Shown one piece after another: positions 1 to 64,000 of a stretch of 64,000 nt of DNA. The first letter of the stretch is position 1. Every line of letters starts with the position of its first letter. The stretch comes from Bacteroidota bacterium (GTDB taxonomy: Bacteria > Bacteroidota > Ignavibacteria > UBA10030 > UBA6906): positions 650-64,649 of the forward strand of contig JBBRUI010000001.1 in NCBI GenBank assembly GCA_038247945.1. The letters run 5' to 3'. The position numbers and the translations under genes were made by a program. Below the pieces are notes generated by a model. That model saw only the letters and a list, made by a program, of their open reading frames with translations, searched no databases and was not told where the DNA came from.

Positions 1-19
1 TGACGTCGCTGCCAAGTAT

Positions 20-727
20 ATGATTCCGCTGCTGAATAGTTGGGGGACGCCGGTGAAAGACGCGTCTGTTGTAGATGTCGGGTGTGGGGAAGGTGGCGGG
101 CTCTGCGCGATCTACGATGCAGGATCCGCATCGTGTTGCGGTTTCGACCTTGAAGTTGGACGGGTTGAAGCCGCTCAACAATTGAAGGGCGAGCGAAAAA
201 TCCCCATGACGACAGGCAATCTCTATGAAGAGAAACTGCCGTACACCGACACACAATACGATATTGTTGTGCTGCATGATGTGTTTGAACATCTCGACTA
301 CAAACACGAGGTGATGAAAAAATTGATGGCGTATGCGAAGCCCAAGGGAAAAATCATGATAACCTTTCCGCCGTATTATTCGGCGTATGGCGCGCACCAG
401 CAATTGTTGCATACGGCGTGGGCAAAAATTCCGTTTTTTCATCTCATTCCTTTTGCCCTCACAAAGATTCTTCCCCGCTTACAAGGAGAGGCGCCTCATA
501 TAGTGGAGGAAATTCAGAAACTGGGGCGGTTGAAAATGGGCATGAAGAAGTTCGAGGCAATCGCCCATCGCCATGGACTGGTCATTGCAGGCAAGCAGGC
601 ATACCTGATAAGCCCCAATCATATTCGCTTCGGATTGAAACCCATTCCCGCTGGAAAAGTCGCCGAGATTCCGATCATTGGTGAAGTTGTGTGCACGGGA
701 GTCGTGTATTTGCTCGCCAAAAGCTGA
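20..727 (+). CDS. Class I SAM-dependent methyltransferase, possibly 5'-truncated by the window edge
   Basis: Translation has the glycine-rich motif I VVDVGCGEGG and an acidic motif II (VVLHDVFEH). It is the first gene of a glycan cluster. Confidence 0.7.
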   Translation: MIPLLNSWGTPVKDASVVDVGCGEGGGLCAIYDAGSASCCGFDLEVGRVEAAQQLKGERKIPMTTGNLYEEKLPYTDTQYDIVVLHDVFEHLDYKHEVMKKLMAYAKPKGKIMITFPPYYSAYGAHQQLLHTAWAKIPFFHLIPFALTKILPRLQGEAPHIVEEIQKLGRLKMGMKKFEAIAHRHGLVIAGKQAYLISPNHIRFGLKPIPAGKVAEIPIIGEVVCTGVVYLLAKS

Positions 728-772
728 CGGCATCTCTACCTTAAATCCGATATAGAAATTTCACGCAAAGCC

Positions 773-794
773 GCTCTACGAGTCGTAGACAAAG
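773..794. repeat. Short palindromic intergenic element, also present at 46747..46768
   Basis: gctctacgagtcgtagacaaag contains the palindrome ctacga/tcgtag. Both copies are intergenic and preceded by tcacgc. Confidence 0.5.
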
Positions 795-980
795 CTGCAA
801 AGGCAAGATTGAAAAAGGTTTTTTTCGATCATGAGCATTCACCTGTCTGGTGAATGCTCCATCAGACAGAAGTGTTTCGGTATTCGTTCCATCTTGGCGT
901 TCTTTGCGTCTTTGCGTGAGACTCTATATCGGAAATCAGGCTCTACTTTTACCTTTTTCCTTTTACCGTGAAACGTTATC

Positions 981-1838
981 TTGATTGAAAATGCGAAACG
1001 CATGTCCGACCCATTAGTCTTCATCATTCTGGTAAACTGGAATGGGAAAAAGGTAACGCTTGAGTGTCTGGATTCCCTTGCAAAGGTTTCCTACAAGAAT
1101 TTTAAAGTTGTCGTCGTCGATAATGCATCATCCGACGGATCTGTGCAGGCTATACGAGATCAGCACCCTGAATCAATAGTCTTGGAGCAAACAAGTAATC
1201 TTCGCTTCGCGGGCGGTAACAATGCAGGCATACGGCACGCACTTGAATACGGCGCAGAGTTGGTATGTCTGCTGAACAACGACACCACAGTCGACGGGGA
1301 ATTTCTGTCGCATCTCGTTTCGCGAATCCAATCGGACTCAAAGATTGGAATGGCGGCCCCGAAGATTTACTACCACGATGAGCCCAACAGAATCTGGTTT
1401 GCCGGCGGCTCGATTTCGATGTGGACCGGAACGATGAAACACATCGGCATTCGCGAAGATGATCACGGGCAGCACGATGTGAGCAAAGAAACTGACTACG
1501 CAACCGGCTGCTGTATTTTGACGAGTCGGGAAGTTGTAGAGAAGGTGGGCGGATTGGACGAATCGTTTTTTATGTACACAGAAGATGCGGATTGGTCCAT
1601 GCGCGTACGGCGTGCGGGCTATTCGGTTGTGTATGAACCACGCGCTAAAGTCTGGCACAAACTTTCTGTTGCCAGCGGCGGACATCTCTCGATCTTCAAG
1701 ATGAAAAATAAACTTATCAGCAACTACCGGTTCTTCAGGCGCTATGCGACATTTCCGCAGATGCTGGTGTATCCGTGGATGAATGTTATTGTGAATGGGT
1801 GGGCGGCGATGAAATATATTTTTACGGCGCGCCGGTAA
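981..1838 (+). CDS. Glycosyltransferase family 2
   Basis: N-terminus LVFIILVNWNG...VVVVDNASSDGS is the typical GT2 (GT-A) signature, with a DxD-like YTEDAD motif. It is a paralog of the ORF at 8088..9011. Confidence 0.8.
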   Translation: MIENAKRMSDPLVFIILVNWNGKKVTLECLDSLAKVSYKNFKVVVVDNASSDGSVQAIRDQHPESIVLEQTSNLRFAGGNNAGIRHALEYGAELVCLLNNDTTVDGEFLSHLVSRIQSDSKIGMAAPKIYYHDEPNRIWFAGGSISMWTGTMKHIGIREDDHGQHDVSKETDYATGCCILTSREVVEKVGGLDESFFMYTEDADWSMRVRRAGYSVVYEPRAKVWHKLSVASGGHLSIFKMKNKLISNYRFFRRYATFPQMLVYPWMNVIVNGWAAMKYIFTARR

Positions 1839-1839
1839 C

Positions 1840-3162
1840 ATGGAATTCGGAAAACATCTTGGCAAAGGCATATGGGGTCTGGCAGACAAGATGCTGCCTG
1901 TTGCATATGGGATCGCCTACGTCGTTCTCGTTATACGGGTACTTCCCCCGGAAGAATTTGGAAGCTTTGTGCTGGTGCAGGAGATATTTTTGATTATTAC
2001 GGGACTGGCGACAGGGTTTGCTCTGCAGCCTTTGCTCAAGTTTGCGTCGGAAGATGCAGTGGAAATTCGGGGATATATCGCTATAGCATTGGTGTTGAAT
2101 ACCGGCTTTCTTCTTCTTTGTTCTCTGCTGATAGTTTTATTCAACGTGCCGTTAAGTCTACTTTTGAACTCTGCATCGCTGGGACCACTGCTCATGTATG
2201 TTCCGGCAATGTTGTTTGCTTCGTACCTGCGGAATTTTTGCCTGGTTTTGCTGCAAACCCGTTTTCGTGTTCAAGAAATTTTTTGGACAGACGTGTTCCA
2301 CTTTCTTGGAACGCCGTTGCTCATCTGGATTTGGTCGCGTATGCATATGTTCAATTCCGCAAATGATTTGCTTAATATAAATCTCATTTCTCTTTCATGC
2401 TCATCGTTGGTGGGATGGTTTTTCTCGCGGGATTTATTCTCGACCCGTTTCTCATTGGACAAACGTGAATTGAAGAAGATGTGGGATTACGGAAGCTATA
2501 GCGTGGGCAGTACTCTCAGCGCCCTGATGATCACAAAATCAGATACATTTATTCTCGCGGCGTTCGGAGGCCTGGTCGAGGTAGCAATATACAATTCGGT
2601 AAAAACATTTGTCCGGATTTATGATATGCTGACTCAGGTTGTGGGGATGTTTGTTTTCCCTGCGTCGTCACGCCTTGCTTCTCAAAATGACTTCACAAGA
2701 TTACGCGCCATGATTGAGAAGGCAATTCTCTTCGCAACGCTCATGATGATTCCCGTCTTCCTGGGTTTCTTAATTATGCCGTCGTTGTTAGTGGAAATAT
2801 ACGGTGGCAAATATGTTGGAGCTGCTCCCATCCTCCGGGTTTTTTCTATTGCGTCGTTGACAGTATCGGCGGCAGCAGTTGCAGGAAATGTACTAATGGG
2901 GTTAGGACATGCGCGGCTGGTGTTTTACCTTTTGCTTCAGCAGTTGGTTCTCACTATAGTAGGATTTTTATTTTTGATTCCGTGGCTCGGCGGTGTCGGA
3001 GCTGCGCTCACCTACGTTATCGTCAGTATTGTGGGGACAGCTATTTCACTTGCGTATCTCAACCGCTATGTTCCATTATCTCTGGGAGCGATCCTTGGCC
3101 GTACCAAAGACATCGTTGTGTTCATGAAATCCCGTCTTGCATTTCCGAATAGAACACCATGA
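1840..3162 (+). CDS. Polysaccharide flippase (Wzx-like, MOP superfamily)
   Basis: 440-aa, very hydrophobic protein with about 12 predicted TM segments. Its start overlaps the stop of the upstream GT2. Confidence 0.7.
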   Translation: MEFGKHLGKGIWGLADKMLPVAYGIAYVVLVIRVLPPEEFGSFVLVQEIFLIITGLATGFALQPLLKFASEDAVEIRGYIAIALVLNTGFLLLCSLLIVLFNVPLSLLLNSASLGPLLMYVPAMLFASYLRNFCLVLLQTRFRVQEIFWTDVFHFLGTPLLIWIWSRMHMFNSANDLLNINLISLSCSSLVGWFFSRDLFSTRFSLDKRELKKMWDYGSYSVGSTLSALMITKSDTFILAAFGGLVEVAIYNSVKTFVRIYDMLTQVVGMFVFPASSRLASQNDFTRLRAMIEKAILFATLMMIPVFLGFLIMPSLLVEIYGGKYVGAAPILRVFSIASLTVSAAAVAGNVLMGLGHARLVFYLLLQQLVLTIVGFLFLIPWLGGVGAALTYVIVSIVGTAISLAYLNRYVPLSLGAILGRTKDIVVFMKSRLAFPNRTP

Positions 3163-3169
3163 ACCAAAC

Positions 3170-4108
3170 ATGATCAAAACAATTCTGATAAAGGCAAAAA
3201 GACTTAAGAAGCGTTTCGATCAGATCAACGAGCTGGTTCAACGCGTTGAACAGTTACAGCAAGCAGTTGGTAGAATAGAAACGCGCTTGTCGCTCCCCGC
3301 AAGAGCGGATAGTAAAAATGTTCAAGACCATGAGTTCAAAGTGTACTCTCAATGGGGAGAGGACGGAATCATTCAATACCTGATTAATTCCATTGAGATT
3401 CCGAACAAGGTGTTTGTTGAGTTTGGGGTGCAGGATTATCGCGAATCGAATACGCGCTTTCTGTTGCAAAATAATAATTGGTCCGGTCTGGTCATGGACT
3501 CTTCTCCCGAGTTTATTCAGCGGATCAAGAACGAACCACTTTACTTTCGGCACAATCTGCGGGCGGAGTGTGCATTCATAGACCGCGACAATATTAACGA
3601 TCTCCTGGATCGCAACGGGATTCGCGGTGACATTGGACTTCTTTCTGTTGATGTTGACGGAATGGACTATTGGATCTGGGAAGCCATCACTGCGATCAAT
3701 CCGCGGATTGTTATCTGTGAATACGACACCTTTTTAGGTTCTGAGCGGGCGGTTGTGACGCCTTATGACAAATCGTTCGACCGTCTGAAGGCTCACTATT
3801 CATTTCTGTATGGGGGAAGCTCAATTGCAGCTATTACTCTACTCGCAAAAAGAAAAGGCTATTCACTCGTAGGATCAAACAGTAATGGCGTGAATGCGTT
3901 TTTCGTCAGAAACGATATTATTGGTTCCCTGCAAGTCTTGACTCCCCGAGAAGCTCATATGAAAGGCAAGTTCCGAAATTCCCACGACCGTGAAGGGAAC
4001 AGAACATTCTTGAGCGCGGAGGTGGGGATCAAACTGATCGGGGATATGCCGCTCTATGATGTGGAAAGAGATTTGACGATCAAAGTCCGCGACCTCAATC
4101 ATTCTTAA
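3170..4108 (+). CDS. FkbM-family methyltransferase-like protein (Methyltransf_21-like)
   Basis: Motif YSQWGEDGII...VFVEFGVQDYRESNTRFLL...WSGLVMDSSP resembles the SQxGED...FVDIGAxD...SNT...WxGxxIEP pattern of FkbM-family methyltransferases, with a degenerate glycine loop. The start was moved from 3137 to the ATG at 3170 to avoid overlap with the flippase. Confidence 0.4.
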   Translation: MIKTILIKAKRLKKRFDQINELVQRVEQLQQAVGRIETRLSLPARADSKNVQDHEFKVYSQWGEDGIIQYLINSIEIPNKVFVEFGVQDYRESNTRFLLQNNNWSGLVMDSSPEFIQRIKNEPLYFRHNLRAECAFIDRDNINDLLDRNGIRGDIGLLSVDVDGMDYWIWEAITAINPRIVICEYDTFLGSERAVVTPYDKSFDRLKAHYSFLYGGSSIAAITLLAKRKGYSLVGSNSNGVNAFFVRNDIIGSLQVLTPREAHMKGKFRNSHDREGNRTFLSAEVGIKLIGDMPLYDVERDLTIKVRDLNHS

Positions 4109-4120
4109 TCAAAAAAGTAC

Positions 4121-4570
4121 ATGGCTGAAACTCTTGGGTCGCTTTGCGACAAGCTCACGATCGTAAAGCTTAAACAATGGCATTCTGAAGAACCCGAGAG
4201 GCTGCGCAGTCTTAAGGTTCAAGAGCGCCAACTGCAGGATGAGATTGCGGAATATGTTGCCGCAGCAGTCTCAGGTCAAATTCCGGCAGAACGCTTAACG
4301 TTTGCTGCTAACAAAATCTATAAGAAAGAAGGAAACACCATAGCAAATGTAACGGGAACACTCGGCGAACTTGTTTCGCGACTCGCCGACGTAAATTGTC
4401 AATTGTGGCACGAGCAGGAAAAGGTTTATGCGTTTGAAACTATACCCGCGAATCAAAAGAACGATGTTGTAAAGCAACTTGCGATTCTGAATCTTGAGCG
4501 CACGCAATGCATCGATCAGATGGACAAAGCATTCCGCGACAGCATTGTTGCAGGGAGAGATAAATCATGA
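4121..4570 (+). CDS. Hypothetical protein, 149 aa (possible DUF4254-like glycan-cluster accessory protein)
   Basis: Clean ORF in the operon, helical and charged. The family is not confidently recognised. Confidence 0.35.
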   Translation: MAETLGSLCDKLTIVKLKQWHSEEPERLRSLKVQERQLQDEIAEYVAAAVSGQIPAERLTFAANKIYKKEGNTIANVTGTLGELVSRLADVNCQLWHEQEKVYAFETIPANQKNDVVKQLAILNLERTQCIDQMDKAFRDSIVAGRDKS

Positions 4571-4604
4571 AACGACAGGCAGTACAGTTGCCAAAGGAAA
4601 TATT

Positions 4605-5867
4605 ATGCATTTAGTTCATCGACAAAGTTGCCGCGTTTGCGGCTCCAAAGCTCTTACCCGAGTGATCGATTTGGGCGAGCAGTACCTTCAAGGATCGTTT
4701 GTAAAACCCGGCAAGGAACAACCACCGACCAGAAAGATCCCAACGGTGCTTGTTCGATGTAATCCGCTTCTCGACGAGAACGCGTGCGGCTTGCTTCAAA
4801 TGGAGAACACGGTGCCTCCGGAAGTTCTGTACTCAGCGTATTGGTACAGATCGGGCACCAACAACACAATGCGTTCGCATTTACATGAAATCGTCGATGC
4901 CGCAACAGCACATATTCAAAAACCCATTGCGCGAGTCCTCGACATCGGTTGTAACGATGGAACTCTCTTGCGGTTTTATCCCGAAGCATATATAAAGTTT
5001 GGCATCGACCCCTCGGACGTTGCGCAAGAAATACAGGGTGACATTAGAGTTATTCAGGATATTTTTCCTTCGAATGAACTTACTCATGTCGCCCATGATA
5101 TGCCGTTCGATATCATTACTTCTATAGCGATGTTCTACGATCTGGAAAACCCTGTCGCTTTTACCCAAAGCATCAAGGAAATACTGGCACCTCAGGGAGT
5201 GTGGATTTTCGAGATGTCCTACATGCCATCGATGATCAAAATGAATTCGTACGATACGATCTGCCACGAACATCTCGAGTACTACAGTCTGGCTGTGCTT
5301 GAAAAGATAATGCAGCGGGCCGGAATGAAGATTATTAACGCAGAGCTTAATTCAATCAATGGCGGCAGTATCCGGTGCTACGCTACGCATAACGACAATT
5401 TCATGAACAAGAATGAAAAGTACGCACAGAGCATTAACGAATTGCGGGCAGCCGAATTCGACATGGAGCTGGACACGGATAAGCCGTACAAAAATTTTCA
5501 GGATCACATCAATATCCATAAAGAAGAGTTAACGGCACTTTTGCGCCGGCTGAAAAAAGAAGGCAAGCATATTCATGTGTACGGAGCCTCGACAAAAGGA
5601 AATACAATTCTGCAATGGTGCGGCATTGATAACAGGATTGTGGATGCCGCGGCGGACAGAAATCCGGACAAGCATGGGGCATATACACTGGGCACTGAGA
5701 TCCCGATCATAAGTGAAGAGCAATCGCGCCAAATGAAACCGGATTACTATCTCGTGTTGCCCTGGCATTTCAAAGATGAGTTCATCGAGCGAGAAAAAGC
5801 GATACTGCAGGCAGGGATTAAAATGATTTTCCCCTTGCCCGAGATTGAGATAGTTGGTCTGCCCTGA
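4605..5867 (+). CDS. NDP-hexose C-methyltransferase (TylC3/TcaB9-like)
   Basis: N-terminal 4-Cys putative zinc-binding region (CRVCGS...C...C), a class I SAM-binding domain (LDIGCNDG) and a C-methyltransferase C-terminal domain. The ATG at 4605 follows the RBS AAAGGA; the track start at 4494 is an upstream extension. Confidence 0.75.
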   Translation: MHLVHRQSCRVCGSKALTRVIDLGEQYLQGSFVKPGKEQPPTRKIPTVLVRCNPLLDENACGLLQMENTVPPEVLYSAYWYRSGTNNTMRSHLHEIVDAATAHIQKPIARVLDIGCNDGTLLRFYPEAYIKFGIDPSDVAQEIQGDIRVIQDIFPSNELTHVAHDMPFDIITSIAMFYDLENPVAFTQSIKEILAPQGVWIFEMSYMPSMIKMNSYDTICHEHLEYYSLAVLEKIMQRAGMKIINAELNSINGGSIRCYATHNDNFMNKNEKYAQSINELRAAEFDMELDTDKPYKNFQDHINIHKEELTALLRRLKKEGKHIHVYGASTKGNTILQWCGIDNRIVDAAADRNPDKHGAYTLGTEIPIISEEQSRQMKPDYYLVLPWHFKDEFIEREKAILQAGIKMIFPLPEIEIVGLP

Positions 5868-5883
5868 TGGTAGAAGCAGCGGA

Positions 5884-6963
5884 ATGAAAAGCCCGGAAAG
5901 GATTCTTTTGGGACATCTGGCGTCGAACGGAGATTGTTTGTACGCAACGGCAATTGCCCGGCAAATAAAACATGACTACTCTGATTGTCATCTTACGTGG
6001 GCAGTTGGTTCTCTCTATCGACAGGCGATTGAAAACAATCCATATGTGGATGCAATATGGGAAATCCCAATTTCAAACAGAAATGAAATTGACAGTGTGT
6101 GGCGAACATTCGCACGCGAGGCAAAACAGAAGCAAGCATCCGGCCAGTTCGACAAAATATTTCTCACTCAAGTTGCTCCGGACAATTACCAGAACTTCGA
6201 CGGGACCCTGCGTTCTTCAATCTTTCGCGGATATCCTGGGCCGGTCACAGTTCCGATCACACCATCGATACGCTTAAGACCCGAGGAGGTTGAAAGAGTA
6301 CGTGAGTTTGTTACTCTTAAGGGAATCAACCGGAGTAAAAATGTGATTCTTTTCGAGTGTGCAGCTTACAGCAGTCAGTCGTTTGTTTCTCCGGAATTCG
6401 CGATAGAGACTGCACTGCTGGTACTTGAAAAAACACCCGATTGCTCGTTCATACTTTCGTCAAACATGAAAATCGATTCTTCCGATAGTCGTGTTATTGA
6501 TGGTAGCGTTCTCCGTTTCCGGGAAAATGCTGAACTGACAAAGTACTGCACATTGCTTGTAGGTGGATCAAGCGGCGTGTCATGGCTTGCAACTTCAGAT
6601 TGGGCGAAACCCCTTCCGACAATACAGCTGCTTCGGAGAGAAATGGGTGTCTACGCATCCATGTGTCATGATGCTGAATACTTCGGCTTGCCCGGCGAAC
6701 ATATTATAGAGATGACAGAATGTTCACCACAACATCTGGCCAACTGTATCATCGCATCCATGAGTCAACCGTTCCCCGAAGTCCGGGAACGGTTCCATGA
6801 ACGTATAGAGGTTGATTTACATTTCTATATGGAACGTTTCATGCGTTCTCAATTGCGCCAATTTCATCCATTGAAAATAATTCAATCCATGTCGAACGTT
6901 TACAAGCGATATGGGGTTCAACCGTTTGTTATGTATCTTAGATCAAAAATACATTTTTCGTAA
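5884..6963 (+). CDS. Glycosyltransferase family 9-like (heptosyltransferase fold)
   Basis: N-terminal [35 protein letters not shown] resembles the GT9 ILIIRLSxLGDVLLxTPALRAL motif. The start was taken as the ATG at 5884 (MKSPERILL). Confidence 0.5.
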
Positions 6964-6974
6964 TAGGGGTCTCA

Positions 6975-8030
6975 ATGAAGAAAGCATTAGTCACAGGCAT
7001 AACTGGTCAAGACGGGTCATATCTAACAGAATTGTTGCTGGAAAAAGGCTACGAGGTTCACGGCATAATTCGCCGCAGCAGTTCCTTCAACCGGGGGAGA
7101 ATTGATCATCTGTATATCGCGGACCGGGAGTTGATGAACAAGAAACTCTTTCTCCATTATGGCGACGTAACGGATACGAGCAATCTCAATCGGCTGTTGG
7201 AGAAAGTGGAGCCGACAGAAATCTACAATCTCGCTGCGCAAAGCCACGTGAAAGTGTCGTTCGATATTCCGGAGTATACTGCACAAGTAGATGCCGTTGG
7301 AACGCTGCGGTTCCTGGACGCGATACGGGAAACGGGCGTGAAGACAAAGTTCTACCAGGCATCAACGAGCGAACTGTTCGGCAAAGTTCAGGAAATACCG
7401 CAATCGGAAAAGACGCCGTTCTATCCTCGAAGTCCATACGGTGTTGCAAAGTTATATGGATATTGGATTGTTGTGAACTATCGGGAAGCGTACAATCTTT
7501 TTGCGTGCAATGGCATTCTCTTCAATCATGAATCGCCCCGACGAGGTGAGGCGTTTGTTACGAGAAAGATTACGATGGCAGCGTCGAAAATCAAACATGG
7601 ATTGCAGTCCTTGCTCACGTTAGGTAACCTGAGCGCAAAGCGCGACTGGGGATACGCCAAGGAGTATTGCGAAGGAATGTGGCGCATGCTGCAATTGGAC
7701 GGCCCGGAAGATTTTGTTCTTGCTACAGGCGAGACTCACACCGTGCGTGAATTTGTTGAGATAGCATTCAAAGAGCTGGACATGCCGGTTGAGTGGAAAG
7801 GGGAAGGCGTGGATGAAAAAGGTATCTCTGCAAAGACGGGCAATGTTGTTGTAGATGTTGATCCGCTATACTATCGGCCCACTGAAGTAGATCTGCTTGT
7901 AGGAAACGCAGCCAAGGCGAAGGAAAAATTAGGATGGGCCGCTACAACCAAATTTGAAGATCTTGTACGCATGATGGCGAAAGCAGATTTCGAGCTCGTA
8001 GCAAAACATGGACTTCGAGTTCTGTATTGA
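6975..8030 (+). CDS. gmd: GDP-mannose 4,6-dehydratase
   Basis: [39 protein letters not shown] plus a YxxxK catalytic region. Length 351 aa is typical of Gmd. Confidence 0.9.
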
Positions 8031-8087
8031 TGTTGGAAATGTCCCCCCACAATCGGGATTGTACCGTCCGCTCGATAAGCGAGGAAT

Positions 8088-9011
8088 ATGCCGGAACTCT
8101 CCGTTATTCTTGTCAACTATAAACGCCCGAAGGACACGATCGAGTGCATAGATTCTCTTCTCAATAGTTCTTTCAAAGATATTAATATCATTGTTGTCGA
8201 AAATGGTTCAGGCGACGGTTCCGGAGAAAAAATCCGGAGGGCCGCCCCCTCCATTTCTCTAATCAAAAACCCAACGAATGTTGGTTTCGCGGAAGGAAAC
8301 AATCTCGGGATTCGCGCAGCGCTCGTATCGCACAGTAAGTTCATTCTCCTGTTGAACAACGATACAATCGTTGATCCGGATGCTCTGAAGTGGCTCCTTT
8401 CTACAATGGACGAGCATCAGGATGCCGGGATTGTAGGAGCGAAGATTTTCTATTTCGATAAGCCCGATGTTCTTTGGTTTGCAGGCGGCTATTTTAATCC
8501 CTACTCTGCATTTGGCGGACACTACGGGATTGGCGAACTGGACAGCGCTATCCATAACCGAGAACGCACCTGTACACTCATAACCGGATGCTGTCTGCTA
8601 TTTCGTCGGGAGGTTGCCCTTCACATCGGATTGCTCGACAGTGACTACTTTGCGTATTTGGAAGACGCAGACTTTTGTGTGCGGACGCGGCGTAGCGGTT
8701 ATGCATTATACTATCAACCCCATGCGGTCCTGTATCATAAAGTTTCCAGCACATCTGCGTGGGACAGCCCTGCATATATCTACTTTAACCTCAGAAACAA
8801 AATCTTCTTTCTTCGTAAGAATGCGAACTTCCATCAGTGGTTTCCATCGTTGCCTCGGTTGGTGTACTTTTATGTTCGGCAGTTCGTCCGGTTGGCTTTG
8901 AAGTGGCGCGACATAAAAAAAACCCGTGCAGCCTTGTATGGCTTGGTGGATGGTCTCCGCAACTACACAGGTGAGTTCGGAAAGGGTCGTTTGAATCAAC
9001 TTTTGGACTAG
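8088..9011 (+). CDS. Glycosyltransferase family 2 (paralog of 981..1838)
   Basis: LSVILVNYKRPKDTIECIDSLL...NIIVVENGSGDGS with a YLEDADF DxD motif. Same domain order as the first GT2. Confidence 0.8.
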   Translation: MPELSVILVNYKRPKDTIECIDSLLNSSFKDINIIVVENGSGDGSGEKIRRAAPSISLIKNPTNVGFAEGNNLGIRAALVSHSKFILLLNNDTIVDPDALKWLLSTMDEHQDAGIVGAKIFYFDKPDVLWFAGGYFNPYSAFGGHYGIGELDSAIHNRERTCTLITGCCLLFRREVALHIGLLDSDYFAYLEDADFCVRTRRSGYALYYQPHAVLYHKVSSTSAWDSPAYIYFNLRNKIFFLRKNANFHQWFPSLPRLVYFYVRQFVRLALKWRDIKKTRAALYGLVDGLRNYTGEFGKGRLNQLLD

Positions 9012-9139
9012 CAGAGGCTTAATCGCGAATTTCTTTTGACATTGCTATACCGATCGAGTACCTTGTAACCACAAACTGATACAAGTACCCCCCACAAGTT
9101 CCTTCTCTGTTTTTTCCATTTTATTGAAAGGGCGCTGTT

Positions 9140-11674
9140 ATGAAAAAATTCATAACTGTGCTGTATTTGCTTTGCCCAGGATTTCTTTTCGGACAAGTGA
9201 GTGACACGCTTGGCTTTTGGCATTTCGATGAGACCACGGGATCAACTCTCTTAGACTCCTCACCGAATCATAATAATGGAACAGCATATGGCCCCTCAAT
9301 TGTCGGAGGTATAACTGGAAATGCCAGAAATTTTAATGGGACAAGCAACTACGCAACGATGCCATCGAATGCCGCTTACAATTTCCAAAACTCAGAAAGC
9401 TTCACGGTTCGCGCGTGGGTAAAGACAACCGGAGCCGGGGGGATCATTCTCCGTAGAGGACTTGTTCCATTTCCTGGCTTTAACTTATCGACATATTTCG
9501 GACGCGCTGTTGGAGTAATTGGAAACCATCAAGGACAAACCTGGAACTGACACGATGCTCACAATAACGAGCACGCAGACGATCAACGACAATGTCTGGC
9601 ACGAGATAAGAATGGTGAGAGATAGAAGTCTAGGAAAATTGTTTCTATATGTAGATGGCATCTCCGCCGCCACCCCTCTGGATGATAATTTTACTATTCC
9701 GCTTACCAACGATCGACCATTGACGTTGGGAGCGTCCTTGGTACTCCCCGATTATTTCACTGGCTCTATCGATGAAGTCGCCATCTTCCGCGGTGCCCGA
9801 CACCCGATTTCTGTAATGAGTGATACTCTCGCTTTATATCATTTGAACGAGACCACAACATCAACCGTCATTGATTCGTCGATTTACAGGAACGACGGGA
9901 TAGCAAACGGGACAACAATCGTTCCCGGTCGTTTGGGTACTGCAAGGAACTTTAATGGGTTCGGTGACTATGTCCGAATTCCCAATCCTATTGGTGGAAT
10001 CTGGAATTTTTCTAATTCTCAGAGTTTTACCGTGAGTGCATGGGTAAAGACAAGTGGAACGGAAGGAATAATCGTGCGCAGAGGATTGGTCCCCGTCCCT
10101 GGTTTCCATTTGTCAATTCATTTTGGGCGCGCTATTGGTATCATCGGAAATCATAAAGGAAATAGTTGGAATGATACACTTCTTACGATGACCAGTACGC
10201 AACTGATAAATGACAATGTTTGGCATGAGATAAGGATGGTTAGGGATAGAAGTCAGGGAAAATTGTTTCTTTATGTAGATGGTATATCTGCCACTACTCC
10301 ACAGATTGATAATTTTACTACTCCACTTACCAACGACTGGCCATTGACGTTTGGTGCATCACTGATAATTCCTGATTATTTTACTGGCTCTATCGATGAA
10401 GTCGCCATCTTCCGCGGAGCCCGGCATCCCTCCGGCGCAGGCGTCCCCGTCATTGAAGTGTCGCCACCTCAACTCAATTTCGGAAATGTTTTTGTCGGAA
10501 CGAATGCGGTAAGAGATATTACGGTGAGGAACGTTGGTTTCTTTGATGCCCTGAGAGTAACCGGCATCTCATCGAACAATCCTCGGTTCGCTTCCAACGC
10601 TTCCGCGTTCTCTCTTCCTCCCGGCGTTGCGCGAAACGTGCAGGTAACATACACGCCAACCGCAGCGCGTATCGACACGGGCTCCCTCTCAATTTCAAGC
10701 AACGATACCACCCGCCCAGTTGTACGTGAAAAATAAACGGAAACGGTTTTGTGGCGGCTGCCGCTCCGCTTATTACATCTATCAGGGACATTCCTGAAGA
10801 TCAGGGGAAGCAAGTCCGCGTGACGTGGTATAAAAGCAGTCATGACAGTGTCGGCGATTCGCTTCGCATCGGGCAATATAGTCTCTGGAGGCGTGTCGGA
10901 TCGAACAACACTCTGTGGGATTTTATCGAATCCATTCCCGCTGTCCGGTTCACGCAGTACTCGTATGTTGCGCCAACGCTTTTCGATTCGAGTCGCACGA
11001 CCGGCATCCGGTTGTCTGTGTTCAGGGTTTCCGCGCATACGTTCAACGGTGTGCAAGTATTCTTTTCACCTTCCGATAGCGGCTACTCCGTCGATAACCT
11101 CGCACCGTTTGCGCCGATGAATCTTATAGCATCGTTCTCAAGTGGCCGCGTAAATCTGGGTTGGGTCGCTCCGCCCGATCCGGATGTGCAATTCTATGGC
11201 GTGCATCGTTCTACCGTACCCAATTTCCTCCCTTCAACAGCGAATCAGATCGGCACATCAAATACGCCTAATTATGTCGACCAGAGCGTCGCAGGAAATC
11301 CCGTATATTATTATTGTGTCACTGCATCTGACACCACCGGAAACCAAAGCGGTCCATCCAATCAGGTCTTGGTTACAATTACGGATGCCGGGAACACGGA
11401 AACACCGCCGGGACAATTCCAACTCTACCAGAATTATCCTAATCCGTTCAACCCATCGTCGCGTATTCGGTACGACCTTGCAAGTGAAGGCCGGGTATTG
11501 ATACAACTGTACGATATGCTCGGACGAGTAGTCTTGACTCTGGTAGATGAAAATAAAACTGCCGGTCGGTACGAGTTACACGTGAACGCGCAGAATCTTT
11601 CCAGCGGCGTGTACATGTATCGCATACAGGCGGGGAGCTATTCAAGCCTCAAGAAAATGATTTTGATGAAGTAA
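9140..11674 (+). pseudogene. T9SS-secreted LamG-repeat protein with two frame breaks. The domain order is signal peptide, two LamG (Laminin_G_3) repeats, a choice-of-anchor/ASH-like domain, an FN3-like region and a Por_Secre_tail domain.
   Basis: Track ORFs 9140..9550 (frame 2), 9519..10736 (frame 0) and 10751..11674 (frame 2) form one protein. The two ~200-aa LamG repeats (WHFDETTGS...FRGARHP) are nearly identical, and repeat 1 is split by a 1-nt insertion near 9547 (tggaacTgacacg versus tggaatgatacact in repeat 2). The frame returns at the A5 run 10729..10733. The C-terminus has the NPFNP T9SS sorting motif. Confidence 0.6.
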
Positions 11675-11697
11675 AATCAACATCGGAGAGAGGAGGG

Positions 11698-12975
11698 ATG
11701 TCGCATTTGAAGATTATCGTGATTTGTTTGATGGTACTTGTTTCGGCCGCGAACAGTCAAAACTCATGGCAGCGCCACGCCGGCGGTCCGGTCGTGCCCG
11801 TGTGGGCAGGAAACATCAACGACCCCAGCAGCTATAAGTACACATATGAGCCGAGCGTACTCTACGACAGTACAGCAAGCATGTATAAAATGTGGTTCGT
11901 GTATCAGGCATATGGTTTCGGCGTGAGCTGGAGCATTGGTCACGCGGTTTCATATGATGGTGTGAATTGGTTCGTGTACAGTAAAAATCCGGTATTGGGG
12001 GTCGGACATCCTGGAGCTTTTGATCGCGATGGGGTTGTCGCTCCTTGTGTGATAAGAGTAGCCAATACATACATAATGTATTATCAAGGCTACTATGGTT
12101 CTCCCGCAGTCTGGCAGGTCGGAGTTGCAACCTCCACTGACGGTACTTCATGGACGAAGTATTCCGGCAATCCGGTACTCACTGTGCGTCTGGGAACATT
12201 TGAGTCTGTTGCTGTTGGTGCATCGAAAGTAGTTTTCGATGAAAGTCAATATCTTATGTTCTATAGTGGTTTCAACGGGACTGTTTATGAAATCGGGCTT
12301 GCGACTTCTACAGACGGTTTTGCTTGGACGCGGAATTTGCAGAATCCTGTTCTTCGCCGCGGAGTGATCGGTTCGTGGGATCAGGCGTCCGTTACCACCA
12401 ATGCGATTTTTGTCAAACAGGGAATCTACTATCTTTTCTATGGCGGCGGGCCTTTTGCACCAATAGGATATGCGACATCCACAAATGGAGTCGAGTGGAC
12501 GAAATACATCGGCAACCCGGTTTTCTCGGCCGGGTCTCCCGGAAGCTGGGATGCAAGTCGTGTTGAGTATGGTACGATGGTGTTGCAGGGGAATGTGTTG
12601 AAGTATTGGTACTCAGGATTCGGGTATTCTTCTGCACTTGGCCAAGACGTCTGGCAGATTGGCCATGCGACTTCGAATTTTGTAACGTCGGCTCAGGAAA
12701 TCAGACGGCCAACGCCGACGACTTATCTGCTTGAACAAAGCTCTCCCAATCCGTTCAATCCAGAGACAGAAATCAGATTTTCCATTCCAACAAACGAATT
12801 CGTCGTTGTCAAGGTGTTTGACGGACTTGGGAAAGAATTGCAGACATTGATGAGTGAACAAAAGCCCGCCGGTTCATACACGCTTCGGTGGAAACCCGAG
12901 TCCGCGGCATCCGGTGTGTACTATTATCGGATGACTGTGGGAAGTTTCATCGGGACAAAAAAATGGTTCTCATAA
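11698..12975 (+). CDS. Beta-propeller glycoside hydrolase-like protein (GH43/GH130-clan-like) with a T9SS C-terminal domain
   Basis: Signal peptide, then four or more tandem blades with the motif W-x-K/R-Y-x-G-NPVL...G-x-WD. The C-terminus is SPNPFNPETEIRFSIP (Por_Secre_tail). Confidence 0.45.
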   Translation: MSHLKIIVICLMVLVSAANSQNSWQRHAGGPVVPVWAGNINDPSSYKYTYEPSVLYDSTASMYKMWFVYQAYGFGVSWSIGHAVSYDGVNWFVYSKNPVLGVGHPGAFDRDGVVAPCVIRVANTYIMYYQGYYGSPAVWQVGVATSTDGTSWTKYSGNPVLTVRLGTFESVAVGASKVVFDESQYLMFYSGFNGTVYEIGLATSTDGFAWTRNLQNPVLRRGVIGSWDQASVTTNAIFVKQGIYYLFYGGGPFAPIGYATSTNGVEWTKYIGNPVFSAGSPGSWDASRVEYGTMVLQGNVLKYWYSGFGYSSALGQDVWQIGHATSNFVTSAQEIRRPTPTTYLLEQSSPNPFNPETEIRFSIPTNEFVVVKVFDGLGKELQTLMSEQKPAGSYTLRWKPESAASGVYYYRMTVGSFIGTKKWFS

Positions 12976-13000
12976 AATAGATTTCCAAAATCTGCACGAA

Positions 13001-13035
13001 CGAAGTGAAGCTCTAACACTGTAGCGCTCCACTTC
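13001..13035. terminator. Hairpin between convergent genes (possible bidirectional terminator)
   Basis: cgaagtgaagc...gctccacttcg, a 10/11-bp stem between the 3' ends of 11698..12975 (+) and 13058..14518 (-). The T-tract is weak. Confidence 0.3.
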
Positions 13036-13057
13036 GCTCTGCAAAACATCTCTGACA

Positions 13058-14518
13058 TTACATCGCCATCTTTGCCGCTTTCGTGCGGATGAAGGCGCTG
13101 TTCAAGCCCGCCAATCCGTTGAATTCCGCCGCTTTCTTGTAGAACTCCTTCGCTTTTGCATTGTCGCCTTTTGATTGATATGCCTGCCCAAGCCTGAAGA
13201 GATTCTGCGGGTCTTGCTGGCTGGCCTGGTTGAGTTCTGCTATAGCACCATCGTAGTTTTTCTCGGCAAGAGCGATCATGCCCATAAGCTCGTGTGCCTG
13301 GCGAATCTGGTTTTGGTTCTTGTTTGCGTCGGTGCTTTTTCGGAATTCTTCCGCTTCAGCTTTTGCCTGCGCCATATCCTTCTTTCCGATTGCTACTGTT
13401 CCCATATTATAATGATGGAACAATCGCGCATTGTCCTTCACATCCTGCGACATATCCGATTTATCCGAAAGCTCGATGGATTTTTCAAACGCCACTCGGG
13501 CATCATCATATTTTCCCATCTCAACAAGAATATTCCCTTTCACGGCAAGATCACCGGACATTTGAGCGAGATCGTTGATTTTTTCTGCCATGGCATATTG
13601 TTTCTCCGCTTCCTGAAGCGCGTCATTCATCTTCCCTGCATCAACATACACCACTGTTTGAGTAACCATTGCGGTACGGCGCTCGCCGTCGTTGCGCGAC
13701 ATGTCCGTCAGTTTCTTTAATTCCGCAGACGCGCTGTCTGTCATCCCCTTGTACATATAGTTCGCTGCAATCCCGCTGTACGATGCAACAAAGTTCGGGT
13801 CGATGGCAAGAGCCTTACGATAATGCGCGATCGATTCATCGTAGCGTCCCATCTTCATCAATAATTCGGCGTACGAATCATGGGGATTGGGATCGTTGGG
13901 AATCATCTCAGTGTATTTCTTGAATGCTTTCTCGGCTTCATCATATTTTCCTGACTGTCGATACGCGTAGCCGATGATATTGTACACGGGAGAATATCCG
14001 GGATTAATCTCCATCGCTTTCTTGTAATGTTCGATCGCACCATCATAGTCCTGTTGCCCGAACAGGAATCCGCCTAATGCAAAATGCGCACGTTCGTCTT
14101 TGGGATATTTCGCCACGAGTGTTTCAAGATATTCCCGTTGCTTGGCTGAGTTGCCGCTCGTGCCCGCGTCGTTTGCAAGAATAAGCAACCGTTCCCCTTC
14201 TGAAGCTTTATCGGCATGAGCAACCGCGTGCTTCAAATGTTCAAAGAATTCTTTCGCCGTTGTCGCGACGTTCGCACGCGCAAGATGCGCCGCTGCGAAG
14301 TTTGGATCAAGTGCAATGGCCTTGTCAAAATGCTCAATGGAGTTGGTCTGCAAAAGTTTGTCAGCTAAACCGCGTCCCTCCAGGAAATGCTTCTTGGCTT
14401 CCTCAGAAGACGTAGTGACCGGAATCTTTCCATCCTCTACTTTTTTCGCACAACCGGAAAACCAGCACAGCCCAACAACACAAACCGCGACATACAACGA
14501 TACATGAAACCATTTCAT
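13058..14518 (-). CDS. Tetratricopeptide-repeat lipoprotein
   Basis: Signal peptide with the lipobox FSGC. Multiple TPR-like repeats with the (A/G)xxYxxLGxxYxxxGxYDEAIxxYKKAL pattern. Confidence 0.75.
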   Translation of the reverse strand: MKWFHVSLYVAVCVVGLCWFSGCAKKVEDGKIPVTTSSEEAKKHFLEGRGLADKLLQTNSIEHFDKAIALDPNFAAAHLARANVATTAKEFFEHLKHAVAHADKASEGERLLILANDAGTSGNSAKQREYLETLVAKYPKDERAHFALGGFLFGQQDYDGAIEHYKKAMEINPGYSPVYNIIGYAYRQSGKYDEAEKAFKKYTEMIPNDPNPHDSYAELLMKMGRYDESIAHYRKALAIDPNFVASYSGIAANYMYKGMTDSASAELKKLTDMSRNDGERRTAMVTQTVVYVDAGKMNDALQEAEKQYAMAEKINDLAQMSGDLAVKGNILVEMGKYDDARVAFEKSIELSDKSDMSQDVKDNARLFHHYNMGTVAIGKKDMAQAKAEAEEFRKSTDANKNQNQIRQAHELMGMIALAEKNYDGAIAELNQASQQDPQNLFRLGQAYQSKGDNAKAKEFYKKAAEFNGLAGLNSAFIRTKAAKMAM

Positions 14519-14748
14519 GGTTGCCTCCCGTTGTGTTTATGCCTGCAAGCAGGCGGTTTGAATGTGTAGTGAATTAACTGCTGTGAATGTTAGATCGATG
14601 CTGAAGATTTATTGTCCTCTATAAGAAGGTGTCGATGGATGCACTGAATGCTGTTCGATGACCGGTCGTGCAGCAAGGAGAATACTCAATTCATGCAGAA
14701 TCAGGTGGGCAAGATTACCGAATGTGCTGAGCAAAATCAAGCGATATT

Positions 14749-15951
14749 TTACTCCGTCGCCTTTTCCGGCAACGGCGCACTGGTAAAGAAATCCTTATAG
14801 AATCTATCAGTGTAGGTTTTCAGAAGTTCTTCCACTCGTTCCTGCCGGGGTGACCGAAAGATGAGTCCCGCATGATGTTTCTTGTTAAGACGCCACACGA
14901 CTTCAGGATCATTGTACGCCTGAAGATCGGGCCATTCTTGTTTGGCAAGAGAGATCATCAGTCCGGCATAATCTGAACGAAGCGGAGTTGCCTTGTAGTC
15001 TCCGTTCGAGCATTCTATCTTAGCCCACTCCGCCCACAAATTCAGGCCCGATGCAGCTTCAACCAGATCCGCTATATGCGCACCACCAACACGCGCAGAA
15101 GTTTCAAGAAAAAAAAACTTGCCGTCGGCATCACCTTGTATGAACTCCGTATGCGAAACTCCTTCTGCAAGTCCGAGTGATTGCAGCGTGAGTTTGTTCA
15201 TGGCGCGCAACGCGTCTTCATCGGGCGAGTCGCGCAGCACAGTGCGACTGCTGAACACGCGTCCTTCGTGCGCGACTTCCATAGGCGGACGGCCGTATTT
15301 GCAGACAATGGCGAAGACAATTTCCTTTTTGTAGATGATGGAATCGACATGGTAGATTGCGCCGGGTATGAATTGCTCCAACACGTAAAACGATTGCTTG
15401 TCGCCGAGCGTGTTCAGCGCATCCCATAATTCTTGTTCGTGATGTATTTTTTTGATCCCAATGGCGCCTGCCTGCAGCCGCGGCTTGAGGACATACGGCG
15501 GCGGAATGTTCGCCAGGAAGGATTTAATCTTTTCATAATTCAGAATGTGAACGAACGGTGGCACAGGGATGCCGGCGCTCTTCGCCTTCGCCCTCATGGC
15601 AAGCTTGTCGCGGAAGTGTCTCGCCGCTGAATCCCCCATTCCCGCCATGCGAAGATGCTCGCGCAACGCTGCCGCCTTCTCAACATCAAAATCATCGAGC
15701 GCAACAACTTTATCGATATGAACAGTCCGAGCCATGAAACTGACGCCGTAGATCATGTCGTTCATGTTCCATTCTTTGTCGACGTCGGGGATGTAATACA
15801 TCTCGTCGATACTTTCCTTCGGCCATTCTGCATTCTCCAGACTTTTTGAGGTCAGTAAAATTACGCGGGCGCCTTGCCGTTTTGCTTCACGGAGGAATTC
15901 AAAGCCCTTATGGTAGCTGGTGATGCAGAGGAGGGTGAGAGGGTTACTCAT
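14749..15951 (-). CDS. ATP-grasp domain protein
   Basis: Central ATP-grasp fold motifs (YVLKPRLQAGAIGI...VLEQFIPG...FFFLETSARVGGAHI). Its 5' end is duplicated at 16648..16706. Confidence 0.7.
   Translation of the reverse strand: MSNPLTLLCITSYHKGFEFLREAKRQGARVILLTSKSLENAEWPKESIDEMYYIPDVDKEWNMNDMIYGVSFMARTVHIDKVVALDDFDVEKAAALREHLRMAGMGDSAARHFRDKLAMRAKAKSAGIPVPPFVHILNYEKIKSFLANIPPPYVLKPRLQAGAIGIKKIHHEQELWDALNTLGDKQSFYVLEQFIPGAIYHVDSIIYKKEIVFAIVCKYGRPPMEVAHEGRVFSSRTVLRDSPDEDALRAMNKLTLQSLGLAEGVSHTEFIQGDADGKFFFLETSARVGGAHIADLVEAASGLNLWAEWAKIECSNGDYKATPLRSDYAGLMISLAKQEWPDLQAYNDPEVVWRLNKKHHAGLIFRSPRQERVEELLKTYTDRFYKDFFTSAPLPEKATE
15881..15939. repeat. Direct repeat copy 1 (5' end of the ATP-grasp gene); copy 2 is at 16648..16706
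   Basis: A ~59-nt segment tttgcttc...aaagcccttatggtagctggtgatgcagaggagggtgag recurs at 16648..16706 with about 85% identity. Confidence 0.7.
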
Positions 15952-15998
15952 CTAATGTTGGAAATGCGTTTCTGATGGATTACCGGGAATACAAGAAG

Positions 15999-16364
15999 CT
16001 ATGTTGTTTCCATAGATTTGCACCGAAGATTTTGAATGCGTCGAAAAATCGGATCATTCGAAATAAGTTCTGCGTCTATTACTAACGCTGTTGCCGCCAC
16101 AATTGCGTCAGGAATCTTGAGCCTGTATTCGCGTCGAACTTCAATGGCGCGGCGTTTAACAGCAACATCAAGGTCAACTATTGTTGTGTCGTCAAGGAAC
16201 TTTCTGAGTGTGGATTCCTCTTCTGGTGACAGCGAATGATATGAGAGAAGTTCGATTTCTGAAATAGCAGAAACAAAGAAGCTGGCTGGTGGAATCTCAG
16301 AGACCAACTGTCCGCCCAGATGGTACAAGATGATGTTGGTATCGAGGACAACCGTCATTGCCAT
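15999..16364 (-). CDS. vapC: PIN-domain toxin VapC
   Basis: MAMTVVLDTNIILYHL...DAIVAATALV shows the PIN-domain acidic residues. It overlaps the upstream small antitoxin ORF. Confidence 0.8.
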   Translation of the reverse strand: MAMTVVLDTNIILYHLGGQLVSEIPPASFFVSAISEIELLSYHSLSPEEESTLRKFLDDTTIVDLDVAVKRRAIEVRREYRLKIPDAIVAATALVIDAELISNDPIFRRIQNLRCKSMETT

Positions 16365-16564
16365 TCAGCACGAACCCTCTGTTGGTATTTCAGGGGATCT
16401 TCAACGATTCGTATTTTCCCTGAATATCGAGAGAGGTCAACTTCCTTGCCAGCGGACATTATTCCAAGTTCACGCTCGATCTCCTGCCAATCTTCATAAT
16501 CAATCTGCACTGCAACCGGCCGCTTGTGTTCATCGGCAATGATTTTCTTTTTGATGTCTCGCAT
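16355..16564 (-). CDS. Putative VapB-type antitoxin
   Basis: 69-aa ORF overlapping the vapC start by 10 nt. Operon position supports the antitoxin call; the family is uncertain. Confidence 0.5.
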   Translation of the reverse strand: MRDIKKKIIADEHKRPVAVQIDYEDWQEIERELGIMSAGKEVDLSRYSGKIRIVEDPLKYQQRVRAEWQ

Positions 16565-16647
16565 ATCAGTCTCCCAAGAGAGTGTGTGTACAGCAACCCG
16601 TAAGAAACTACGTCAAAAACATCCTGATTGTCAAACGGCTCGACCAC

Positions 16648-16706
16648 TTTGCTTCGCGCAGAAAATCAAAGCCTTTATGGTAGCTGGTGATGCAGAGGAG
16701 GGTAAG
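16648..16706. repeat. Direct repeat copy 2; it encodes a remnant N-terminus of the ATP-grasp gene on the minus strand
   Basis: Minus-strand ATG at 16707..16709 followed by MLTLLCITSYHKGFDFLREAK, matching MSNPLTLLCITSYHKGFEFLREAK of 14749..15951. The remnant runs into a stop after about 33 codons. Confidence 0.7.
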
Positions 16707-16711
16707 CATAG

Positions 16712-17083
16712 TTAGTCAGATTCAAAGAAATCAATGAGGAGGGATTTGAAGGTAGCAACATCTTGACTGGTCAGTCTGCCAAGCCTCTTGATGATCAGCG
16801 ATTTGTCGATCGTCGAAAACTTCATTCTTAATTTTGATGGCTTGGGAAGACCCGCTTCCTTCCAGTGTTTCAAAATATAATCACCATTCTTTTCTTCCGT
16901 TTGAAGATTACTCGTGATGAATGCTATCACAATATCTTGGTCCCGATTGTAGACTTTGGGAGAGACAATGAGAGCGGGCCGGCGTTTTACGGATTTGAGA
17001 TTTGTGAATGGAAATGGAACAAGGACGATATCCCACTTATTACAGGCGGTCGTAGATGGCATCTTCCTCGTTGTCCCATTCAC
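16712..17083 (-). CDS. MazF/PemK-family toxin
   Basis: WDIVLVPFPFTNLKSVKRRPALIVSP is the MazF/PemK signature. The true start is probably the internal Met at about 17062. Confidence 0.7.
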   Translation of the reverse strand: MNGTTRKMPSTTACNKWDIVLVPFPFTNLKSVKRRPALIVSPKVYNRDQDIVIAFITSNLQTEEKNGDYILKHWKEAGLPKPSKLRMKFSTIDKSLIIKRLGRLTSQDVATFKSLLIDFFESD

Positions 17084-17264
17084 TGAAGGATTTCTGCGAC
17101 AACTTCATGATTGCTCTTACTTCTTTCTTTTCCCGCGCCTGTTGCTTCAGGAAATCGCGAACAAGTTCGTCAAGCAAGGTGTTAACGGACTTGCCGTTCT
17201 TTGCAGCAATCGATTGTAGTCTTGCTTTTCTTTGGGGGTTGATTTTAACTGTCGTTATCGACAT
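17040..17264 (-). CDS. Ribbon-helix-helix antitoxin (MazE/CopG-like)
   Basis: 74 aa, TVKINPQRKARLQSIAAKNGKSVNTLLDELVRDFL (RHH-like). It lies upstream of and overlaps the MazF-like gene. Confidence 0.55.
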   Translation of the reverse strand: MSITTVKINPQRKARLQSIAAKNGKSVNTLLDELVRDFLKQQAREKKEVRAIMKLSQKSFSEWDNEEDAIYDRL

Positions 17265-17349
17265 TGGATGTCCCAGATTAAAATTCTCACTTAGAATATA
17301 ACTGATTGCTTTTCACAGCGCAATACGTGTTCGGCTGCCCTCGATCGAT

Positions 17350-19047
17350 TCAGCCCTTCAGCGGCAACCTCAAAATCGGATACACCCTTTCCCCTCTGTC
17401 AAAGTAACGCGAGCGCTCATAGAAGAAATTCAACCGCAAGCCGGCGTCTTCGGCAAATCCCTCATCGTCTTCGATACGTGCTTCAAACTCATCACGCAAC
17501 GCGGGATTGTCCTTCAACATTTGTTGCGCTATCGGTTCCATGATATATGCCTCGGCATATTCCTTCCGCTCGAAGAACGCGTTGAAGAATCCCCAACTTA
17601 CAAACGAGTCGGGTGACTGCGGCTCCAGCAAATGCATAATAACCCGCAGTGCCCGTTGCTGTGTATAGATGATAAAGGCGCCTTCAGGCAGGATAGTGTT
17701 TTCGGCAAATCGTTCAACGTCGCAGGTAACTCGTTGACGTCCTTCATACGGACGCGGGGCAAACTCCGCGTTCGTGAATCGGTACCTCTCGACAAGAACA
17801 GCCTCCGGCTCGTTGATTGTCTTGACCTCGATGCCATGAAGCTTGATTATATCAACCAAGTAAGCGAACTCGCGCGGAACGACATACGCAAAAGGAACCT
17901 CAACCTCAATCTTAACCTCAGCCTTATCGTACAACGGAATGTCGAACTCTTTCGGGCTTGCATCGTACATCGGCACAGTTGAACCGGTAATCTCACTTTC
18001 CCGTTCAGTTGTCTCGAACCCTTTGAGTGTGAACTTCTCGAACTCATCAGTTCCTTCGATGACAAGCGGAAAAGATTTATGGTCGTGGAGATAATCGTGC
18101 ACGGTGTGTGTGTCTGCGAAGTAGTTGACGTTCTTCAGGTCGTTGTGGTGCGCATTGATAAACTCGAGCGCGGCAGCGTTCATCGCTTTTGTCGACAGTA
18201 CGCGGTTCTCGAACGACTTGAGCGAATGTGTTTCAACCAGCAGTAGAAGCCTGTTCTGCACTGCCGCATAACCGCTTGAGTAGCGGGGCAGGAGAGGCCA
18301 ATCGATAATCCCTTCAGCCAGATCGGTCCCGCGCAATTCCATGTAAGGCCCGGTAATGAATCCTTCAGCTTCGACTTGCCCGATCACATGCGGCATGAGT
18401 TTTTGTCGCGCCCAATCCGCAATTCCGCGGTCAATATTCTGATGTGTTTCGATACCGTATGTAATGTGGTACTGATAGTCAGCGCCGTTCGTGGTATGGT
18501 TGTCGATAAAAAAATCCGGTTGCCACGATGAATATAATTGCAGCAACGCTTTCATCTCCGGCGTGTCCGCTTTCATGTAGTCGCGGTTCAGATTCAGATT
18601 CCAGCTTGTGGTACGCCAGCCCATGTTCACCGGACCGTTTTGGTTCGGACGATTGAACGGACTTGTCCGCTCGTGCCCATCGACGTTGAGGATTGGGATG
18701 ATGACCAGAACACAGTTCTGCAGCAAATCCGCCCGTTCTCCCGTTACAAGAATCTCGCGCAACAGCAACATGCTCGCGTCTTTTCCTTCAATCTCGCCGG
18801 CATGAATTCCATTTTGAATCAAGACGACGACTTTCCCGTTTGCTCGTGCCGCGTGCGGCGAGAAGTCCCCATTGCCGACAACGATGAACTTCAGTTCTCT
18901 CCCCTGCGGCGATATGCCGAACGTAAACATCTCGGCTTTGCCTGTTGCTTCAAACTGCAGGAAGTATTTCATCGTTTCGTCATAGTCCGGCGATTCGAGG
19001 AAGTTGCTGCGTTCAAAATGGGTGAGGTATTCGGGCGGGAAAGTCAT
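17350..19047 (-). CDS. M14-family zinc carboxypeptidase
   Basis: Zinc-binding HxxE (GIHAGEIEG), an NRDY region and a downstream His ligand, as in M14 peptidases. 565 aa. Confidence 0.75.
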   Translation of the reverse strand: MTFPPEYLTHFERSNFLESPDYDETMKYFLQFEATGKAEMFTFGISPQGRELKFIVVGNGDFSPHAARANGKVVVLIQNGIHAGEIEGKDASMLLLREILVTGERADLLQNCVLVIIPILNVDGHERTSPFNRPNQNGPVNMGWRTTSWNLNLNRDYMKADTPEMKALLQLYSSWQPDFFIDNHTTNGADYQYHITYGIETHQNIDRGIADWARQKLMPHVIGQVEAEGFITGPYMELRGTDLAEGIIDWPLLPRYSSGYAAVQNRLLLLVETHSLKSFENRVLSTKAMNAAALEFINAHHNDLKNVNYFADTHTVHDYLHDHKSFPLVIEGTDEFEKFTLKGFETTERESEITGSTVPMYDASPKEFDIPLYDKAEVKIEVEVPFAYVVPREFAYLVDIIKLHGIEVKTINEPEAVLVERYRFTNAEFAPRPYEGRQRVTCDVERFAENTILPEGAFIIYTQQRALRVIMHLLEPQSPDSFVSWGFFNAFFERKEYAEAYIMEPIAQQMLKDNPALRDEFEARIEDDEGFAEDAGLRLNFFYERSRYFDRGERVYPILRLPLKG

Positions 19048-19092
19048 AACAATTTTTGGGTTTGAGATTACAGGGTACGCGAGCGCAGAACT

Positions 19093-19308
19093 CTATCCAG
19101 CCTTAATTTCCTCCCACGTTCTGCCCTCATTAGGATTCTTTTGGTCCGCCTCGATTCGTCTATCCAGCTCATCTTTCTGCTCCTGCGTCAACTCAAACGT
19201 TTCTTTATCGTCCGCGATGCTATCCCATATTTCTTCAACCAGAATGATGCGTTCAGCGACACTTAACTCCCTGGCTTGTTCGACGAGTTGTGCTGATGAC
19301 ATTTTCAA
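19093..19308 (-). CDS. Putative addiction-module antitoxin (TIGR02574-like), orphan
   Basis: 71 aa, LVEQARELSVAERIILVEEIWDSI...ELTQEQKDELDRR...WEEIKAG matches the pattern of this antitoxin family. No toxin gene is adjacent. Confidence 0.45.
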   Translation of the reverse strand: MKMSSAQLVEQARELSVAERIILVEEIWDSIADDKETFELTQEQKDELDRRIEADQKNPNEGRTWEEIKAG

Positions 19309-19478
19309 TCTCCTGGCGTTTGCCCTAACATACCAATCCCGATATTAACAAACAAGAATTGCACGGCTCCCGCAACGAACCGGCCATAGTTTCGTTAATA
19401 GGAGTGCCTCCTTTGAATTTTCCCTGAATTCTCAGTACGTTGAAACACCAACAATTCATCTACCAAAAGGAAAATTCT

Positions 19479-22400
19479 ATGCGCCGAATGTTTCTCCCAA
19501 TTATTCTGCTGAGCTTGTGCGGACCTGCGTTCGCCGACGAAGCGTGTCTTCTCCGCTTCCCCGCAATTCACGGAAACCAAATTGTATTCACCTACGCCGG
19601 TGATTTGTACACGGTTCCAGGCACCGGGGGCGTTGCCCGCAAGTTGACCAATGATGTCGGCTACGAAATGTTTGCCCGCTTTTCTCCCGATGGCAAGTGG
19701 CTTGCCTTCACCGGTCAATATGATGGCAACACGGAAATATATACGATGCCCTCGGAGGGCGGTGTACCCCAACGTATCACCTACACTGCTACGCTGAGCC
19801 GTGACGATGTCTCTGACAGGATGGGGCCAAACAACATCGTCATGACCTGGCGCGACGACAAGAGCATCATCTACCGCTCGCGGCGGATTGAAAAAAATGA
19901 TTTCATCGGTCAACTCTTCATTGCTTCAACAGAGGGTGGAATACCGGAACAGCTTCCGTTACCCCGCGGCGGTTTTTGTTCGTTCTCCCCCGACAAGAAA
20001 AAAATGGCATACAACCGCGTCTTCCGCGAATTCCGGACGTGGAAACGTTATCGCGGCGGCCAGGCAGACGACATCTGGATTTATGATTTCGATTCAAAAC
20101 AAATTACAAATGTGACGAACAATCCCGCGCAGGATATTATTCCGATGTGGAGTGGAAATAAGATCTATTTTGCGTCCGACCGGGACAGCAAAATGAATTT
20201 GTTTGTGTATGATTTAACAACGCAGCAGACAAAGAAGCTCACGAATTTCACGAACTTCGATGTAAAGTTTCCATCCCTCGGCGATAATGCAATTGTCTTT
20301 GAAAACGGCGGGTTCATCTACAAACTCGACCTCGCAACGGAACAAGCGCAGAAGGTTTCCATCTCCATTCAGGAAGATTTTGATATTGGCCGCGGCGGGC
20401 TGCGTGAGGTAAGCAAAGAGATCACAAATTTTGAAATCTCTCCCGATGGGAGCCGCGCACTGTTCGGCGCACGCGGAGATGTGTTTACCGTCCCTGCCAA
20501 GTACGGCAATACGCGCAACATCACCAACACATCCGGTGTGCACGAACGCAACTCGAAATGGTCACCTGATGGAAAATGGATTGCATACATTTCGGATGCA
20601 TCCGGCGAAGATGAGATTTATGTCGGGCCGCAGAATGGCAGCGCGTCGCCAATTCAGTTGACAAAAAATGCCGATACCTACAAATACCAAATCTACTGGT
20701 CGCCGGACAGCAAAAAGATTTTGTGGGCGGATAAAAAACTCCGCCTGCAATACGTCGAGGTAGAATCGAAAAAAATAACTCTTGTGGTACAGGCAAAGGT
20801 GTGGGAATACTCGGATTACGTGTGGTCATCGGACAGCAAGTGGATTGCATTCGCGCAGTCCGAGGAAAAACAGATGACGACCATGTATATCCATTCTGTA
20901 GAAAATGGAAAAACGTATCCGGCTACGGACGGTTGGTTCGATTCATACAGTCCGGCGTTCAGCAGCGATGGCAAGTATTTATTCTTTGTATCGGACAGAA
21001 CGTTCAGCCCCACCTACAGCAACACGGAATGGAACCACGCCTATAACGACATGGCGGGGATTTATTTCGTGACGCTTTCGAAGGATACCAAATCGCCGTT
21101 CGCACCAAAATCGGATGAAGTAAAAATCAGAGAGGACAAAGACGGCAGCAAGACGGATGAGAAGGAGGACAAAGACAAAAAGGACGATAAGAAAGACAAA
21201 AAGAAGCCGGTGCGCGTCGATACCGACGGATTGCAACAACGGATCAGTGGCCTTCCTGTTTCCGCGGGCGGTTACAGCAATCTCACGTCCGTGGGGGAAA
21301 AATTATTCTATGTTCGCAATTCCGGTAAGCAGGAGAAGGCAATACTTTTCGTTTATGATCTGGATAAGCAAAAAGAAACTGAACTCGGCGAGTTTAACGG
21401 ATTCGAAATCTCAGCAGACGGAAAGAAAATGATTGTCGGTGGTAGCGGCTCGTATTCTATCATCGATCTCCCCGGTGGAAAAATTGACGCGAAAGAAAAG
21501 CTAAGCCTCGGCGACATGAAAGTAACGCTCGACCGACGCGCCGAATGGACACAAATCTTCAACGAATGCTGGCGCCAGATGCGTGACTTTCTCTTTGACC
21601 CGAATCTTCACGGAGTGAACTGGAAGAAAATGCATGATACGTATGCACAGCTTCTTCCCTATGTAAATCACCGCGCCGACCTCACGTACATTATTGGAGA
21701 GATGATCGGCGAGCTGAACATCGGCCACACGTATGTGGGCGGTGGCGACTATCCCAAGCCGGAAAGAATCGAACTCGGACTTTTGGGCGCGAAGCTTGAG
21801 CGCGATGCGTTGGGATATTATCGCATCAAAAAAATCTTTACCGGACAAAACTGGGACAAGTCTCTTCGCTCTCCGCTTACTGATATTGGTGTGGACGCGA
21901 AAGACGGCGACTATATTATTGAGGTGGACGGAAAATCAACGAAAGACATGAAGGATATTTACACTTCTCTTGTAGGGAAAGCCGGCAACCAGGTTACTCT
22001 CACCTTAAATTCTTCTCCAAAAGAAACCGGATCGCACGAAACAGTCGTGATTCCAACTGCCGATGAGCGTCCGCTGTATTATCTCAACTGGGTGGAGCAA
22101 AACATCGAGAAGGTATCGAAAGCGACGGACGGCAAAGTCGGCTATCTTCACATTCCGGATATGGGCGTTGGCGGTTTGAATGAATTCGTGAAGCACTTCT
22201 ATCCGCAAGTCCGCAAAGATGCAATGATCGTTGACGTGCGCGGCAACGGCGGCGGCAATGTTTCGCCAATGATCATCGAACGGCTGCGGCGAGACGTTGC
22301 GCTCATCAGCATGTCGCGCAACTCCGTTCCCACACCCGATCCGGCAACGGCAATTCTCGGCCCGAAGGTTTTGATGATCGATGAATTTTCTGCAAGCGAT

Positions 22401-22739
22401 GGTGACATTGTGGGCTACCGTTTCCGAAAATATAAACTCGGCCCCATCGTTGGCAAGCGAACGTGGGGCGGTGTTGTGGGAATCCGCGGTTCGTTACCGT
22501 TACTGGACGGCGGATTCCTCAACAGGCCGGAGTTCTCGCGCTATGATGTTGAAGGCAAAGAATGGGTGATGGAAGGTAAGGGAGTCGAGCCTGATATTTA
22601 TATTGACAACGATCCTGCACGTGAGTTCAGCGGTACGGACGACCAACTCAACAAGGCGATTGAGGTGATCAAGGAAGAAATGAAAAAGCATCCGGCGACG
22701 ATTGCTCCACCGCCACCGTACCCGGACAAAAGCAAGTGA
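19479..22739 (+). CDS. Tricorn protease homolog (S41 family)
   Basis: Signal peptide, N-terminal beta-propeller regions (FSPDGKWLAF repeats), a PDZ-like region and a C-terminal S41 peptidase region. The start was taken at the ATG at 19479 after the RBS AAAGGA. Confidence 0.85.
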   Translation: MRRMFLPIILLSLCGPAFADEACLLRFPAIHGNQIVFTYAGDLYTVPGTGGVARKLTNDVGYEMFARFSPDGKWLAFTGQYDGNTEIYTMPSEGGVPQRITYTATLSRDDVSDRMGPNNIVMTWRDDKSIIYRSRRIEKNDFIGQLFIASTEGGIPEQLPLPRGGFCSFSPDKKKMAYNRVFREFRTWKRYRGGQADDIWIYDFDSKQITNVTNNPAQDIIPMWSGNKIYFASDRDSKMNLFVYDLTTQQTKKLTNFTNFDVKFPSLGDNAIVFENGGFIYKLDLATEQAQKVSISIQEDFDIGRGGLREVSKEITNFEISPDGSRALFGARGDVFTVPAKYGNTRNITNTSGVHERNSKWSPDGKWIAYISDASGEDEIYVGPQNGSASPIQLTKNADTYKYQIYWSPDSKKILWADKKLRLQYVEVESKKITLVVQAKVWEYSDYVWSSDSKWIAFAQSEEKQMTTMYIHSVENGKTYPATDGWFDSYSPAFSSDGKYLFFVSDRTFSPTYSNTEWNHAYNDMAGIYFVTLSKDTKSPFAPKSDEVKIREDKDGSKTDEKEDKDKKDDKKDKKKPVRVDTDGLQQRISGLPVSAGGYSNLTSVGEKLFYVRNSGKQEKAILFVYDLDKQKETELGEFNGFEISADGKKMIVGGSGSYSIIDLPGGKIDAKEKLSLGDMKVTLDRRAEWTQIFNECWRQMRDFLFDPNLHGVNWKKMHDTYAQLLPYVNHRADLTYIIGEMIGELNIGHTYVGGGDYPKPERIELGLLGAKLERDALGYYRIKKIFTGQNWDKSLRSPLTDIGVDAKDGDYIIEVDGKSTKDMKDIYTSLVGKAGNQVTLTLNSSPKETGSHETVVIPTADERPLYYLNWVEQNIEKVSKATDGKVGYLHIPDMGVGGLNEFVKHFYPQVRKDAMIVDVRGNGGGNVSPMIIERLRRDVALISMSRNSVPTPDPATAILGPKVLMIDEFSASDGDIVGYRFRKYKLGPIVGKRTWGGVVGIRGSLPLLDGGFLNRPEFSRYDVEGKEWVMEGKGVEPDIYIDNDPAREFSGTDDQLNKAIEVIKEEMKKHPATIAPPPPYPDKSK

Positions 22740-22854
22740 TGTTGAGTGCGGATTACGGATTGTTGATTTTGGATTGAAGGGTAATCGCCCTTTCAATCTT
22801 GCTACTCCCTCACCCACTTGATACATTGAAACAAATCAAAAAGAAGGAGAGATC

Positions 22855-23070
22855 ATGAATCAACTTGAGATAGATGCTAAAATCATTGGGGGCGAATTGA
22901 CCCTCAAGAATCTTCCTGTTGACAACGCCGATGTGAAGGTGGTTATTATGCCGAAGGTGAAGCTTGAGCAGATGTCATTCCCGAAGGTGCGAGAACTTCT
23001 TCGTGATGTGAAGGGGAGTTTGGCTGACGACATCATCGAAGAGCGGCGTGCAGATGAATCTCTTCTTTGA
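22855..23070 (+). CDS. Putative antitoxin of the VapC pair
   Basis: 71-aa ORF immediately upstream of, and overlapping by 17 nt, the PIN toxin start at 23054. Confidence 0.4.
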   Translation: MNQLEIDAKIIGGELTLKNLPVDNADVKVVIMPKVKLEQMSFPKVRELLRDVKGSLADDIIEERRADESLL

Positions 23071-23447
23071 CACAACTGGAATAGTAAAGCTCTATCATGA
23101 CGAACCAGGTTCCGAGCAACTCAGGCGTTTCGTCAAGAGCAACGCGCCGACTCTGCACCTCTGCATCTCCGACATAGGGCATTGTTGAGTTTCACTCGGC
23201 GGTGTTTCGACGAATTCGTACGGGAGAGATCAACATTGAAAAGGCAGAGAGCGTCCGCAGGCATTTCATGTCTGATCTACAGTTTTACGTACGTGTCCAA
23301 ATCCGGCAGAATGTTGTTGACACCGCGCTTGGAATTTACCAAGAATTTGGCGCTACTGTTGCCCTCCGCTCTCTGGACGCATTCCAAATTGCCTCGGCAG
23401 TCGTTCTTCACACCCAATCGCCTTATAGACTTCTTCGTCAGTTCTGA
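23054..23447 (+). pseudogene. vapC: VapC (PIN domain) toxin gene disrupted by a frameshift
   Basis: MNLFFDTTGIVKLYHDEPGSEQLRRFV...LHLCISDI in frame 2 stops at 23190. The domain continues in frame 0 (GIVEFHSAVFRRIRTGEINIEKAESV...LRSLDAFQIASAVVL). The break is at the GGG run 23177..23179, consistent with one extra G. Confidence 0.6.
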
Positions 23448-23633
23448 CAAGAACCAACTTGCAGTCGCACGAAAATTCCTTCCGATGTTGAATCCGCTGG
23501 AGATGTGAGAAGGTCGCGCACGATGGACTCAACTTGCAGTGCTATGCCATGACAAGTGGAGTCCATCTCAATACGCCTCAATGCGAGGAGCAACCCCGCC
23601 AGAAAGCGGCGGGACTACCTCGGAATAATAACC

Positions 23634-24635
23634 TTACTTGAGAAGCAGCATCCGCTTTGCCTGCACGAATTCTCCGACTTGTACCTGATAGAAGTACGCG
23701 CCTGTTGCAACAGCGCTCCCGCCATTGTCTTTTCCATCCCAAGTGACAGAGTGCATGCCCGCTTCGCCCTGTTCATTGACAAGCGACCGCACTAACTGAC
23801 CAACAGAGTTGTAGATGTTGATTTGCACGTGGCCACGGTTTGGTAATTGGTATTCAATTGTGGTTGATGGATTGAAGGGGTTGGGAAAGTTCTGTGAGAG
23901 AACATATCGCCTCGGTATTGACAGCTCAACTTCGGGTTGTTGCTGTTGCTCAATTTCGATTCGGTCATACACGGCACGAATAGCCAGTCCGACGGAAACA
24001 ATCGGCACCATGCGGCTATGTTCCTCCTGCTCGCGCAAATAGCGAGAAAGTTTTGCAAGTATGACGGGAATACGTTCGCTGCCGTTCGTCAGTTCAAGCA
24101 ATCGCTGCTGCAAGCAGTCACGGTCAATCATCGGCAAGCGCTCGAGCGGATCGCAGAAGTTCGGTGCGATGCACGGCTCGCCGAAGTGATCAAATTCGAC
24201 AAACGTGTTCAGCGCTGCAATCGCAAGCTTCGTATTCCGCAAAATCTTTCCGAGTCCGGGATCGATCTCTTGAAACATCCTGAACAATCCCTGGTTCGTT
24301 CGGGAAAACACAAGCCGCCGTAAATGAATCAACAGCAGTTCGTCTTCCATCTTCTCCCAATCAATACTCTCAAAGTACACTTTGATTTGAACGAGATTGC
24401 CGTCATCATCTTCACGAAAGAGATCGGCAATCGCGTCAAATGCAATATCGGAAGGCGAAAGCCCGAAGTGACGGATACGAATTGAACCCGACGCAATCTT
24501 CGATTGAATAAGCGTGATCGCGATGGAATTACAGACGGCGACGAATTGATGAACCTGCGGCCGCGTATGTCTGCTTTCGAGAATTGCAGACAGAATCTGC
24601 CGAAGCCCTGCGATTGATTTTGCGTGCCTGGACAT
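23634..24635 (-). CDS. Protein with a T9SS C-terminal sorting domain but no N-terminal signal peptide
   Basis: C-terminal LSQNFPNPFNPSTTIEYQLPN...YFYQVQVGEFVQAKRMLLLK is a Por_Secre_tail domain. The N-terminal ~240 aa are unrecognised and begin MSRHAKSIAGLRQ with no hydrophobic leader. Confidence 0.45.
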   Translation of the reverse strand: MSRHAKSIAGLRQILSAILESRHTRPQVHQFVAVCNSIAITLIQSKIASGSIRIRHFGLSPSDIAFDAIADLFREDDDGNLVQIKVYFESIDWEKMEDELLLIHLRRLVFSRTNQGLFRMFQEIDPGLGKILRNTKLAIAALNTFVEFDHFGEPCIAPNFCDPLERLPMIDRDCLQQRLLELTNGSERIPVILAKLSRYLREQEEHSRMVPIVSVGLAIRAVYDRIEIEQQQQPEVELSIPRRYVLSQNFPNPFNPSTTIEYQLPNRGHVQINIYNSVGQLVRSLVNEQGEAGMHSVTWDGKDNGGSAVATGAYFYQVQVGEFVQAKRMLLLK

Positions 24636-24748
24636 GAATGCAGAGGTGGTTGGTTTCCCAGAAGCATCTGGCAGAAAGGACTCTGGAACGCCTTAATGAT
24701 AGACAAATGCCTCTTGTAGTTCAACCATGCCGACGCGTAAGCGTCCAA

Positions 24749-25360
24749 TCAACGGTTGCTATTTTGGTCAGATTTGAGAGCAGCTTTGAGCCAGTTTCCT
24801 TGAGTTAGCCTAACTCCAGCAGCGTGAAGCCGGGAGTGCCCGTTCAGTTTTCTTCTCTTACCTCGACAGTCTGTGTAGGGTTTTTGTCGGAGATAGGCAA
24901 CGAGGAGATTAACATACACGACCGCAGTGTGTCGATGCTGAAACGCCTCAATGGTCTTGAACCGACGTTCGAGTTGTTTGTTGACGTTCTCCACCAAGTT
25001 GGTCGTCCTCGGCAATCCCTGGACACGATGGTGTTGCATGAGGCGGTTCCAGTGACGTTTGAGGAACGCAATTGCTTTCCGATGCGCTGTGCGAGGAGGT
25101 CGTCGCGTTCGCTGAAGGCGTTGGAACAGTTCGCTCGCTCTTGCTTCGTCCTTGGCACACATCTTCTCGTCTACCAGAAGTACACCATCCCATGATGGCT
25201 TCAATTCCTTGCTCATCTCCAGCGCTGTCTTGCATCGTCTCCCAAGTTCTTCAACCATCTTCTGCAACGAGGTGGGCGAAATCTTTCTTCCGCTCCGTTG
25301 ATAGACATTCTTGGCAATCACACGATAACTCTCCCGTCCCTCAACGTGTCGACGCACCAC
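24749..25360 (-). mobile_element. DDE transposase fragment (IS256/Mutator-like C-terminal motif)
   Basis: RTTNLVENVNKQLERRFKTIEAFQHRHTAVVYVNLLVAYL matches the C-terminal TTN-x-E-x-N...F motif of IS256-family transposases. At 203 aa it is too short for a full transposase and no inverted repeats were identified. Confidence 0.45.
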
Positions 25361-25767
25361 TTCTTCGGCAAAGTGCTGGCTGTAGCGGCAACGAGATCGA
25401 CGTCGTAATGAAAAGCTCCTTCCACAACCACCGCAGAGAAATCTTTGAATCAGAATTCGACGTTCTCGGTCACTATCAAGTTCGCGAATAACTCGAGCGC
25501 CATTACGTTTGACCCGGCCGTTGCCACACGAGGGGCGTCGACGCGCATAGTTTTTTTATTCATTGAAACCCCAATTTGCTCTGTTGTCAAAACAAAATCT
25601 CTGAAACTTCAACATCGCAAACAACTTACATCAAAATCAGCAACCGTCAACCGATACGCTTATGACGACGCAGGCACAGATGAGTATTTTTAAATTAAAG
25701 TCTAACCACTATATTCGGTCGATCTCGGTTGTCAGCGCAGGAATCCCTGTAAAAGTCCTCTCTTCTG

Positions 25768-25955
25768 GATTCCCGATAAGATCATTCGGGAATGACATAG
25801 TTCGATGAGCGCGCCTTTACCTGTCTGTCATTCCCGCACGCTGTAAGCGGGAATCCAGTTCAAGGTCCCGATAAAGGCATTCGTGAATGACATTCCTATA
25901 TGACTGCTACTCCCTACGTCTGTCATTCCCGCTTGTTGTTAGCGGGAATCCAGAG
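25768..25955. repeat. Cluster of four alternating hairpin repeat units (REP/MITE-like)
   Basis: Units attcccgataaG..cattcgggaatgacat (25768..25800, 25866..25896) alternate with tgtcattcccgc-N9-gcgggaatccag (25827..25858, 25921..25952). Each unit is a stem-loop with a 7-8 bp stem. Confidence 0.5.
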
Positions 25956-25961
25956 CGAGCT

Positions 25962-27755
25962 CTATTTTATCACACTCAACCTTCCCGCATTCACCTTCTT
26001 CAAATACTCCAGCAGCGGCTGGTAATATTCCAGCATCGCGCGGGCGCTCAGGTCTTCGCCTGTTTTTTCTTTCAGTACAACGCGCCAGTCCTTGCTCGCT
26101 CCCGGACGCATGATGCCGCGCAGGAAATCGCCGACTTCTTTGTTGCCGTAGTAGTTGCAGTTCCGCGGATCCTGCTTCAGGATTTTCTTTGCAATGTAAT
26201 CGTGAAGCTGAAACTTCAGCACGCACGAGAGCGCATAATCGTAATACTGCGCCGGGTCGTCGATGATGTGTGTTTTGGTTGCAGCGTCGCAGAACTGTTC
26301 GCCGCGTTCGCCCGGCGGCGCGATCCCCTGAAACTTTCCAACATACTCCCACCATCGCTTGTTGAATTCATCCTTCGGAATGTTCTCTTCGTAGAGGTCG
26401 TGCTCGAAGTGCGACATCGTCCCCGCAGAGAACGGGATGAACACGATCGAACTGCTCGAGAGCGCTTCATTCAGCAGCCATTGCGTCTGGTCGATTTTTG
26501 TTTGTGGCGAAAGCAACCCGACTTCTTCGAGATACGGGCGCTGCATCGACGCAACCGCCATTAAATCTCCCACGCCTTCGTGGTAGCTCCGGTTGGCGCC
26601 CTCGCGCAACATAAGCGGCACGTCCGGATTTGTGTATTCGATGAAATAGTAAATATGCCCGAGCTCGTGGTGCGTTGTCTTGAACCAATCGGCGTCCGGC
26701 TCCACGCTCATCAGCGAGCGGTAATCGTCTTCCAGATTCAGGTGCCATGCAGAGGCGTGGTTGTTCTTTTTGCGTGATGACCCCGGCCCGGCAGGATACA
26801 AATCCGACCGTTCCCAGAACGTCTGGTTGAGTTTCGGAAAACCGAGACTGACGAAATAATTCTCCGCCTGCTGCACGACCCACTCCTTGGTTTTTCCCTT
26901 GAAGAGATTGTCCAGGTTGATTGCCTGCACGAAGCCCGGCCAGTTTTGTCCCCACCGGTTGGAAAGCCAGTGCGCCGGAATTTTTTCCGGCACCGGCTGC
27001 TTGTACCTTTTCGCCAGCTCGTACCGCGCATACGTGTGAAGCTCCGAGTACAACGGACGAAGCTCACTCACCAGCTTATCCATCAGGTCCATCATCTCCT
27101 TCGACGTCATCCCGTAGTCCGCGACCTCAAGCCCGAAGAATGAACTGTAGCCCATTTCACGGGCGACTTTGTTGCGCAGTTCCTGCAGTTGCGCGAGGCC
27201 GTCTTTCAGTTGTACGCCTACTCCTTTGCTTGTCTCCCATGCGTTCAGCCGCTCCGTCAGGTTGTTCGATTCCTGGAGGATCCGGTCGATCTCGTTCGTG
27301 CTTACTTTTTTGGACTTGCCGTCTTTGCCGGGCATCATGTACTCGTAGCTGAAGAGGATGCTCGTCTGTTTTGTTTGTGTTGAGATCAGCGAGTCGACTA
27401 CATCGGGGATGGTGCCGGGTGCGTGCGCTGCCGCGAGACGGATCTTTTCAAGCTGCCGGACTTGCAGCGGGTCAAGTTTATCTTTTTGATCGAGAAGAGT
27501 TTTTGTTTTTTCGATGACCTCCTTGCTTCCCATAAACTTGGCAAGCGTTTTCGATGCTGCGGTCGAGAGGCTGTCGTGGGCATCGCTGATATCGGTGTTG
27601 GCCAGCCACTGCGCCTTGTTTGCTTCGTAGTAGATTTTCCGGAACTGCTCACTGTGTGGTTTGAGGAATGCATCGGCTTCGGGTTTTGGATCTTTCTTGC
27701 TGCATGAAACAAACACGAGCGCAATGCACGCAGTAACGAGGATGCGGAGTGACAT
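25962..27755 (-). CDS. M2-family (ACE-like) peptidyl-dipeptidase lipoprotein
   Basis: HHELGHIYY (HExxH) with a downstream HEGVGD region. 597 aa with a lipoprotein signal (LVFVSCSKK). Confidence 0.7.
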   Translation of the reverse strand: MSLRILVTACIALVFVSCSKKDPKPEADAFLKPHSEQFRKIYYEANKAQWLANTDISDAHDSLSTAASKTLAKFMGSKEVIEKTKTLLDQKDKLDPLQVRQLEKIRLAAAHAPGTIPDVVDSLISTQTKQTSILFSYEYMMPGKDGKSKKVSTNEIDRILQESNNLTERLNAWETSKGVGVQLKDGLAQLQELRNKVAREMGYSSFFGLEVADYGMTSKEMMDLMDKLVSELRPLYSELHTYARYELAKRYKQPVPEKIPAHWLSNRWGQNWPGFVQAINLDNLFKGKTKEWVVQQAENYFVSLGFPKLNQTFWERSDLYPAGPGSSRKKNNHASAWHLNLEDDYRSLMSVEPDADWFKTTHHELGHIYYFIEYTNPDVPLMLREGANRSYHEGVGDLMAVASMQRPYLEEVGLLSPQTKIDQTQWLLNEALSSSSIVFIPFSAGTMSHFEHDLYEENIPKDEFNKRWWEYVGKFQGIAPPGERGEQFCDAATKTHIIDDPAQYYDYALSCVLKFQLHDYIAKKILKQDPRNCNYYGNKEVGDFLRGIMRPGASKDWRVVLKEKTGEDLSARAMLEYYQPLLEYLKKVNAGRLSVIK

Positions 27756-28021
27756 GAGTTTTCTCCTTGATTCGGTTTGGATTTTTAGATTGTGCGGTGG
27801 ATGAATGTAGAAAAGTTGAAGGGGGTAAGCAAGGTCTCTCCATCCTCACCCTGAGCGCAGTCCCGCTTGTTTTTTAAAGCGCTGAGGTCGTAGGTCGAAT
27901 CTCCCGATTCGATTTTTGACTCCCATTACTTTGCCCCTGGCAGATTGCCATTCTCGCGGCGTTTCGCTAACTTGCTTGCAGAAACCGCGCAAGAGGTTGC
28001 ACAAACGAATAAAAATGACAT

Positions 28022-28349
28022 GAAAACATCATCTCACCGACAGCGCGGAACCCGCGGCAACAGACAACATGCATACCTCCGCACAATCCGCAGCCATTGG
28101 GACACACTGAGGAAACGCTACAAGCTCAAGGAAATCGGAATCTTCGGGTCCGTCGTTCATGGTAAGGAAACGAAGAAGAGCGACATTGATATCCTGGTGG
28201 AGTACGAAGAACTGCCGGACCTTCTGGAGTTCATCAACCTTGAGAACTATCTGGAAGAGATACTGAAAAGGAAGGTGGACCTTGTCGAGAAACATGGGGT
28301 GCGTCCGGAACTGCGGGACCGCATATTCAACGAGGTGGTCTATTTGTAA
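28022..28349 (+). CDS. Minimal nucleotidyltransferase (MNT-type), orphan
   Basis: IGIFGSVVHGKETKKSDIDILVEY is the GS-x9-D-x-D nucleotidyltransferase motif. The start was taken at MKTSSH (109 aa). No HepT/HEPN partner is adjacent. Confidence 0.65.
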
Positions 28350-28394
28350 ATTGTAACCTGGTCGCAACAGAACGACCAATGAAGGAACATACAA

Positions 28395-28430
28395 CCCCCG
28401 GTCAGATGCTGGCCGGGGGTTTGTGGTTTT
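28395..28430 (+). terminator. Rho-independent terminator
   Basis: cccccgg-tcagatgctgg-ccggggg followed by tttgtggtttt, directly after the MNT gene. Confidence 0.5.
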
Positions 28431-28559
28431 GGGGGCATTAAGTGCCGAGGATTTTTTGACGGTAGCCGATGTCATTACATTATTGAAAATATAATGTTAT
28501 ATATTCTTGCATATATAGAAATTATTGTTTTCATTATAACGGCAGAATAAAGGAATCAA

Positions 28560-28793
28560 ATGAGCGTGAAATCCACCCGGAGAGAGCGGTTCGAAAGTGT
28601 TGCCGCGAGACGTACCCAGAAAATTCTGGATTTGCTGGATATCCTCGGGAACTGTTCAAATAAGAACAACTACGAATATACGGATACAGATGTCCGCAAA
28701 ATGTTCTCAGCAATCAGAGACAAAACGAAGAGTACCGAGGCGGCCTTCGGAAATGCAATTAACCGGTCAACAAAAAATAAATTCACATTTTAA
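28560..28793 (+). CDS. Small hypothetical protein (77 aa), first gene of the AT-rich island operon
   Basis: RBS AAGGA upstream. Its stop TAA overlaps the ATG of the next gene (TAATG). Confidence 0.4.
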   Translation: MSVKSTRRERFESVAARRTQKILDLLDILGNCSNKNNYEYTDTDVRKMFSAIRDKTKSTEAAFGNAINRSTKNKFTF

Positions 28794-30793
28794 TGAAACC
28801 ATATTGGCATTATATAAAATTTCCAAGTAACGCTGGTTTGAGCAGAAAACCACCGAGATTTAAGGACTTAGGGGCTCACAATATTAAGACATTTGTTCGA
28901 GAGCTAATCCAGAACTGCCTTGATGCAAGACATAAAGATTTGCTCCCTGTCGAAATCAAAATTGTCATAAAAGAGTGGGGCAAAACAGAGCTCAATAACT
29001 TTCTCGGACTTCTTGGAGATGACCACGTAGAGCTTCTGAAAAAATCCTATGATGAAGCTTTACCGGAAGTTAAAGTTCACATGCAAGCTGGTTTCGATTT
29101 ACTCGGCGGGGAACATGAGAAAACCTTCTGTCTTATCGTTGAGGAAAGGAATTGCGTCGGCTTAACTGGCTCTGTTATTGGTTCAAATGACAAGTCACAC
29201 TTCAATGCGTTAGTTCGCCAAACCGATAACAACGAAAATAAAAGAGAACTATCAAACAGCGGCGGAACATGGGGAAAAGGTAGTTCTGTTTTTACGTACA
29301 TTTCAAAAATGTGGACTTGGTTCTGTTACACAAAATTGTCTGAGCCATGGAATGGCCCCACTGACAACATTGTTCACCAAAAAAGATTTATGGGCCGCTG
29401 TATGATTGCACCATTCTTTGACCAAGAAAACAACAACAGTTATTGGGGTGATGGTTGGTTTTGCAAGCCTGGTACCGATGCTTTTCCGTACATAAATGAC
29501 GATGCTGATGCAATGGCTCGAATATTCGGGATGAACTTGAGGAGTGATCCGGGTTGCACCTTTTTGATTCCCTTCTTGTCTCCCACGATTGAGAGTATGG
29601 ACAATTTGTCAATTGAGGCTCCAACCAAAGAAAATGTTTTTGCTGAATTTAGAACACAGATTCTGCAAAACTGGTTTATTCCGATTTTCAATGGCCAGCT
29701 AAGAGTCGTTGTTGAAAATGAGGATCAAGTTATTTCGATTGACAAGGAATATTTGATTAAGAATGTCCCTGAATTAAAATTCAAAGTGGCGATTCTCAAC
29801 TGGTATGAGCAGGGTTGTCCACCCGATAAAGCGTTTATTAAGGAAACCATTGAAGTTGACGTTCCGGGACTACAGCGAAGTTTGATCAACAAGTTTAATC
29901 GGTTTGCTGTTGTAAGAGAAAGGATAAAGCTTGATTTAATCATCAGAGTTTTATCGGAAGACGAGGACTATGAGAAAAACTGGGGAACTCAAAATACAGT
30001 TGCTTTAGCAAGAGGGAAAGGGATGGTTGTAACGCATTCTGATGAGGGAACGAAATTCTTAGCGAATTCGACGGATATACGAACTGAAAGTATCTTGTTT
30101 TCTGGTTTGCTTTCGGCTAGTGAAACCAATTTAGAAAAGAGGAAACATTTGGATTTGTTTTTAGCTTACTCTGAAAATCCTGCTCACAACAAATGGTGTT
30201 CTTATCCTGCTGATTACGCAATTTGTTTTCTTGAATTATTTGAAGGGAAAAGACCGGCTCCGGAAAAAACCATCAAAGATATTTACGATTCGATCTACCG
30301 GGCATTCAAAAAACTGTTTGACGAAGAAAAAATACAGCCACAGAATAAAGACATTTGCTCAATTTTTAAAAAACTTGCCCAACTCAAGACCTCAGGTAGC
30401 GAAGGAACCGGAAAAGCACTGTATTACATGAGAACCCCTGACGGAGTTACCAATCCGGCCATTACAGAGGGAAGATACAATTTTGAATTCAGGTTTATTC
30501 ATTCAGAGAATGTAACGGAGAATGTTCGCGTGGACTTTCGAAGTCTGATTGAATCCTTGGAAGGTGAAACGAATAAAGATTTTAATAATCTTGGGATATC
30601 GGACTTTGAAAACATTGAACTATTTGACAAGTTTGGAACCAAATATGGTGAAGGTAAGAACCCATCAATTCTGTTAAAACCCGGACATCCTTTAACTGTT
30701 AGAATTAGGACCTGCAACATTGACGGCAATCCCCGCTTCAAAAATCTGAAACCGATTATCAAAACTTCTGGTAGAATTGATATAGTATCATGA
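28793..30793 (+). CDS. GHKL/MORC-like ATPase-domain protein (666 aa), unknown function
   Basis: N-box RELIQNCLDA resembles the Bergerat-fold motif I (ELVxNAxDA). IVEERNCVGLTG is G1-like and NSGGTWGKGSSVF is G2-like (GxxGxGxxSxF). The remaining ~450 aa are unrecognised. Confidence 0.45.
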   Translation: MKPYWHYIKFPSNAGLSRKPPRFKDLGAHNIKTFVRELIQNCLDARHKDLLPVEIKIVIKEWGKTELNNFLGLLGDDHVELLKKSYDEALPEVKVHMQAGFDLLGGEHEKTFCLIVEERNCVGLTGSVIGSNDKSHFNALVRQTDNNENKRELSNSGGTWGKGSSVFTYISKMWTWFCYTKLSEPWNGPTDNIVHQKRFMGRCMIAPFFDQENNNSYWGDGWFCKPGTDAFPYINDDADAMARIFGMNLRSDPGCTFLIPFLSPTIESMDNLSIEAPTKENVFAEFRTQILQNWFIPIFNGQLRVVVENEDQVISIDKEYLIKNVPELKFKVAILNWYEQGCPPDKAFIKETIEVDVPGLQRSLINKFNRFAVVRERIKLDLIIRVLSEDEDYEKNWGTQNTVALARGKGMVVTHSDEGTKFLANSTDIRTESILFSGLLSASETNLEKRKHLDLFLAYSENPAHNKWCSYPADYAICFLELFEGKRPAPEKTIKDIYDSIYRAFKKLFDEEKIQPQNKDICSIFKKLAQLKTSGSEGTGKALYYMRTPDGVTNPAITEGRYNFEFRFIHSENVTENVRVDFRSLIESLEGETNKDFNNLGISDFENIELFDKFGTKYGEGKNPSILLKPGHPLTVRIRTCNIDGNPRFKNLKPIIKTSGRIDIVS

Positions 30794-31779
30794 GCGAAAA
30801 AATAATAGTAATAGAGCCATACAGAACCGGCGCCAACCTAATCTCTCTCAAGGGAAGAGTTTCCTTGGATGGAATTAAAGATGAAATAACGATTCCCGAC
30901 AGGAATCATCTGAATCTGTTCAATTATTCTTTGGATTCGGGAACGATACTTATCCCTCGGTCACATAATACCCTTACGCTAGATCTTACTACGCATTGGG
31001 AAAGTGCCAAAGGAATAGGCGATTTGAAATTCCTTATTGACGAATCAGAAAAGCCCGAAGAAACACTTTCACTTATTGTTGAGGTTTGGTGTAAAACCAC
31101 CCGGTGGTGCAGCGAGCAAAAAAGTATTCCCTTAAATGAAATCGGAACGAAACGTCAGTTCTCATTTAATATTCCGATTAACGAGGTAAAGGAGCTGCTT
31201 ACAGTGTCTGCTTTTGTTATAAGGGAAAAAGGAAACAGCAAAACATTTCTGCGAAAGGCCAGCACGAAGTATTCAATTTTGTCAGAAAGTGAAGAAATCA
31301 CAATTCAGATTGATGAACGAAAGGAGATCGGGGGTGCCTATCTCCCAATTGAACCGGAAAACATTGGTGATCGGATATTTGAGATAAGAGGTCTGGACAA
31401 TGAAACGGACATTCCGCGAATAAAATTTTCAGAAGATTTCAAAGAATACTTTACAAGAGATGATTTGCAGACTGTGAATACAACATTTATCATATCGATG
31501 TTCTATTTTCTGGATTCCTATTTGAAGTGGTTGATTTTTGTAAGCCGCAATGACCCCGCCGATAAAACATACAAAAGCGTGCTGGATTTATTTTCGCGAT
31601 ACTGTGATATAACCAAGTCGCAGCTCATAGAAATCGTTCAGATGGAAAAACATTCTCCCGAGCAAACAAAAGCATTTTTGAAACTGTCACAAGATCTGTT
31701 TAATGGTTTACAAACGAATGTAAATTTCAAATACAAGAAAGAGCTGTTGAAGATCATAAAAGCCGAAGCCGCAAAATGA
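30790..31779 (+). CDS. Hypothetical protein (329 aa), operon partner
   Basis: Start overlaps the upstream stop (ATGA). No recognisable motif. AT-rich. Confidence 0.4.
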   Translation: MSEKIIVIEPYRTGANLISLKGRVSLDGIKDEITIPDRNHLNLFNYSLDSGTILIPRSHNTLTLDLTTHWESAKGIGDLKFLIDESEKPEETLSLIVEVWCKTTRWCSEQKSIPLNEIGTKRQFSFNIPINEVKELLTVSAFVIREKGNSKTFLRKASTKYSILSESEEITIQIDERKEIGGAYLPIEPENIGDRIFEIRGLDNETDIPRIKFSEDFKEYFTRDDLQTVNTTFIISMFYFLDSYLKWLIFVSRNDPADKTYKSVLDLFSRYCDITKSQLIEIVQMEKHSPEQTKAFLKLSQDLFNGLQTNVNFKYKKELLKIIKAEAAK

Positions 31780-32567
31780 AAAACTACAAAAACAAAGTAG
31801 AGCACTTTATTAATCTTCTAGAGCCCGGAGAAGGCAAGAATGGGGAGCTATTCAATCTGTTCAACATTTACTCCCAAGACAGATTCAACGGATATCTTGC
31901 TAGTAAAATTGAATTTGAGATCACGGGTGACGTGACAGATGCCGAAGAAAAGATGTTGCAAAAAATAAAAAGCGAAATAAAACAATTACAGAAGCAATTT
32001 TCAGATGCAAAAGCAGAAAGACTGGAATTTGATTTAGCAAAAATTTTCCATTCGAATTTGAGGGAAATAGGTTTTGGCAGATTTCACGTCGATGATATAG
32101 GAATGTGGAGATGGATGTCAATGAATTATTTCAAAGAAGAAACATTTTGGCGTAGGGGGCTATCTGATCTCGATAAGAAAGAAATTCCAAAGGCGGCCAA
32201 AGCGACTTTTGAACATTGCATAGGAAAAAGAAGCAGAGACATCTTCCCAAGACGTTATTTTGTTATCGGCCAAAGACTATTCGACACAAACGAGAAGTAT
32301 GCTTTGATTGAAAAGTTAGCAGAAAAGTCAAGGGCAGCAAGAAGCGGCGGGTTCGGTAATCTTATCGCAAACATCGTTGAAACAAAACTGATTAGTCCGA
32401 ATGATTATGTTTCAAAAGTTATTTCTAAAATAATGTTCGCCGATAGAGGTATTGGCGACGATAAGGAAGTGAAAAATGCATTTGTTAGATACAATGCTTA
32501 CAGAAAGAGATTGCTTAATAATGCCTCTGAGAATGTATTCAGGAATGAAATTTGCCTTATGGAATGA
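31776..32567 (+). CDS. Hypothetical protein (263 aa), operon partner
   Basis: Start overlaps the upstream stop (ATGA). No recognisable motif. Confidence 0.4.
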   Translation: MKNYKNKVEHFINLLEPGEGKNGELFNLFNIYSQDRFNGYLASKIEFEITGDVTDAEEKMLQKIKSEIKQLQKQFSDAKAERLEFDLAKIFHSNLREIGFGRFHVDDIGMWRWMSMNYFKEETFWRRGLSDLDKKEIPKAAKATFEHCIGKRSRDIFPRRYFVIGQRLFDTNEKYALIEKLAEKSRAARSGGFGNLIANIVETKLISPNDYVSKVISKIMFADRGIGDDKEVKNAFVRYNAYRKRLLNNASENVFRNEICLME

Positions 32568-33792
32568 GCTGTTTCTTGATTGCTTTAGCAATCGCATTCG
32601 CCATCAACGGAGGAACCGCATTTCCGATTTGACGGAACATAGCCGTTCGTGAGCCCTCAAAATAAAAATCGTCAGGAAATGATTGGAGCCGTGCTGCTTC
32701 TCTCACTGAAATCGAGCGACATTGCGCCTTGCTCGGGTGTATGTAGTAATGCCCGTCTTTCGCTATGTGTGCAACTACTGTGTGGGAAATCCCTCTTCCA
32801 TCAACAACTTTGAAGCGGTCAAGAAACGCCTTTGTGTTTTTTTGTGTCTGCAATTCTTTTGGAATGTCCGTGTATTTAATCCGCTTTTTTGAATTTTTCC
32901 AGCTGTCAATAGCAAGTTTGTAAATTTTCAGATCGTTGGGGTTGTGTGGCCGACAAATATGTTGCGTATAGGAATCAATTCCATTTCTTAATCCAAATGT
33001 TTCAAGGTATCCATTTGTTTTGTTTGTGTATTTGCCTTTCGTTTTTACTTGCCCCGGCGAAAGACGAGAGAGGTCCGAGAAAATGCTTGCGGTCTTGAAA
33101 CTATGTTTGGAGATCTCGGGGTCGGGATAGGAGAACATCATATCTCTTTTCCATCCAACGATGATTACCCGTTTGCGGTTTTGTAGTACCCCATAATCTT
33201 TTGCATTCAGAATCTTATCCTCGGTTTTATAACCAAGTCTTTCAAAGTAATGTTTCAATCCCTGATAGTACTGACCATCATTTGCACTCAGCAAACCGGG
33301 AACATTCTCAAATACAAAAAGCTTCGGGTTAAACTCTTTCAGAAACTTTCCATACTGCACATACAATTTCACCCGATCGTCTTTTTCCCAATCAATAGCG
33401 TGTCTGCCTATGAGTGAATATCCCTGACAAGGTGGTCCGCCAATTATTAAGTCGAGTTCTTTCTTGTCCTGCTTATTCAGAATTGAATGAACGCTGTCAA
33501 AAATATCTCTCAATGAATCGTCAGAAATCTTTGCATTGATTACAGAATCAGAATGCTCCTTCGGCAAATGGCTGTACAAAATTTCTCTGGAAATATTTCC
33601 AGTAATGTAATCATAGTAAACATCGAGCCTGTTGTTCTCTTTCAGATAGTGAAAAGCAACTCGTGTTTTAATGGTCAAGCAAGCATCTGGATCCATTTCA
33701 ATGTGAGCAATGGGATTCATATCATTGCGCTTGAATCCCTCTGAAAGAGCCGATGTCCCGGCGAAAAGATCTATATAATTGAGTTGGTTCAC
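32557..33792 (-). CDS. dcm: DNA cytosine-5 methyltransferase
   Basis: Motif I DLFAGTSAL, motif IV GGPPCQGYS and an ENV motif FVFENVPGL. Confidence 0.85.
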   Translation of the reverse strand: MNQLNYIDLFAGTSALSEGFKRNDMNPIAHIEMDPDACLTIKTRVAFHYLKENNRLDVYYDYITGNISREILYSHLPKEHSDSVINAKISDDSLRDIFDSVHSILNKQDKKELDLIIGGPPCQGYSLIGRHAIDWEKDDRVKLYVQYGKFLKEFNPKLFVFENVPGLLSANDGQYYQGLKHYFERLGYKTEDKILNAKDYGVLQNRKRVIIVGWKRDMMFSYPDPEISKHSFKTASIFSDLSRLSPGQVKTKGKYTNKTNGYLETFGLRNGIDSYTQHICRPHNPNDLKIYKLAIDSWKNSKKRIKYTDIPKELQTQKNTKAFLDRFKVVDGRGISHTVVAHIAKDGHYYIHPSKAQCRSISVREAARLQSFPDDFYFEGSRTAMFRQIGNAVPPLMANAIAKAIKKQLIP

Positions 33793-34226
33793 TTAGTTTG
33801 TTTCTGCGCTGTTTTGCTCAATCGCCGTCCAACTTTGTTAAGGGTTTTCTCTCTTCTTTTCGGTTTCAGTTCGCATTCAAATATAACTATTACTTTCCAG
33901 CCTTCCTTACGAATTTTCAAAGAGTTTATCAAGTCTCTTTGTGAATTACCGCCAATCTTCTTTAGCCACCATTTAGTGCGGGTTTTAGGCGGAACAAAAT
34001 ATTTGCAACCTTCATGTCCATGCCAGTAGCAACCGTGAACGAAAATTACTGTCCTCAGCTTTGGAAAAACCAGGTCGGGTTTCCCGGGAAGGCGTTTGTC
34101 GTGAAGTCTGTAACGGAAGCCGCTGGTAAAAAGAAATTTTCTAACCAACATCTCAGGCTTGGTATCTTTGCCTTTGATTTGGCTCATGTTGAAGCTTCTG
34201 GTCCGTTTGTCGTGAACGTCTGCCAT
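33789..34226 (-). CDS. vsr: Very-short-patch repair endonuclease
   Basis: FVHGCYWHGHEGCKY and a ~145-aa length are typical of Vsr. It overlaps dcm by 4 nt. Confidence 0.85.
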   Translation of the reverse strand: MADVHDKRTRSFNMSQIKGKDTKPEMLVRKFLFTSGFRYRLHDKRLPGKPDLVFPKLRTVIFVHGCYWHGHEGCKYFVPPKTRTKWWLKKIGGNSQRDLINSLKIRKEGWKVIVIFECELKPKRREKTLNKVGRRLSKTAQKQTK

Positions 34227-34407
34227 GCGATAACATCGTCGAATACCCGAGTAACTTAAGATGATTTTTGCTCAGTTGAAAGACGATTTCATCTGTCGAA
34301 CGATCACCGTACATCCGCTCCGGGATATTGCAGTCCGAATTATTTTGCCATATACTGAACTAGCTCATCTCTTTTCTAATTCCAAACTTATCCCGAACAA
34401 CCCTCAG

Positions 34408-36624
34408 ATGATTTTCCTCCTTTCCCGGCCATTATGGATTTTCCTGTTTCTCATTTTAACGCCTGCTCGTTCAGCGTTTGCCCGGAATGATTTCTACGTT
34501 GCGCCCAACGGAAATGATTCCGGACCAGGCTCGAAGACGGCACCTTTCGCGACACTTGACCGTGCGCGGCAAGAGGCCCGGCTCACGAACGGAGTAACAA
34601 TATGGATCCATGGCGGAGTGTACCGGCTCACCCAAACGTTCAGGCTCGATAGCCTTGATTCCGGAATAGCTGAGTCCCCGGTTATGTACCGCTCAATGCC
34701 CGGTGAAGATGTGCACATCATTGGCGGCAGGATGCTCGATCCGTCTGTATTCAAGTCCGTGACCGACGAAAAGATTCTTCGGGTACTGACACCTGAAGCA
34801 CGCGGGCATGTCGTTGAAGCACAACTGCGTTCGTCAGGTATCAGTGATTTCGGAGAACTGAAACAATACGGCCACGGGCATCCCGTGGTGCCGGCTCCTC
34901 TGGAACTGTTCTTCAATGAACGGCCGATGCAGCTTGCGCGCTATCCGAATTGGGGCGACATACCCATGGGCAAGGTCATCGACCCGGGCTCGGTTCCGCG
35001 TGTCGGTGATTTTTCCAACCGGGGCGGCACGTTCGTCTATGCCGATCCGCGCCATGCGCGTTGGGCCGGCCTGGATGATGTATGGCTGCAAGGAACATTC
35101 ATGTGGGGTTACTCGGATGACATGATCCGCGTTGAATCCATCGACACGCTGACGCAAAAGATCAGGCTCTCTTCTCCGCATCTGTACGGTCTCGGAAGCG
35201 GCGAGCCCTTTCGGCAATATGTCGCTCTGAATATTCTGCAGGAGATCGATCAGCCGGGCGAATATTATCTTGACCGGAAAAGCGGAGTACTTTACTTCTG
35301 GCCGCCGGAACCGCTGAAGGGTTCCACCATTGCAGTTTCCGAACTTGAGCGGCCAATCATCGCGCTGGAAGGCGCTTCGCACATTGTCCTGCAGGGACTC
35401 ACCGTTGAATATGCCCGCGGCATGGGCATCTATATAGAAGGGGGTGAAGGAAATTTGATTGCGGGTTGCACTATCCGCAACACAGGAACGATTGGCATCA
35501 TGATGGGGCAAGGTTCAAAACCTCCGGCGAGTCCAGCAAGCGTTGATGCGGAAATATATAACGGAGTTGCCGTCAGCGAAGAAATCGGTGATCTGCAAAA
35601 TCATCTCTACATCGATACGGGATGGGACAGGAAGGCCGGCATGAAACAGGGAGTCCTTTCGTGCGATATTTACAACACCGGCTCCGGCGGAATTTTCCTT
35701 GGCGGCGGCAACAAGAAGCGGCTGATTGCGGGCGGCTCCTTTGTTGAGAATTGCCGGATTCACGACTACAACCGTCGCAACAAGTTTCTCTGGGCGGGAG
35801 TGAATGTTGACGGCTGCGGCAACAGGGTTGCACACAATGAAATTTACAACTCGGATTCCCAGGGAATCTATGTGCACGGTAATGATCACGTGTTCGAGTA
35901 CAACGTTGTCCATGATGTCGCGATGAATTCGGATGATACATCGCCCTGGTATCTTGGCCGTGATCCGAGCGACCGTGGAAATATCGTGCGCTATAATTTC
36001 TTCCATCATATCGGAAGACCGGATAGAATGGTGATGGGCATTTATCTTGATGACGGCACATGCGGCGCCACGATCTTCGGCAACGTATTGTATAAAGCCG
36101 CAACCTACGGAGCAGTGTACAGCAATGCCGGTCAGGACAATATCGTCAGGAATAATATCTTCATTGAATCGTACGGACCGGCGGTACACATGAAGTCGAT
36201 GTGGTACGACTTTGCAAAAGGCCAGATCAAACAGTACTTCGGTCCGGATGGAATCTTCCGCCGGCGCTTAACCAAATCTGTTGATATCTACACGCCTCCC
36301 TACAGCACGCGTTATCCTCAATTGATGAACTTCCTCGATCTCATGGCGGACAGTATTACCTACATCGGAATGCGGCCCCTGAGGAATATCATGGAATGGA
36401 ATGTTGTTTACAACTGCCCGGAGGTTCTCAGATTGACCGGGCCCTATGCAGCATTCGAAGCAAGGAACAACCTTGTCACCAGAGATGACCCGGGGTTTGT
36501 GGATGAGGTGAGAATGAATTTTGAGTTACGCGACGATGCAGCCGTCTACAAGAAGCTGAAAGGGTTTCAGAAAATTCCATTTGCGCGGATCGGGCCGTAC
36601 TCTGACAAGTACAGAAAGAAATAA
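34408..36624 (+). CDS. Secreted right-handed parallel beta-helix repeat protein (pectate-lyase-fold)
   Basis: Signal peptide (MIFLLSRPLWIFLFLILTPARSAFA) followed by NDFYVAPNGNDSGPGSKTAPFATLDRA, the typical N-terminus of beta-helix proteins. Confidence 0.55.
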   Translation: MIFLLSRPLWIFLFLILTPARSAFARNDFYVAPNGNDSGPGSKTAPFATLDRARQEARLTNGVTIWIHGGVYRLTQTFRLDSLDSGIAESPVMYRSMPGEDVHIIGGRMLDPSVFKSVTDEKILRVLTPEARGHVVEAQLRSSGISDFGELKQYGHGHPVVPAPLELFFNERPMQLARYPNWGDIPMGKVIDPGSVPRVGDFSNRGGTFVYADPRHARWAGLDDVWLQGTFMWGYSDDMIRVESIDTLTQKIRLSSPHLYGLGSGEPFRQYVALNILQEIDQPGEYYLDRKSGVLYFWPPEPLKGSTIAVSELERPIIALEGASHIVLQGLTVEYARGMGIYIEGGEGNLIAGCTIRNTGTIGIMMGQGSKPPASPASVDAEIYNGVAVSEEIGDLQNHLYIDTGWDRKAGMKQGVLSCDIYNTGSGGIFLGGGNKKRLIAGGSFVENCRIHDYNRRNKFLWAGVNVDGCGNRVAHNEIYNSDSQGIYVHGNDHVFEYNVVHDVAMNSDDTSPWYLGRDPSDRGNIVRYNFFHHIGRPDRMVMGIYLDDGTCGATIFGNVLYKAATYGAVYSNAGQDNIVRNNIFIESYGPAVHMKSMWYDFAKGQIKQYFGPDGIFRRRLTKSVDIYTPPYSTRYPQLMNFLDLMADSITYIGMRPLRNIMEWNVVYNCPEVLRLTGPYAAFEARNNLVTRDDPGFVDEVRMNFELRDDAAVYKKLKGFQKIPFARIGPYSDKYRKK

Positions 36625-36650
36625 TCTACAGCATCCCGGTTCTCTTCCGG

Positions 36651-36722
36651 ATAAACCACTCCACCGCAAACAGCAGCACGACCAGCGCGAGCATATATTT
36701 CCAGTTCCACAATTCGAACTCC
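36651..36722. repeat. Direct repeat copy 1 (remnant 3' end of the vWA gene); copy 2 is at 38743..38814
   Basis: 72 nt, about 88% identical to the 3' end of 38718..40871. The minus-strand remnant ORF (about 36624..36764) encodes ...FELWNWKYMLALVVLLFAVEWFIRKRTGML, almost identical to the vWA C-terminus. Confidence 0.7.
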
Positions 36723-36962
36723 GTAACAACTGCACGTTCATTGCGCGTCCTGGAATTCACCATGTGAATGATTGATCTCAAAAACTCCAGCGGTACCGCT
36801 TTAGCAGCATTCTCCCATATTATGCCTCGGAAGCCTGCACAAAGCAGCCTATTCTGTAACCATTACCGCTATAGCGGCAATTTTTCTTAAACATAGAATA
36901 ATCTCCTTGACTGCAGCTGGTAATCAGAGTATTTTGCTGTTAAAGCAGTAAGGAACTAGCAA

Positions 36963-37223
36963 ATGAAACCACTCGGGAACATCGGCATTGGAGAAATCGT
37001 CCGCTTTCATCGGACGAGGGCAGGGTTAACGCAGAAAGCTCTTGCTGACCTCGCTGGGGTAGGCAAGACTGTGGTGTTCGACATTGAGAAGAATAAACAA
37101 TCCGTGCAATGGGATTCGCTCAACAAAATTTTCAATGCATTGAACATCACGATTGTGTTTGAGAGTCCGCTCATGAAAGAACTGAATGAAGAGTTAAAAA
37201 AGGCCGGCGATGAAAAGAGCTAA
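36963..37223 (+). CDS. hipB: HTH (XRE-family) antitoxin, HipB-like
   Basis: GLTQKALADLAGVGKTVVFDIEKNKQ is a helix-turn-helix. First gene of three overlapping ORFs. Confidence 0.7.
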   Translation: MKPLGNIGIGEIVRFHRTRAGLTQKALADLAGVGKTVVFDIEKNKQSVQWDSLNKIFNALNITIVFESPLMKELNEELKKAGDEKS

Positions 37224-37521
37224 TGTCTCCATGCATGGCGTTCCGGCAGGAACGCTTGAGGAACACGAGCAGGGAAAGAAGTACGTCTTCCGTTATCGAG
37301 AAGAATACTCGGGCCCTGCGATCTCATTGACGATGCCTGTCGCGCAGAGGGAGTTTGCATTCGAAATCTTTCCTCCTTTTTTTGACGGTGTTCTTCCTGA
37401 AGGAGTCCAACTCGAGGGTCTCCTCCGGCAAAGGAAAATAGACCGGAGTGATTTTTTTTCGCAACTCACAGCAGTCGGTCAGGACCTCGTCGGAGCAATC
37501 ACTGTCGAAGAGGCGGAATGA
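37210..37521 (+). CDS. HipA N-terminal subdomain protein (HipS-like)
   Basis: 103 aa; SMHGVPAGTLEE...FRY...FFDGVLPEG matches HipA N-terminal subdomain 1. It overlaps both neighbours. Confidence 0.6.
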   Translation: MKRANVSMHGVPAGTLEEHEQGKKYVFRYREEYSGPAISLTMPVAQREFAFEIFPPFFDGVLPEGVQLEGLLRQRKIDRSDFFSQLTAVGQDLVGAITVEEAE

Positions 37522-38447
37522 AACGTTGTCCGATTACATATGACGAAATCGGGAAGGGCGAGTATTCGGACCGCGGACTTCGCCTTCTCTCACGGCAATT
37601 GAAGGGATTGCAACCGCTTCCGTACACAGCGGAAGAGCAACGCCTCGAAGCTGTACGAAGAGCGGCAAAGATGTCGATCCAGGGAGTGCAGGCGAAACTG
37701 AGCGCCCGGCTGAACGTGAAGGAGGAATGCTTCGACGTAGTGGATACTGGCGGCCGGTTTATTTTGAAACCGCAAAGCAGCATGTACCCGGAGCTTCCAC
37801 AGAATGAAGATCTTACGATGCGACTTGCAGCCGAAGCCGGAATAGAAGTGCCGCTGCACGGGATGGTATACTCGAAGGATGGGTCGCTGACGTATTTCAT
37901 CAATCGTTTTGATCGTGTTGCCAGAGGCGGCAAACTCGCTGTTGAAGACTTTGCCCAGGTGCAGGGAAAGACGAGAGACACGAAGTATCAGTCGAGTATG
38001 GAGCAAGTTGCGGCAACGATTGAAACGTACTGCACGTTTCCGGCAGTGGAGAAGGTGAAACTGTTCAGGCTGACGCTGTTCAACTTTCTTGCGGGGAATG
38101 AAGATATGCATCTGAAGAATTTCTCGCTCATCAATCGCGACGGAAAGGTCGAGCTTTCACCTGCATACGACCTTCTCAACACAACGATTGCCGTACGGGG
38201 TGCAACGGAAGAACTTGCGTTGCCATTGCACGGCAAGAAGAATAGTCTGAAACGAAGCGACGTTGTTGACTATTTTGCACTCGAACGCCTTGCGCTAAAG
38301 CCGAAGATAGTTGACAGTGTTCTGGAGGGGTTTGTCAAAGCTGCAGGTCGATGGCAAGAGCTGATCGGGATCTCTTTTCTTTCTGATCCGATGAAGCAAT
38401 CATATCTCTCGCTGCTGGATGAGAGAAAAAAAAGACTCGAACTATAG
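37518..38447 (+). CDS. HipA-family Ser/Thr kinase toxin, C-terminal kinase portion (HipT-like)
   Basis: LAGNEDMHLKNFSLINRDGKVELSPAYDLLNT is the HipA catalytic-loop motif. At 309 aa it lacks the N-terminal subdomain carried by the upstream ORF. Confidence 0.7.
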   Translation: MKRCPITYDEIGKGEYSDRGLRLLSRQLKGLQPLPYTAEEQRLEAVRRAAKMSIQGVQAKLSARLNVKEECFDVVDTGGRFILKPQSSMYPELPQNEDLTMRLAAEAGIEVPLHGMVYSKDGSLTYFINRFDRVARGGKLAVEDFAQVQGKTRDTKYQSSMEQVAATIETYCTFPAVEKVKLFRLTLFNFLAGNEDMHLKNFSLINRDGKVELSPAYDLLNTTIAVRGATEELALPLHGKKNSLKRSDVVDYFALERLALKPKIVDSVLEGFVKAAGRWQELIGISFLSDPMKQSYLSLLDERKKRLEL

Positions 38448-38717
38448 TGAACTTACATCTTCTGCAAAAAAATATCAGGGGCTACGTAGTGTTAGTTGTA
38501 GACTCTTTCCCGGGCCACTTTAAATTCCGCCATGGCCTTTTTGATTTCTTCAAAATACCGCTTCTTGTCTGTCTGGTAGAGGGTGCTTAATTCCTCTCTG
38601 ACTTTTCGCATGAAATCAACAGACTTAAAATCACTTTCGTTATTCGCTTCCATACGTCACCTCCACATAAAATTTCATAACGCAAATTGTAAATATTCGG
38701 AATCAAGGTCAAATAAC

Positions 38718-40871
38718 TTAAAGCATGCCGCTGCGTTTTCTAATAAACCACTCCACCGCAAACAGTAACACAACAAGGGCGAGCATGTATTTCCAGTTCC
38801 ACAATTCAAACTCCCGCGTCAGGTGAATGTCGCGGGGAACGAACGAGGGCAGGTTCTTCAGTCTGCTGAAAATATCCGGGAAGCCGGAGGGCGTGTAGAA
38901 CTCCCCGCCCGTTCGCGCTGCAAGCTGTCGCAGTAACTGCACGTTCATGCGCGTATCCTGAAACTCAAGAGCCAGCTCGCCCACCGAAAATCTTCCTCTG
39001 TCTTCGCCCAACGGTTGCCCGTCCGATGAGGCGACAGCCTTGTACGAGTAATCGCCCTCGCCCGGACCTTCGAGCGTTCCTTCGTAGCGTCCGTTGCCAA
39101 TCGGCCGCAGAGTTGTCTCATATTCTTTTCCGCTCTGTTGCGCGACAAGCTTTATCTGCGCATTCTCAACGGGGTTTGCGCTCGCGTCGTACACCTGTCC
39201 GGTAAACTCAATCGGCTCGCCCTGCGTGAATGCAGTTTTGATTGGTGTTACTTTCACGGGACGGTTATCGTCGCGTGTCGTCAACCAGCGGATGCTGTTG
39301 GAAAGAAATGTTGCAAGAAGTTTTTCCGTTTCGGGAATACCCTGCGCCATCAGGCGCCAACGCCAGAGTCCGTACCCGAGAACAGCGAGCGACTTCTGCT
39401 TGTTGACATTGCGAATCAGAACAAGCGGGTCGTTGAGGACAATGGCGTTGATCTTTGTTGTAGCAAGAACCGTTGCCTCTGCTTTTGCCTTGCTCACGGT
39501 TTGAGTTTTGAACAGCGGCGGCAACCGTTTCCAGCCCGCCTCGTTCTGTTCCGCTCCAGCCGCAAGAATGGGATGGTTCTTTTGTGAAGGTTCCATGAAC
39601 ACAAGCTGCTCGTTTGCGGATGTGTTTGTGCGGGTGAACGGAAGGAACGAGCCGAGCGACGCAAGCTTTTGTTCGTCGACGTTCTTTCCATCGATAAAAA
39701 ATATTGGGGTTGACCTTCGCTGAATCGAAGTCCGCACCGGGTCGAGCAGCGCGTTGCCTGTTGACGCAATCGGAAAGCCGATAAACATGATGCAATCCGA
39801 GGAGTCGAGAAGCTGGGCCGTCATCGATCCCTCATAAAAAGCAGACGAGGATTTCTGTGTCAGCGACCGGACGTCGAGGTTCTTGTCTTCACGCAATGTT
39901 TGCTTGAGAACCGAAACATCGGGCGAAGGGCTGCCTGCGATTATGAGAATCCGCAGCTTGCTTTTGAGAATGCGGGCGAGGAATGTCCGCTGGTTGTTCG
40001 CGGTGGTCAGCTCGCCGGGCAGGCGCGAGACGCGCACGGAATATTTTTTTATTCCTTCACCATCGGGCGTGTATGAAAGGCGCACTGAATATTCCCGTGT
40101 ACCTTCTTCGAGTGTAAGCTGCGAGCGGCCGAGTTCCTTGCTGCCTTCAGAAAGAATGACCTCAACTTTCTCGCCCTTGAAGCCCGAGCTTTTGATCGTG
40201 ACGTCAACAGGAACTTCAGTCTGGTTGTACACTAATTCATTCGTCAGCACTTTCGTGATGAGGATATCCTTTTGTTCCGTCGAGTCGCCGATGCCGACGG
40301 TGAAGAGAGGAATCCCGATTTCCTCCGCCTCGTATAGCGGGTTCTGCCCGAGATTGTAACTCCCGTCGCTGATCAGCAACGCAGCGCCGATATTGCTCCG
40401 GTCTTTTTCTTCTGCGACCTTGCGAAGCGCTGCTGTAATATCCGTCGCCCCTTCGTCTATGTGGAGAGAGTCGATTGCACCGGCCTCGATTTGCTTTGGC
40501 TTCGCTCCGAACGCGTAGAGACGGATTTCATCGGCGGAGTTCTTGAATCCCTTTTCCGCGAGAAAGCGTTTCAGAATTTCCGCCCGGTCGCCTGTCCGGT
40601 CTTTAATGCTCATGCTCTTGCTGTTATCAACCAGCACAGCAAGAACAGGATTTTGGGTGGATGTAGAAATAAAGCGGAGCAAAGGCTCGAAAAGAAATAC
40701 CAGCAGCAACGCGAGAGCAATCGACCGAAGAACGATTAGAATAATTTTTTTGGAACGGGGGATCGGCGGGACGGTCGTCCGGTAAAAAAAAATCGAAATA
40801 GCTGCGGCGATGAGAACGAGGAGAAGGACAACGAACGCGGAAACTGTAAAGCTGAGAGTAATGTCAGGCAT
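38718..40871 (-). CDS. vWA-domain membrane protein (BatA-like)
   Basis: N-terminal TM segments, a vWA region and a C-terminal TM segment, immediately downstream of a MoxR ATPase (the classic MoxR-vWA pair). Confidence 0.6.
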   Translation of the reverse strand: MPDITLSFTVSAFVVLLLVLIAAAISIFFYRTTVPPIPRSKKIILIVLRSIALALLLVFLFEPLLRFISTSTQNPVLAVLVDNSKSMSIKDRTGDRAEILKRFLAEKGFKNSADEIRLYAFGAKPKQIEAGAIDSLHIDEGATDITAALRKVAEEKDRSNIGAALLISDGSYNLGQNPLYEAEEIGIPLFTVGIGDSTEQKDILITKVLTNELVYNQTEVPVDVTIKSSGFKGEKVEVILSEGSKELGRSQLTLEEGTREYSVRLSYTPDGEGIKKYSVRVSRLPGELTTANNQRTFLARILKSKLRILIIAGSPSPDVSVLKQTLREDKNLDVRSLTQKSSSAFYEGSMTAQLLDSSDCIMFIGFPIASTGNALLDPVRTSIQRRSTPIFFIDGKNVDEQKLASLGSFLPFTRTNTSANEQLVFMEPSQKNHPILAAGAEQNEAGWKRLPPLFKTQTVSKAKAEATVLATTKINAIVLNDPLVLIRNVNKQKSLAVLGYGLWRWRLMAQGIPETEKLLATFLSNSIRWLTTRDDNRPVKVTPIKTAFTQGEPIEFTGQVYDASANPVENAQIKLVAQQSGKEYETTLRPIGNGRYEGTLEGPGEGDYSYKAVASSDGQPLGEDRGRFSVGELALEFQDTRMNVQLLRQLAARTGGEFYTPSGFPDIFSRLKNLPSFVPRDIHLTREFELWNWKYMLALVVLLFAVEWFIRKRSGML
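38743..38814. repeat. Direct repeat copy 2 (authentic 3' end of the vWA gene)
   Basis: See 36651..36722. Confidence 0.7.
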
Positions 40872-41080
40872 GTTGTTAATTACCGGGCACGGTTGCTTCG
40901 GTCTACGACCTCGTAGAGGAAATCCACTTCACGCTGTTCGTTCATAAGTGCAAACCGTAACCAGTAAAAGCCAAAGCTGAACCACCAAGACACCAAGGCA
41001 CGAAGTTATAATGCGAGACAATAATTCGATATCATAAAACTCTTGGTGTCTTCGTGTCTTGGTGGTTTTCTTTTCAACTT

Positions 41081-42115
41081 CTAGGTGGCTTCCTGAACCA
41101 ACCGCTCAACTATGTCGATTGTTGATACGCCGTCGGCTTCAGCGTTGAAGTTCGTGACGAGCCGGTGTCGCAGCACGGGACCCGCCATCGCCCGCACGTC
41201 GTCGATATCGGGCGTGTGGCGGCCGGCGAGGATTGCGCGTGTCTTTGCGCCAAGAATTAAATATTGCGATGCGCGGGGACCGGCACCCCAACTGATCCAA
41301 TCTTTGATAAACTTGGGCGTTCCCTCAGACTTCGGGCGGGTCTTCGTCGACAACCGCACTGCAAACTCCACAACATTATCCGCAACCGGAACGCGTCGTA
41401 CAAGATTCTGGTAGAATGAAATTTCTTCGCCGGAGAGAACATGACTCAGCGACGGCGCCAACTGGCTCGTTGTATTCTTCACGATCTGAACTTCTTCGCT
41501 CATCGAAGGGTAGTCCAACCACAGATTGAACATGAAGCGGTCGAGCTGGGCTTCGGGTAGCGGATATGTTCCCTCCTGCTCGATCGGATTTTGTGTTGCG
41601 AGAACGAAGAACGGCTCCTGCAGCGTGTAGGTTTTTCCGGCGGCAGTTACGCGGTGTTCTTGCATGGCTTCGAGCAATGCAGCCTGAGTCTTAGGCGGCG
41701 TTCTGTTGATCTCATCGGCAAGGACAATGTTTGCAAAGACGGGACCCTGGATGAACTTGAACAGCTTCGATCCGGTTGCAGTATTCTCTTCGATGATTTC
41801 CGTGCCGGTGATGTCGCTCGGCATCAGGTCGGGCGTGAACTGAATGCGATTGAAGGAGAGGTCAAGAACCTGCGCAACGGTCCGGATGAGCAATGTCTTC
41901 GCAAGTCCGGGCACGCCAACGAGAAGACAGTGGCCGCGGGCCAACAGTGCGATCAAAAGCTGTTCGACAATCTTATCCTGCCCGACAATGACCTTGGCAA
42001 TTTCTTTCCGCAGCGCTTCGTAGGAATGTTGCAGTTGCGCCGCGGCTTCGACGTCGTTTACCTGTCCCAGAGTTGAAAGCTTAGCCAAAATAATTTCCCC
42101 TTCTGTCAAAAACAA
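41081..42115 (-). CDS. MoxR-family AAA+ ATPase
   Basis: Walker A GVPGLAKT, a Walker B region and 344 aa are typical of MoxR. Confidence 0.85.
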   Translation of the reverse strand: MFLTEGEIILAKLSTLGQVNDVEAAAQLQHSYEALRKEIAKVIVGQDKIVEQLLIALLARGHCLLVGVPGLAKTLLIRTVAQVLDLSFNRIQFTPDLMPSDITGTEIIEENTATGSKLFKFIQGPVFANIVLADEINRTPPKTQAALLEAMQEHRVTAAGKTYTLQEPFFVLATQNPIEQEGTYPLPEAQLDRFMFNLWLDYPSMSEEVQIVKNTTSQLAPSLSHVLSGEEISFYQNLVRRVPVADNVVEFAVRLSTKTRPKSEGTPKFIKDWISWGAGPRASQYLILGAKTRAILAGRHTPDIDDVRAMAGPVLRHRLVTNFNAEADGVSTIDIVERLVQEAT

Positions 42116-42127
42116 AACCGCTCCGCT

Positions 42128-43402
42128 TTACAAGCGTGACTCCCAGTAAATACTTTTCTTCAAATCCTCCACCCACGCGGCATAATCTTTTTGACGCTTG
42201 TAGTTGGCGGCAACCGTCTCGATGCGTTTATAATCCTGTTCGAGGGAAGCTTTATGCGCGGGGATTCTTCTCTTCAACCAGACGATGCTGTATCCGTACT
42301 GATTACCGACGGGAATCTTTGTCGGCTCGCTGACTTCTCCCTGCTTCAATGGTGAGACAGCGCCGTACATTTCTTTCGGCAGTTGCTCGAGTTCGAGCAC
42401 GCCCAGGTTGCCGCCGATGCTCGCCGTTTCTTTATCCTCGGAATATTTTTGCGCAAAGTCGGCGACGCGTTCACCTGCGAGAATCCGTGTGCGCAAGGTT
42501 TTCAGAAACACCAATGTCGAATCGTCGCTTGCCTGCGTACGTTCGATGCGAAGAAGAATATGGCGCGGATGAACAGCATCGCCGCGGCGCTCCAGCAACT
42601 GGATGATATGCAATCCAAAATCCGTTTCAACGATTCCCGAAATTTCTTTGTCCTTCAAACCGAAGGCGGCAGTTTCAAATTCCTTTACGAACAATCCACG
42701 GCGCACGAAGCCGAGGTCGCCGCCCTGAACAGCCGACCCGGGATCCTGTGAATGTCGCTTTGCAATCTCCTCGAACGGCACGCCCGCTTTCAGGCTGTCG
42801 AGAAGCAAATTCATTTTTTTGCGCGCCTCTTGTTTGGCGGCATCGTCGAATTTCGGCTTCACAAAAATATGGGCAAGCTCCACTTCCTCGGGAACGTCAC
42901 CGAGGCTGTCCCTGAACGTCCGGTAGAATTCTTCCACTTCAAGTCTGCCGATCTGAGAGTTGCTGAAGCGCTGCTGTTGCAGTTTCTGTGCAAGCAGGTT
43001 TTTCTTCATTTCGTCGCGAAACTCGCGTTTGATGCGCGAGATGGGCATGCCGTAGAGTTCCTCCAGCTTGGATTCCGAGCCCGCAGACTGGATACGCTGC
43101 TGGATCACCGCCTCGAGCTGCTGCGTTACCTCATCTTCACTCACCGTAACGCTGTCCTCAATAGCTTTTGCGAGCACCAATTTCTCGTTCACCATGGACT
43201 GCAATACCTGCTGACGCAAGCCTGCCGTATTCGGGTCGACTTTGTTCGTTGTAATGAAGAACTGCGTTTGCGCGTTCAGTTCCGATTCGAGAATCATCTC
43301 ATTGCCGACCACGGCAACAATCCTGTCCAATGTCTGCGCCGACGCCGATACTCCGGCAACCAACGCTACAGCCAGCCACACGCCAATCATCATCTTCTTC
43401 AT
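42128..43402 (-). CDS. SurA-like periplasmic chaperone / parvulin PPIase
   Basis: Signal peptide MKKMMIGVWLAVALVAGVSASA. A SurA N-terminal-like region and a parvulin domain are present. The start was taken at the Met at about 43402. Confidence 0.65.
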   Translation of the reverse strand: MKKMMIGVWLAVALVAGVSASAQTLDRIVAVVGNEMILESELNAQTQFFITTNKVDPNTAGLRQQVLQSMVNEKLVLAKAIEDSVTVSEDEVTQQLEAVIQQRIQSAGSESKLEELYGMPISRIKREFRDEMKKNLLAQKLQQQRFSNSQIGRLEVEEFYRTFRDSLGDVPEEVELAHIFVKPKFDDAAKQEARKKMNLLLDSLKAGVPFEEIAKRHSQDPGSAVQGGDLGFVRRGLFVKEFETAAFGLKDKEISGIVETDFGLHIIQLLERRGDAVHPRHILLRIERTQASDDSTLVFLKTLRTRILAGERVADFAQKYSEDKETASIGGNLGVLELEQLPKEMYGAVSPLKQGEVSEPTKIPVGNQYGYSIVWLKRRIPAHKASLEQDYKRIETVAANYKRQKDYAAWVEDLKKSIYWESRL

Positions 43403-43412
43403 ATACACATTC

Positions 43413-44222
43413 CTATTCGTTTGAATTTTCTGCCGCCGCGTCCATGGAATCGAGACGGACGTCGACATCATACCTGGTGTGCAGCGTTGCCAATAGCTCT
43501 TCGTACTGTACCTTGCGGCGCTCGATCGAAAGGCGTTCCCTGATTTCATTTTTTGCATACTCGAAATCGGGTAGTTCGCCTTGCTTCATCGTTGCATGCA
43601 CAAGCACAACACAGTAGCCGTCATTTGTCTTCACCACGTACGAGATATCTTCCTTGCTTAACGTGCGTGCAATCTTCCAGAGTTCCTCCGGATACAACAT
43701 CGACTGCGTAAAATATTCCTGTGTTGCCACACGCAGGACCTGTTGTTTTGTTTCGGGATCGGACTGAATCTCCTGCACTGCATCGTTCCATGATTTGCCG
43801 CGAAGAATTTTCAGGCGGAACGCATTCGCAGCTTCACGTTCTTCGAACACAGCAAAGCTCATCTTCGCAACGTCTTCATGCAACCGGTATGCGCTGCGGT
43901 GATCTTTGAACTCCGTACTCAGCTCTTCTTCGTTGATATCGGAAGGCTCGTCCGCGTACACTTTTTTTTCCAGATACGCGTTGATGACAAGCTGCCGCTT
44001 TGCTTCTTCTATCTGACGAACAACTTCATCCGCTTCTGAAAATCCATTGCGCCGGGCTTCCTGATACAGCAACTCATTAGTTACCCAGTTGCTTACGTAC
44101 TGCCTGGACAAATGTTCTGCGTGTGCAGCCCCGGAGTTTGAGAGCTCTTCCGGTGAAAGCCGGACGTCGCCGACACGGGCGACATAGCGCGTGGTATTTT
44201 CCGGTTTCTTCGCACATCCCAA
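43413..44222 (-). CDS. SurA-N-domain-like lipoprotein chaperone
   Basis: The lipobox LGC sits at the predicted N-terminus, but the upstream in-frame signal sequence lacks a canonical start codon (see finding). Confidence 0.45.
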   Translation of the reverse strand: MGCAKKPENTTRYVARVGDVRLSPEELSNSGAAHAEHLSRQYVSNWVTNELLYQEARRNGFSEADEVVRQIEEAKRQLVINAYLEKKVYADEPSDINEEELSTEFKDHRSAYRLHEDVAKMSFAVFEEREAANAFRLKILRGKSWNDAVQEIQSDPETKQQVLRVATQEYFTQSMLYPEELWKIARTLSKEDISYVVKTNDGYCVVLVHATMKQGELPDFEYAKNEIRERLSIERRKVQYEELLATLHTRYDVDVRLDSMDAAAENSNE

Positions 44223-44268
44223 CGGAATGAAAACGAGTACGGCAAGCGTACACGTCCCAGCCGCCCAA

Positions 44269-46626
44269 TTATTTAGCCGGTGCGAACGCGTACTTCAATG
44301 CCTCTTTGTGTTCCACAACGGGATAACGCTTGCGCAGTCCGTCGAGCCATTCTTTCTCAAGGCGCTTGGATTCAAATTCCTGAAACGCGCTGGACACTTC
44401 CGTTCCTGCTTCTGCATATGTTTTGCGGCGCAGCGGGTCTTTCTTGTTGAGCTGGATAATTGTGAAGTTGCCGCGGTAATTAAACGGCGCCGAGAACTTG
44501 CCGGCCGTAAGCGAATCGGCTTTCATCGATCGTTCATCCGTAGTGACCGGTTGAAGCTGATTCTCGACTGTGCCGACAAACCATGACCGGCGGTTGACGA
44601 TTTCCACATCCACTTTTTGTGCGAGCTTATCCGATTCACTTTTTTTTGCAGATGGATTTATTGCCTGAGGCCGCGAGTATGCAACAATGCGGCCTTCGGG
44701 GATCCCATACTTTTTGCTCAGGGCAGATTTCACCGCAGTAATTTGTTGTTGAGCAAGCTTTTCGTTCTGCGCTTTTTTGTTCGAAGTATCAGGATGGGCA
44801 ACAATCTGAACCCGCAACATTCCGTCGTCCTTCACGCTGGCTGCAACCGAGGAGAGAGTTTTCTGCGCGGCTGCATTCAGTGCAGCTTTGCCTTTCGCAA
44901 ACGTAACAGAATATGCTGACGGCATTTTCGTGCGGGCAGAATCTTCCGCAAGCACTTGCTCGAATGTTTTTCCGTTCTTTAACTTCTCATACACAATGTT
45001 CGCAAGCGAATCGCTGTACATCGAAACAGAGGAGAACTCCGCACGATCCGGCCACATAAATTTGTCACGGTTTCCTTCGAAGTAGCCCTGCAACACCGTA
45101 TCGTTCACCGCAATTTTGCTCCACACGCGGTCTTGCTCCACCTGATATAAAAGAATGCCGTCGGTATATTCCTTCATGATATCGGCAAACTCCGGATATT
45201 CTTTTTCAACCGTCTCGCCCTTCACTTCAAAGATAAGCTGCTCGGCAATTTTTGGAATCTGTGTGCGAAGAGCGGTAGAGGTGAGCGGCATATTCATCAT
45301 GTCCGGCCGGACTTTCATCAGCGCAACAATGCTGTCGCTTGTAACGGCACGAGTGCCGAAGCGCATCATGGCTTGTTTCCCGAGCTCAGGAGAGAGCGTT
45401 CCGGACCATGCGCTGTCCCGCGTTGTCTTGAGTGAATCGAACGAAACGACAAACTGATCGACAATTTTTTGATCCAAGCTGAACTGTGTTTGCGCTTTCA
45501 GCTTATCCAATAGCTTGTTGTAGTCCGCTTGAAACCGTGTTTGCTGGTAGGCCTGCTGGAGTTCCTTTTTGGATTCCTCCAACGATTTCGGAGGGCGCGC
45601 TTCATAACTTTTGATCAGATGATATCCGTAGATCGTGCGTACAATTCCCGACATCTGGCCGGGTTTTAGTCTGAACGCCTCTTCGTCGAACGGTTGAATC
45701 CATCGGGCGCGTTGGAACCATCCGAGATCGCCACCCTTTGGTGCAGAACCGGGGTCTTGTGAATTTCGCATTGCAAGTTCGGCAAAGTCCGCACCGGCCT
45801 TCAAACTATCCTGAATCTGTTTGATCTTTGTAAAAGCCGACAGCGTGTCTTCCGGCGCAGGATTTTCTTTATCAAAACGAATCATTATATGGCTTGCTTT
45901 AATTTCACCGGAGGAAGAACGGCGGTCCACGACTTTAATAATGTGTAGTCCGTATTGAGTGCGAACAGGTTTCTGTGTAAGCTCTCCGGGCTTCAAAGCA
46001 AAGGCGGCGTCTTCAAATTCTGAAACCATCCGTCCGGCGGTGAAATAGTAGAGGTCGCCTTTATTCTGCGCAACGGAAGGATCGTTGGAGTTGGCAACGG
46101 CAAGCGATTCAAATTTTGCTCCCGCTTGCAGTTCTTTGATTAGCCTGTACGCTTTTTCATAAGCGGCGGCAGAATCAGCGGCGGGTGCACCGGGAGGCAG
46201 GCTGATCAATATATGGCTTGCGCGGGCTTCCACCTGCCGGGAATCGTACAATTTCTTGAGTCCGGGTTCATTAACTTCCCGCTCCGTCAGGTACGAAGCG
46301 ACCAGGCTTCCCTTGTACTGTCCGATTTCATTCTTGATTTCAGGACGCTTATCCAACCCGCTTGCGTACGCATCGGCGAGTTTTAGTTTGAACTTTGTCA
46401 TCAGGTCGAGGAACCGCTCGCGTTCTTCCTGTGTGGAAGCCGCGGCTTGCTCACGGGTTCCGCTGCTTTTCAGATAAAGATTCTCATAATCCTGAAGGGT
46501 AACGTCGTTCGCGCCTACTTTTGCCACGACAATATCTCCCTCTTTGGGGGAACAGCCGCTGTACACAAAAATCGCACTCACCAAGGCAAATGCCAACACT
46601 CCTGTGAGTTTTTGAGATAACTGCAT
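44269..46626 (-). CDS. Large periplasmic parvulin-type PPIase (two parvulin domains, PpiD/SurA-like)
   Basis: Lipoprotein-like signal (YSGCSPK) and two parvulin signatures (ASHILI..., ASHIMIRF). 785 aa. Confidence 0.65.
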   Translation of the reverse strand: MQLSQKLTGVLAFALVSAIFVYSGCSPKEGDIVVAKVGANDVTLQDYENLYLKSSGTREQAAASTQEERERFLDLMTKFKLKLADAYASGLDKRPEIKNEIGQYKGSLVASYLTEREVNEPGLKKLYDSRQVEARASHILISLPPGAPAADSAAAYEKAYRLIKELQAGAKFESLAVANSNDPSVAQNKGDLYYFTAGRMVSEFEDAAFALKPGELTQKPVRTQYGLHIIKVVDRRSSSGEIKASHIMIRFDKENPAPEDTLSAFTKIKQIQDSLKAGADFAELAMRNSQDPGSAPKGGDLGWFQRARWIQPFDEEAFRLKPGQMSGIVRTIYGYHLIKSYEARPPKSLEESKKELQQAYQQTRFQADYNKLLDKLKAQTQFSLDQKIVDQFVVSFDSLKTTRDSAWSGTLSPELGKQAMMRFGTRAVTSDSIVALMKVRPDMMNMPLTSTALRTQIPKIAEQLIFEVKGETVEKEYPEFADIMKEYTDGILLYQVEQDRVWSKIAVNDTVLQGYFEGNRDKFMWPDRAEFSSVSMYSDSLANIVYEKLKNGKTFEQVLAEDSARTKMPSAYSVTFAKGKAALNAAAQKTLSSVAASVKDDGMLRVQIVAHPDTSNKKAQNEKLAQQQITAVKSALSKKYGIPEGRIVAYSRPQAINPSAKKSESDKLAQKVDVEIVNRRSWFVGTVENQLQPVTTDERSMKADSLTAGKFSAPFNYRGNFTIIQLNKKDPLRRKTYAEAGTEVSSAFQEFESKRLEKEWLDGLRKRYPVVEHKEALKYAFAPAK

Positions 46627-46918
46627 AAGGTTTCTACTCCGATATTATATAATAGAAAGGATTGCAAATGATTTCGTTTATTATGGTACGCAAAAGACGC
46701 ATGATTTTCAAGGAAGGGACAAAGACAAAGAGTCTCACGCTGAGACGCTCTACGAGTCGTAGACAAAGAACGCCAAGGTAGGACGAATACCGCATCATCC
46801 ATATCAGATTCTATTTCAAACTTGTCTTTGCCGCGTAGCTGTTGACAAAAGCACTCCTTTTATCCGGGACGCGCTTTTAGTATATTCATCTACCTTTCAG
46901 GAAAAAACTCCGGGGCGA

Positions 46919-47908
46919 ATGCGAGTTCAAAACATCAGCAGATATCTTCACGCTGCAGATATACTGTTCATTGGCTTTAACCTTATTCTTACCGTCATCA
47001 ACCTGGCGTTTGCATCCCGCATTCCCCATTGGTGGATTATTGTGCTGAGTAATTTCGCTGGGTCGGCATTGATTTGCCTGATAGCGTATGCCCGGCACAC
47101 TACGGACTGGAAGCCATTGCGTATCCTTCACGATTGGTATGTGCCTGTTGCAACGTTCTTTTCGTTCAAGGCTGTATACTTCATGATCAAACCAATTCAT
47201 CGCGGCCGGGATTACGATGATCTGTTGATAGCGGCCGATCGTTGGATATTTGGCGGCGATCCGACGGCCTGGATGGCGCGCTTTGCGGCGCCCTGGCTTA
47301 CCGAGTTTTTGATGATCGCGTATACGATGTTTTATGTGATGTTTCTGGTTCTCGGCTACGAGTTGTACCGGCGCCATAATCTTGACCTGTTTCATTACTT
47401 CATGTTCACGTGCGTTTACGGATTCTTTCTTTCATACCTCGGATATTTCCTGCTGCCGGCGGTTGGCCCGCGCTTTACGCTGCATGATTTTTCCGCTGTT
47501 GATATCGATCTTCCCGGACTCTGGCTTACTCCGTATCTCCGCTGGTTTGTAAATGCCGGAGAATCAATTCCCGCCGGTGTGTCCAACATTGTTGCCATGG
47601 GGGCTGCGCAACGGGATGTTTTCCCCAGCGGGCATACAATGATGGCGCTCGTTCTAATGTATCTCGGCGGAAAGTACAGGGTGAAAACACGGTACTTCCT
47701 CTACATCGCCGGAACGCTGCTCATTATAGCAACCGTGTATCAGCGATATCATTATGTTGTTGATTTGATTGCAGGCGGAATCTTTGCCGTGTTTTGCATT
47801 CTGACAACCACAAAGCTGTATAACTTTTTGAAGATGAAATTTCAAACGATGGAAACGCGGTTTCCCCTGAAGCAGGGAAACTCCGGGCACGAACCCATAA
47901 GCACATAA
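46919..47908 (+). CDS. PAP2-superfamily membrane phosphatase
   Basis: PSGH motif and HYVVDLIAG (compare SRVYLGVHYPSDVLAG) in a multi-TM protein. Confidence 0.6.
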   Translation: MRVQNISRYLHAADILFIGFNLILTVINLAFASRIPHWWIIVLSNFAGSALICLIAYARHTTDWKPLRILHDWYVPVATFFSFKAVYFMIKPIHRGRDYDDLLIAADRWIFGGDPTAWMARFAAPWLTEFLMIAYTMFYVMFLVLGYELYRRHNLDLFHYFMFTCVYGFFLSYLGYFLLPAVGPRFTLHDFSAVDIDLPGLWLTPYLRWFVNAGESIPAGVSNIVAMGAAQRDVFPSGHTMMALVLMYLGGKYRVKTRYFLYIAGTLLIIATVYQRYHYVVDLIAGGIFAVFCILTTTKLYNFLKMKFQTMETRFPLKQGNSGHEPIST

Positions 47909-47913
47909 CCGCC

Positions 47914-49323
47914 ATGGCCATTCAAGCAACGATAGCAAATATTTTCATCGATCTGATTCCCGATATGTGTTTCGTGGTGTCGGGAGATCGGATGGTGCTT
48001 GCCTACAACAAGAGCGCCCGCGAACTCCTTCAATTGCCGGACCTGTCCACGAACGTCAACTTTTACGATTTGCTCACGGACGATTCGCCGAAACCCCTGT
48101 TGGCTGTTCTTCGCACAAAAGAAGAATCAGCGGAAGCAGAAGTGATGTTCAAAGGGCCGGAGGGAAAAATAATCGATGCCATGCTCTCGATAAAAAAAAT
48201 CTCAGGCCCGGAAATAGATTTTCTGTATGTTATTGCACGCGATGTTTCAGAAGCGAAGAAGAAAGAACTCGATTTGCTTCGCTTCTCCAACGTTGTTCAT
48301 TACACTGTCAACCCGATTCAAATTACGGACGCACGGGGAAGAATGGTGTATGTAAACCCGGCGTTTGAGAGATCCACCGGCTACACAAAGGAAGAGCTTA
48401 TCGGGCGTAACCCTAGTATTGTTTCGAGCGGGAAGTACAGCAAGGAATTTTGGGCGAAGGCGTGGGCTGTCATCAGCGCGGGAAAAGTCTGGCAAGGCGA
48501 GATCGAGAACAAGCGCAAGAATGGCACATCGCTGTTTACGCAGGTCCTCATCTCGCCCATCGTGGATACGGACGGAACAGTGGTCGGGTATCTCGGCTCG
48601 CACCGCGACATTACAGAACAAAAACAGCTTGAACAGCAACTGATGCATTCACAAAAGATGGAAAGCATGGGGACGCTCGCTGCCGGCATAGCACACGAAG
48701 TCGGCAACCCTCTCACGTCAATTTCCTCCATCGTGCAAGTTCTTCAGCGTACCGTCAACGATGACTACGCGAAAGAAAAATTGGGCCTCGTTCAATCCCA
48801 GGTGCACCGCATTACAAAAATCATTCGCGACCTGGTGGATTTTTCGCGACCATCGAACTACAAGCTTCAGCCCACGAACATCGTGAACAATATGAAGGAG
48901 GCGGTGGAGATCGTAAGAATGTCGCGGAAGGCGAGCAAGGTGAAGTTTTCTGTTGATGTAAAGGATGTTGTTCCACTTCTTTCACTCGTTCCCGATCAGA
49001 TTTCCCAGGTGTTCATCAACATTCTTCTGAACGGTGTCGATGCGATGGATGGAAAGCAGGGTACCATCAATGTGGTGGTAGACCGTGAAGGCGATTCGGT
49101 GCGCGTGAGCATTACCGATACCGGTTCCGGCATTGCCGAAGAAGACATGACGAAGATCGGAGAACCGTTCTTTACAACAAAACCAGTCGGACAAGGAACC
49201 GGTCTGGGATTGTGGGTGAGTCACGGCATCATAAAAAGTTTCCGCGGCGATCTTCGTTTGCGCAGCGTCCGCGGCGAAGGCACTACGTTTTCAATTGTTC
49301 TACCCTTGAATGGAAAGGAATGA
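47914..49323 (+). CDS. PAS-domain sensor histidine kinase
   Basis: Two PAS-like regions, H-box HEVGNPLTS and a HATPase_c region (DTGSGI...GTGLGL). Confidence 0.8.
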
Positions 49324-50683
49324 CATGGCAGAATCTATTCTTGTTGTCGACGATGAAGAAATTATCCGCGATTCGCTTTCGTTCGTGCTGAAGAAGGAAG
49401 GCTACCGCGTACAGCAAGCGGAGAATGGCCGCGCTGCGCTAGAGGCGTTCAAGGAAGGCTCGTTCGATCTCGTCATCACCGACCTGGAGATGCCCGAGAT
49501 GAAAGGTATTGCATTGCTCGAACAGATTACGTCGATCAGTCCGGAAACGCTGGTCGTTATCATAACGGCATACGGGTCGATTGAGACTGCTGTCGCGGCT
49601 CTACGCAAAGGTGCTGTGGATTATATCCTCAAGCCGGTCGAATTTGATGAGATGCTTGTGAAAGTGAGGCGGCTTCTCATGCAGCGCCGCCTTCAAATAG
49701 AAAACAAATTGCTGCGCAGTGAACTTCACAAAGAGTACGACTTCGCCAACATCATCGGCAAGAGTCCGGCGATGCACAAGGTCTTTGACACAATCAAAAA
49801 AGTTGCGCAGACCGATGGAACGGTGCTCGTCACGGGAAAGAGTGGCACGGGCAAAGAACTTATCGCACGCGCTATTCACTACAACAGCAAACGAAGAGAC
49901 CGGCCGTTTGTGACAGTGAACTGCGGCGCTATTGTTGAAACCCTCTTCGAAAGCGAACTGTTCGGCCACAAGAAAGGCTCCTTCACCGGAGCGTCGATGG
50001 ACCGCATCGGGTTCTTCAAGACGGCGGACAGCGGGACGATTTTTTTGGATGAAGTAAGCGAGATTCCGTTCCACCTCCAGGTAAAACTTTTGCGTGCTAT
50101 TGAATTGAAAGAGATAACTGCTGTTGGTACATCGCATCCGTTCTCCGTTGATGTGCGCATCATCGCCTCGACGAACCGCAACCTGGAGGCATTTGTCCAG
50201 GAAGGCAAGTATCGCGAAGACCTTTTCTACCGCCTGAATGTTGTGGGGATTGAACTTCCTCCGCTCTGCGAACGCGTCGAAGACATTCCGCTTCTCGTGC
50301 AGCATTTCGTTGCCAGGTATGCAAAACAAATGAGTAAATCGGTGAAAGGTGTAGATGCCGAAGCGATGAAAATCCTTCTCGCCCACTCGTGGAAGGGTGA
50401 AGTACGCGAACTCGAGAACATCATTGAGCGTGGCGTCATCTTTTCGGACGAAGAGTTTATAACAAGCAAAGAATTGCCTCAACTCGCAGAGCAACAACAC
50501 GACGTCTACTCGTTCGGCGGAGCCAAACCGCTGAAGGAATCTGTTGCAGATTTCGAACGTCAATACATTTCACACATGCTGCGCATCAATCCCGACAGAG
50601 AGGAGTTGGCGAAGGTGTTGGACATCAGCCTTTCCAGCCTCTACAGAAAGATCAAAGAGTTGAATATTCCTTCTCAGGCTTGA
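49310..50683 (+). CDS. Sigma-54-dependent response regulator (NtrC family)
   Basis: Receiver domain (VVDDEEII...D), an AAA+ sigma-54 activator domain with GSFTGA (GAFTGA variant), and a C-terminal Fis-type HTH. Confidence 0.85.
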   Translation: MERNDMAESILVVDDEEIIRDSLSFVLKKEGYRVQQAENGRAALEAFKEGSFDLVITDLEMPEMKGIALLEQITSISPETLVVIITAYGSIETAVAALRKGAVDYILKPVEFDEMLVKVRRLLMQRRLQIENKLLRSELHKEYDFANIIGKSPAMHKVFDTIKKVAQTDGTVLVTGKSGTGKELIARAIHYNSKRRDRPFVTVNCGAIVETLFESELFGHKKGSFTGASMDRIGFFKTADSGTIFLDEVSEIPFHLQVKLLRAIELKEITAVGTSHPFSVDVRIIASTNRNLEAFVQEGKYREDLFYRLNVVGIELPPLCERVEDIPLLVQHFVARYAKQMSKSVKGVDAEAMKILLAHSWKGEVRELENIIERGVIFSDEEFITSKELPQLAEQQHDVYSFGGAKPLKESVADFERQYISHMLRINPDREELAKVLDISLSSLYRKIKELNIPSQA

Positions 50684-50818
50684 GAATTATTGTAGCTTCT
50701 TTCTTACAAATCGGAACAATCCAAGTTTAGGCTCCTTCTCGCCAAAAATCTATTTTTGGAATTGTAGCCCCAGCGCTCGTACGCCAAGCATTTAACGCGT
50801 GGCCCCCTTCCCGCCGTC

Positions 50819-50835
50819 TGGCACATTACTTGAAA
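50819..50835 (+). promoter_or_regulatory. Candidate sigma-54 promoter upstream of the usp gene
   Basis: TGGCAC-attac-TTGAA. Spacing is correct and the -24 element is perfect, but the -12 lacks GC. Confidence 0.3.
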
Positions 50836-50876
50836 ATGTACCACCAGCATTGATTCTAAATACGCGGGTAAACGTC

Positions 50877-51377
50877 ATGATTTATCTTAAAAAAATTCTT
50901 ATTACCACGGATTTGTCAGAGCATTCTTTTGCAGGGTTCGAACACGGGCTCTCGTTCGGGCTTTTGTACGGAGCGAAGGTATATGTCCTGTACGTTGTTG
51001 CGCGCACTGCCCCCATGCTGGTGCTTCATGGTGTTGAGGGGGATATAGAGTTGCAGTCTGCCCAGAATGTAGAAGCAGGAGTAAAGAAACTCAACAGTTT
51101 TATTTCCGAACATTTAGGAACGGATAGAAAAGTTATTCCCGTTGTACGAAGCGGTATTGCCGAAGAAGAGATTATCCGGTTTGCTGAAGAAGAACATGTG
51201 GACCTGATTGTTCTTGCGACGCACGGATGGACGGGGATGAGGCACATCTTCATGGGAAGCGTTGCCGGGAAACTGGTGAGACATTCAACAATACCCGTGC
51301 TGACAGTAAAACCGGCGCCGATGCAGGATGAAATCGTCCGCGATGAGGATGTGGAAAAGGAATTGCATCTCCGATGA
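50877..51377 (+). CDS. Universal stress protein (UspA family)
   Basis: ILITTDLSEHS...LIVLATHGWTGMRHIFMGSVAGKLVRHSTIPVLTV. Start taken at the ATG at 50877. Confidence 0.75.
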   Translation: MIYLKKILITTDLSEHSFAGFEHGLSFGLLYGAKVYVLYVVARTAPMLVLHGVEGDIELQSAQNVEAGVKKLNSFISEHLGTDRKVIPVVRSGIAEEEIIRFAEEEHVDLIVLATHGWTGMRHIFMGSVAGKLVRHSTIPVLTVKPAPMQDEIVRDEDVEKELHLR

Positions 51378-51401
51378 AAACTTCCCGGAAAGACAATTGC
51401 C

Positions 51402-51836
51402 GTGACGCTTGAACTGCAAAAGAAAGACCTGAACGCCCTCCAGCCGTCAGGCCTGAAGTTGACAACCGTTGACGAGAAGAAAAAGACAATTCTCATCTAT
51501 AGTCCGGATCTGAATTTCTGTTTCAGCCTCTCCATGCTGTTTCAGAACAAGTTCAATGTTATCACCACCACGAACCCTTCGACGCTTGAATCGTTCGTTA
51601 TGCATTACTCCGCGAATCTTTTGATCGTTGATGCCTCCCCATCAGCTAAGATGCGCGAACAACTGCACGCGTTGAAGGAACTGAACCATGAACTGCCGAT
51701 CATTATGCTGTATGTGTATAGTCCCAAGGAGGCTCTTCTTGATCAAGATGTCCGTAAAGAAGTAGACTCTGTATTTTACAAGCCATTTGACCTCTCGGCA
51801 GTTTCCACACGCATCAACGGCCTTCTTTCTGTGTAG
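51402..51836 (+). CDS. Receiver-domain-like protein (stand-alone, possibly atypical)
   Basis: ILIYSPD...LLIVDAS...FYKPFD fits a CheY-like fold pattern. Assignment of the phospho-acceptor residue is uncertain. Confidence 0.4.
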   Translation: MTLELQKKDLNALQPSGLKLTTVDEKKKTILIYSPDLNFCFSLSMLFQNKFNVITTTNPSTLESFVMHYSANLLIVDASPSAKMREQLHALKELNHELPIIMLYVYSPKEALLDQDVRKEVDSVFYKPFDLSAVSTRINGLLSV

Positions 51837-52009
51837 AAGGTTGCAGTTCTCCGCGGATACTTTCCCTGAAAGATTCCCGCAAATAGAAATTTCTCTCATT
51901 CTTTGGAAAAATCCGCGGTCGGATTGCATGAATGTGGCAATTTTATACAATTACGCTTGGCATGTCAATTGGACTCAGTACGGTGTTAGTTAGATGGAAT
52001 CAAACTGAA

Positions 52010-54190
52010 ATGGAAGCTATAAACATATTCAATGTCCCGATCAGGAAACGGATTTTCCTGCACCTCCTTTTCCCTCTGTGGGTTCTGCTCCTCCGGCCTC
52101 CCATTGTGCCTGCCCAGGAAAACCCTGTCTGCCTTACATGCCATGCAGAAAACTCCCTGACAAAGGAAGATCACGGGCGCGTTCGGTCGTTGTTTGTGGA
52201 TGGGAAGGGATTCCAGAAATCTGCGCACGGCGAATTGGAGTGCGTTTCATGCCACGAGGGATTTCGAGCCGATGTACTTCCCCATGCGCGCAAAATAAAG
52301 CGTGTTGACTGTACTTCGTGCCACGCGGAACAACAGTTCGTGAACTACAAACAAAGCGTTCACGGAAAAGCGAAGGCGGGAAAGGTCGCCGGTTCATGCA
52401 GCGACTGCCATACAACACATGCCATTCAGAAAATCTCGGACAAGCAATCAAGTGAGAGAAAGGAATTTGCCGCGCAGATTTGCGAGCAATGTCATGCCGA
52501 TGTGAAGACGAAGTACATGGCATCGAATCACGGTATTGCCCTTGCTGCGGGCGTGAAGGGCGCCCCGACGTGCATTGATTGCCACGGCGAGCACGAAGTT
52601 GCATCGCCCATGTCTGAAGGAGCGCTAACGAGCAGAAAAAGAGAAGCAGAGATGTGCCTCAGTTGCCATCAAGACAAAGAGGAAGTGCGCGCGCGTGTCG
52701 GTCCATCGGCTGGTTTCATTGCAAGTTATGAGAATAGCGTTCACGCAAAGGCAGTGATGGAAGGGAATGAAGCTGCAGCTACATGCAGCGATTGTCACGG
52801 AAGCCACGAAATGAAGAAGGGCTCGAATGCGGAATCAAAAGTATCAAAACAGCATATCGCGGCAACATGCGGCCAGTGCCACGGCGATGTGAAAGAGCAA
52901 TATGAAGGAAGCATTCACGGCAAGGCGCTTGCTTCGGGTATCATCGCGTCGGCAACGTGCACGGATTGTCATGGCGAGCATAATATTCTTTCGCACAGCG
53001 ACCCGCGTTCACCGGTCGCCCCGAAAAATGTTTCCGCACAGGTGTGCTCGCCATGCCATGCGTCGGTGAAGTTGACGCAAAAGTTCGGGCTTGCAAGTGA
53101 TCGCTTCACGAGTTTTGCGGACAGCTATCACGGCCTTGCAAGCAAAGCCGGCTCCATCGAAGTGGCGAACTGTGCAAGCTGCCACGGTGTGCACGACATC
53201 AAACCCTCATCAGATTCCACGTCGAGAATTGCGCCAAAGAATCTTGTGCAAACGTGTGGCACGTGCCATCCGGGTGCGAATGTGAACTTTGCCAAAGGGA
53301 AAGTGCACATCATTGCCACGTCCGGGGAGGACAGAATTCTGTACTATATTTCAACCGGATATATTGCACTCATCATTCTCACCATCGGTGGAATGGTGTT
53401 TCATAATATTCTCGATTTCATCAAGAAATCGAAGCGGCAGTTAATGTATCGTCGGGGATTGTTACCACGCAAGCATCACTCGCCGAAGATGTACCTCCGC
53501 ATGTCGCTTGATGAACGTCTTCAGCACGGGACATTGTTGGTGAGCTTCACGGTATTAGTGATAACCGGTTTTGCGTTGCGGTTTCCGGATGCGTGGTGGG
53601 TCGAGACGATCCGAAGCATCAGCCCGGCAATGTTTGAGCTGCGGAGTTGGTCGCATCGCATTGCAGGCGTCATCATGGTCCTCGCCAGCCTCTATCATGT
53701 ATATTACCTCTTTTTTGTTCCGCGTGGAAAACAACTTCTTCGCGATATGCTGCCAGTGCGAGAAGACATTTCACAGGTTGTGGGAGTTTTTAAATATTAT
53801 TTCGGCTACTCTTCTGAGAAGCCACAGTTCAGACGCTTTAGTTACATTGAGAAAGTGGAGTATTGGGCGCTGATTTGGGGAACGATTGTAATGGCGGTGA
53901 CGGGCTTCATTCTCTGGTTCGATAACACGTTCATGGGGCTGCTCACCAAATTGGGTTGGGATATTGCTCGAACGGTTCACTACTACGAAGCATGGCTTGC
54001 CACACTCGCCATCGTTGTCTGGCATTTTTATTTCGTGATCTTCAACCCCGATACCTATCCGCTCAACCTTGCATTCTGGAAAGGGACATTGACGGAGGAA
54101 GAAATGGAAGAAGAGCATCCGCTTGAGTTGGAAGAAATAAACCGACGCGAGTTGCTGGAGAAATCTTCCGAAGAAGAGTTGAAGTCCTGA
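52010..54190 (+). CDS. CbcL-like fused multiheme cytochrome c (~13 CxxCH) plus a b-type cytochrome membrane domain
   Basis: About 13 CxxCH motifs in the periplasmic part. The C-terminal ~280 aa have about 5 TM helices with conserved His (HydC/FdnI-like). The start (ATG 52010, signal peptide MEAINIF...PAQE) is uncertain; the track ORF begins at 51932. Confidence 0.6.
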   Translation: MEAINIFNVPIRKRIFLHLLFPLWVLLLRPPIVPAQENPVCLTCHAENSLTKEDHGRVRSLFVDGKGFQKSAHGELECVSCHEGFRADVLPHARKIKRVDCTSCHAEQQFVNYKQSVHGKAKAGKVAGSCSDCHTTHAIQKISDKQSSERKEFAAQICEQCHADVKTKYMASNHGIALAAGVKGAPTCIDCHGEHEVASPMSEGALTSRKREAEMCLSCHQDKEEVRARVGPSAGFIASYENSVHAKAVMEGNEAAATCSDCHGSHEMKKGSNAESKVSKQHIAATCGQCHGDVKEQYEGSIHGKALASGIIASATCTDCHGEHNILSHSDPRSPVAPKNVSAQVCSPCHASVKLTQKFGLASDRFTSFADSYHGLASKAGSIEVANCASCHGVHDIKPSSDSTSRIAPKNLVQTCGTCHPGANVNFAKGKVHIIATSGEDRILYYISTGYIALIILTIGGMVFHNILDFIKKSKRQLMYRRGLLPRKHHSPKMYLRMSLDERLQHGTLLVSFTVLVITGFALRFPDAWWVETIRSISPAMFELRSWSHRIAGVIMVLASLYHVYYLFFVPRGKQLLRDMLPVREDISQVVGVFKYYFGYSSEKPQFRRFSYIEKVEYWALIWGTIVMAVTGFILWFDNTFMGLLTKLGWDIARTVHYYEAWLATLAIVVWHFYFVIFNPDTYPLNLAFWKGTLTEEEMEEEHPLELEEINRRELLEKSSEEELKS

Positions 54191-54261
54191 GCGTTTTTCA
54201 GCGAAGGATTATCAAAGTTTGTCGAGTTCAGTATGGTTTGCAAAGAGGTTTTTGAATTCTG

Positions 54262-56340
54262 ATGTTACACAAAACACCAAATCATTTTTGTAGGGATGTG
54301 CGCTTGCGCCGTCCCGCGTTGCCTTACCGCAAGCGAAGCGGAGTTATTGCTCGGTTTTGGACATGGCGGAGCCATGTCCCTACGATTTTCTTCATTTGGT
54401 TTGTTGGGGCGATGGCGTCTCAGACGTTCGCACAGGAGAACAGCGATTGCCTGATATGTCACAGCGATAAGTCGGCAACAGGCAAACGCAACGGCAGAAC
54501 TATTTCCATCTATATCAACGAAAAGAAGTTTACCGGGTCGATCCATACTTCCTTGCAATGTGTGGGATGCCATACCGACGTTGCCGGCAAAGATTTTCCT
54601 CACGACGAACAGTTGGCGAAAGTGGAATGCGGAACCTGTCATACAACTGAACAAGAGCTTCATGCAAAGTCGCTGCACGGCAAAGCAATCAACCGCGGTG
54701 ACGCGTTGGCACCGCGGTGCAAGGATTGTCACGGCACCCACGATATATATTCTGCGAAAGACTCCCGCTCCCAAGTCGCTGCGCTGAAAGTCCCATTCCT
54801 CTGTGCTAAATGCCATCAAGAGGGAACGAAAGTGATGCAGCAACGGAACATCCATCAAGACCACATCCTCGAAAATTTCTCCGAGAGCATTCACGGCGAA
54901 GCATTGTTCAAGAAGGGGTTGATTGTTGCACCGAACTGCGCTTCATGCCATACGGCGCACTCGATTCTTCCTCATACCGATCCCGCATCATCCATCGCTC
55001 GAAAAAATATCTCGGCCACATGCGCCAAATGTCACGCACAAATCGAGGCGGTACACCGAAAAATAATCAAGGGTGAATTGTGGGAGAAGCAAGCGCACAC
55101 GTTGCCTGCATGTGTTGATTGCCACCAGCCGCACAAAGTGCGGAAGGTATTTTACGATCAAGGGATGGCGGACTCGGATTGCATGCGCTGTCATAACAAC
55201 GAAGCGTTGAAGTCGGGCAAAGATGGTCGCTCACTCTTTGTTCGCATGGATGAAAAGATTCAGTCGCGTCATGCGAAGACGGCATGCAGCCAATGTCATT
55301 CCGAAGTGAACGCCTCGCATGTGCGACCGTGCGAGACGATTACGAAGAAGGTGGATTGTGCCTCATGCCATGCCGAAGTTGGACAGCAATATGTGAAGAG
55401 TACGCACGGGCAGTTGATTGCAAAGAACGACCCGAATGGACCGACGTGTAAAGAATGCCACGGAACGCATGGAGTGAAGGGGAAGCTCCAGCCGGAATCG
55501 CCGACGTTTGCAACCAATATTCCCAAGCTCTGCGCACGTTGCCATCGCGAAGGAGAGAAGGCTGCCGTTCGTTACTCCGGAAGCCAGCACGACATCATCG
55601 CGCATTACACGGAAAGCATTCACGGCAAAGGTTTGATGAAGAGTGGACTCACGGTGACGGCAACGTGCACAAGCTGTCACACTGCGCATAGCATGTTGCC
55701 GAAGACTGATTCGTTGTCGAGTGTGAATCCAAAAAACGTTCCGGCGACATGCGGGCGTTGCCATCATGGAATTGAAGAACAGTTTGAGCAGAGCATCCAC
55801 CATGTAAAGGTCGGGAAGACCGACAAGCCACTGCCCGTCTGCAACGACTGCCACAGCGCGCACACAATCCGCCGCGCAGATGAGCAAGGCTTCAAGCTGG
55901 ACATTATGACCAAGTGCGGACGCTGCCACGAAGACATTGCAAAGACGTACTTCGATACGTATCACGGCAAAGTCTCGCAACTCGGTTACACTAAAACGGC
56001 AAAGTGTTATGATTGCCATGGCGCGCACGATATTCTTGCCGTTGCCGACCCGAAATCTCATTTGAGTCGCGAGAATGTTGTTGCAACATGTCAGAAATGC
56101 CACGAAGGCGCAACCAGAAAATTTGCAGGCTACTTAACGCACGCGACGCACCACGACCCGCAGAAGTACCCATTCTTGTTCTGGACGTTTTGGGGAATGA
56201 CCGGCTTGCTGGTTGGAACATTTGTCCTTGGTGGCGTGCACACAATTCTCTGGCTACCGCGTGCGCTGCAAATGAGAAGAGAATTGAAAAAAGAGTCTGA
56301 ACGAAAAGACAATCCTAATGCAAACGACAATCAAAAATGA
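54262..56340 (+). CDS. Multiheme cytochrome c (~19 CxxCH), C-terminally membrane-anchored
   Basis: About 19 CxxCH motifs, a signal-like hydrophobic stretch PTIFFIWFVGAMASQTFAQE and a C-terminal TM helix. The start codon is uncertain because of a long N-terminal extension. Confidence 0.7.
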   Translation: MLHKTPNHFCRDVRLRRPALPYRKRSGVIARFWTWRSHVPTIFFIWFVGAMASQTFAQENSDCLICHSDKSATGKRNGRTISIYINEKKFTGSIHTSLQCVGCHTDVAGKDFPHDEQLAKVECGTCHTTEQELHAKSLHGKAINRGDALAPRCKDCHGTHDIYSAKDSRSQVAALKVPFLCAKCHQEGTKVMQQRNIHQDHILENFSESIHGEALFKKGLIVAPNCASCHTAHSILPHTDPASSIARKNISATCAKCHAQIEAVHRKIIKGELWEKQAHTLPACVDCHQPHKVRKVFYDQGMADSDCMRCHNNEALKSGKDGRSLFVRMDEKIQSRHAKTACSQCHSEVNASHVRPCETITKKVDCASCHAEVGQQYVKSTHGQLIAKNDPNGPTCKECHGTHGVKGKLQPESPTFATNIPKLCARCHREGEKAAVRYSGSQHDIIAHYTESIHGKGLMKSGLTVTATCTSCHTAHSMLPKTDSLSSVNPKNVPATCGRCHHGIEEQFEQSIHHVKVGKTDKPLPVCNDCHSAHTIRRADEQGFKLDIMTKCGRCHEDIAKTYFDTYHGKVSQLGYTKTAKCYDCHGAHDILAVADPKSHLSRENVVATCQKCHEGATRKFAGYLTHATHHDPQKYPFLFWTFWGMTGLLVGTFVLGGVHTILWLPRALQMRRELKKESERKDNPNANDNQK

Positions 56341-57274
56341 AATGGCAATAGAGGAAGAAAAGAAATCGCCTGTCGACGTCGCACCGCCGGTGGTTCAGAA
56401 TTCATCCCGCAGTCATTCCGCGATGAGTGAACGATTGGATGAAGTGGGCGAAAAACAATTCCTCCGCTTCTCGCGTCTCAACCGGACACTGCATGTCATC
56501 ATGATTGTGAGTTTTATGAGTCTGGCGCTCACGGGCATGACGCTGAAGTTCTCGTACACAGGCTGGGCATCGTTCCTCTCGCATTTGTTTGGCGGCTACG
56601 AGTCGGCGGGGTTCATTCACCGCTTTGCTGCCGTGTTGATGGTGGGAATCTTCATCACACACATTACGGATTTGGCGCGGCAGAAAAAGAAGGAATTTGG
56701 TTCGTGGAAAGCCCTGCTGCTGGGCCCGGACTCCATGCTCTTCAACAAAAAGGATTTTCAGGATTTCATCGGCAACGTGAAATGGTTCTTACACAAGGGA
56801 CCGCGCCCGAAGTACGGACGCTGGACGTATTGGGAGAAGTTCGATTACTTTGCTGTGTTCTGGGGAATCTTTGTCATCGGCTCCACAGGTTTTATGCTTT
56901 GGTTTCCGGAATTCTTTACGCGTTTTATACCGGGAGAGTTCCTCAACATTGCCTCCATTATCCACAGCGATGAAGCCCTACTTGCAGTCGGGTTCATTTT
57001 TACGGTGCACTTCTTCAACACGCATCTCCGTCCCGAAAAGTTTCCGATGGACATCGTTGTCTTCACAGGACGCATGGAGTTGGAAGAGTTCAAGCTCGAC
57101 AAACCGGCGGAGTACGAAGCGCTTGTGAAGAGCGGCGAATTGGAAAAATATCTTGTTGAGCCATATCCGCCCATAGTGATCAGAGCTGTACGCGTTTTTG
57201 GCTGGACCGCGCTGACAATCGGTTTCAGTATAGTTATTTGGATTATTTATGCAATGATGTTTGCTTATAGGTAA
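56318..57274 (+). CDS. b-type cytochrome membrane subunit (Ni/Fe-hydrogenase/FdnI-type cytochrome b family)
   Basis: FLRFSRLNRTLHVIMIVSFMSLALTGM and further TM helices with His. 318 aa. Confidence 0.6.
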   Translation: MQTTIKNEMAIEEEKKSPVDVAPPVVQNSSRSHSAMSERLDEVGEKQFLRFSRLNRTLHVIMIVSFMSLALTGMTLKFSYTGWASFLSHLFGGYESAGFIHRFAAVLMVGIFITHITDLARQKKKEFGSWKALLLGPDSMLFNKKDFQDFIGNVKWFLHKGPRPKYGRWTYWEKFDYFAVFWGIFVIGSTGFMLWFPEFFTRFIPGEFLNIASIIHSDEALLAVGFIFTVHFFNTHLRPEKFPMDIVVFTGRMELEEFKLDKPAEYEALVKSGELEKYLVEPYPPIVIRAVRVFGWTALTIGFSIVIWIIYAMMFAYR

Positions 57275-57329
57275 ATCGACACGTAAATTCTTGTTAGTTT
57301 GTCTGCTCGATGCACTTTCAAGAGAATCT

Positions 57330-58823
57330 ATGAAACGTATTTTTCCAACTTCGTTCTACAATACCCTTACGCTCATCGGCACATTCGTCGCCGGAGTGAG
57401 CCTCGGCATTTTCTTCTTTCTGTTCCTTTTGGAAGCGACTGCCGAACATCCCAACCCGTATATCGGCATCATGGCTTTCGTGATCCTGCCTGTATTCCTT
57501 GTATTGGGCGCGCTTTTGATGGTTGTCGGGGTAATCCGGGAACATCGGCGGGAGCGACTCGGCAAGCCTCATGGTCTGCACCTGCCGAAGATTGATCTGA
57601 ACAACCCGCATCATCGGACGGCGTTGACGTTGGTCGCGTTCGGTGCAATCGCGCTGCTCGGGTTCATTACGTTCAGCAGTTTCAAAGGATATGAGTACAC
57701 CGAGTCTGATCAATTCTGCGGCGAAACTTGCCACACGGTGATGGAACCGGAATATACGGCGTACCAGTTCTCTCCCCACGCCCGCGTCGGATGCGTGCAA
57801 TGCCACATCGGGTCGGGAGCGAGTTACTTTGTCAAGTCAAAGCTCTCCGGCAGTTATCAGGTGTACGCGGCAATATTCAACAAGTTTCCCAGACCGATTC
57901 CCACGCCCATCAATAATCTTCGTCCGGCGCAGCAAACATGCGAGCAATGCCACTGGCCGAAACAGTTTTTCAGCGAGAAGTTGCGCTCCAATTCGTACTA
58001 CATCTCAGATGAAAAAAATACAAAGTGGACGCTCGATTTGTTGATGAAGGTAGGTGGTGGAAATATTGAAGCCGGCCCGACGTCCGGCATCCACTGGCAT
58101 ATGAACCTCGCCAATGAAGTAACGTATGCTGCAGCGGACTCACAACGACAATCCATTCCATGGGTACAAATCAAAGGGCCGGATGGCAAGATAGAAGTGT
58201 ATCGCAGCACGGAGAATCCGGTCAGTGATGACGATCTGAAAAAAATGGAAACGCGGCGGATGGATTGCATCGATTGCCATAATCGTCCCACACACATCTA
58301 TCATCCGGGGGCGCGATCAGTCAATCACGTAATGGCGTTGGGATGGATCGACCCGAAATTGCCGAACGTGAAAAGCACCGCAGTCAATGCTCTCGAGGGT
58401 TCGTACGCCACAAAACAAGCTGCGCAGGACAGTCTCAAGCTGTTCATCGAGGAGTACTATCAAACCAATTATCCCGAAATTATGCGGACGAAGAAAGCAG
58501 AAATCGATCGGACAGTCGCGGAGGTGCGGAAGATTTACAGTCGCAGCTATTTCCCCGAGATGCGGGTGAGCTGGAAAAAGTACCCCGATAATCTCGGACA
58601 TATGTATTATCCCGGCTGCTTCCGGTGTCACGACGGGAAACATGTTTCGGAGAGCGGCAAAACCCTGTCGCGGGATTGCAATACGTGCCATACAATTCTC
58701 TCCCAGCGGTTCGAGCAGGATTCTTTGCGCCTATCGCTCGGCGGCGTCGAATATAAACACCCTGTCGACATTGGCGACGCGTGGAAGGATACGAATTGCA
58801 GCGATTGTCATAACCAACAATGA
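57330..58823 (+). CDS. ImcH-like inner-membrane heptaheme cytochrome (NapC/NirT-related)
   Basis: 2-3 N-terminal TM helices, then seven heme motifs. The first is the atypical CGETCH (CX3CH) and the rest are CxxCH. A NapC/NirT-like segment FSPHARVGCVQCH is present. Start taken at the ATG at 57330. Confidence 0.55.
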   Translation: MKRIFPTSFYNTLTLIGTFVAGVSLGIFFFLFLLEATAEHPNPYIGIMAFVILPVFLVLGALLMVVGVIREHRRERLGKPHGLHLPKIDLNNPHHRTALTLVAFGAIALLGFITFSSFKGYEYTESDQFCGETCHTVMEPEYTAYQFSPHARVGCVQCHIGSGASYFVKSKLSGSYQVYAAIFNKFPRPIPTPINNLRPAQQTCEQCHWPKQFFSEKLRSNSYYISDEKNTKWTLDLLMKVGGGNIEAGPTSGIHWHMNLANEVTYAAADSQRQSIPWVQIKGPDGKIEVYRSTENPVSDDDLKKMETRRMDCIDCHNRPTHIYHPGARSVNHVMALGWIDPKLPNVKSTAVNALEGSYATKQAAQDSLKLFIEEYYQTNYPEIMRTKKAEIDRTVAEVRKIYSRSYFPEMRVSWKKYPDNLGHMYYPGCFRCHDGKHVSESGKTLSRDCNTCHTILSQRFEQDSLRLSLGGVEYKHPVDIGDAWKDTNCSDCHNQQ

Positions 58824-58836
58824 AAGATCCGGCAAT

Positions 58837-59292
58837 ATGATTAATGACGGACGCGATCGATTCGAGAACGGCAAGCGCGATTTCCTGAAATACGTGCTGG
58901 GCGGAAGCCTCATCGCATGGGCAGGATCCATTCTGTACCCTCTGTTCGCGTACCTTAAACCGCCGAAGCAGGCGGAAGTTGAAGTGAGCAGCGTTAAGGT
59001 CGGCAAGCTGTCGCAGATTGACAAAGACAGCGGCACCATTGTTCGGTTCGGCAACAAGCCAGTCATTCTCGTCCGGACCGCAACCGGTGATCTCCGCGCA
59101 TTCTCCGCGACCTGTACGCATCTTGATTGCACTGTTCAATACCGTAAGGACTTTGGCGCGATCTGGTGCGCGTGTCATAACGGACGGTACGACCTGAATG
59201 GCCGCAACATTGCCGGTCCGCCTCCGCGCCCTCTCGATGAATATCGTGTCATCGTTCAGGGCGAAGAAGTTCTTATCTCTAAAAAATCATGA
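58837..59292 (+). CDS. Rieske [2Fe-2S] iron-sulfur protein
   Basis: CTHLDC...CACHNGRY (CxH-x15-18-CxCH boxes). N-terminal TM anchor. Start at the ATG at 58837; the track's upstream extension is not real. Confidence 0.8.
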
Positions 59293-60368
59293 AAACATAT
59301 CTAACAAGATGTTATGAATGGATTGACGAACGTGTGCAACTCGACAGTCTCGTCACCTTTATGGGCAAAAAATATGTGCCCGTCCATCGCAATTCCGTCT
59401 GGTACTACTTCGGTGGTGTCACGCTGTTTCTATTCATCGTCCAGGTCGTGACGGGAATTCTTCTGCTGCTGTATTACAAGAGCGGCGAGGAACTCGCGTT
59501 CGAGAGCATCCAATTCATCATGTCGAAAGTCCAGTTCGGCTGGCTGATCCGCTCCATTCATAGCTGGGCAGCGAATCTCTTTATTCTCGCCGCGGTGATT
59601 CACATGTTCAGCGTCTACTTCGAAAAGTCATATCGCAAGCCGCGGGAAGTAACATGGCTTACGGGTATGCTGATGTTGTTTCTCGGGTTAGGTTTCGGCT
59701 TCAGCGGATATCTCCTTCCGTGGAATGAGCTTGCGTTCTTCGCGACAAAAGTCGGAACCGATATTGCCGGCGTTGTTCCGGTGGTTGGCAAACCGATCAT
59801 GATATTTTTGCGCGGCGGAGAAGATGTTACAGGCGCAACGTTATCGCGGTTCTTCGGTTTTCACGTCGCAGTATTTCCGGGAATATTTACGCTCCTGCTC
59901 GGCATTCACTTGATTCTCGTGCAACGTCAGGGGATGAGTGAACCGATGCACGCTGAACGCGACCCGGGGAAGCCGCACAAGACGATGCCGTTTTTCCCGA
60001 ACTTCCTCCTAAGAGATCTATTGCTGTGGCTGATCGTGTTGAATATTATAGCGATCCTTGCCGTGTTCTTTCCGTGGGAGTTGGGAAAGAAAGCGGACGC
60101 GTTTGCTTCCGCGCCGGCGGGCATTTTGCCCGAATGGTATTTCCTGTTCATGTTCCAGACGTTGAAGTTCCTTCCGGCGAAGATGCTCTTTATCGACGGC
60201 GAGGTGTTCGGCATTATTCTGTTCGGCATTGCAGGACTGCTCTGGTTGCTCGTTCCGTTCTGGGATAAAAAAAGCGCACGCGGTGAGCGGAACCGCGCCG
60301 TGAATTACATCGGAATTTTTGTCGTCGGTTATATCATTCTTTTTACTATTCTCGGGTGGACTTTATGA
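59289..60368 (+). CDS. Cytochrome b (fused b6/subunit IV type) of a Rieske/cytochrome b complex
   Basis: [22 protein letters not shown]...[18 protein letters not shown]...[24 protein letters not shown] shows typical cytochrome b helices with His ligands. It overlaps the Rieske stop (ATGA). Confidence 0.85.
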
Positions 60369-61852
60369 GGGGAACACTTTTGGTATTGTGCATGTTGTTT
60401 GTAGGGAGTCACTGGAATCATGGACGCGCAGCCGACAAGTGTTTTACATGCCACGAATCGATCAGTGATAAGGCTTCGACGCTTTTCAAACATGATATCC
60501 ATTTTCAAAAAGGAATATCCTGTTCGGATTGTCATGGCGGAAATCCGAAATCCGACGACATGGAAAGAGCGATGAATAAGGCCGCGGGATTCCTCGGTGT
60601 GCCCAAAGGAGACAATATCTCGAAGACGTGCGCAACGTGCCATTCAGATTCTGCTAGGATGAAATCATATGGATCGAAACTTCCGACCGATCAATGGGAG
60701 AATCTGCAGACGAGCGTTCACGCGAAGCTTTCAATTTCCGGGAAAGAACATATCGCGCAATGCACAACCTGCCACAACGCGCACGGTATCGTTCCCGTGA
60801 ACAATCCGGCATCACCGGTTTTTCCTCTGAATGTTGTAAAGACCTGCACGCAGTGTCACGCGAATGCGACGTTCATGAGAACATATAATCCCTCGTTGCC
60901 CATTGATCAGCGTGAGAAATACCGGACAAGTGTCCATGGGATGAAGAACGCAAAGGGCGATCCGAAAACTGCCGAGTGTGCAAGCTGCCATGGAAGCCAC
61001 AATATCCGTTCAGCCAAAGATCTGAAGTCGACGGTGTATGCGACGAACATTCCGGCGACGTGCAGCCACTGTCACAGCGATGCGGAGTATATGAAGCCGT
61101 ACAAAATTCCCACGGATCAATACAAAAAATATGCATCCAGCGTTCATGGTATTGCGCTTCTCCAAAAGCACGACGTAGGCGCGCCTGCCTGCAACAACTG
61201 TCACGGCAACCACGGAGCGATGCCTCCGGGAGTGGAATCTATTTCCAAAGTCTGCGGCACGTGTCATGCGCTAAATGCCGATTTGTTCTCAGCGAGTCCC
61301 CATAAAAAAGCGTTCGATGAGCTGCAGCTTCCGGAATGCGAGACATGCCACAGCAACCACGACATCGAACCGGCCACCAAACAACTCCTCGGGACGTCCC
61401 CGGAAGCGGTCTGTAGTCGTTGCCACAGCGAGACCGACAATCCGAAAGGATTTCAGGTGGCAGCGATCATGCGCGGGTTAAGCGACAGTCTCGATGTAAC
61501 GGGCAACCGTGCCCGTGCGTTGATTGAAGAGGCGGAACAAAAAGGAATGGAAGTCGGTGAAGCGAAGTTCAAGTTGCGCGACGCTCACCAGGCAAAACTC
61601 GAATCCCGGACAACGGTCCATGCATTCAACGAATCAAAATTTCGGGACGTTATTGTCAAGGGATTAGTGACAACGTCTCTTGTAACCGGGCAGGCAAGGG
61701 AGGCCATCGACGAATACTTTTTCCGGCGCTTTGGCCTGGGAATTGCAACCCTAATCATAACAGTTGTCGCGGTGTCGTTGTACTTGTTCATCCGACGGAT
61801 TGAACGTCGACAAAAAAAGAGAACCGTACCTTACAATCCACAGAACACATAA
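60356..61852 (+). CDS. Multiheme cytochrome c (~11 CxxCH), C-terminal TM anchor
   Basis: Signal peptide, 11 CxxCH motifs and a C-terminal hydrophobic anchor ([17 protein letters not shown]). Confidence 0.75.
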
Positions 61853-61871
61853 ACTTTCGAGGAGGATTATC

Positions 61872-62411
61872 ATGCGGTACCTACGTTTCGTGAACATGGC
61901 TCTCGCCTTCACAATTATGTTTGCATTTTCAATGCACGCGGAGAACAAGTATGTGGGAACAAAATTCTGTGCTGCGTGCCATAAAGGTGGCAAGGGAGGA
62001 ACAGCATATACCGTCTGGGAAAAAAGTAAGCACGCACAGGCATATAAGGTCCTGCTGACTGACGAAGCAAAGAAGATCGCAAAAGAAAAAGGTCTTAAAG
62101 TTGCGCCGAACGAAGCCCCTGAATGCTTGAAATGCCACGTCACAGGTGGCGGAATGGCGAAGAACGTGGAAGCAACATTCAAGAAAGAGGATGGTATTGG
62201 CTGCGAAACCTGCCATGGGGCCGCATCCGGATATAAGATGATTCATGCCAAAGGAGATAAAGCCAAGAACAAAGAGGCAGGAATGCTGGTTCCGGGAAAG
62301 GACGAAAAGATGTGTGTGACATGCCATAACGCTGAAAGCCCGACATTCAAAGGATTCAAGTTCAACGAGATGTGGGCGAAAATCGAACACGGCAAGCCGG
62401 CGAAGAAGTGA
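61872..62411 (+). CDS. Tetraheme cytochrome c (c554-like family)
   Basis: RBS GGAGGA upstream, a signal peptide and four CxxCH motifs (CAACH, CLKCH, CETCH, CVTCH). Confidence 0.7.
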   Translation: MRYLRFVNMALAFTIMFAFSMHAENKYVGTKFCAACHKGGKGGTAYTVWEKSKHAQAYKVLLTDEAKKIAKEKGLKVAPNEAPECLKCHVTGGGMAKNVEATFKKEDGIGCETCHGAASGYKMIHAKGDKAKNKEAGMLVPGKDEKMCVTCHNAESPTFKGFKFNEMWAKIEHGKPAKK

Positions 62412-62598
62412 TTCGCGTAATCTTGAACCGGTGTCATGAGGGTTCTTCGTGACACCGTGTTTCAGGGTTTTGAAATCAAGCCGAAGAACTCGCTCCTGTA
62501 GTTCTCAATTCTTGGGATTCTTCGGGCAAGTTCTCCCAAAAATTGGAAATCAAAACCACATTACCTTTGTTGCGGTTAGTTTTCACCGGCCAATTGTG

Positions 62599-62615
62599 TG
62601 GCACAATGGTTGCAT
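62599..62615 (+). promoter_or_regulatory. Sigma-54 (RpoN) promoter
   Basis: TGGCAC-aatgg-TTGCAT is an exact -24/-12 consensus (TGGCAC-N5-TTGCW), about 45 nt upstream of the ATG at 62660. Confidence 0.55.
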
Positions 62616-62659
62616 TTCTCAACAGTTGGTTCCCCACGTTAGATCAGGTAGAGATCACC

Positions 62660-63979
62660 ATGAAAAAACTACTCTCCTTCATACTGCTTCTCATTCTCTC
62701 GCATTTTGCCGTGCGTGCTGTCTCCTACGCACAGGTTATTAACGGCCGGCTTATCGGGTCGGTGTACACGTTCGAGAAATTCGATACGGTCAACGTATCG
62801 AAGAAATTCGTCAGAGGATTTCAATCGGCGCTTCTTGATGCAACCTTTTCTGACTTCAGTATTCATACCCACTTTCAGGTTGCCGGCATGTTACAGAAGC
62901 AACTCGATGAGGTCCCCGACTATCGCTTTTATTATCTCTACGGTCAGTGGAAGAATATTTTTAACAGAGCCGATCTTTCGTTCGGGCGGCTGCCATATTT
63001 CGCAGGCGTGGGAAACGGAACGATCGACGGCGGATTGCTGACGCTGCGATTTGCAGAGAATAAATTCCGACTCACGGCATACGGTGGCCAAACTACACCG
63101 CTGGAATACGAACTCAAGGGTTGGAAGAAATTGAAGAATAATTTTACACTCGGCGGACAAATGGTTGTCACCGCGTTTGAAGGCACTCGGATCGGCGTTA
63201 GCTATGTGAATCGCCATCGCGAGAAGTCAGGATACTGGGCGAGCCGTGCGGACTCTCTCTTTAATCCGATTCAGATGTTCATAATCCCTACCCTGGCAAA
63301 GGAACAATATGTAAGCGGCGATGCTTCTGTCCGGTTTGGTTCATCGAGTGTCTACGGCCGCTATGATTACGATCTGAATTTCAAAAGAACACAGCGCACC
63401 CAGCTTGGGGTTCGTGTCGGAGTGTGCGATGAGCTCAGCATTAGCGGCGATTTCATCCACCGCGAACCGCGTGTAATGTACAATTCATTCTTCTCCGTCT
63501 TCGACCTTAAATCTGTTGACGAATATGAGCTTGGCGGCGACTACACTTTGTTTCCCGAAGTCCGGGCATTCGTTCGTGGTGCATACGTAAAATATTCCGG
63601 CGACAAAGGTTTTCGCTACACCGTTGGCATCGCGCATCAATACTTCGGCATCACATACCGGGGAAGTACAGGCTACGCTGGCGAGCTTGATAATGCCAGC
63701 GTTCAGGCGACGTATCCGTTATTTGACAATGTCTTTATCCCATCACTGGGATTCGCGTATATGACGTATCGGCTGGATAATAATGGGTCACGTGACGAGG
63801 GCATTGCCGGAACGCTTGGTGCAACTGTACGTCCCTGGCAGCAACTTTCATTCGATGTGCAGGGACAGTGGCTGCGCAACAAGATTGTTCAGAACGACGT
63901 TCGCCTTTTTGCGAAAGTGAACTTCTGGTTCACTGCAAACCTTTCCGATGATACGCCATCGGAAACTGTAAAGGAATGA
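62660..63979 (+). CDS. Putative outer-membrane beta-barrel protein
   Basis: Signal peptide MKKLLSFILLLILSHFAVRAVSYAQ, then 440 aa of alternating amphipathic beta-strand-like sequence rich in G/Y/T/R. It lies last in the cytochrome cluster under a sigma-54 promoter. Confidence 0.45.
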   Translation: MKKLLSFILLLILSHFAVRAVSYAQVINGRLIGSVYTFEKFDTVNVSKKFVRGFQSALLDATFSDFSIHTHFQVAGMLQKQLDEVPDYRFYYLYGQWKNIFNRADLSFGRLPYFAGVGNGTIDGGLLTLRFAENKFRLTAYGGQTTPLEYELKGWKKLKNNFTLGGQMVVTAFEGTRIGVSYVNRHREKSGYWASRADSLFNPIQMFIIPTLAKEQYVSGDASVRFGSSSVYGRYDYDLNFKRTQRTQLGVRVGVCDELSISGDFIHREPRVMYNSFFSVFDLKSVDEYELGGDYTLFPEVRAFVRGAYVKYSGDKGFRYTVGIAHQYFGITYRGSTGYAGELDNASVQATYPLFDNVFIPSLGFAYMTYRLDNNGSRDEGIAGTLGATVRPWQQLSFDVQGQWLRNKIVQNDVRLFAKVNFWFTANLSDDTPSETVKE

Positions 63980-64000
63980 TTGAAAAAGGAAATTCTATGA

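Follow-up and report, generated by a model that had tools for sequence, protein, structure and literature searches.

The 64,000 nucleotides of DNA analysed here (the window) contain a 666-aa ORF whose product, here called A, gave no match in Pfam, NCBIfam or PHROGs and is encoded close to a cytosine methyltransferase and a repair endonuclease. This raises the questions of what fold A adopts and what it does in such company. The ORF is present exactly as the original prediction gave it, and the three motifs from which a Bergerat-fold (GHKL) N-terminus had been proposed are real, lie at the places given for them and have residues that are invariant in a 46-sequence alignment. This alignment, which reaches 17-24% identity, was used for residue conservation in A. 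The features of A are:

28793..30793, + strand: A, 666 aa, predicted cryptic GHKL+transducer ATPase, PDC-M33A-like (motifs, model, fold matches, PADLOC)
28793..29602, + strand: predicted Bergerat-fold ATPase domain, aa 1-270 (model secondary structure and pLDDT, fold matches)
28898..28927, + strand: motif I (N box), RELIQNCLDA, aa 36-45 (alignment)
29138..29170, + strand: motif II region (G1-like), VEERNCVGLTG, aa 116-126 (alignment)
29255..29293, + strand: motif III (G2 box), NSGGTWGKGSSVF, aa 155-167 (alignment, model)
29552..29560, + strand: motif IV candidate, G254-C255-T256 (alignment, model)
29603..30172, + strand: middle transducer-like region, aa 271-460 (secondary-structure order, multi-domain fold matches)
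30173..30196, + strand: invariant E461-x3-H465-x2-W468 (ENPAHNKW; consensus AEPPxHDxW; alignment)
30413..30790, + strand: C-terminal beta-sandwich, aa 541-666, clade-specific (model)

In GHKL ATPases, motif I (ExxxNxxD) supplies the catalytic Glu and the Mg-binding Asn from the first long helix. The corresponding residues of A, E37, N41 and D44, are invariant down to 17-24% identity and sit on a helix (aa 31-44) that follows an N-terminal strand (aa 5-10) in the AlphaFold2 model. The canonical motif II (DxGxG, the G1 box) lies at the end of a beta-strand and contacts adenine through its Asp. In A, the region at the end of strand 111-119 has the pattern (D/E)xNxxGLxG, with G123 and G126 invariant and an acidic residue 118, which is Glu in the window clade and Asp in the superfamily consensus IEDxNTxGLxG; its spacing differs from that of DxGxG. 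The three glycines of motif III (G158, G161 and G163) are also invariant, and this motif ends a flexible lid. Residues 144-161, which precede and adjoin the GxxGxG, are the only low-confidence stretch of the modelled ATPase domain and are probably the ATP lid. A candidate motif IV, absent from the motifs first listed, is found at the start of strand 254-262, where the invariant G254 is followed by Thr in at least 90% of relatives and by Cys in the window protein. The model also has a helical insertion at aa 64-104. The ordered triple E...N..D / [DE].N..G..G / G..G.G occurred in one of 20,000 shuffles of protein A and in none of the other long stop-to-stop segments of the window (n=49). Two caveats attach to the motifs, namely the non-canonical spacing of motif II and the Cys instead of Thr at position 255.

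The AlphaFold2 model of A (pLDDT 83.9, pTM 0.74) gave nine Foldseek matches in the PDB at E<=1e-3, all of them GHKL+transducer ATPases, in agreement with the fold originally proposed for the N-terminus. These included Topo VI-B (E 2e-10), SMCHD1 (6e-7), GyrB (1e-6) and MutL (5e-6), at 8-11% sequence identity, and the match to the MutL N-terminal fragment ran across its whole 331 residues with a TM of 0.57. Among the top six matches in a viral structure library, the named ones were type II topoisomerases and an HtpG-domain protein, all GHKL-type. GHKL+transducer ATPases were the only strong named matches in the two structure libraries, with match probabilities of 0.99-1.00.

The check suggested with the original prediction, a profile search against Pfam HATPase_c_3, would come out negative, as none of the 46 family members matched any HATPase_c model in Pfam even at E<=1. 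For PDB sequences, phmmer and two profile searches started from A were all empty, and aligning the superfamily profile by hhalign with a protein that Pfam annotates as HATPase_c_3 gave no support (probability <=2.8%). In line with the likening of motif I to that of MutL, hhalign against the E. coli MutL N-terminal fragment, a single sequence, places the family motif I on E29/N33/D36, but with motif I alone aligned (MutL residues 24-38) and at a probability of only 2.8%. The HATPase_c negatives mean that the family is visible only by structure; they do not refute the fold. Judged by its model, A really is a MutL/topoisomerase-type (GHKL) ATPase missed by standard sequence databases, with predicted ATP binding and hydrolysis, and its modelled ATP-binding domain has all of the catalytic-type residues conserved.

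After the ATPase domain, aa 376-460 of the model follow the order beta-beta-beta-alpha-beta-alpha, which is that of an S5-type transducer. Within this segment Arg407 (nt 30011-30013), in the hairpin ALARGKGM, is invariant in the 46 sequences and a candidate for the phosphate-sensing basic residue of A. From their secondary-structure order and the multi-domain matches, aa ~271-460 look like the usual transducer module. An S5 module had been said to be missing; the S5-type order, Arg407 and the two-domain matches to GHKL+transducer ATPases suggest that A does possess an S5-like module. The superfamily-invariant E461/H465/W468 motif immediately follows the helix that closes the middle domain, and the superfamily-conserved part of A ends at about residue 465, past which the alignment with distant relatives is lost. 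A disordered linker (aa 512-540) precedes the C-terminal beta-sandwich in the model, and with this sandwich Foldseek found weak generic beta-sandwich matches alone (E ~1e-2). The description of the C-terminal two-thirds of A as novel was overstated in that aa ~461-666 are indeed without assignment, but aa ~271-460 are transducer-like and conservation extends to ~465. The clade-specific part is ~470-666 only, that is, the linker and the beta-sandwich.

A is the second of four translationally coupled genes (S-A-B-C) on the + strand, which converge on vsr-dcm on the - strand:

28393..28421, + strand: strong terminator-like hairpin (13-bp stem, 9 G-C pairs) closing the upstream gene, left island edge
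28560..28793, + strand: S, 77-aa basic (pI 10) small protein, stop overlapping the A start (TAATG)
30790..31779, + strand: B, 329-aa partner, start overlapping the A stop by 4 nt (ORF, model)
31776..32567, + strand: C, 263-aa partner with a basic core (pI 9.6), divergent DUF6339/PDC-M33C homologue, 4-nt overlap with B
32557..33792, - strand: dcm, 411-aa C5 cytosine DNA methyltransferase, convergent with C, 11-nt overlap
33789..34226, - strand: vsr, 145-aa very-short-patch repair endonuclease, upstream of dcm, 4-nt overlap

At the hairpin the GC content drops from ~0.50 to ~0.40, and the low-GC island (GC 0.35-0.43, with flanks of 0.50-0.56) corresponds exactly to 28.4-34.25 kb, with vsr as its right edge in the GC profile. 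The six genes are a single horizontally acquired unit forming one compositional island, in which no further restriction gene was found beside them. The two genes on the - strand are readily recognized: dcm matches Pfam DNA_methylase (1e-61), TIGR00675 (3e-55) and a PADLOC DrmMII-type model (1e-162), and vsr matches Pfam Vsr (8e-35) and TIGR00632 (3e-39, above its cutoff).

The partners of A are more obscure. S has no family match in Pfam, PADLOC, NCBIfam or PHROGs. Homologues of S immediately precede A in 12 of 15 non-redundant close-clade loci (L016 and L018 lack S) and, among distant loci, in L021, L023 and L024, whereas L006, L025 and L026-L028 have none; S is an optional accessory. A role of S as an R-M controller (C) protein was rejected given that it has no HTH match and is optional. 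The B model has three parts, namely an Ig/FnIII-like beta-sandwich at aa 18-175, a small beta region and, at aa 215-328, a helical bundle; no enzyme fold was found, and the structure matches are to generic Ig/FnIII-type sandwiches only. No family match was obtained for B, a search of PDB sequences with the B profile was empty, and no tested B protein matched any PADLOC model, even in L006. Since B is a beta-sandwich plus helical bundle, we dropped the idea that it partners a Topo VI-B-like A as a Topo VI-A/Toprim-like protein. Fold matches likewise gave no support to B as an SRA/PUA-type methyl-cytosine reader, and B as a specificity subunit co-varying with the methylase is at odds with a locus (L008) in which B is 81% identical and Dcm 31%. 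The C protein was linked to DUF6339/PDC-M33C transitively, through L003 and L020, with direct hmmscan of the window protein against Pfam and PADLOC negative. Residues H92, D107, W111, R126 and Y175 of C are broadly conserved; C members share no recurrent Pfam family, and the C profile finds nothing in the PDB. The superfamily alignments of B and of C contain no catalytic-looking invariant set, and no nuclease, helicase or effector was found by fold in A or B or by sequence in S, A, B or C. Of the two parts of a classical type II R-M system, the methylase is present, and searches for a cognate endonuclease, by fold for A and B and by family for S, A, B and C, found none.

The S-A-B-C/vsr-dcm arrangement recurs in ~15 Bacteroidota loci and one gammaproteobacterial locus. 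For 14 of the 15 non-redundant close-clade loci we detected a C5-methylase match, the exception being a locus that ends 150 bp after C, and 11 of the 15 also have Vsr. Dcm adjoins the cassette in five of seven informative distant contexts (L021, L024, L026, L027 and L028), while two distant cassettes have no nearby methylase; Vsr is also found in L021, L026 and L027, and is missing beside the cassettes of L006, L025 and L028. The methylase is co-directional and upstream in some loci and convergent and downstream in others, with both Bacteroidota and a Gammaproteobacterium represented. A C5 methylase is a persistent neighbour of the cassette and is usually accompanied by Vsr. Among the close-clade loci Dcm identity ranges from 24 to 76% and is uncoupled from A/B/C identity, as in L008, where A is 77%, B 81% and Dcm 31% identical. 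This would be unexpected if A-B-C had to match the sequence specificity of the methylase. A conventional nuclease is encoded between Dcm and Vsr in L001 (MvaI/BcnI-type) and L027 (HNH) and in no other loci, and in these two the methylase could be part of a standard type II system to which A-B-C is simply a neighbour.

PADLOC already includes the wider A-B-C family as its candidate PDC-M33, which was found by its embedding in BREX, DISARM and type I R-M loci and is without functional annotation (Payne et al. preprint 10.1101/2024.01.29.577857). The family profile retrieved 3371 cluster representatives at E<=1e-3. Window A matches PDC-M33A at E 1.1e-12 with residues 29-177 aligned, most intermediate relatives match at 1e-18 to 1e-41 across 260-490 residues, and window B and C have no PADLOC match at E<=0.1. 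As in the three-gene cassette CAS_00129 of PDC-M33, the window has A (~620-720 aa), B (~300-350 aa) and C (DUF6339, ~210-280 aa) in this order on one strand. The window clade departs from PDC-M33 in having S as an extra gene and a fixed link to dcm and vsr, and it is a divergent branch in which the match of A to the model is confined to its first ~150 residues. Bare A-B-C cassettes adjoin GmrSD, an Eco57I-type (type IIG) enzyme, an MzaA-like gene and DndB, and in L024 the cassette is tandemly duplicated. The cassette is patchily distributed and occurs in mobile islands of low GC; B is fast-evolving, and A has a C-terminal domain specific to its clade. Literature searches on DUF6339, PDC-M33 and GHKL/Vsr defence systems returned no characterization of the A family.

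We put it at an even chance that A is the ATPase that powers an R-M-like defence island of six genes, which was acquired horizontally, is gated by methylation and is driven by a GHKL clamp; the cassette probably acts as a restriction-like anti-phage system. In such a system, A would dimerize through its N-terminal domains upon ATP binding, as other GHL ATPases do, and could serve as a nucleotide-controlled clamp or switch on DNA. B, with its beta-sandwich and helical bundle, might be the adaptor or recognition subunit, and the basic proteins C (DUF6339) and S may contact nucleic acid. Dcm would mark host DNA as self, Vsr would repair the T:G mismatches that arise from m5C deamination, and the A-B-C complex would act on DNA lacking the mark. 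Candidates for the damaging or blocking step are C, the E461/H465/W468 site of A and a recruited nuclease. There is precedent both for GHKL+S5 ATPases in R-M operons with Dcm and Vsr (PMC2292703) and for a GHKL-nuclease defence protein that is inactive once the motif I Glu is mutated (PMC12137116).

We also entertain, tentatively and as a rather unlikely possibility, that S-A-B-C with Dcm constitutes a new class of methylation-gated immunity without a dedicated endonuclease. The GHKL clamp and a DUF6339 DNA-binding subunit would recognize unmethylated DNA, and inactivation would follow from ATP-driven entrapment or looping or from a new catalytic site (E461/H465/W468 or DUF6339), in a portable module that plugs into unrelated methylases. 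Such portability would explain both the free exchange of Dcm and the bare A-B-C cassettes embedded in BREX, DISARM and type I R-M loci.

Several of the same observations can be read differently. The definition of PDC-M33 by embedding in BREX, DISARM and type I R-M loci, the bare cassettes without Dcm in defence islands, the uncoupling of methylase identity from A/B/C identity and the methylases of L001 and L027 that have their own nuclease would all be in keeping with A-B-C as a stand-alone module, for defence or abortive infection, that is blind to methylation. This module would either guard methylases, in the way that PrrC accompanies type I R-M and fires when a phage disables R-M or the methylase, or simply co-accumulate with them in mobile defence islands. 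We regard this as unlikely, since in the sampled loci the adjacent methylase is always C5 and never N6 or N4, since this adjacency persists as A identity falls from 77% to 24%, in two gene orders and two phyla, and since the six genes of the window are one compositional island with no other restriction gene. Guarding would in addition require protein-specific contacts with very different methylases.

A different answer to the missing nuclease is that Vsr fills the role, with A recruiting it and stimulating it to nick target DNA, as MutL does in E. coli very-short-patch repair; the cassette would then be a Vsr nickase system activated by GHKL, with no effector of its own. The presence of Vsr in 11 of 15 close-clade loci and in L021, L026 and L027, together with the lack of any other detectable nuclease, is consistent with this, as are the functional pairing of MutL with Vsr and the recurrence of Vsr-superfamily nucleases in GHKL-containing R-M operons (Iyer et al., PMC2292703). 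We nevertheless find it improbable. The window Vsr is canonical, scoring above the TIGR00632 cutoff, and the adjacent m5C methylase fully explains its presence; there are cassettes without Vsr (L006, L025 and L028); and an enzyme that cuts only T:G mismatches in its site would be poorly suited to attack intact phage DNA.

The stimulation of Vsr by MutL in E. coli (as cited in PMC2292703), the tight co-occurrence with Dcm and Vsr and the lack of a nuclease in A-B-C could also point away from defence, to a repair or maintenance accessory of Dcm-Vsr in which the cassette is a private MutL/MutS-like helper that limits m5C-driven mutagenesis. Low-GC mobile islands, a patchy distribution, the tandem duplication in L024 and bare cassettes among GmrSD, Mza, Dnd and type IIG genes with no Vsr fit poorly with such a helper, and the fast-evolving B and the clade-specific C-terminal domain of A are typical of conflict systems, not of repair factors, which makes this reading distinctly doubtful. 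That the motif resemblance is coincidental and the N-terminus of A is not GHKL at all is hardly credible: the empty Pfam, NCBIfam and PDB sequence and profile searches (0/46 for HATPase_c, hhalign <=2.8%) would suit it, but two independent structure libraries return GHKL+transducer ATPases at probability 0.99-1.00, the motif residues stay unchanged down to 17-24% identity and fall on the secondary-structure elements where they would be expected, and the chance expectation is 1 in 20,000.

Returning to the proposed methylation-gated island, near counterparts include the MORC and paraMORC1-5 ATPases, and GHKL ATPases in R-M operons have been predicted since 2008 (PMC2292703), of which the nuclease-fused Shedu/paraMORC3 only has been validated (PMC12137116). 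Like these proteins, A is a predicted GHKL ATPase whose ATP-binding motifs look intact and are followed by a putative S5/transducer-like module with a conserved basic residue, is encoded in mobile-island operons with cytosine methylases and Vsr endonucleases, and would be expected to work as an ATP-driven switch or looping engine and not as the nuclease itself (PMC2292703). In contrast to them, the A family is invisible to Pfam HATPase_c/HATPase_c_3 (0/46), and the MORC S5 signature GhXhhpXXRhl was found in 0/46 members with a regex rendering run without a positive control. The SFII helicase and the RE-fold, HNH or HKD nuclease of MORC/paraMORC R-M operons were likewise not found in S/A/B/C of the window. 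The partners are instead the beta-sandwich/helical B, the DUF6339 protein C and the small basic S, and A adds the invariant E-x3-H-x2-W motif and a beta-sandwich C-terminal domain.

VcSduA (paraMORC3; Shedu type I-D, Vibrio cholerae), a validated GHKL-nuclease defence protein in which the motif I Glu is essential for defence, resembles A in its N-terminal GHKL domain with motifs I-IV, clamp-like middle domain and anti-phage context (PMC12137116). It differs in being a single protein with a fused DUF4263 PD-(D/E)xK nuclease and a GHKL domain recognized by HATPase_c (PMC12137116), whereas A has no nuclease domain, appears to depend on partners and is linked to a methylase. With BREX and DISARM, the island shares a multi-gene cassette with an ATPase, a methyltransferase as the likely self-marker and an exclusion mechanism that is not explained by an obvious restriction endonuclease. 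It differs in that the methylase type is all that is held in common (the best PADLOC model for the window Dcm is DrmMII-type), the cassette is much smaller and the methylase is a stand-alone Dcm accompanied by Vsr. Should the cassette turn out to restrict DNA with no conventional nuclease, this would be relevant to the way in which BREX-like methylase-linked systems exclude phage DNA. Recognition of the GHKL+transducer architecture provides a first mechanistic handle on the candidate PDC-M33 and a context for DUF6339, in a family that goes unseen by Pfam and NCBIfam, so that annotation and defence-finder pipelines call its members "hypothetical".

The best structural matches of A remain Topo VI-B, GyrB, MutL and SMCHD1 (E 2e-10 to 5e-6), with which it appears to share the succession of GHKL domain, transducer and C-terminal extension, a lid ending in GxxGxG and a basic residue in the second domain. 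Unlike these proteins, A has neither a partner of the Toprim or Topo VI-A kind nor a MutL C-terminal endonuclease/dimerization domain, and its motif II is spaced differently. The phosphate sensor of MutL and GyrB is Lys, while the candidate in A is Arg.

The predicted 666-aa reading frame, whose product we call A, was present on the + strand with the expected length. The gene is the second of four (S, A, B and C, together the cassette) whose stops overlap the next starts, and the four are convergent with dcm, encoding a C5 cytosine DNA methyltransferase, which overlaps vsr, encoding a very-short-patch repair endonuclease, by 4 nt:

28560-28793, + strand, S, 77 aa
28793-30793, + strand, A, 666 aa
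30790-31779, + strand, B, 329 aa
31776-32567, + strand, C, 263 aa
33792-32557, - strand, dcm, 411 aa (Pfam DNA_methylase 1e-61)
34226-33789, - strand, vsr, 145 aa (score above the curated cutoff)

GC content was 0.35-0.43 over ~28.4 to ~34.25 kb compared to 0.50-0.56 outside, and a strong terminator (28393-28421) coincides with the left edge of this low-GC island. The GC profile and the terminator suggest that all six genes were acquired as a single unit. We also noted that the 138 bp upstream of S (28422-28559) are AT-rich, with TATA-rich near-palindromic stretches (e.g. ...aaaatataatgttatatattcttgcatatataga...) that could be a candidate operator or promoter for the operon.

No matches to A were found in Pfam or NCBIfam, or among PDB sequences by phmmer and profile searches, and none of 46 relatives matched any HATPase_c-type Pfam model even at E<=1. 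An AlphaFold2 model of A built from the family alignment was confident (pLDDT 83.9, pTM 0.74), and all nine PDB matches detected by Foldseek at E<=1e-3 were GHKL ATPases solved with transducer domains, among them Topo VI-B (9o8p_B, E 2e-10; 1z5a_B, E 2e-7), SMCHD1 (6mw7, E 6e-7), GyrB (3zkb, E 1e-6) and MutL (7p8v, E 5e-6). An independent search of a viral structure library with the same model returned type II topoisomerases and an HtpG-domain protein. The three motifs read from the translation were located at residues 36-45, 116-126 and 155-167. In the model, helix 31-44 carries motif I and motif II is found where strand 111-119 ends. Motif III closes 144-161, the sole disordered stretch of the ATPase domain, which would be the ATP lid, and a candidate motif IV (G-T) is at the start of strand 254-262. 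These are the elements expected for GHKL proteins. hhalign placed motif I of the A family onto MutL residues 24-38 (E29/N33/D36), with a probability of just 2.8% against this single-sequence target. As judged from the predicted structure and the invariant motif residues rather than from sequence profiles, the GHKL assignment of the N-terminus is correct.

A collection of 5.8 billion proteins yielded 75 homologues of A, all ~650-670 aa and most from metagenomes, none of which had a Pfam domain or was informatively named; the motif residues were invariant in a 48-sequence alignment. When 1.84 billion representatives were searched exhaustively with the profile, 3371 proteins scored E<=1e-3 and 1066 scored E<=1e-10. 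Close full-length relatives numbered only ~10, the remainder being 590-750-aa proteins aligned to profile positions ~30-465. Because these distant relatives match so long a span, the conserved unit of A is far longer than the ATPase domain. E37, N41, D44, G123, G126, G158, G161, G163, G254, R407, G438, E461, H465 and W468, the residues of catalytic type among them, were invariant in 46 superfamily sequences at 17-24% identity. The last three form an E-x3-H-x2-W triad (residues 461-468, window 30173-30196; ENPAHNKW in A, consensus AEPPxHDxW) that directly follows the last helix of a transducer-like module, is present in 46/46 members sampled and is not among the four canonical GHKL motifs tested. 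The C-terminal 450 aa had been described as unrecognised, which holds for databases but was overstated structurally: residues 376-460 are modeled as strand-strand-strand-helix-strand-helix, the S5-type transducer order, with R407 within the hairpin ALARGKGM, and the TM-score of 0.57 to the whole 331-residue two-domain fragment of MutL suggests that both of its domains align with the A model. Beyond a disordered stretch (residues 512-540), residues 541-666 form a predicted beta-sandwich with just weak generic Foldseek matches and no conservation beyond the clade. Some superfamily members have N-terminal fusions: P0098 carries HTH_3, and P0140 both sigma-70 region 4 and HNH-associated repeats; these DNA-binding fusions suggest that A is DNA-directed or self-regulating in those lineages.

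For B, no match was found in families, PDB sequences or PADLOC; modelled with pLDDT 80.6, B consists of an Ig/FnIII-like beta-sandwich followed by a C-terminal helical bundle, and structural matches were to generic sandwiches only (RbmA, antibody and cytokine-receptor domains, UNC119). C is predicted to be a divergent DUF6339 protein. Direct hmmscan of C for DUF6339 was negative, and the assignment comes from a transitive link through two other loci (L003 and L020) to canonical DUF6339/PDC-M33C proteins (E 1e-5 to 1e-7); the C protein of another locus, L006, matched DUF6339 at 2e-23 and PDC-M33C at 3e-20. Only H92, D107, W111, R126 and Y175 are broadly conserved in C. The basic components are S (pI 10.0) and the core of C (pI 9.6); A and B range from acidic to neutral. 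S is optional among the loci and, where present, always lies immediately 5´ of A.

The PADLOC model PDC-M33A matched A at 1e-12 over the first ~150 residues and most intermediate relatives at 1e-18 to 1e-41 across 260-490 residues. PDC systems comprise 145 candidates proposed because they are embedded in BREX, DISARM and type I R-M loci, and the listing describes PDC-M33 only as a cassette of three families, with 98 instances (10.1101/2024.01.29.577857); no functional mention of DUF6339 or PDC-M33 was found in the literature searched. A is not an orphan; it represents a divergent branch, fixed to the methylase, within a large candidate defence family that lacks annotation. MORC and paraMORC1-5 are GHKL+S5 ATPases of R-M operons, often accompanied by cytosine methylases and Vsr-superfamily nucleases, for which a MutL-Vsr analogy and a DNA-looping role were proposed (Iyer, Abhiman & Aravind 2008, PMC2292703). 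Their usual partners, SFII helicases and RE-fold or HNH nucleases, are absent from the cassette, with no nuclease or helicase found in S, A, B or C, and A lacks the MORC S5 signature. VcSduA (paraMORC3/Shedu I-D) is a validated GHKL defence protein with its ATPase fused to a PD-(D/E)xK nuclease, and it loses activity upon mutation of the motif I Glu (PMC12137116). We rate A as a GHKL ATPase in an R-M-type operon.

Loci gathered via homologues and by scanning 185,579 species genomes were queried with the six window proteins, with 13/14 scan loci in Bacteroidota MAGs (Chitinophagales, Cyclobacteriaceae, Sphingobacteriaceae). S-A-B-C was kept down to an A identity of 33%, and linkage to a C5 methylase was persistent (14/15 non-redundant loci, the remaining locus ending 150 bp past C). 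Vsr was found in 11 of these 15. A gammaproteobacterial locus (A 24% identity) reads Dcm-S-A-B'-C' on a single strand with Vsr between Dcm and S. L024 (100-7126) carries a tandem duplication, with Dcm-S-A(632)-B(337)-C(242, DUF6339) followed directly by A', a second paralogue of A (649 aa), and then by the beginning of a further gene. Elsewhere we found A, split B and C followed by Dcm and Vsr (L026), HTH-fused A (2890-4974), B and C beside Dcm-HNH-Vsr (L027), and A-B-C adjoined by Dcm (L028). In L001 (2051-14772), the cassette lies between two other methylase-containing systems, one with a 901-aa HATPase_c_3 protein, two small genes and Dcm, the other with an MvaI/BcnI-type endonuclease, Dcm and Vsr; with A, this single defence island thus holds two unrelated GHKL-type ATPases.

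The best-supported reading, which we consider about evenly balanced between right and wrong, is that A-B-C with Dcm is a methylation-gated, restriction-like defence. A would dimerise as an ATP-driven clamp or switch, B would be an adaptor or recognition subunit, C, together with S where present, would contact nucleic acid, Dcm would mark self DNA, and Vsr would repair deamination damage. The data show the fold, the conserved residues of catalytic type, the arrangement of the operon and its lasting linkage to a C5 methylase, whereas dimerisation, DNA targeting, methylation gating and the effector step are inferred. The main difficulties are that no effector was found in the cassette, that the methylase is exchanged freely and that cassettes without methylase exist. 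Depending on the locus, Dcm is either upstream in the same orientation or downstream in convergent orientation, and the 24-76% identity that it shares with the window enzyme does not follow that of A, B or C (L008: A 77%, B 81%, Dcm 31%; L017: A 49%, Dcm 54%). L006 and L025 have bare A-B-C adjacent to GmrSD, an Eco57I-type enzyme, an MzaA-like gene and DndB. We consider a methylation-independent defence or guard module unlikely; likewise doubtful is a GHKL restriction module that would be portable, gated by methylation and free of a nuclease. Recruitment of Vsr as the nuclease, MutL-fashion, seems improbable, and a private very-short-patch repair accessory more improbable still. Finally, chance motifs in a non-GHKL protein can be dismissed almost entirely, since the ordered triple recurred in 1/20,000 shuffles of A and in none of the other long reading frames of the window, and is not due to chance.

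Large proteins with sigma-70-like regions lie 3´ of bare A-B-C in L006 (10643-13348; 901 aa, PADLOC MzaA 4e-35) and L025 (7262-9436; 724 aa, Sigma70/RNA_pol_A_CTD Pfam matches); they may belong to a separate Mza-type system or be linked in function to A-B-C. In the window, a lone MNT-type nucleotidyltransferase (27945-28349, + strand; NTP_transf_2 1e-15, Polbeta 1e-14), with no HEPN partner adjacent, ends at the island-bordering terminator. About 3 kb from the island, a 203-aa ORF (24749-25360, - strand) aligned with positions 211-278 of 284, only the C-terminal part, of an IS66-family transposase model; it is probably what remains of a transposase, in line with a hotspot for mobile DNA. We also observed, 2.7 kb from the island, three overlapping genes (36963-38447, + strand) forming a tripartite HipB/HipS/HipT-like toxin-antitoxin module:

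36963-37223, + strand, HTH_3 protein, 86 aa
37210-37521, + strand, HipA N-terminal-domain protein, 103 aa (Couple_hipA 5e-24)
37518-38447, + strand, HipA_C kinase, 309 aa (2e-47)

Follow-up and report, generated by a model that had tools for sequence, protein, structure and literature searches.

The region of interest lies within a 64-kb stretch of DNA (64,000 nt, hereafter the window) and consists of three co-directional genes between a gene for a right-handed beta-helix protein and the 3′ end of a gene for a membrane protein, with one copy of a direct repeat on either side. All data used here derive from metagenome assemblies. The features of the region are:

34261–36624, + strand: left flank gene, 787-aa right-handed beta-helix protein
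36619–36722, no strand assigned: left direct repeat, 104 nt
36626–36722, − strand: remnant block 1, last 31 codons and stop of the 717-aa vWA-like gene
36722–36759, − strand: remnant block 2, homologous to 38929–38967 (EFQDTRMNVQLL region)
36863–36951, + strand: hipBST control region, two operator-like palindromes and a promoter-like site
36963–37223, + strand: hipB, 86 aa, Cro/C1-type HTH protein
37210–37521, + strand: hipS, 103 aa, free-standing HipA N-subdomain-1, presumed antitoxin
37518–38447, + strand: hipT, 309 aa, HipA core kinase without N-subdomain 1, presumed toxin
38492–38653, − strand: 53-aa ORF, in the hipT–vWA-like gene spacer
38711–38814, no strand assigned: right direct repeat, functional 3′ end of the 717-aa gene (stop at 38718–38720)
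38718–40871, − strand: target gene, 717-aa membrane protein weakly similar to VWA families, 3′ of a MoxR-type ATPase gene

The three hip genes overlap, hipB and hipS by 14 nt and hipS and hipT by 4 nt (ATGA). HipB matches the Pfam family HTH_3 (E = 7e-8) and, under the cutoff, couple_hipB (TIGR03070, E = 6e-17), as well as HipB(Lp) of Legionella pneumophila (PDB 8EZT, E = 3.9e-16). Residues 5–99 of HipS are covered by Couple_hipA (PF13657, E = 5e-24), and its structural matches include HipS(Lp) (7VKB_B, E = 9e-34) and 7AB3_B (E = 7e-15). HipT contains a HipA_C domain (PF07804, E = 2e-47) and aligns over its full length with HipT(Lp) (8EZR/7VKB, E = 2.5e-126). The ATP-binding and catalytic residues of the kinase, together with its P-loop serine, checked against a published residue list (PMC9325769), are kept (S53, K60, K84, D196, H198, N201 and D218). 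The gene order hipB-hipS-hipT recurs in 80 of the 80 related loci whose flanks permit reading. These matches, to HipBST(Lp) in all three cases, bear out the initial annotation, which had placed the ORFs correctly and recognized a split hipB-hipS-hipT arrangement rather than a two-gene hipBA. The segment 36863–38447 is, as judged from sequence, a predicted self-contained HipBST addiction module, of the type found in Legionella, in which HipT is presumed by homology to be a HipA-core Ser/Thr kinase toxin neutralized by HipS.

Two palindromes of the type TTAC(C/T)GC-N4-GC(A/G)GTAA, at 36863–36880 and 36934–36951, lie on either side of a promoter-like site (TTGACT-17-TATTTT, 36907–36935). This control region is conserved in the closest relative of the window (L001) and in part in another hipBST locus, L008. 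Going by what is known of the HipB family, HipB probably represses the operon at these two palindromes, which would then serve as operators.

The 717-aa protein encoded downstream of the MoxR-type ATPase matches VWA families below threshold (E = 4e-5 and 2.5e-4) and has no match in NCBIfam; the name "BatA-like", which it had been given earlier, had no basis beyond this weak similarity and is replaced here by "vWA-like". Its C-terminal 31 residues are near-invariant across orthologues. The stop codon of the remnant (36626–36628) lies 1 nt from that of the convergent beta-helix gene (36624). The 53-aa ORF in the spacer has no family match in Pfam or NCBIfam and was not found in L001; it is therefore regarded as lying outside the conserved cassette. 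The ∼11 kb from the vWA-like gene to an M2 peptidase gene are island-like.

The two repeat copies are 2092 nt apart from start to start, with hipBST and the 53-aa ORF between them, and are identical at 86 of 104 positions (83%). Their local alignment scores 118, compared to 27–29 for the best of 30 shuffles, and the 64-kb window holds only these two copies. They share two identical runs, one of 23 nt (36651–36673 = 38743–38765) and one of 20 nt (36696–36715 in the left copy), both of which fall where the codons of the gene are best conserved. Block 1 of the remnant is recovered by a profile of orthologous gene ends (nhmmer E = 1.6e-27), while block 2, with an internal 1-nt deletion, scores E = 9e-4; the blocks are joined across a deletion of ∼115 nt. 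The reading frame of the remnant is intact and encodes the last 31 residues with a single change, S to T. The repeat was originally described as 72 nt long and 88% identical, coding for the last ∼30 residues of the gene. The duplication and its coding content are real, but it extends to 104 nt plus the second block, and the 72-nt core is identical at 65 positions (90%). Assembly collapse, raised as a possible source of the repeat similarity, is unlikely because an independent Logan assembly (L011) spans both copies and is 100% identical over 5455 nt.

The site is also occupied in L001, where the vWA-like gene is followed by hipTSB and then by a remnant that has decayed through stops and frameshifts; the duplication there is ∼90 nt long. 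A further genome, L103, shares 94.4% identity with L001 on either side, and its site is empty: the stop of the vWA-like gene is followed by 27 nt and a thioredoxin-like gene, with no cassette. The single gene end of L103 aligns to both L001 copies. One copy of the gene end is likewise found in each of five more distant relatives (L002–L005 and L007). Thus, the cassette is an insertion directly 3′ of a conserved membrane-protein gene, bounded by the repeat. The initial annotation had proposed insertion beside a gene terminus and foreseen a single 3′ end in relatives without the cassette; the opposite outcome, the same duplication without the toxin-antitoxin genes, was not found among the relatives examined. 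For the insertion in the window itself, the empty sites of L002–L005 and L007 are one-sided only, since the beta-helix flank is syntenic in no relative, and no empty allele of this particular site was seen among the relatives examined. Homologues of the beta-helix gene in L101 and L102 have other neighbors, and the genes downstream of the cassette site differ in every relative.

The L001/L103 pair also bears on the origin of each copy. The functional gene end of L001 shares 92% identity with the empty site; for its remnant, the figure is 88% close to the stop and falls to 73% at greater distance. The initial annotation had suggested that the element supplied a replacement gene end. In L001, the only insertion with an empty-site control, the functional end looks largely native, and the element-borne part is the distal, diverged portion of the remnant. 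Such identity gradients are as would be expected of a chimera; in L001 they cover few sites, with a Fisher p of about 0.12 each.

Between the window and L001, dS is 0.33–0.39 for hipB, hipS and hipT, compared to 1.05–1.81 for the MoxR, SurA-like and vWA-like genes. The cassette dS is far below that of the host genes, and the cassette therefore moved after the hosts had split. The insertion in L001 is younger than a split of dS 0.04–0.28, and yet its two copies are only 75% identical (Poisson p = 0.003). In the window, 16 of 93 coding bases differ between the copies. Because these 16 differences change only one amino acid in 31 codons, the copies are best read as two alleles, rather than as one sequence duplicated in place and then degraded. 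Simulation rejects neutral decay of the remnant (0 of 20000 runs), provided that half or more of the changes arose on that copy.

Duplications flanking the cassette are not confined to this site. They were found at 10 of 62 related hipBST loci, versus 1 of 48 pseudo-cassette controls (Fisher p = 0.013, all loci; p = 0.05 once loci from targeted look-ups are left out). The enrichment is modest, and several of the positives, which are short or intergenic, may be no more than genomic repeats. In L008, the 3′ end of an NmrA-like gene is duplicated over 105–112 nt with the frame kept and an in-frame 6-nt indel; the equivalent of this remnant is annotated as a 44-aa gene in L009 and L010. The promoter and 5′ end of an AAA_14/DUF4143 gene are duplicated in L053 (260 nt, 90% identical), and another gene end in L092. 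The duplications of L048 (copies 95% identical) and L097 are in intergenic DNA. Across close relatives of the cassette, duplications range from 27 to 260 nt at unrelated targets, and the repeats of the window, L001, L008 and L092 have precisely the cassette between them.

No integrase or transposase gene lies within ∼14 kb of the cassette, the sole exception being an IS66 fragment 11 kb away, in agreement with the initial report that an integrase is missing. Nor was a recombinase gene found in the annotated 19–44 kb of the window, or on L001, L008 and L103. Outside the promoter region and past the hipT stop, the cassettes have no conserved terminal sequence in common, and no circular or excised form was seen. 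Two classes of element were considered and rejected: a DNA transposon, as there are neither conserved cassette ends nor inverted repeats bounding the hipBST unit, and a diversity-generating retroelement, as no reverse transcriptase was found and the mismatches affect all bases and are synonymous.

We propose, with a probability of roughly 0.55, that this is a recombinase-free addiction cassette that spreads by host homologous recombination through a duplicated arm. The cassette would travel with a copy of the end of its target gene, which serves as the homology arm. A donor fragment with gene end, cassette and remnant in that order, or else a circle that recombination between the repeats had excised, would enter an empty site by ordinary RecA-type recombination of the host, independent of downstream sequence and without an element-encoded recombinase. 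Entry of this kind would be possible because both repeats are homologous to one conserved gene terminus. With each entry, a chimeric duplication would form anew from donor and recipient alleles, and toxin-antitoxin addiction would counter-select loss of the cassette by recombination between the repeats. We infer the recombination route, the addiction-based retention, and the toxicity and target of the toxin. At 83% identity, and with identical runs of 23 and 20 nt, the window copies lie close to the minimum that RecA recombines efficiently, and these runs would suit a site-specific core equally well. The first capture at a new gene requires an illegitimate event and is outside this model.

Synonymous divergence between the window and L001 is patchy along the gene end, with a pS of 0.26 at codons −71 to −32 and saturation in the last 16, a pattern that the homology-arm model does not predict.

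Among other explanations, a site-specific element that has decayed or lacks an integrase (CIME-like), whose attP mimics the target 3′ end and whose tyrosine or serine recombinase is lost or encoded elsewhere, is unlikely. The repeats would then be attL and attR, with the 23-nt run common to both as the core. Position at a 3′ end, direct repeats and a restored frame are the classic footprint of such elements; one site is occupied in two lineages, and the chimera pattern in L001 fits a reciprocal exchange inside the repeat. However, the ∼14 kb around the cassette are devoid of recombinase genes in the window, L001, L008 and L103, and the repeats tightly enclose only 1.7–2.1 kb. The cassettes also share no common arm or terminal sequence, and duplications of such varied length at unrelated targets are unexpected for a single recombinase and att pair. 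Variable length at different targets is instead what an in-place long target duplication would give, in which widely staggered breaks are filled in and identical copies diverge later, as has been proposed for the restriction-modification (R-M) class (PMC2853133). The near-identical copies of L048 and L053 are in keeping with it. For the window and L001 this explanation is already disfavored, and we consider it improbable overall: the distribution of differences in the window cannot be reconciled with a dead copy decaying neutrally, and the 75% identity in L001 is too low for an insertion younger than a split of dS ∼0.2.

It is similarly improbable that no dedicated mobility is involved, the cassette merely residing in a variable island with a remnant left by an unrelated rearrangement, or by homology-facilitated illegitimate recombination with the vWA-like gene as its anchor. 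The island-like character of the ∼11 kb up to the M2 peptidase gene and the turnover of downstream genes among relatives agree with such a history. It does not account for the exact enclosure of the cassette by repeats in the window, L001, L008 and L092, or for the clean presence/absence in L001 and L103 with limits set by the repeat; moreover, had recombination been anchored in the gene, the remnant should be native and the functional end foreign, the opposite of what is seen in L001 versus L103. Finally, the remnant could have been retained as a gene for a 45–51-aa single-pass membrane peptide (36626–36781, − strand), divergent from hipB. Its frame is open, its transmembrane segment is perfectly conserved, and its L008-type counterpart was called as a gene in L009 and L010. 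We regard this as very improbable, given the disrupted remnant of L001, the origin of the upstream part of the window ORF as a frameshifted fragment, and the lack of any family match.

Returning to carriage by a homology arm, it is a tentative and rather doubtful generalization that HipBST, and perhaps addiction modules as a whole, form a recombinase-free mobile class with a portable gene-terminus arm. If true, host recombination alone would suffice for such modules to home to one gene end across diverged genomes, irrespective of downstream sequence, and their addiction would keep them from being lost through the flanking repeats. The so far unexplained R-M insertions with "long target duplication" would then gain a mechanism.

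In comparison with known systems, the kinase core and HTH partner are homologous to those of the two-gene hipBA of E. coli K-12, with HipT matching HipA structures weakly (E = 1e-5 to 1e-8). In contrast to hipBA, the N-subdomain here forms a protein of its own, and the main antitoxin role is not expected to fall to HipB. The split-HipA architecture is that of the HipT clade of Gerdes et al. 2021 (PMC8262856). HipBST of E. coli O127:H6 (PDB 7AB3-5; PMC6581861, PMC10627512) likewise has a split HipA, comprising the kinase HipT, its antitoxin HipS and the HTH protein HipB, but is far more distant (HipT E∼1e-25, HipS E∼7e-15), and TrpS is known as the target for the E. coli system only. Genes, order and sizes are as in HipBST of Legionella pneumophila (Lpg2368-2370; PDB 7VKB, 8EZR, 8EZT; PMC9325769, PMC10653801), whose chains are the best matches of HipS and HipB. 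The Legionella paper describes that system as highly conserved across Legionella species. Unlike it, the module in the window is a recent, repeat-bounded insertion, and its host is an Ignavibacteriota/Bacteroidota-like metagenome-assembled genome without Dot/Icm context.

CIMEs and ICE/IME inserted in the 3′ ends of protein genes (PMC5704250, PMC6323972) resemble this locus in their 3′-end direct repeats, their intact target and, for CIMEs, the absence of an integrase inside. However, the att sites of CIMEs are short, near-identical and tied to a known ICE integrase, whereas duplication length and target vary here, and no partner element is visible. R-M "insertion with long target duplication" (Nobusato et al. 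2000; Furuta et al. 2010, PMC2853133; review, PMC3874152) also concerns an addiction cassette without mobility genes; its repeats are long, direct and variable in length, align once in the empty-site genome and often overlap a gene 3′ end, as here. In the terms of Furuta et al. 2010, the window holds an insert of <20 kb without a mobility gene and a direct duplication of >30 bp (104 nt plus the 38-nt block), and L001 versus L103 provides a two-sided empty site with a single copy. Derivation of both copies from the single copy of the recipient does not apply, as the divergence points to two alleles. The cargo differs as well, being a type II kinase toxin-antitoxin module with no DNA-breaking activity to explain insertion, and the repeats are 75–83% identical, compared to mostly >93% in R-M insertions. 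These more diverged, apparently two-allele repeats therefore point to recombination through a carried arm rather than to fill-in of staggered cuts.

The HipBST toxin-antitoxin (TA) cassette, comprising hipB, hipS and hipT, lies between two direct copies of the 3' end of a neighbouring gene (target gene; 38718-40871, minus strand). The copies, at 36619-36722 and 38711-38814, are each 104 nt long and identical at 86 positions, and their alignment score of 118 compares with at most 29 for shuffled sequences. The initial annotation recognized this repeat correctly but made it too short, at 72 nt (65/72 identical in that core). The right copy is the functional end of the target gene. The left copy is a remnant, a 3'-end fragment in the same orientation as the gene, which codes for the last 31 residues of the target protein with a single change (S to T); its stop codon is 1 nt from the stop of a convergent beta-helix gene. 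A second homologous block past the remnant, missed at first, matches 36722-36759 to 38929-38967, with ~115 nt deleted between the blocks. The 64-kb window holds no additional repeat copies or remnants that would point to serial integrations. Assembly collapse had been named as a possible source of the repeat similarity; however, an independent assembly of the region (L011) is identical over 5455 nt and the closest relative (L001/L006) shares the architecture, and an assembly artefact is rejected. A template/variable repeat of the DGR type is rejected for lack of a reverse transcriptase and because mismatches are not confined to adenines, as is a transposon with terminal inverted repeats, since the ends are neither conserved nor inverted.

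The three ORFs of the module are located where the initial annotation had placed them:

36963-37223, hipB; Pfam HTH_3; best solved relative HipB(Lp), E=3.9e-16
37210-37521, hipS; Pfam Couple_hipA; best solved relative HipS(Lp), E=9e-34
37518-38447, hipT; Pfam HipA_C; best solved relative HipT(Lp), E=2.5e-126, full length

Their starts and stops overlap by 14 nt (hipB/hipS) and 4 nt (hipS/hipT). The best solved relative of each protein is the corresponding chain of Legionella pneumophila HipBST; the HipBST chains of E. coli O127 match more weakly (E~1e-25 and ~1e-14), and matches to classical HipA reach just 1e-5 to 1e-8. Residues reported as essential in HipT (PMC9325769) comprise the P-loop Ser, two Lys and those of the H-x-K-N and D motifs, and all of them (S53, K60, K84, D196, H198, N201 and D218) are kept. 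Two palindromes upstream of hipB, at 36863-36880 and 36934-36951, are taken by analogy to be putative HipB operators and flank a TTGACT-17-TATTTT site; both palindromes and site are conserved in the closest relatives (L001, and in part L008). The family is very large, with >7,900 proteins at an E-value below 1e-30, and the hipB-hipS-hipT order is constant in the 80 sampled loci. As a TA system, the module is an ordinary member of a known, well-studied family. Metagenomes of Bacteroidota, Ignavibacteriota and Desulfobacterota that have no Dot/Icm T4SS commonly contain HipT proteins of 60-70% identity; this identity across phyla suggests a recent, wide horizontal spread. The Legionella members (P0046, P0085) carry the NCBI name 'lpg2370 family Dot/Icm T4SS effector'.

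The target gene, downstream of a MoxR-type ATPase, encodes a 717-aa membrane protein. The label 'BatA-like' given to it initially is only a lead, because its VWA similarity, although present, is below Pfam thresholds. An M2 peptidase gene is found 0.65-2.9 kb past the target gene in L004 and L007, two more distant relatives with a single gene end, and 11 kb away in the window, where the intervening DNA contains a nucleotidyltransferase, a low-GC block, the beta-helix gene, the remnant and hipBST. Neither an integrase nor a complete transposase was found within ~14 kb, in agreement with the initial claim that the locus has no integrase. Between the M2 peptidase gene and a gene for a T9SS-sorted protein there is a fragment of IS66. 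Features around the cassette are:

24749-25360, IS66-family transposase fragment, 203 aa (DDE_Tnp_IS66, E=2e-5)
27945-28349, nucleotidyltransferase (NTP_transf_2/Polbeta), strong PADLOC PDC-S09 matches
28400-34200, low-GC block, 37-41% GC versus ~52% around it
28793-30793, uncharacterized gene in the low-GC block, 666 aa, with a GHKL-like N-box; PADLOC PDC-M33A matches it weakly, E=1e-12
30790-31779 and 31776-32567, further uncharacterized genes of the block, co-directional with 28793-30793
32557-33792, C5 cytosine methylase; the three co-directional genes converge on the methylase and Vsr
33789-34226, Vsr, in the low-GC block beside the C5 methylase
38492-38653, minus strand, 53-aa ORF between hipT and the target gene; unmatched in Pfam, NCBIfam and PADLOC

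The nucleotidyltransferase probably represents MNT in a HEPN-MNT pair, and the low-GC block resembles a methylase-linked defence system and is a candidate for one. The 53-aa ORF is present in the window and L011 and absent from L001, where the spacer measures 110 nt rather than 270 nt.

Filled and empty sites can be compared directly in relatives. L001 (87% identical to the window in protein, 80% in DNA) carries the same cassette at the same site and in the same orientation, with its own remnant beyond hipB. This remnant is decayed by stops and indels, and a thioredoxin-like gene, instead of the beta-helix gene, lies within 17 nt of it. L103 gives the decisive comparison: this empty-site genome shares 94.4% identity with L001 on either side of the cassette site; here, the target gene stop is followed by 27 nt and then the thioredoxin-like gene. 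Its sole 3' end (1290-1385) aligns to the functional end of L001 at 89/97 positions and to the L001 remnant at 72/94. L001 and L103 thus differ cleanly by the presence or absence of the cassette, with the repeat as the boundary of the polymorphism. The initial annotation had anticipated a single gene end in cassette-free relatives, which is what L103 and five more distant relatives have. No empty site for the window's own insertion was found among the relatives, and other genes surround the beta-helix homologues L101 and L102. P0242, the closest vWA-like homologue (89%), lies on a contig of 2.4 kb, outside the empty-site comparison.

Divergence between the window and L001 differs sharply between host genes (dS 1.05 for MoxR, 1.81 for SurA-like, 1.10 and 1.46 for the halves of the target gene) and the cassette (0.33 for hipT, 0.39 for hipS, 0.37 for hipB), which indicates that the common ancestor of the two cassettes is much younger than that of their hosts. 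Similarly, ~100 nt of non-coding DNA 5' of hipB can be aligned, while host intergenic DNA cannot. The cassette has therefore moved between lineages, reaching the same gene end beside different downstream genes. Since L001 and L103 differ by a dS of only 0.04-0.28, the L001 insertion (or a precise loss in L103) is younger still than this cassette ancestor.

The two copies of the gene end behave as two alleles. Across their 31 shared codons, the window copies differ at 16 nt and in one amino acid (pS 0.74, pN 0.03). When at least half of the changes were placed on a non-functional remnant, 0 of 20,000 simulated runs left the peptide this intact; the copies therefore diverged within working genes, as two alleles joined rather than a duplication decayed in place. 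In the similarity comparison for the native copy, synonymous sites between the window copies and orthologues are saturated. The L001 copies are only 75% identical, though the event postdates a split at dS~0.2, with 23 differences and three indels against at most ~12 expected (p=0.003). In the 24 nt by the stop, identity of the L001 remnant to the L103 empty site is 88%, against 73% farther out, and the functional end shows the opposite trend (84% and 94%). These opposed gradients follow the pattern expected of reciprocal exchange within the repeat, although few sites are involved (p~0.12 each). Illegitimate recombination facilitated by homology, with its anchor in the target gene, is disfavoured, as the polarity it predicts is absent in L001.

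A search for a recombination tract in the target gene showed pS between the window and L001 to be patchy along the 3' end (38718-38935): it is a cassette-like 0.26 at codons -71 to -32, exactly the part deleted in the remnant (gene-wide pS 0.58; binomial p=3e-4 before multiple-testing correction), and saturated in the last 16. This unexplained pattern may reflect a recombination mosaic.

The simplest account fitting the data is that a copy of the gene end moves along with the cassette. In a donor fragment of the form gene end-cassette-remnant, two arms would be homologous to one conserved terminus, and a circle excised by repeat-repeat recombination would have one such arm. Either could enter an empty site through host homologous recombination, remaking the duplication as a donor/recipient chimera, and entry would be independent of the hypervariable downstream flank. 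TA addiction would oppose loss of the cassette through the repeats. The initial reading is right in outline: an element without an integrase was inserted at the terminus of a gene, where a second gene end is foreign. As that reading also proposed, the element may have supplied the end now in use. The main rival, a recombinase supplied in trans and acting on the 23-nt identical run, as for a CIME, fits the window and L001 well. However, no recombinase was found, and the varied targets and duplication lengths among close relatives of the cassette would be unaccounted for. Duplication in place from staggered cuts is disfavoured by repeats that diverge like alleles, and its combination with neutral decay is rejected by the simulation and the L001/L103 timing.

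Similar footprints recur at other genes. The next closest cassette (L008-L010; HipT 79%), in an unrelated context, lies between 105-112-nt repeats derived from the duplicated 3' end of a convergent NmrA-like gene; the frame of this remnant is preserved through an in-frame 6-nt indel, with a dN/dS of 0.22. Other duplications are:

L092 (75%), 64 nt, end of an upstream gene
L097 (71%), 61-nt repeat
L053, 260 nt, an AAA_14/DUF4143 gene's promoter with its first 60 codons
L048, 80 nt, intergenic DNA

Flanking repeats are present in all five cassettes at least 71% identical to that of the window and absent at two sites of ~70% identity (L012 and L095/L098). Repeats scoring at least 36 flank 10 of 62 non-redundant cassettes and 1 of 48 equally spaced pseudo-cassettes on the same contigs (p=0.013); the blind metagenome sample alone gives 7/57 (p=0.05). 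The sole strong control repeat (L089, pseudo-cassette 1000-2450, score 105) may bound another insert, unrelated to hipBST. A different cassette, L085, is flanked by two diverged IS200-like Y1 transposase paralogues (1-680 and 2723-3649) in direct orientation, sharing 223 nt at ~65% identity, unlike the gene-end duplications. Apart from the promoter region and the hipT stop, the cassettes have no terminal sequence in common. A GHKL-ATPase and DNA-methylase set lies a few kb from both the L008 cassette (set at 730-5147) and that of the window (set at 28793-33792). A larger common island is rejected, since the proteins are non-homologous beyond generic C5-methylase motifs; this looks like defence-island co-location and not a shared element.

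The distribution of TA and defence cassettes is patchy, and they are clearly mobile between genomes. To our knowledge, most chromosomal copies lack a mobility gene, and there is little explanation of the way in which they move. The window locus offers a concrete, testable route, with a filled/empty pair (L001/L103), one gene end that was occupied twice independently, and recurrence elsewhere. The duplicated gene end may serve as a homology arm and addiction as a retention device. If general, this route would tie TA mobility to the 'insertion with long target duplication' of restriction-modification (R-M) systems, as well as help account for the build-up of islands beside conserved genes.

These R-M insertions, described by Nobusato 2000 and Furuta 2010 (PMC2853133; see also PMC3874152), are the closest described phenomenon to the window's footprint. 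R-M cassettes without mobility genes are bounded by repeats of ~30-420 bp that are single in empty-site genomes, and a virus-like cycle and DNA breakage by the R-M enzyme were proposed (PMC2853133; PMC3874152). In a non-exhaustive literature search, we found no report of a gene-end-duplication footprint for TA cassettes. Unlike the TA module, which is ordinary, this mobility footprint is a new form of a little-known phenomenon, with a testable mechanism. It differs from the R-M insertions in its cargo, a kinase TA system without DNA-cutting activity, and in its repeats, which are two alleles.

Follow-up and report, generated by a model that had tools for sequence, protein, structure and literature searches.

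Does a dense group of multiheme cytochrome genes in an uncultured Ignavibacteriota-type bacterium encode a route for electrons between the quinone pool and the outside of the cell? We examined a window of 64,000 nucleotides (64 kb) that carries such a group. The gene cluster is real and widely conserved in uncultured Ignavibacteria-type bacteria, and the block is best explained as the larger part of a respiratory regulon. ORF calls, motif counts and profiles recovered all the genes listed in a preliminary description, together with the barrel and the exact sigma-54 promoter. According to the ORF calls, all of these genes lie on the plus strand and are close-packed or overlapping. The features are, in order:

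47914 to 49323, plus strand: soluble PAS-PAS-HisKA-HATPase sensor histidine kinase (Pfam PAS_9 4.6e-28, HisKA, HATPase_c).
49310 to 50683, plus strand: NtrC-type response regulator/sigma-54 activator (Pfam Sigma54_activat 8e-69, Response_reg 3e-32, HTH_8).
50697 to 50716, plus strand: candidate activator-binding site TTCTTTCTTACAAATCGGAA, upstream of the Usp promoter.
50819 to 50834, plus strand: sigma-54-type -24/-12 element TGGCACATTACTTGAA before Usp (motif scan).
50877 to 51377, plus strand: universal stress protein, Usp (Pfam Usp 1.4e-25).
51402 to 51836, plus strand: small receiver-like protein, conserved in the cluster and without a match in the Pfam search.
51891 to 51908, plus strand: candidate activator-binding site TTCTCTCATTCTTTGGAA, 68 nt before the -24 GG of the fusion promoter.
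51958 to 51973, plus strand: sigma-54-like -24/-12 element TGGCATGTCAATTGGA before the c/b fusion, with a non-consensus -12.
52010 to 54190 (longer ORF from 51932), plus strand: CbcL-type c/b fusion (13 CXXCH; PF01292 Ni_hydr_CYTB 4e-19).
54262 to 56340, plus strand: 19-heme cytochrome c with a C-terminal TM anchor (19 CXXCH).
56318 to 57274, plus strand: FdnI-type diheme cytochrome b (PF01292 and TIGR01583), overlapping the 19-heme gene by 23 nt.
57330 to 58823, plus strand: ImcH-family inner-membrane heptaheme quinol dehydrogenase (497 aa; 3 TM helices; one CX3CH and six CXXCH).
58837 to 59292, plus strand: Rieske [2Fe-2S] subunit with an N-terminal anchor (PF00355 2e-13, TM_PetC; boxes CTHLDC and CACHNG).
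59289 to 60368, plus strand: cytochrome b6-type b fused to a subunit-IV-like C-terminal part (PF00033 5e-49, PF00032).
60356 to 61852, plus strand: 11-heme cytochrome c with a C-terminal anchor (11 CXXCH; TM helix 461-479).
61872 to 62411, plus strand: soluble periplasmic tetraheme cytochrome, c554-like (PF13435 2.5e-19, 4 CXXCH, signal peptide).
62419 to 62469, plus strand: strong RNA hairpin directly 3' of the c554 stop (MFE -30.3 kcal/mol, z = -6.1).
62531 to 62548, plus strand: candidate activator-binding site TTCTCCCAAAAATTGGAA, 69 nt before the -24 GG of the barrel promoter.
62599 to 62614, plus strand: consensus sigma-54 promoter TGGCACAATGGTTGCA, an exact match to TGGCAC-N5-TTGCA, 46 nt before the barrel ATG.
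62660 to 63979, plus strand: outer-membrane beta-barrel of about 22-24 strands without a plug domain (AlphaFold2 model).
63976 to 64000, plus strand: next gene, a 12-heme periplasmic cytochrome, of which the window end leaves the first 8 codons (MIEKGNSM).

The cluster had been placed at 51932-63979. The genes do lie there, but the functional unit is larger at both ends, from the PAS kinase and sigma-54 activator at 47914 to beyond 64000, the window end. Four inner-membrane quinol:cytochrome c oxidoreductase modules can be read from the sequence in one co-directional unit. The assignments given earlier (13 hemes plus b, 19, b, Rieske, b6-type, 11 and 4) were borne out, and the protein described as 7-heme has seven motifs, six of them CXXCH and one CX3CH.

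The label ImcH-like for this 7-heme protein is supported as far as it can be tested: the protein appears to fit the published definition, and every published ImcH feature that we tested is found in it. Its N-terminal region matches NapC/NirT (4e-14) and NrfH (2j7a_C, 7e-5), and the CX3CH motif at residue 130 adjoins the last TM helix. Among 80 homologs the heme motifs, K171 and Q177 are invariant; the heme-1 pocket thus has invariant Lys and Gln, and its His is the invariant motif histidine. A protein from BMS3Abin03 (GBD86519.1), which Zhong and Shi 2018 include among the ImcH homologs, is 58% identical to the one in the window.

The c/b fusion keeps the CbcL/MtrH/MtoC architecture and all four FdnI heme-b histidines, in line with its earlier description as CbcL-like. 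After a signal peptide come the 13 c-type hemes, and a linker TM helix then leads to a four-helix FdnI-type diheme cytochrome b; the AF2 model has the corresponding 1+4 helix pattern. In the alignment with FdnI (1kqf_C) His18/57/155/169 are matched, and H506/H549/H657/H672 of the fusion are invariant in 34 homologs. The reading frame is open from 51932, where the start had been set, but the start is most likely at 52010 because the conserved sigma-54-like element (51958-51973) sits inside the longer ORF. The 19-heme protein is a paralog of the heme domain of the fusion (E 1e-55), and its heme spacing is that of the fused 913-952 aa "CbcL homologs" OGU58019.1, Cabys_319 and PKP08298.1. The cytochrome b was described as separate, and it does have its own gene. 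It pairs, however, with the 19-heme protein: other FCB genomes encode the two as one fused protein, of which this is the split version; the split arrangement is kept in 22 of 60 loci. With the b domain of the fusion it shares 30% identity (E 6e-30), and the four His are aligned. By sequence, the 19-heme protein is the predicted c-subunit of a split CbcL/CbcBA-type module with the cytochrome b as its partner. As far as tested, the fusion and the 19-heme/b pair appear to be two paralogous CbcL-type modules, each with all four FdnI heme-b histidines.

Identity of the fusion and the 7-heme protein with Nrf or octaheme reductases, which the preliminary description had named as the result that would overturn it, was rejected: CXXCK is absent, and the Nrf/NapC/TorC NCBIfam scores are far under the cut-off.

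Both the Rieske protein and the cytochrome b are canonical, with the expected boxes, His ligands, PEWY and cytochrome b6 matches. The top PDB matches of the cytochrome b are cytochrome b6 (E 2e-58), the ligands are His91/105/192/207, and PEWY is at 281. Box II of the Rieske protein reads CACHNG-R-Y, with Gly where high-potential Rieske proteins carry Ser, which suggests a lower-potential, menaquinol-type cluster. The 11-heme protein probably takes the place of cytochrome c1/f in this complex, and all three genes occur in 38 of 67 related loci. The tetraheme c554-like cytochrome, in which helix prediction found no TM helix, is proposed to be a shuttle; its gene stands before ImcH or before the barrel in relatives.

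The AlphaFold2 model of the barrel has 24 strand elements (pLDDT 86.5). The sequence has no Pfam or NCBIfam match and no detectable relation to known EET porins, and structure comparison describes a generic large barrel, with MtrB ranking only 36th. The barrel stop and the start of the 12-heme gene overlap in ATGA (translational coupling), and MIEKGNSM is the N-terminus of a 369-aa, 12-CXXCH protein that follows the barrel in a close relative (locus L082). A 12- or 14-heme cytochrome follows the barrel in 20 of 20 related loci; in 19 of these the distance between the two genes is between -14 and +11 nt. Relatives then carry one or two more multiheme proteins, beginning with a 5-14-heme protein, often with a lipobox, in the 19 loci with a readable further ORF. 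The model and the gene order point to the barrel as the porin of a porin-cytochrome (Pcc) unit. This invariant pairing and the truncated 12-heme gene strengthen the earlier idea of a conduit, the outer-surface cytochromes of which lie outside the 64-kb window.

The upstream part of the cluster (47914-51836) holds the PAS histidine kinase, the sigma-54 activator, Usp and the receiver-like protein. The kinase adjoins the activator in related clusters too, and the activator is found upstream on the same strand in 21 of 56 related loci; it consists of a receiver, an AAA+ domain with a GSFTGA loop (residue 223) and a Fis-type HTH. Usp also keeps its position in relatives. The receiver-like protein has homologs at the same position in L001, L014, L023, L049, L060, L082 and other loci; the Asp of LLIVDAS is present and the N-terminal acidic pair absent.

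From these genes and the promoters we infer sigma-54 control. With one mismatch allowed, the sigma-54 consensus has 2 matches against 2.2 expected, and a lone exact match is not significant; the barrel promoter carries weight because it is conserved: L049, L002 and L052 have TGGCA(C/T)-N5-TTGCC at the corresponding position. The Usp element, TGGCACA-N4-TTGA(A/C), is present in 6 of 6 aligned loci while the spacer around it has otherwise diverged, and TTGGCAT-N5-TTGAC stands at the same place before the fusion in 6 of 6 close relatives. The -12 parts of the fusion and Usp promoters read TTGG/TTGA instead of the canonical TTGC, which counts against the explanation that we favour below. The loose pattern of the activator sites is by itself unspecific (15 matches in the window). 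An element ATTCCCACAAnTCGGAAT aligned with the Usp site is kept in 5 relatives, a similar element to the fusion site, TCTCGCAnnATTGAGAA, is kept in relatives, and the barrel site has an aligned element in L049. In the window the fusion and barrel sites have the same spacing from their promoters (68-69 nt). The hairpin, which a simple terminator scan missed, was equalled in stability by 0 of 200 shuffles and is followed by GGGUUUUG; it likely marks the end of the first transcription unit.

The synteny survey covered 80 species genomes with the closest ImcH homologs, and the layout recurs across them. A CbcL-like gene lies upstream of ImcH on the same strand in 49 of 71 loci, Acidobacteriota included, and outside the Geobacter group such adjacency is the usual situation. 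The novelty claimed for the cluster was therefore overstated, as the literature already describes ImcH, CbcL and Pcc homologs from Ignavibacteria. What remains of it is the integrated layout with a Rieske/cytochrome b/11-heme complex and a shared regulator, which we did not find in the literature searched.

Taken together, the cluster probably links the membrane menaquinone pool to extracellular redox partners. Menaquinol would be oxidised by whichever module fits the acceptor potential: the 13-heme/FdnI fusion, the 19-heme protein with the diheme b, the ImcH-family heptaheme protein, or Rieske/b6 with the 11-heme protein. The anchored multiheme domains, together with the tetraheme shuttle, would carry the electrons on to the 12-heme protein that threads the barrel, and surface lipoprotein cytochromes would deliver them to the final acceptor, be it Fe(III)/Mn(IV) minerals, humics, a partner cell or an electrode. 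The soluble PAS kinase and the sigma-54 activator would co-activate three promoters, those of Usp, the quinol-oxidase operon and the barrel operon. Support comes from the conserved sigma-54-type elements at these promoters beside a sigma-54 activator, from the Pfam and NCBIfam profile searches, in which the cluster encodes no catalytic reductase subunit, and from the agreement of the barrel-cytochrome layout with the published Pcc of Ignavibacterium album. There, IALB_1837-1840 include a porin, a 14-heme cytochrome of 400 aa and an outer-membrane cytochrome whose motif is atypical (PMC4245776). Ignavibacteriaceae multiheme cytochromes are up-regulated on anodes (PMC10874420). I. album, which has the core and a Pcc cluster, reportedly does not reduce solid Fe(III)/Mn(IV) (PMC4245776), so the natural partner may not be a metal oxide. 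We infer an extracellular function, and the cluster seems a good candidate for an electron route to minerals or electrodes in these bacteria.

The same hardware might instead carry electrons inward, with Fe(II), a cathode or a syntrophic partner as the source and the quinone pool as the destination; the Rieske/cytochrome b and CbcL/MtoC-type modules would then act as quinone reductases or in an uphill/downhill split. Nothing in the sequence fixes the direction of flow, and the chains of Fe(II) oxidisers typically include a Rieske/cytochrome b complex. The CbcL relatives MtoC and MtrH occur in Fe(II) oxidisers, the family has been proposed to be bidirectional (PMC6295460), and Mtr/Pcc systems can run both ways (PMC8258643). 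However, quinol oxidation is the only role in which ImcH has been implicated to date, known Fe(II) oxidisers had yielded no pcc cluster (PMC4245776), the window shows no linked genes for carbon fixation or terminal oxidases, and Ignavibacteria are reported from anodes and iron-reducing enrichments. We regard inward flow as rather unlikely.

An equally doubtful reading is a CymA-like periplasmic network that feeds reductases encoded elsewhere for soluble acceptors (nitrite, N-oxides, arsenate, selenite, polysulfide), the barrel pair serving a cell-impermeable soluble or colloidal substrate and not minerals. CymA and other NapC/NirT-type proteins supply many periplasmic reductases, the Pcc clusters of organisms that do not reduce iron may, according to Shi 2014, act on different substrates (S0 or selenite, for example), and the I. 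album core pair has no adjacent barrel. The cytochrome b also scores 203 bits (3.7e-60) against the ExtP model, a cytochrome b of the Geobacter selenite/tellurite operon; it is not an ExtP equivalog because this is under the cut-off of 290. On the other hand, no linked reductase gene was seen in 80 loci, scanned only for homologs of the window's genes, the barrel-multiheme-lipoprotein triplet is a dedicated trans-outer-membrane layout, and the barrel shares its promoter type and candidate upstream site with the quinol oxidases. That the modules are independent respiratory units side by side, with neither common regulation nor a common pathway, is very improbable: module content does vary among close relatives (the 19-heme/b pair is missing from L082, and the ImcH of L049 is divergent) and a strong hairpin lies between the barrel unit and the other genes, but co-occurrence recurs across phyla, the genes overlap or nearly abut, and three promoters of one rare type with similar upstream elements stand beside a sigma-54 activator.

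ImcH of Geobacter sulfurreducens (GSU3259), like the window protein, has three N-terminal TM helices, a membrane-proximal CX3CH, six CX2CH and about 500 aa. The likeness is one of spacing and architecture, with hemes at 130/155/204/313/430/450/490 in the window and 132/156/205/311/428/448/486 in GSU3259. An acidic residue, Lys and Gln of the heme-1/quinol pocket have identical offsets from the motif His, whereas Tyr188 is Phe in the window protein (Tyr in 64 of 80 relatives). GSU3259 is a separate locus, while the window gene lies downstream of the CbcL-type genes and 14 nt upstream of the Rieske/cytochrome b/11-heme operon.

Compared by architecture, CbcL (GSU0274), MtrH and MtoC resemble the window proteins in that a multiheme c domain at the N-terminus precedes an FdnI/HydC-type diheme b with conserved His. 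CbcL has 9 hemes against 13 and 19 and six TM helices against 1+4 in the fusion, and fused 19-heme FCB-group members are one gene instead of two overlapping ones; the window also differs in having two paralogous copies inside one operon. By description, CbcBA of G. sulfurreducens resembles the 19-heme/b pair, with a multiheme c subunit carrying a single C-terminal TM and a separate four-TM diheme b. Its c subunit has 7 hemes and not 19, and the window b subunit has an extra C-terminal TM helix.

With cytochrome b6f and menaquinol-type complexes the window shares the CTHLDC/CACH boxes, PEWY, the subunit-IV-like part and the b-heme His pairs, 13 residues apart in helix B and 14 in helix D. In contrast to b6f, the window has b6 and subunit IV in a single polypeptide, lacks a Cys at the heme-ci position (VWYYFGG) and has an anchored 11-heme protein as c subunit. 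In the Geobacter ext cluster a trans-outer-membrane conduit (ExtHIJKL) likewise adjoins a bc-type complex (ExtMNOPQS) with a b6-like cytochrome b, although the complex in the window includes a genuine Rieske protein and an 11-heme subunit. MtrCAB of Shewanella has 26 strands against about 22-24, its cytochromes differ, and no sequence homology with the window barrel was detected. The closest likeness of the barrel unit, in gene layout, is to the Pcc of I. album and Geobacter OmaB/OmbB/OmcB, with the common order small periplasmic cytochrome, barrel, ~400-aa 12-14-heme cytochrome and outer-membrane cytochrome with an atypical motif; of such a unit the window covers the barrel and 8 codons of the gene after it. 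At the I. album MAG locus (L060) no barrel stands beside the core pair, whereas in the window the Pcc unit is joined to the quinol oxidases.

From position 47914 to the end of the window all substantial open reading frames lie on the + strand, and most of them abut or overlap. The genes were identified from translations and motif counts, together with Pfam and NCBIfam scans.

Genes of the multiheme cytochrome cluster (coordinates, strand, product).
47914-49323, +, soluble PAS-PAS histidine kinase
49310-50683, +, NtrC-type sigma-54 activator with a GSFTGA loop
50877-51377, +, universal stress protein (Usp)
51402-51836, +, small receiver-like protein, no Pfam match
52010-54190, +, 13-heme c domain fused to an FdnI-type cytochrome b (the fusion)
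54262-56340, +, 19-heme cytochrome with a C-terminal anchor
56318-57274, +, separate FdnI-type cytochrome b
57330-58823, +, protein with 3 TM helices, one CX3CH and six CXXCH motifs (the 7-heme protein)
58837-59292, +, Rieske protein
59289-60368, +, cytochrome b6 fused to a subunit-IV-like part
60356-61852, +, 11-heme cytochrome with a C-terminal anchor
61872-62411, +, soluble c554-like tetraheme cytochrome
62660-63979, +, 439-aa protein without family match (the barrel)

The preliminary description had read this region as a multiheme cytochrome cluster joining CbcL-like, ImcH-like and Rieske/cytochrome b modules to a beta-barrel. The genes, motifs, domains and synteny all support this reading, and the heme counts given at that time agree with the translations and motif counts. 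According to the motif counts and the Pfam and NCBIfam scans, the cluster contains neither a CXXCK motif nor a catalytic reductase domain. For the fusion and the 7-heme protein, Nrf, octaheme-reductase and NapC/TorC identities are ruled out by the lack of CXXCK and by NCBIfam scores that are all far below the cut-off. Upstream of 47914 the genes have unrelated functions (PAP2, SurA-like isomerases, MoxR), and Rfam and tRNA scans of the window gave no matches.

Elsewhere in the window, a low-GC island is found at 28000-34000 (0.38-0.42 vs about 0.49). Three of its open reading frames, 28793-30793, 30790-31779 and 31776-32567, have no Pfam matches, the first of them weakly matching PADLOC PDC-M33A (1e-12), and a convergent C5 cytosine DNA methylase is encoded at 32557-33792 (-) (PF00145, 1e-61; PADLOC DrmMII, 1e-162). 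The island probably serves restriction-modification or defence. The window also encodes a bacterial homolog of the angiotensin-converting-enzyme family at 25962-27755 (-) (Peptidase_M2, E 3e-106), a protein with a HipA-like kinase C-terminal domain at 37518-38447 (+) (PF07804, 2e-47), a possible toxin-antitoxin element, and a 1099-aa tricorn-type protease with PD40 repeats, Tricorn C1/PDZ and Peptidase_S41 domains at 19440-22739 (+).

ImcH homologs are defined by three N-terminal TM helices, an adjacent CX3CH motif, six CX2CH motifs and a length of 495-519 aa (Zhong and Shi, PMC6295460). The 7-heme protein has 497 aa, hydropathy peaks for TM helices at 15-33, 51-69 and 97-115, a CX3CH motif (CGETCH) at residue 130 and six CXXCH motifs. 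Likewise, GSU3259, the ImcH of Geobacter sulfurreducens, has three N-terminal TM helices, at 13-35, 45-67 and 100-122. The heme motifs start at 130/155/204/313/430/450/490 in the window protein and, according to the published motif table, at 132/156/205/311/428/448/486 in GSU3259. A preprint on ImcH assigns H137 and Q179 of GSU3259 as ligands of heme 1 and describes E127, K173 and Y188 as conserved in the pocket. The window protein has, at equal distances from the motif histidine, E125, H135, K171, Q177 and F186, i.e. a phenylalanine replaces the tyrosine. In an alignment of 80 homologs all heme motifs, the lysine and the glutamine are invariant (80/80), the acidic pocket position is E or D in every sequence (80/80), and the position of Y188 is occupied by Y in 64, F in 13 and V in 3. 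The window protein is 58% identical to GBD86519.1 of BMS3Abin03 (locus L037), which is listed among the ImcH homologs (Zhong and Shi, PMC6295460). The published similarity of non-Geobacter ImcH homologs to GSU3259 is 31-49%. In a PDB sequence search NrfH was the sole solved relative, and no ImcH structure was recognisable. Judged by the published motif and residue features, with GSU3259 compared through its published positions, the 7-heme protein is an ImcH. The earlier label of ImcH-like is therefore retained, since TM helices, heme motifs, length and all pocket residues but the tyrosine are as published. In the published family, ImcH is needed to reduce extracellular acceptors of high potential.

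The fusion combines 13 CXXCH motifs with a C-terminal cytochrome b domain (PF01292, 4e-19; TIGR01583), which aligns over its full length with E. coli FdnI and matches the heme ligands His18, 57, 155 and 169. H506, H549, H657 and H672 of the fusion are invariant among 34 homologs. The name CbcL-like is thus appropriate for this protein, a multiheme c domain joined to an FdnI-type b domain with all four b-heme histidines kept. Its close matches come from uncultured Ignavibacteriae/Bacteroidota. After the signal peptide we count five TM helices, one linker helix and four more, from hydropathy and the helix pattern of an AF2 model; this model is only moderately confident (pLDDT 67) and was used solely for the helix count. 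GSU0274, the CbcL of Geobacter, differs in having six TM helices and nine hemes, compared with 1+4 helices and 13 hemes in the fusion and 19 hemes in its split paralog. The CbcL/MtrH/MtoC family as a whole spans 3-23 hemes, most members having six TM segments and some 4-5 (Zhong and Shi, PMC6295460). The PDB sequence search with the fusion matched FdnI, and no CbcL structure was recognisable. A 278-aa entry of the 2026 PDB copy named 'Cytochrome c' (28pb_A) can be aligned to heme motifs one to five of the c domain (E 1e-5 to 3.5e-5) and may represent the soluble part of a CbcL-type protein.

The next two genes encode paralogs of the two halves of the fusion: the heme domains of the fusion and the 19-heme protein align with E 1e-55, and the separate cytochrome b is 30% identical to the fusion b domain (E 6e-30) with the same four histidines. 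The motif spacing of the 19-heme protein is that of OGU58019.1 (952 aa), Caldithrix Cabys_319 (920 aa) and PKP08298.1 (913 aa), listed as CbcL/MtrH/MtoC homologs in which 19 hemes are fused to a b domain (Zhong and Shi, PMC6295460). The shared spacing argues that the 19-heme protein and the cytochrome b are a split form of a fused CbcL-type protein. We ruled out a frameshift as the origin of the split, because the overlapping split recurs in many relatives. By its published description, the Geobacter CbcBA has a similar layout.

Synteny, a check proposed in the preliminary description, was studied in 80 species-representative genomes with the closest relatives of the 7-heme protein, whose 10-kb flanks were scanned for all 13 window proteins. 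The cluster modules recur in these genomes. Of the 71 loci with enough flank, 49 have the CbcL-like fusion upstream and on the same strand. In 38 of 67 loci the Rieske protein, cytochrome b6 and 11-heme protein occur together. The 19-heme/cytochrome b pair is found in 22 of 60, a barrel homolog in 20 of 58 and a homolog of the sigma-54 activator in 21 of 56. Some loci have the complete gene set (L002, L010, L015, L018, L020, L036, L043, L049). A bare core, formed by kinase, activator, receiver-like protein, 13-heme fusion and 7-heme protein, is carried by an Ignavibacterium album MAG and Ignavibacterium sp. MAGs (L060, L067, L068). The pair of fusion and 7-heme protein is also present in Acidobacteriota (L074, L075, L077, L081) and Verrucomicrobiia (L073).

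Module content varies even among near relatives. The locus L082 (ENA ERZ28573536 scaffold_4064) shares 90%-identity clusters with the barrel and ImcH proteins of the window, lacks the 19-heme/b pair and carries a second c554-like tetraheme gene. The locus L049 (CAADGV010000009.1, 'Chlorobi CHB1') is the closest for most genes, with 74-85% identity, its ImcH is only 54% identical to that of the window, and its c554 gene is placed before ImcH. Such differences by whole modules between close relatives point to recombination or replacement of modules inside the cluster.

Two further observations were made in the related loci. In L037 (Bacterium BMS3Abin03, BDSV01000045.1) the region 10001-13600 contains tandem ImcH-like genes, 58% and 54% identical to the window protein, followed by Rieske/cytochrome b genes. 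The receiver-like protein (51402-51836) has homologs in L001, L014, L023, L049, L060 and L082 and constantly accompanies the kinase/activator pair and the cytochrome operon; it retains a putative phospho-acceptor Asp (LLIVDAS) and lacks the N-terminal acidic pair.

The barrel has a signal peptide and no Pfam or NCBIfam match. Its predicted model (pLDDT 86.5) contains 24 strand elements, and its structural matches are outer-membrane barrels only, in agreement with the earlier proposal of a beta-barrel. The last 25 nt of the window (63976-64000) hold the start of another gene, with an ATGA overlap with the barrel stop. The eight residues encoded there, MIEKGNSM, also begin the 369-aa protein with 12 CXXCH that follows the barrel in L082. 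In all related loci with enough flank (20/20) the barrel is followed by a 12- or 14-heme cytochrome of 353-420 aa; the gap is about 220 nt in L049 and -14 to +11 nt in the other 19 loci. Where readable (19 loci), the next open reading frame encodes a 5-14-heme protein, often with a lipobox. An outer-membrane lipoprotein cytochrome of this kind would lie beyond the window end. A plug-less barrel this large needs an occupant for its lumen, which makes the coupled 12-heme cytochrome the obvious candidate.

For the sigma-54 promoter claimed for the barrel there is an exact match to the consensus, TGGCACAATGGTTGCA, 46 nt before the ATG, and equivalents (TGGCA(C/T)-N5-TTGCC) are found in L049, L002 and L052. 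Before Usp, TGGCACA-N4-TTGA(A/C) is kept in 6/6 aligned loci, and before the fusion TTGGCAT-N5-TTGAC is kept in 6/6 close relatives, the window itself having TTGGA at -12; both elements are conserved inside spacers that are diverged elsewhere. A degenerate sigma-54 search gave three sites in the window, vs 0.3 expected: those of the fusion and the barrel, and an unrelated one at 46580-46595 on the minus strand. A strict scan (TGGCAY-N5-TTGCH) upstream of the relatives' genes found few sites, and according to the spacer alignment the conserved elements of the relatives have TTGA at -12. Two similar elements, TTCTCTCATTCTTTGGAA and TTCTCCCAAAAATTGGAA, are placed some 68-69 nt upstream of the -24 GG in the candidate promoters of the fusion and the barrel, respectively. 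Both have counterparts in relatives, and a related element is located before Usp. All three are candidate activator sites, the loose pattern alone being non-specific. A strong hairpin (-30.3 kcal/mol, z -6.1) follows the tetraheme gene, from which the cytochromes are read as two predicted transcription units, with one more for Usp. The window contains no rpoN gene, and generic sigma-70 promoter and terminator scans of it were at chance level.

The proposed Rieske/cytochrome b module is confirmed by both canonical Rieske boxes, CTHLDC at residue 93 and CACH(NG) at residue 111 (PF00355, 2e-13), by the four b-heme histidines in TM helices, 91/105 and 192/207, with spacings of 13 and 14 residues, and by a PEWY Qo motif at residue 281 of the cytochrome b. 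The best PDB matches of the latter are cytochrome b6 (E 2e-58). Glycine instead of serine after the second Rieske box goes with a lower-potential, menaquinol-type cluster, and the glycine found here suggests that the window protein is of this type. The module has no mono- or diheme c1/f-type subunit; the anchored 11-heme cytochrome stands in its place. The frequent co-occurrence of the 11-heme protein with both other subunits argues that it replaces cytochrome c1/f. Only 14 nt separate the end of the ImcH gene from the Rieske gene, and the four genes recur as a block.

In the mechanism that we consider most likely, menaquinol would be oxidised by one of four parallel modules. The electrons would then be carried by the anchored multiheme domains and by the soluble tetraheme cytochrome to the 12-heme protein in the barrel, and from there through surface lipoprotein cytochromes to an external acceptor. 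Sequence and synteny establish which parts there are and in what order. From these we infer the flow of electrons, its direction and a common regulation of the modules; a choice of module by potential would be analogous to Geobacter ImcH, CbcL and CbcBA.

A more specific version is that ImcH, Rieske protein, cytochrome b6 and 11-heme cytochrome form one functional unit, and that the cluster is a 'gearbox' of four oxidases, selected by acceptor potential and maybe reversible. We consider this improbable. If true, these bacteria would couple extracellular electron transfer to a Q-cycle and so possess a means, lacking in Geobacter, of conserving energy on the way to high-potential acceptors. One PAS-kinase/sigma-54 system would pick among four quinol oxidases at a single locus, and the chain might run in reverse for electron uptake. 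As an alternative to export, a cluster dedicated to inward electron uptake is unlikely, and we have similarly little expectation that it is a periplasmic distribution network for soluble acceptors. That independent modules are merely juxtaposed is very hard to believe.

Many of the components have been reported before. ImcH homologs are published for Melioribacter and Ignavibacteria (Levar 2014; Zhong and Shi 2018, PMC6295460), CbcL homologs for Ignavibacteriae and Bacteroidetes (Zhong and Shi 2018, PMC6295460), and porin-cytochrome complex (Pcc) clusters for I. album, M. roseus and environmental Ignavibacteriales. A Bacteroidetes MAG enriched on an anode, which encodes six multiheme cytochromes and a barrel, was termed 'previously uncharacterized'. 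None of the top-listed matches of our literature search joins Ignavibacteria, Rieske, multiheme and EET; the search found no account of CbcL-ImcH adjacency or of a sigma-54 two-component link, and the M. roseus multi-omics paper contains nothing on iron reduction or the cluster genes. The view that the system is uncharacterised in this lineage thus holds for the integrated layout, within the literature searched, and fails for the ImcH, CbcL and Pcc homologs.

Sediments, aquifers, wastewater reactors and anodes commonly harbour Ignavibacteria and their relatives. Their extracellular electron-transfer mechanism is not known according to a 2024 study (PMC10874420). As a route for electron export, the cluster is a concrete candidate; it is widely conserved and complete, reaching from the regulator to the outer membrane. 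Its value is that of a testable map for this lineage, and no new principle is involved. The Rieske/cytochrome b module with its 11-heme subunit raises the question whether electron export is coupled to a Q-cycle.

In I. album, the Pcc cluster IALB_1837-1840 contains a 400-aa periplasmic cytochrome with 14 hemes and an outer cytochrome with an atypical motif (Shi et al., PMC4245776). The order of barrel, cytochrome and multiheme protein in the relatives of the window matches this cluster, the two being likened by layout. In Geobacter the ImcH and CbcL types are separate and used at different potentials, whereas in other phyla they normally adjoin.
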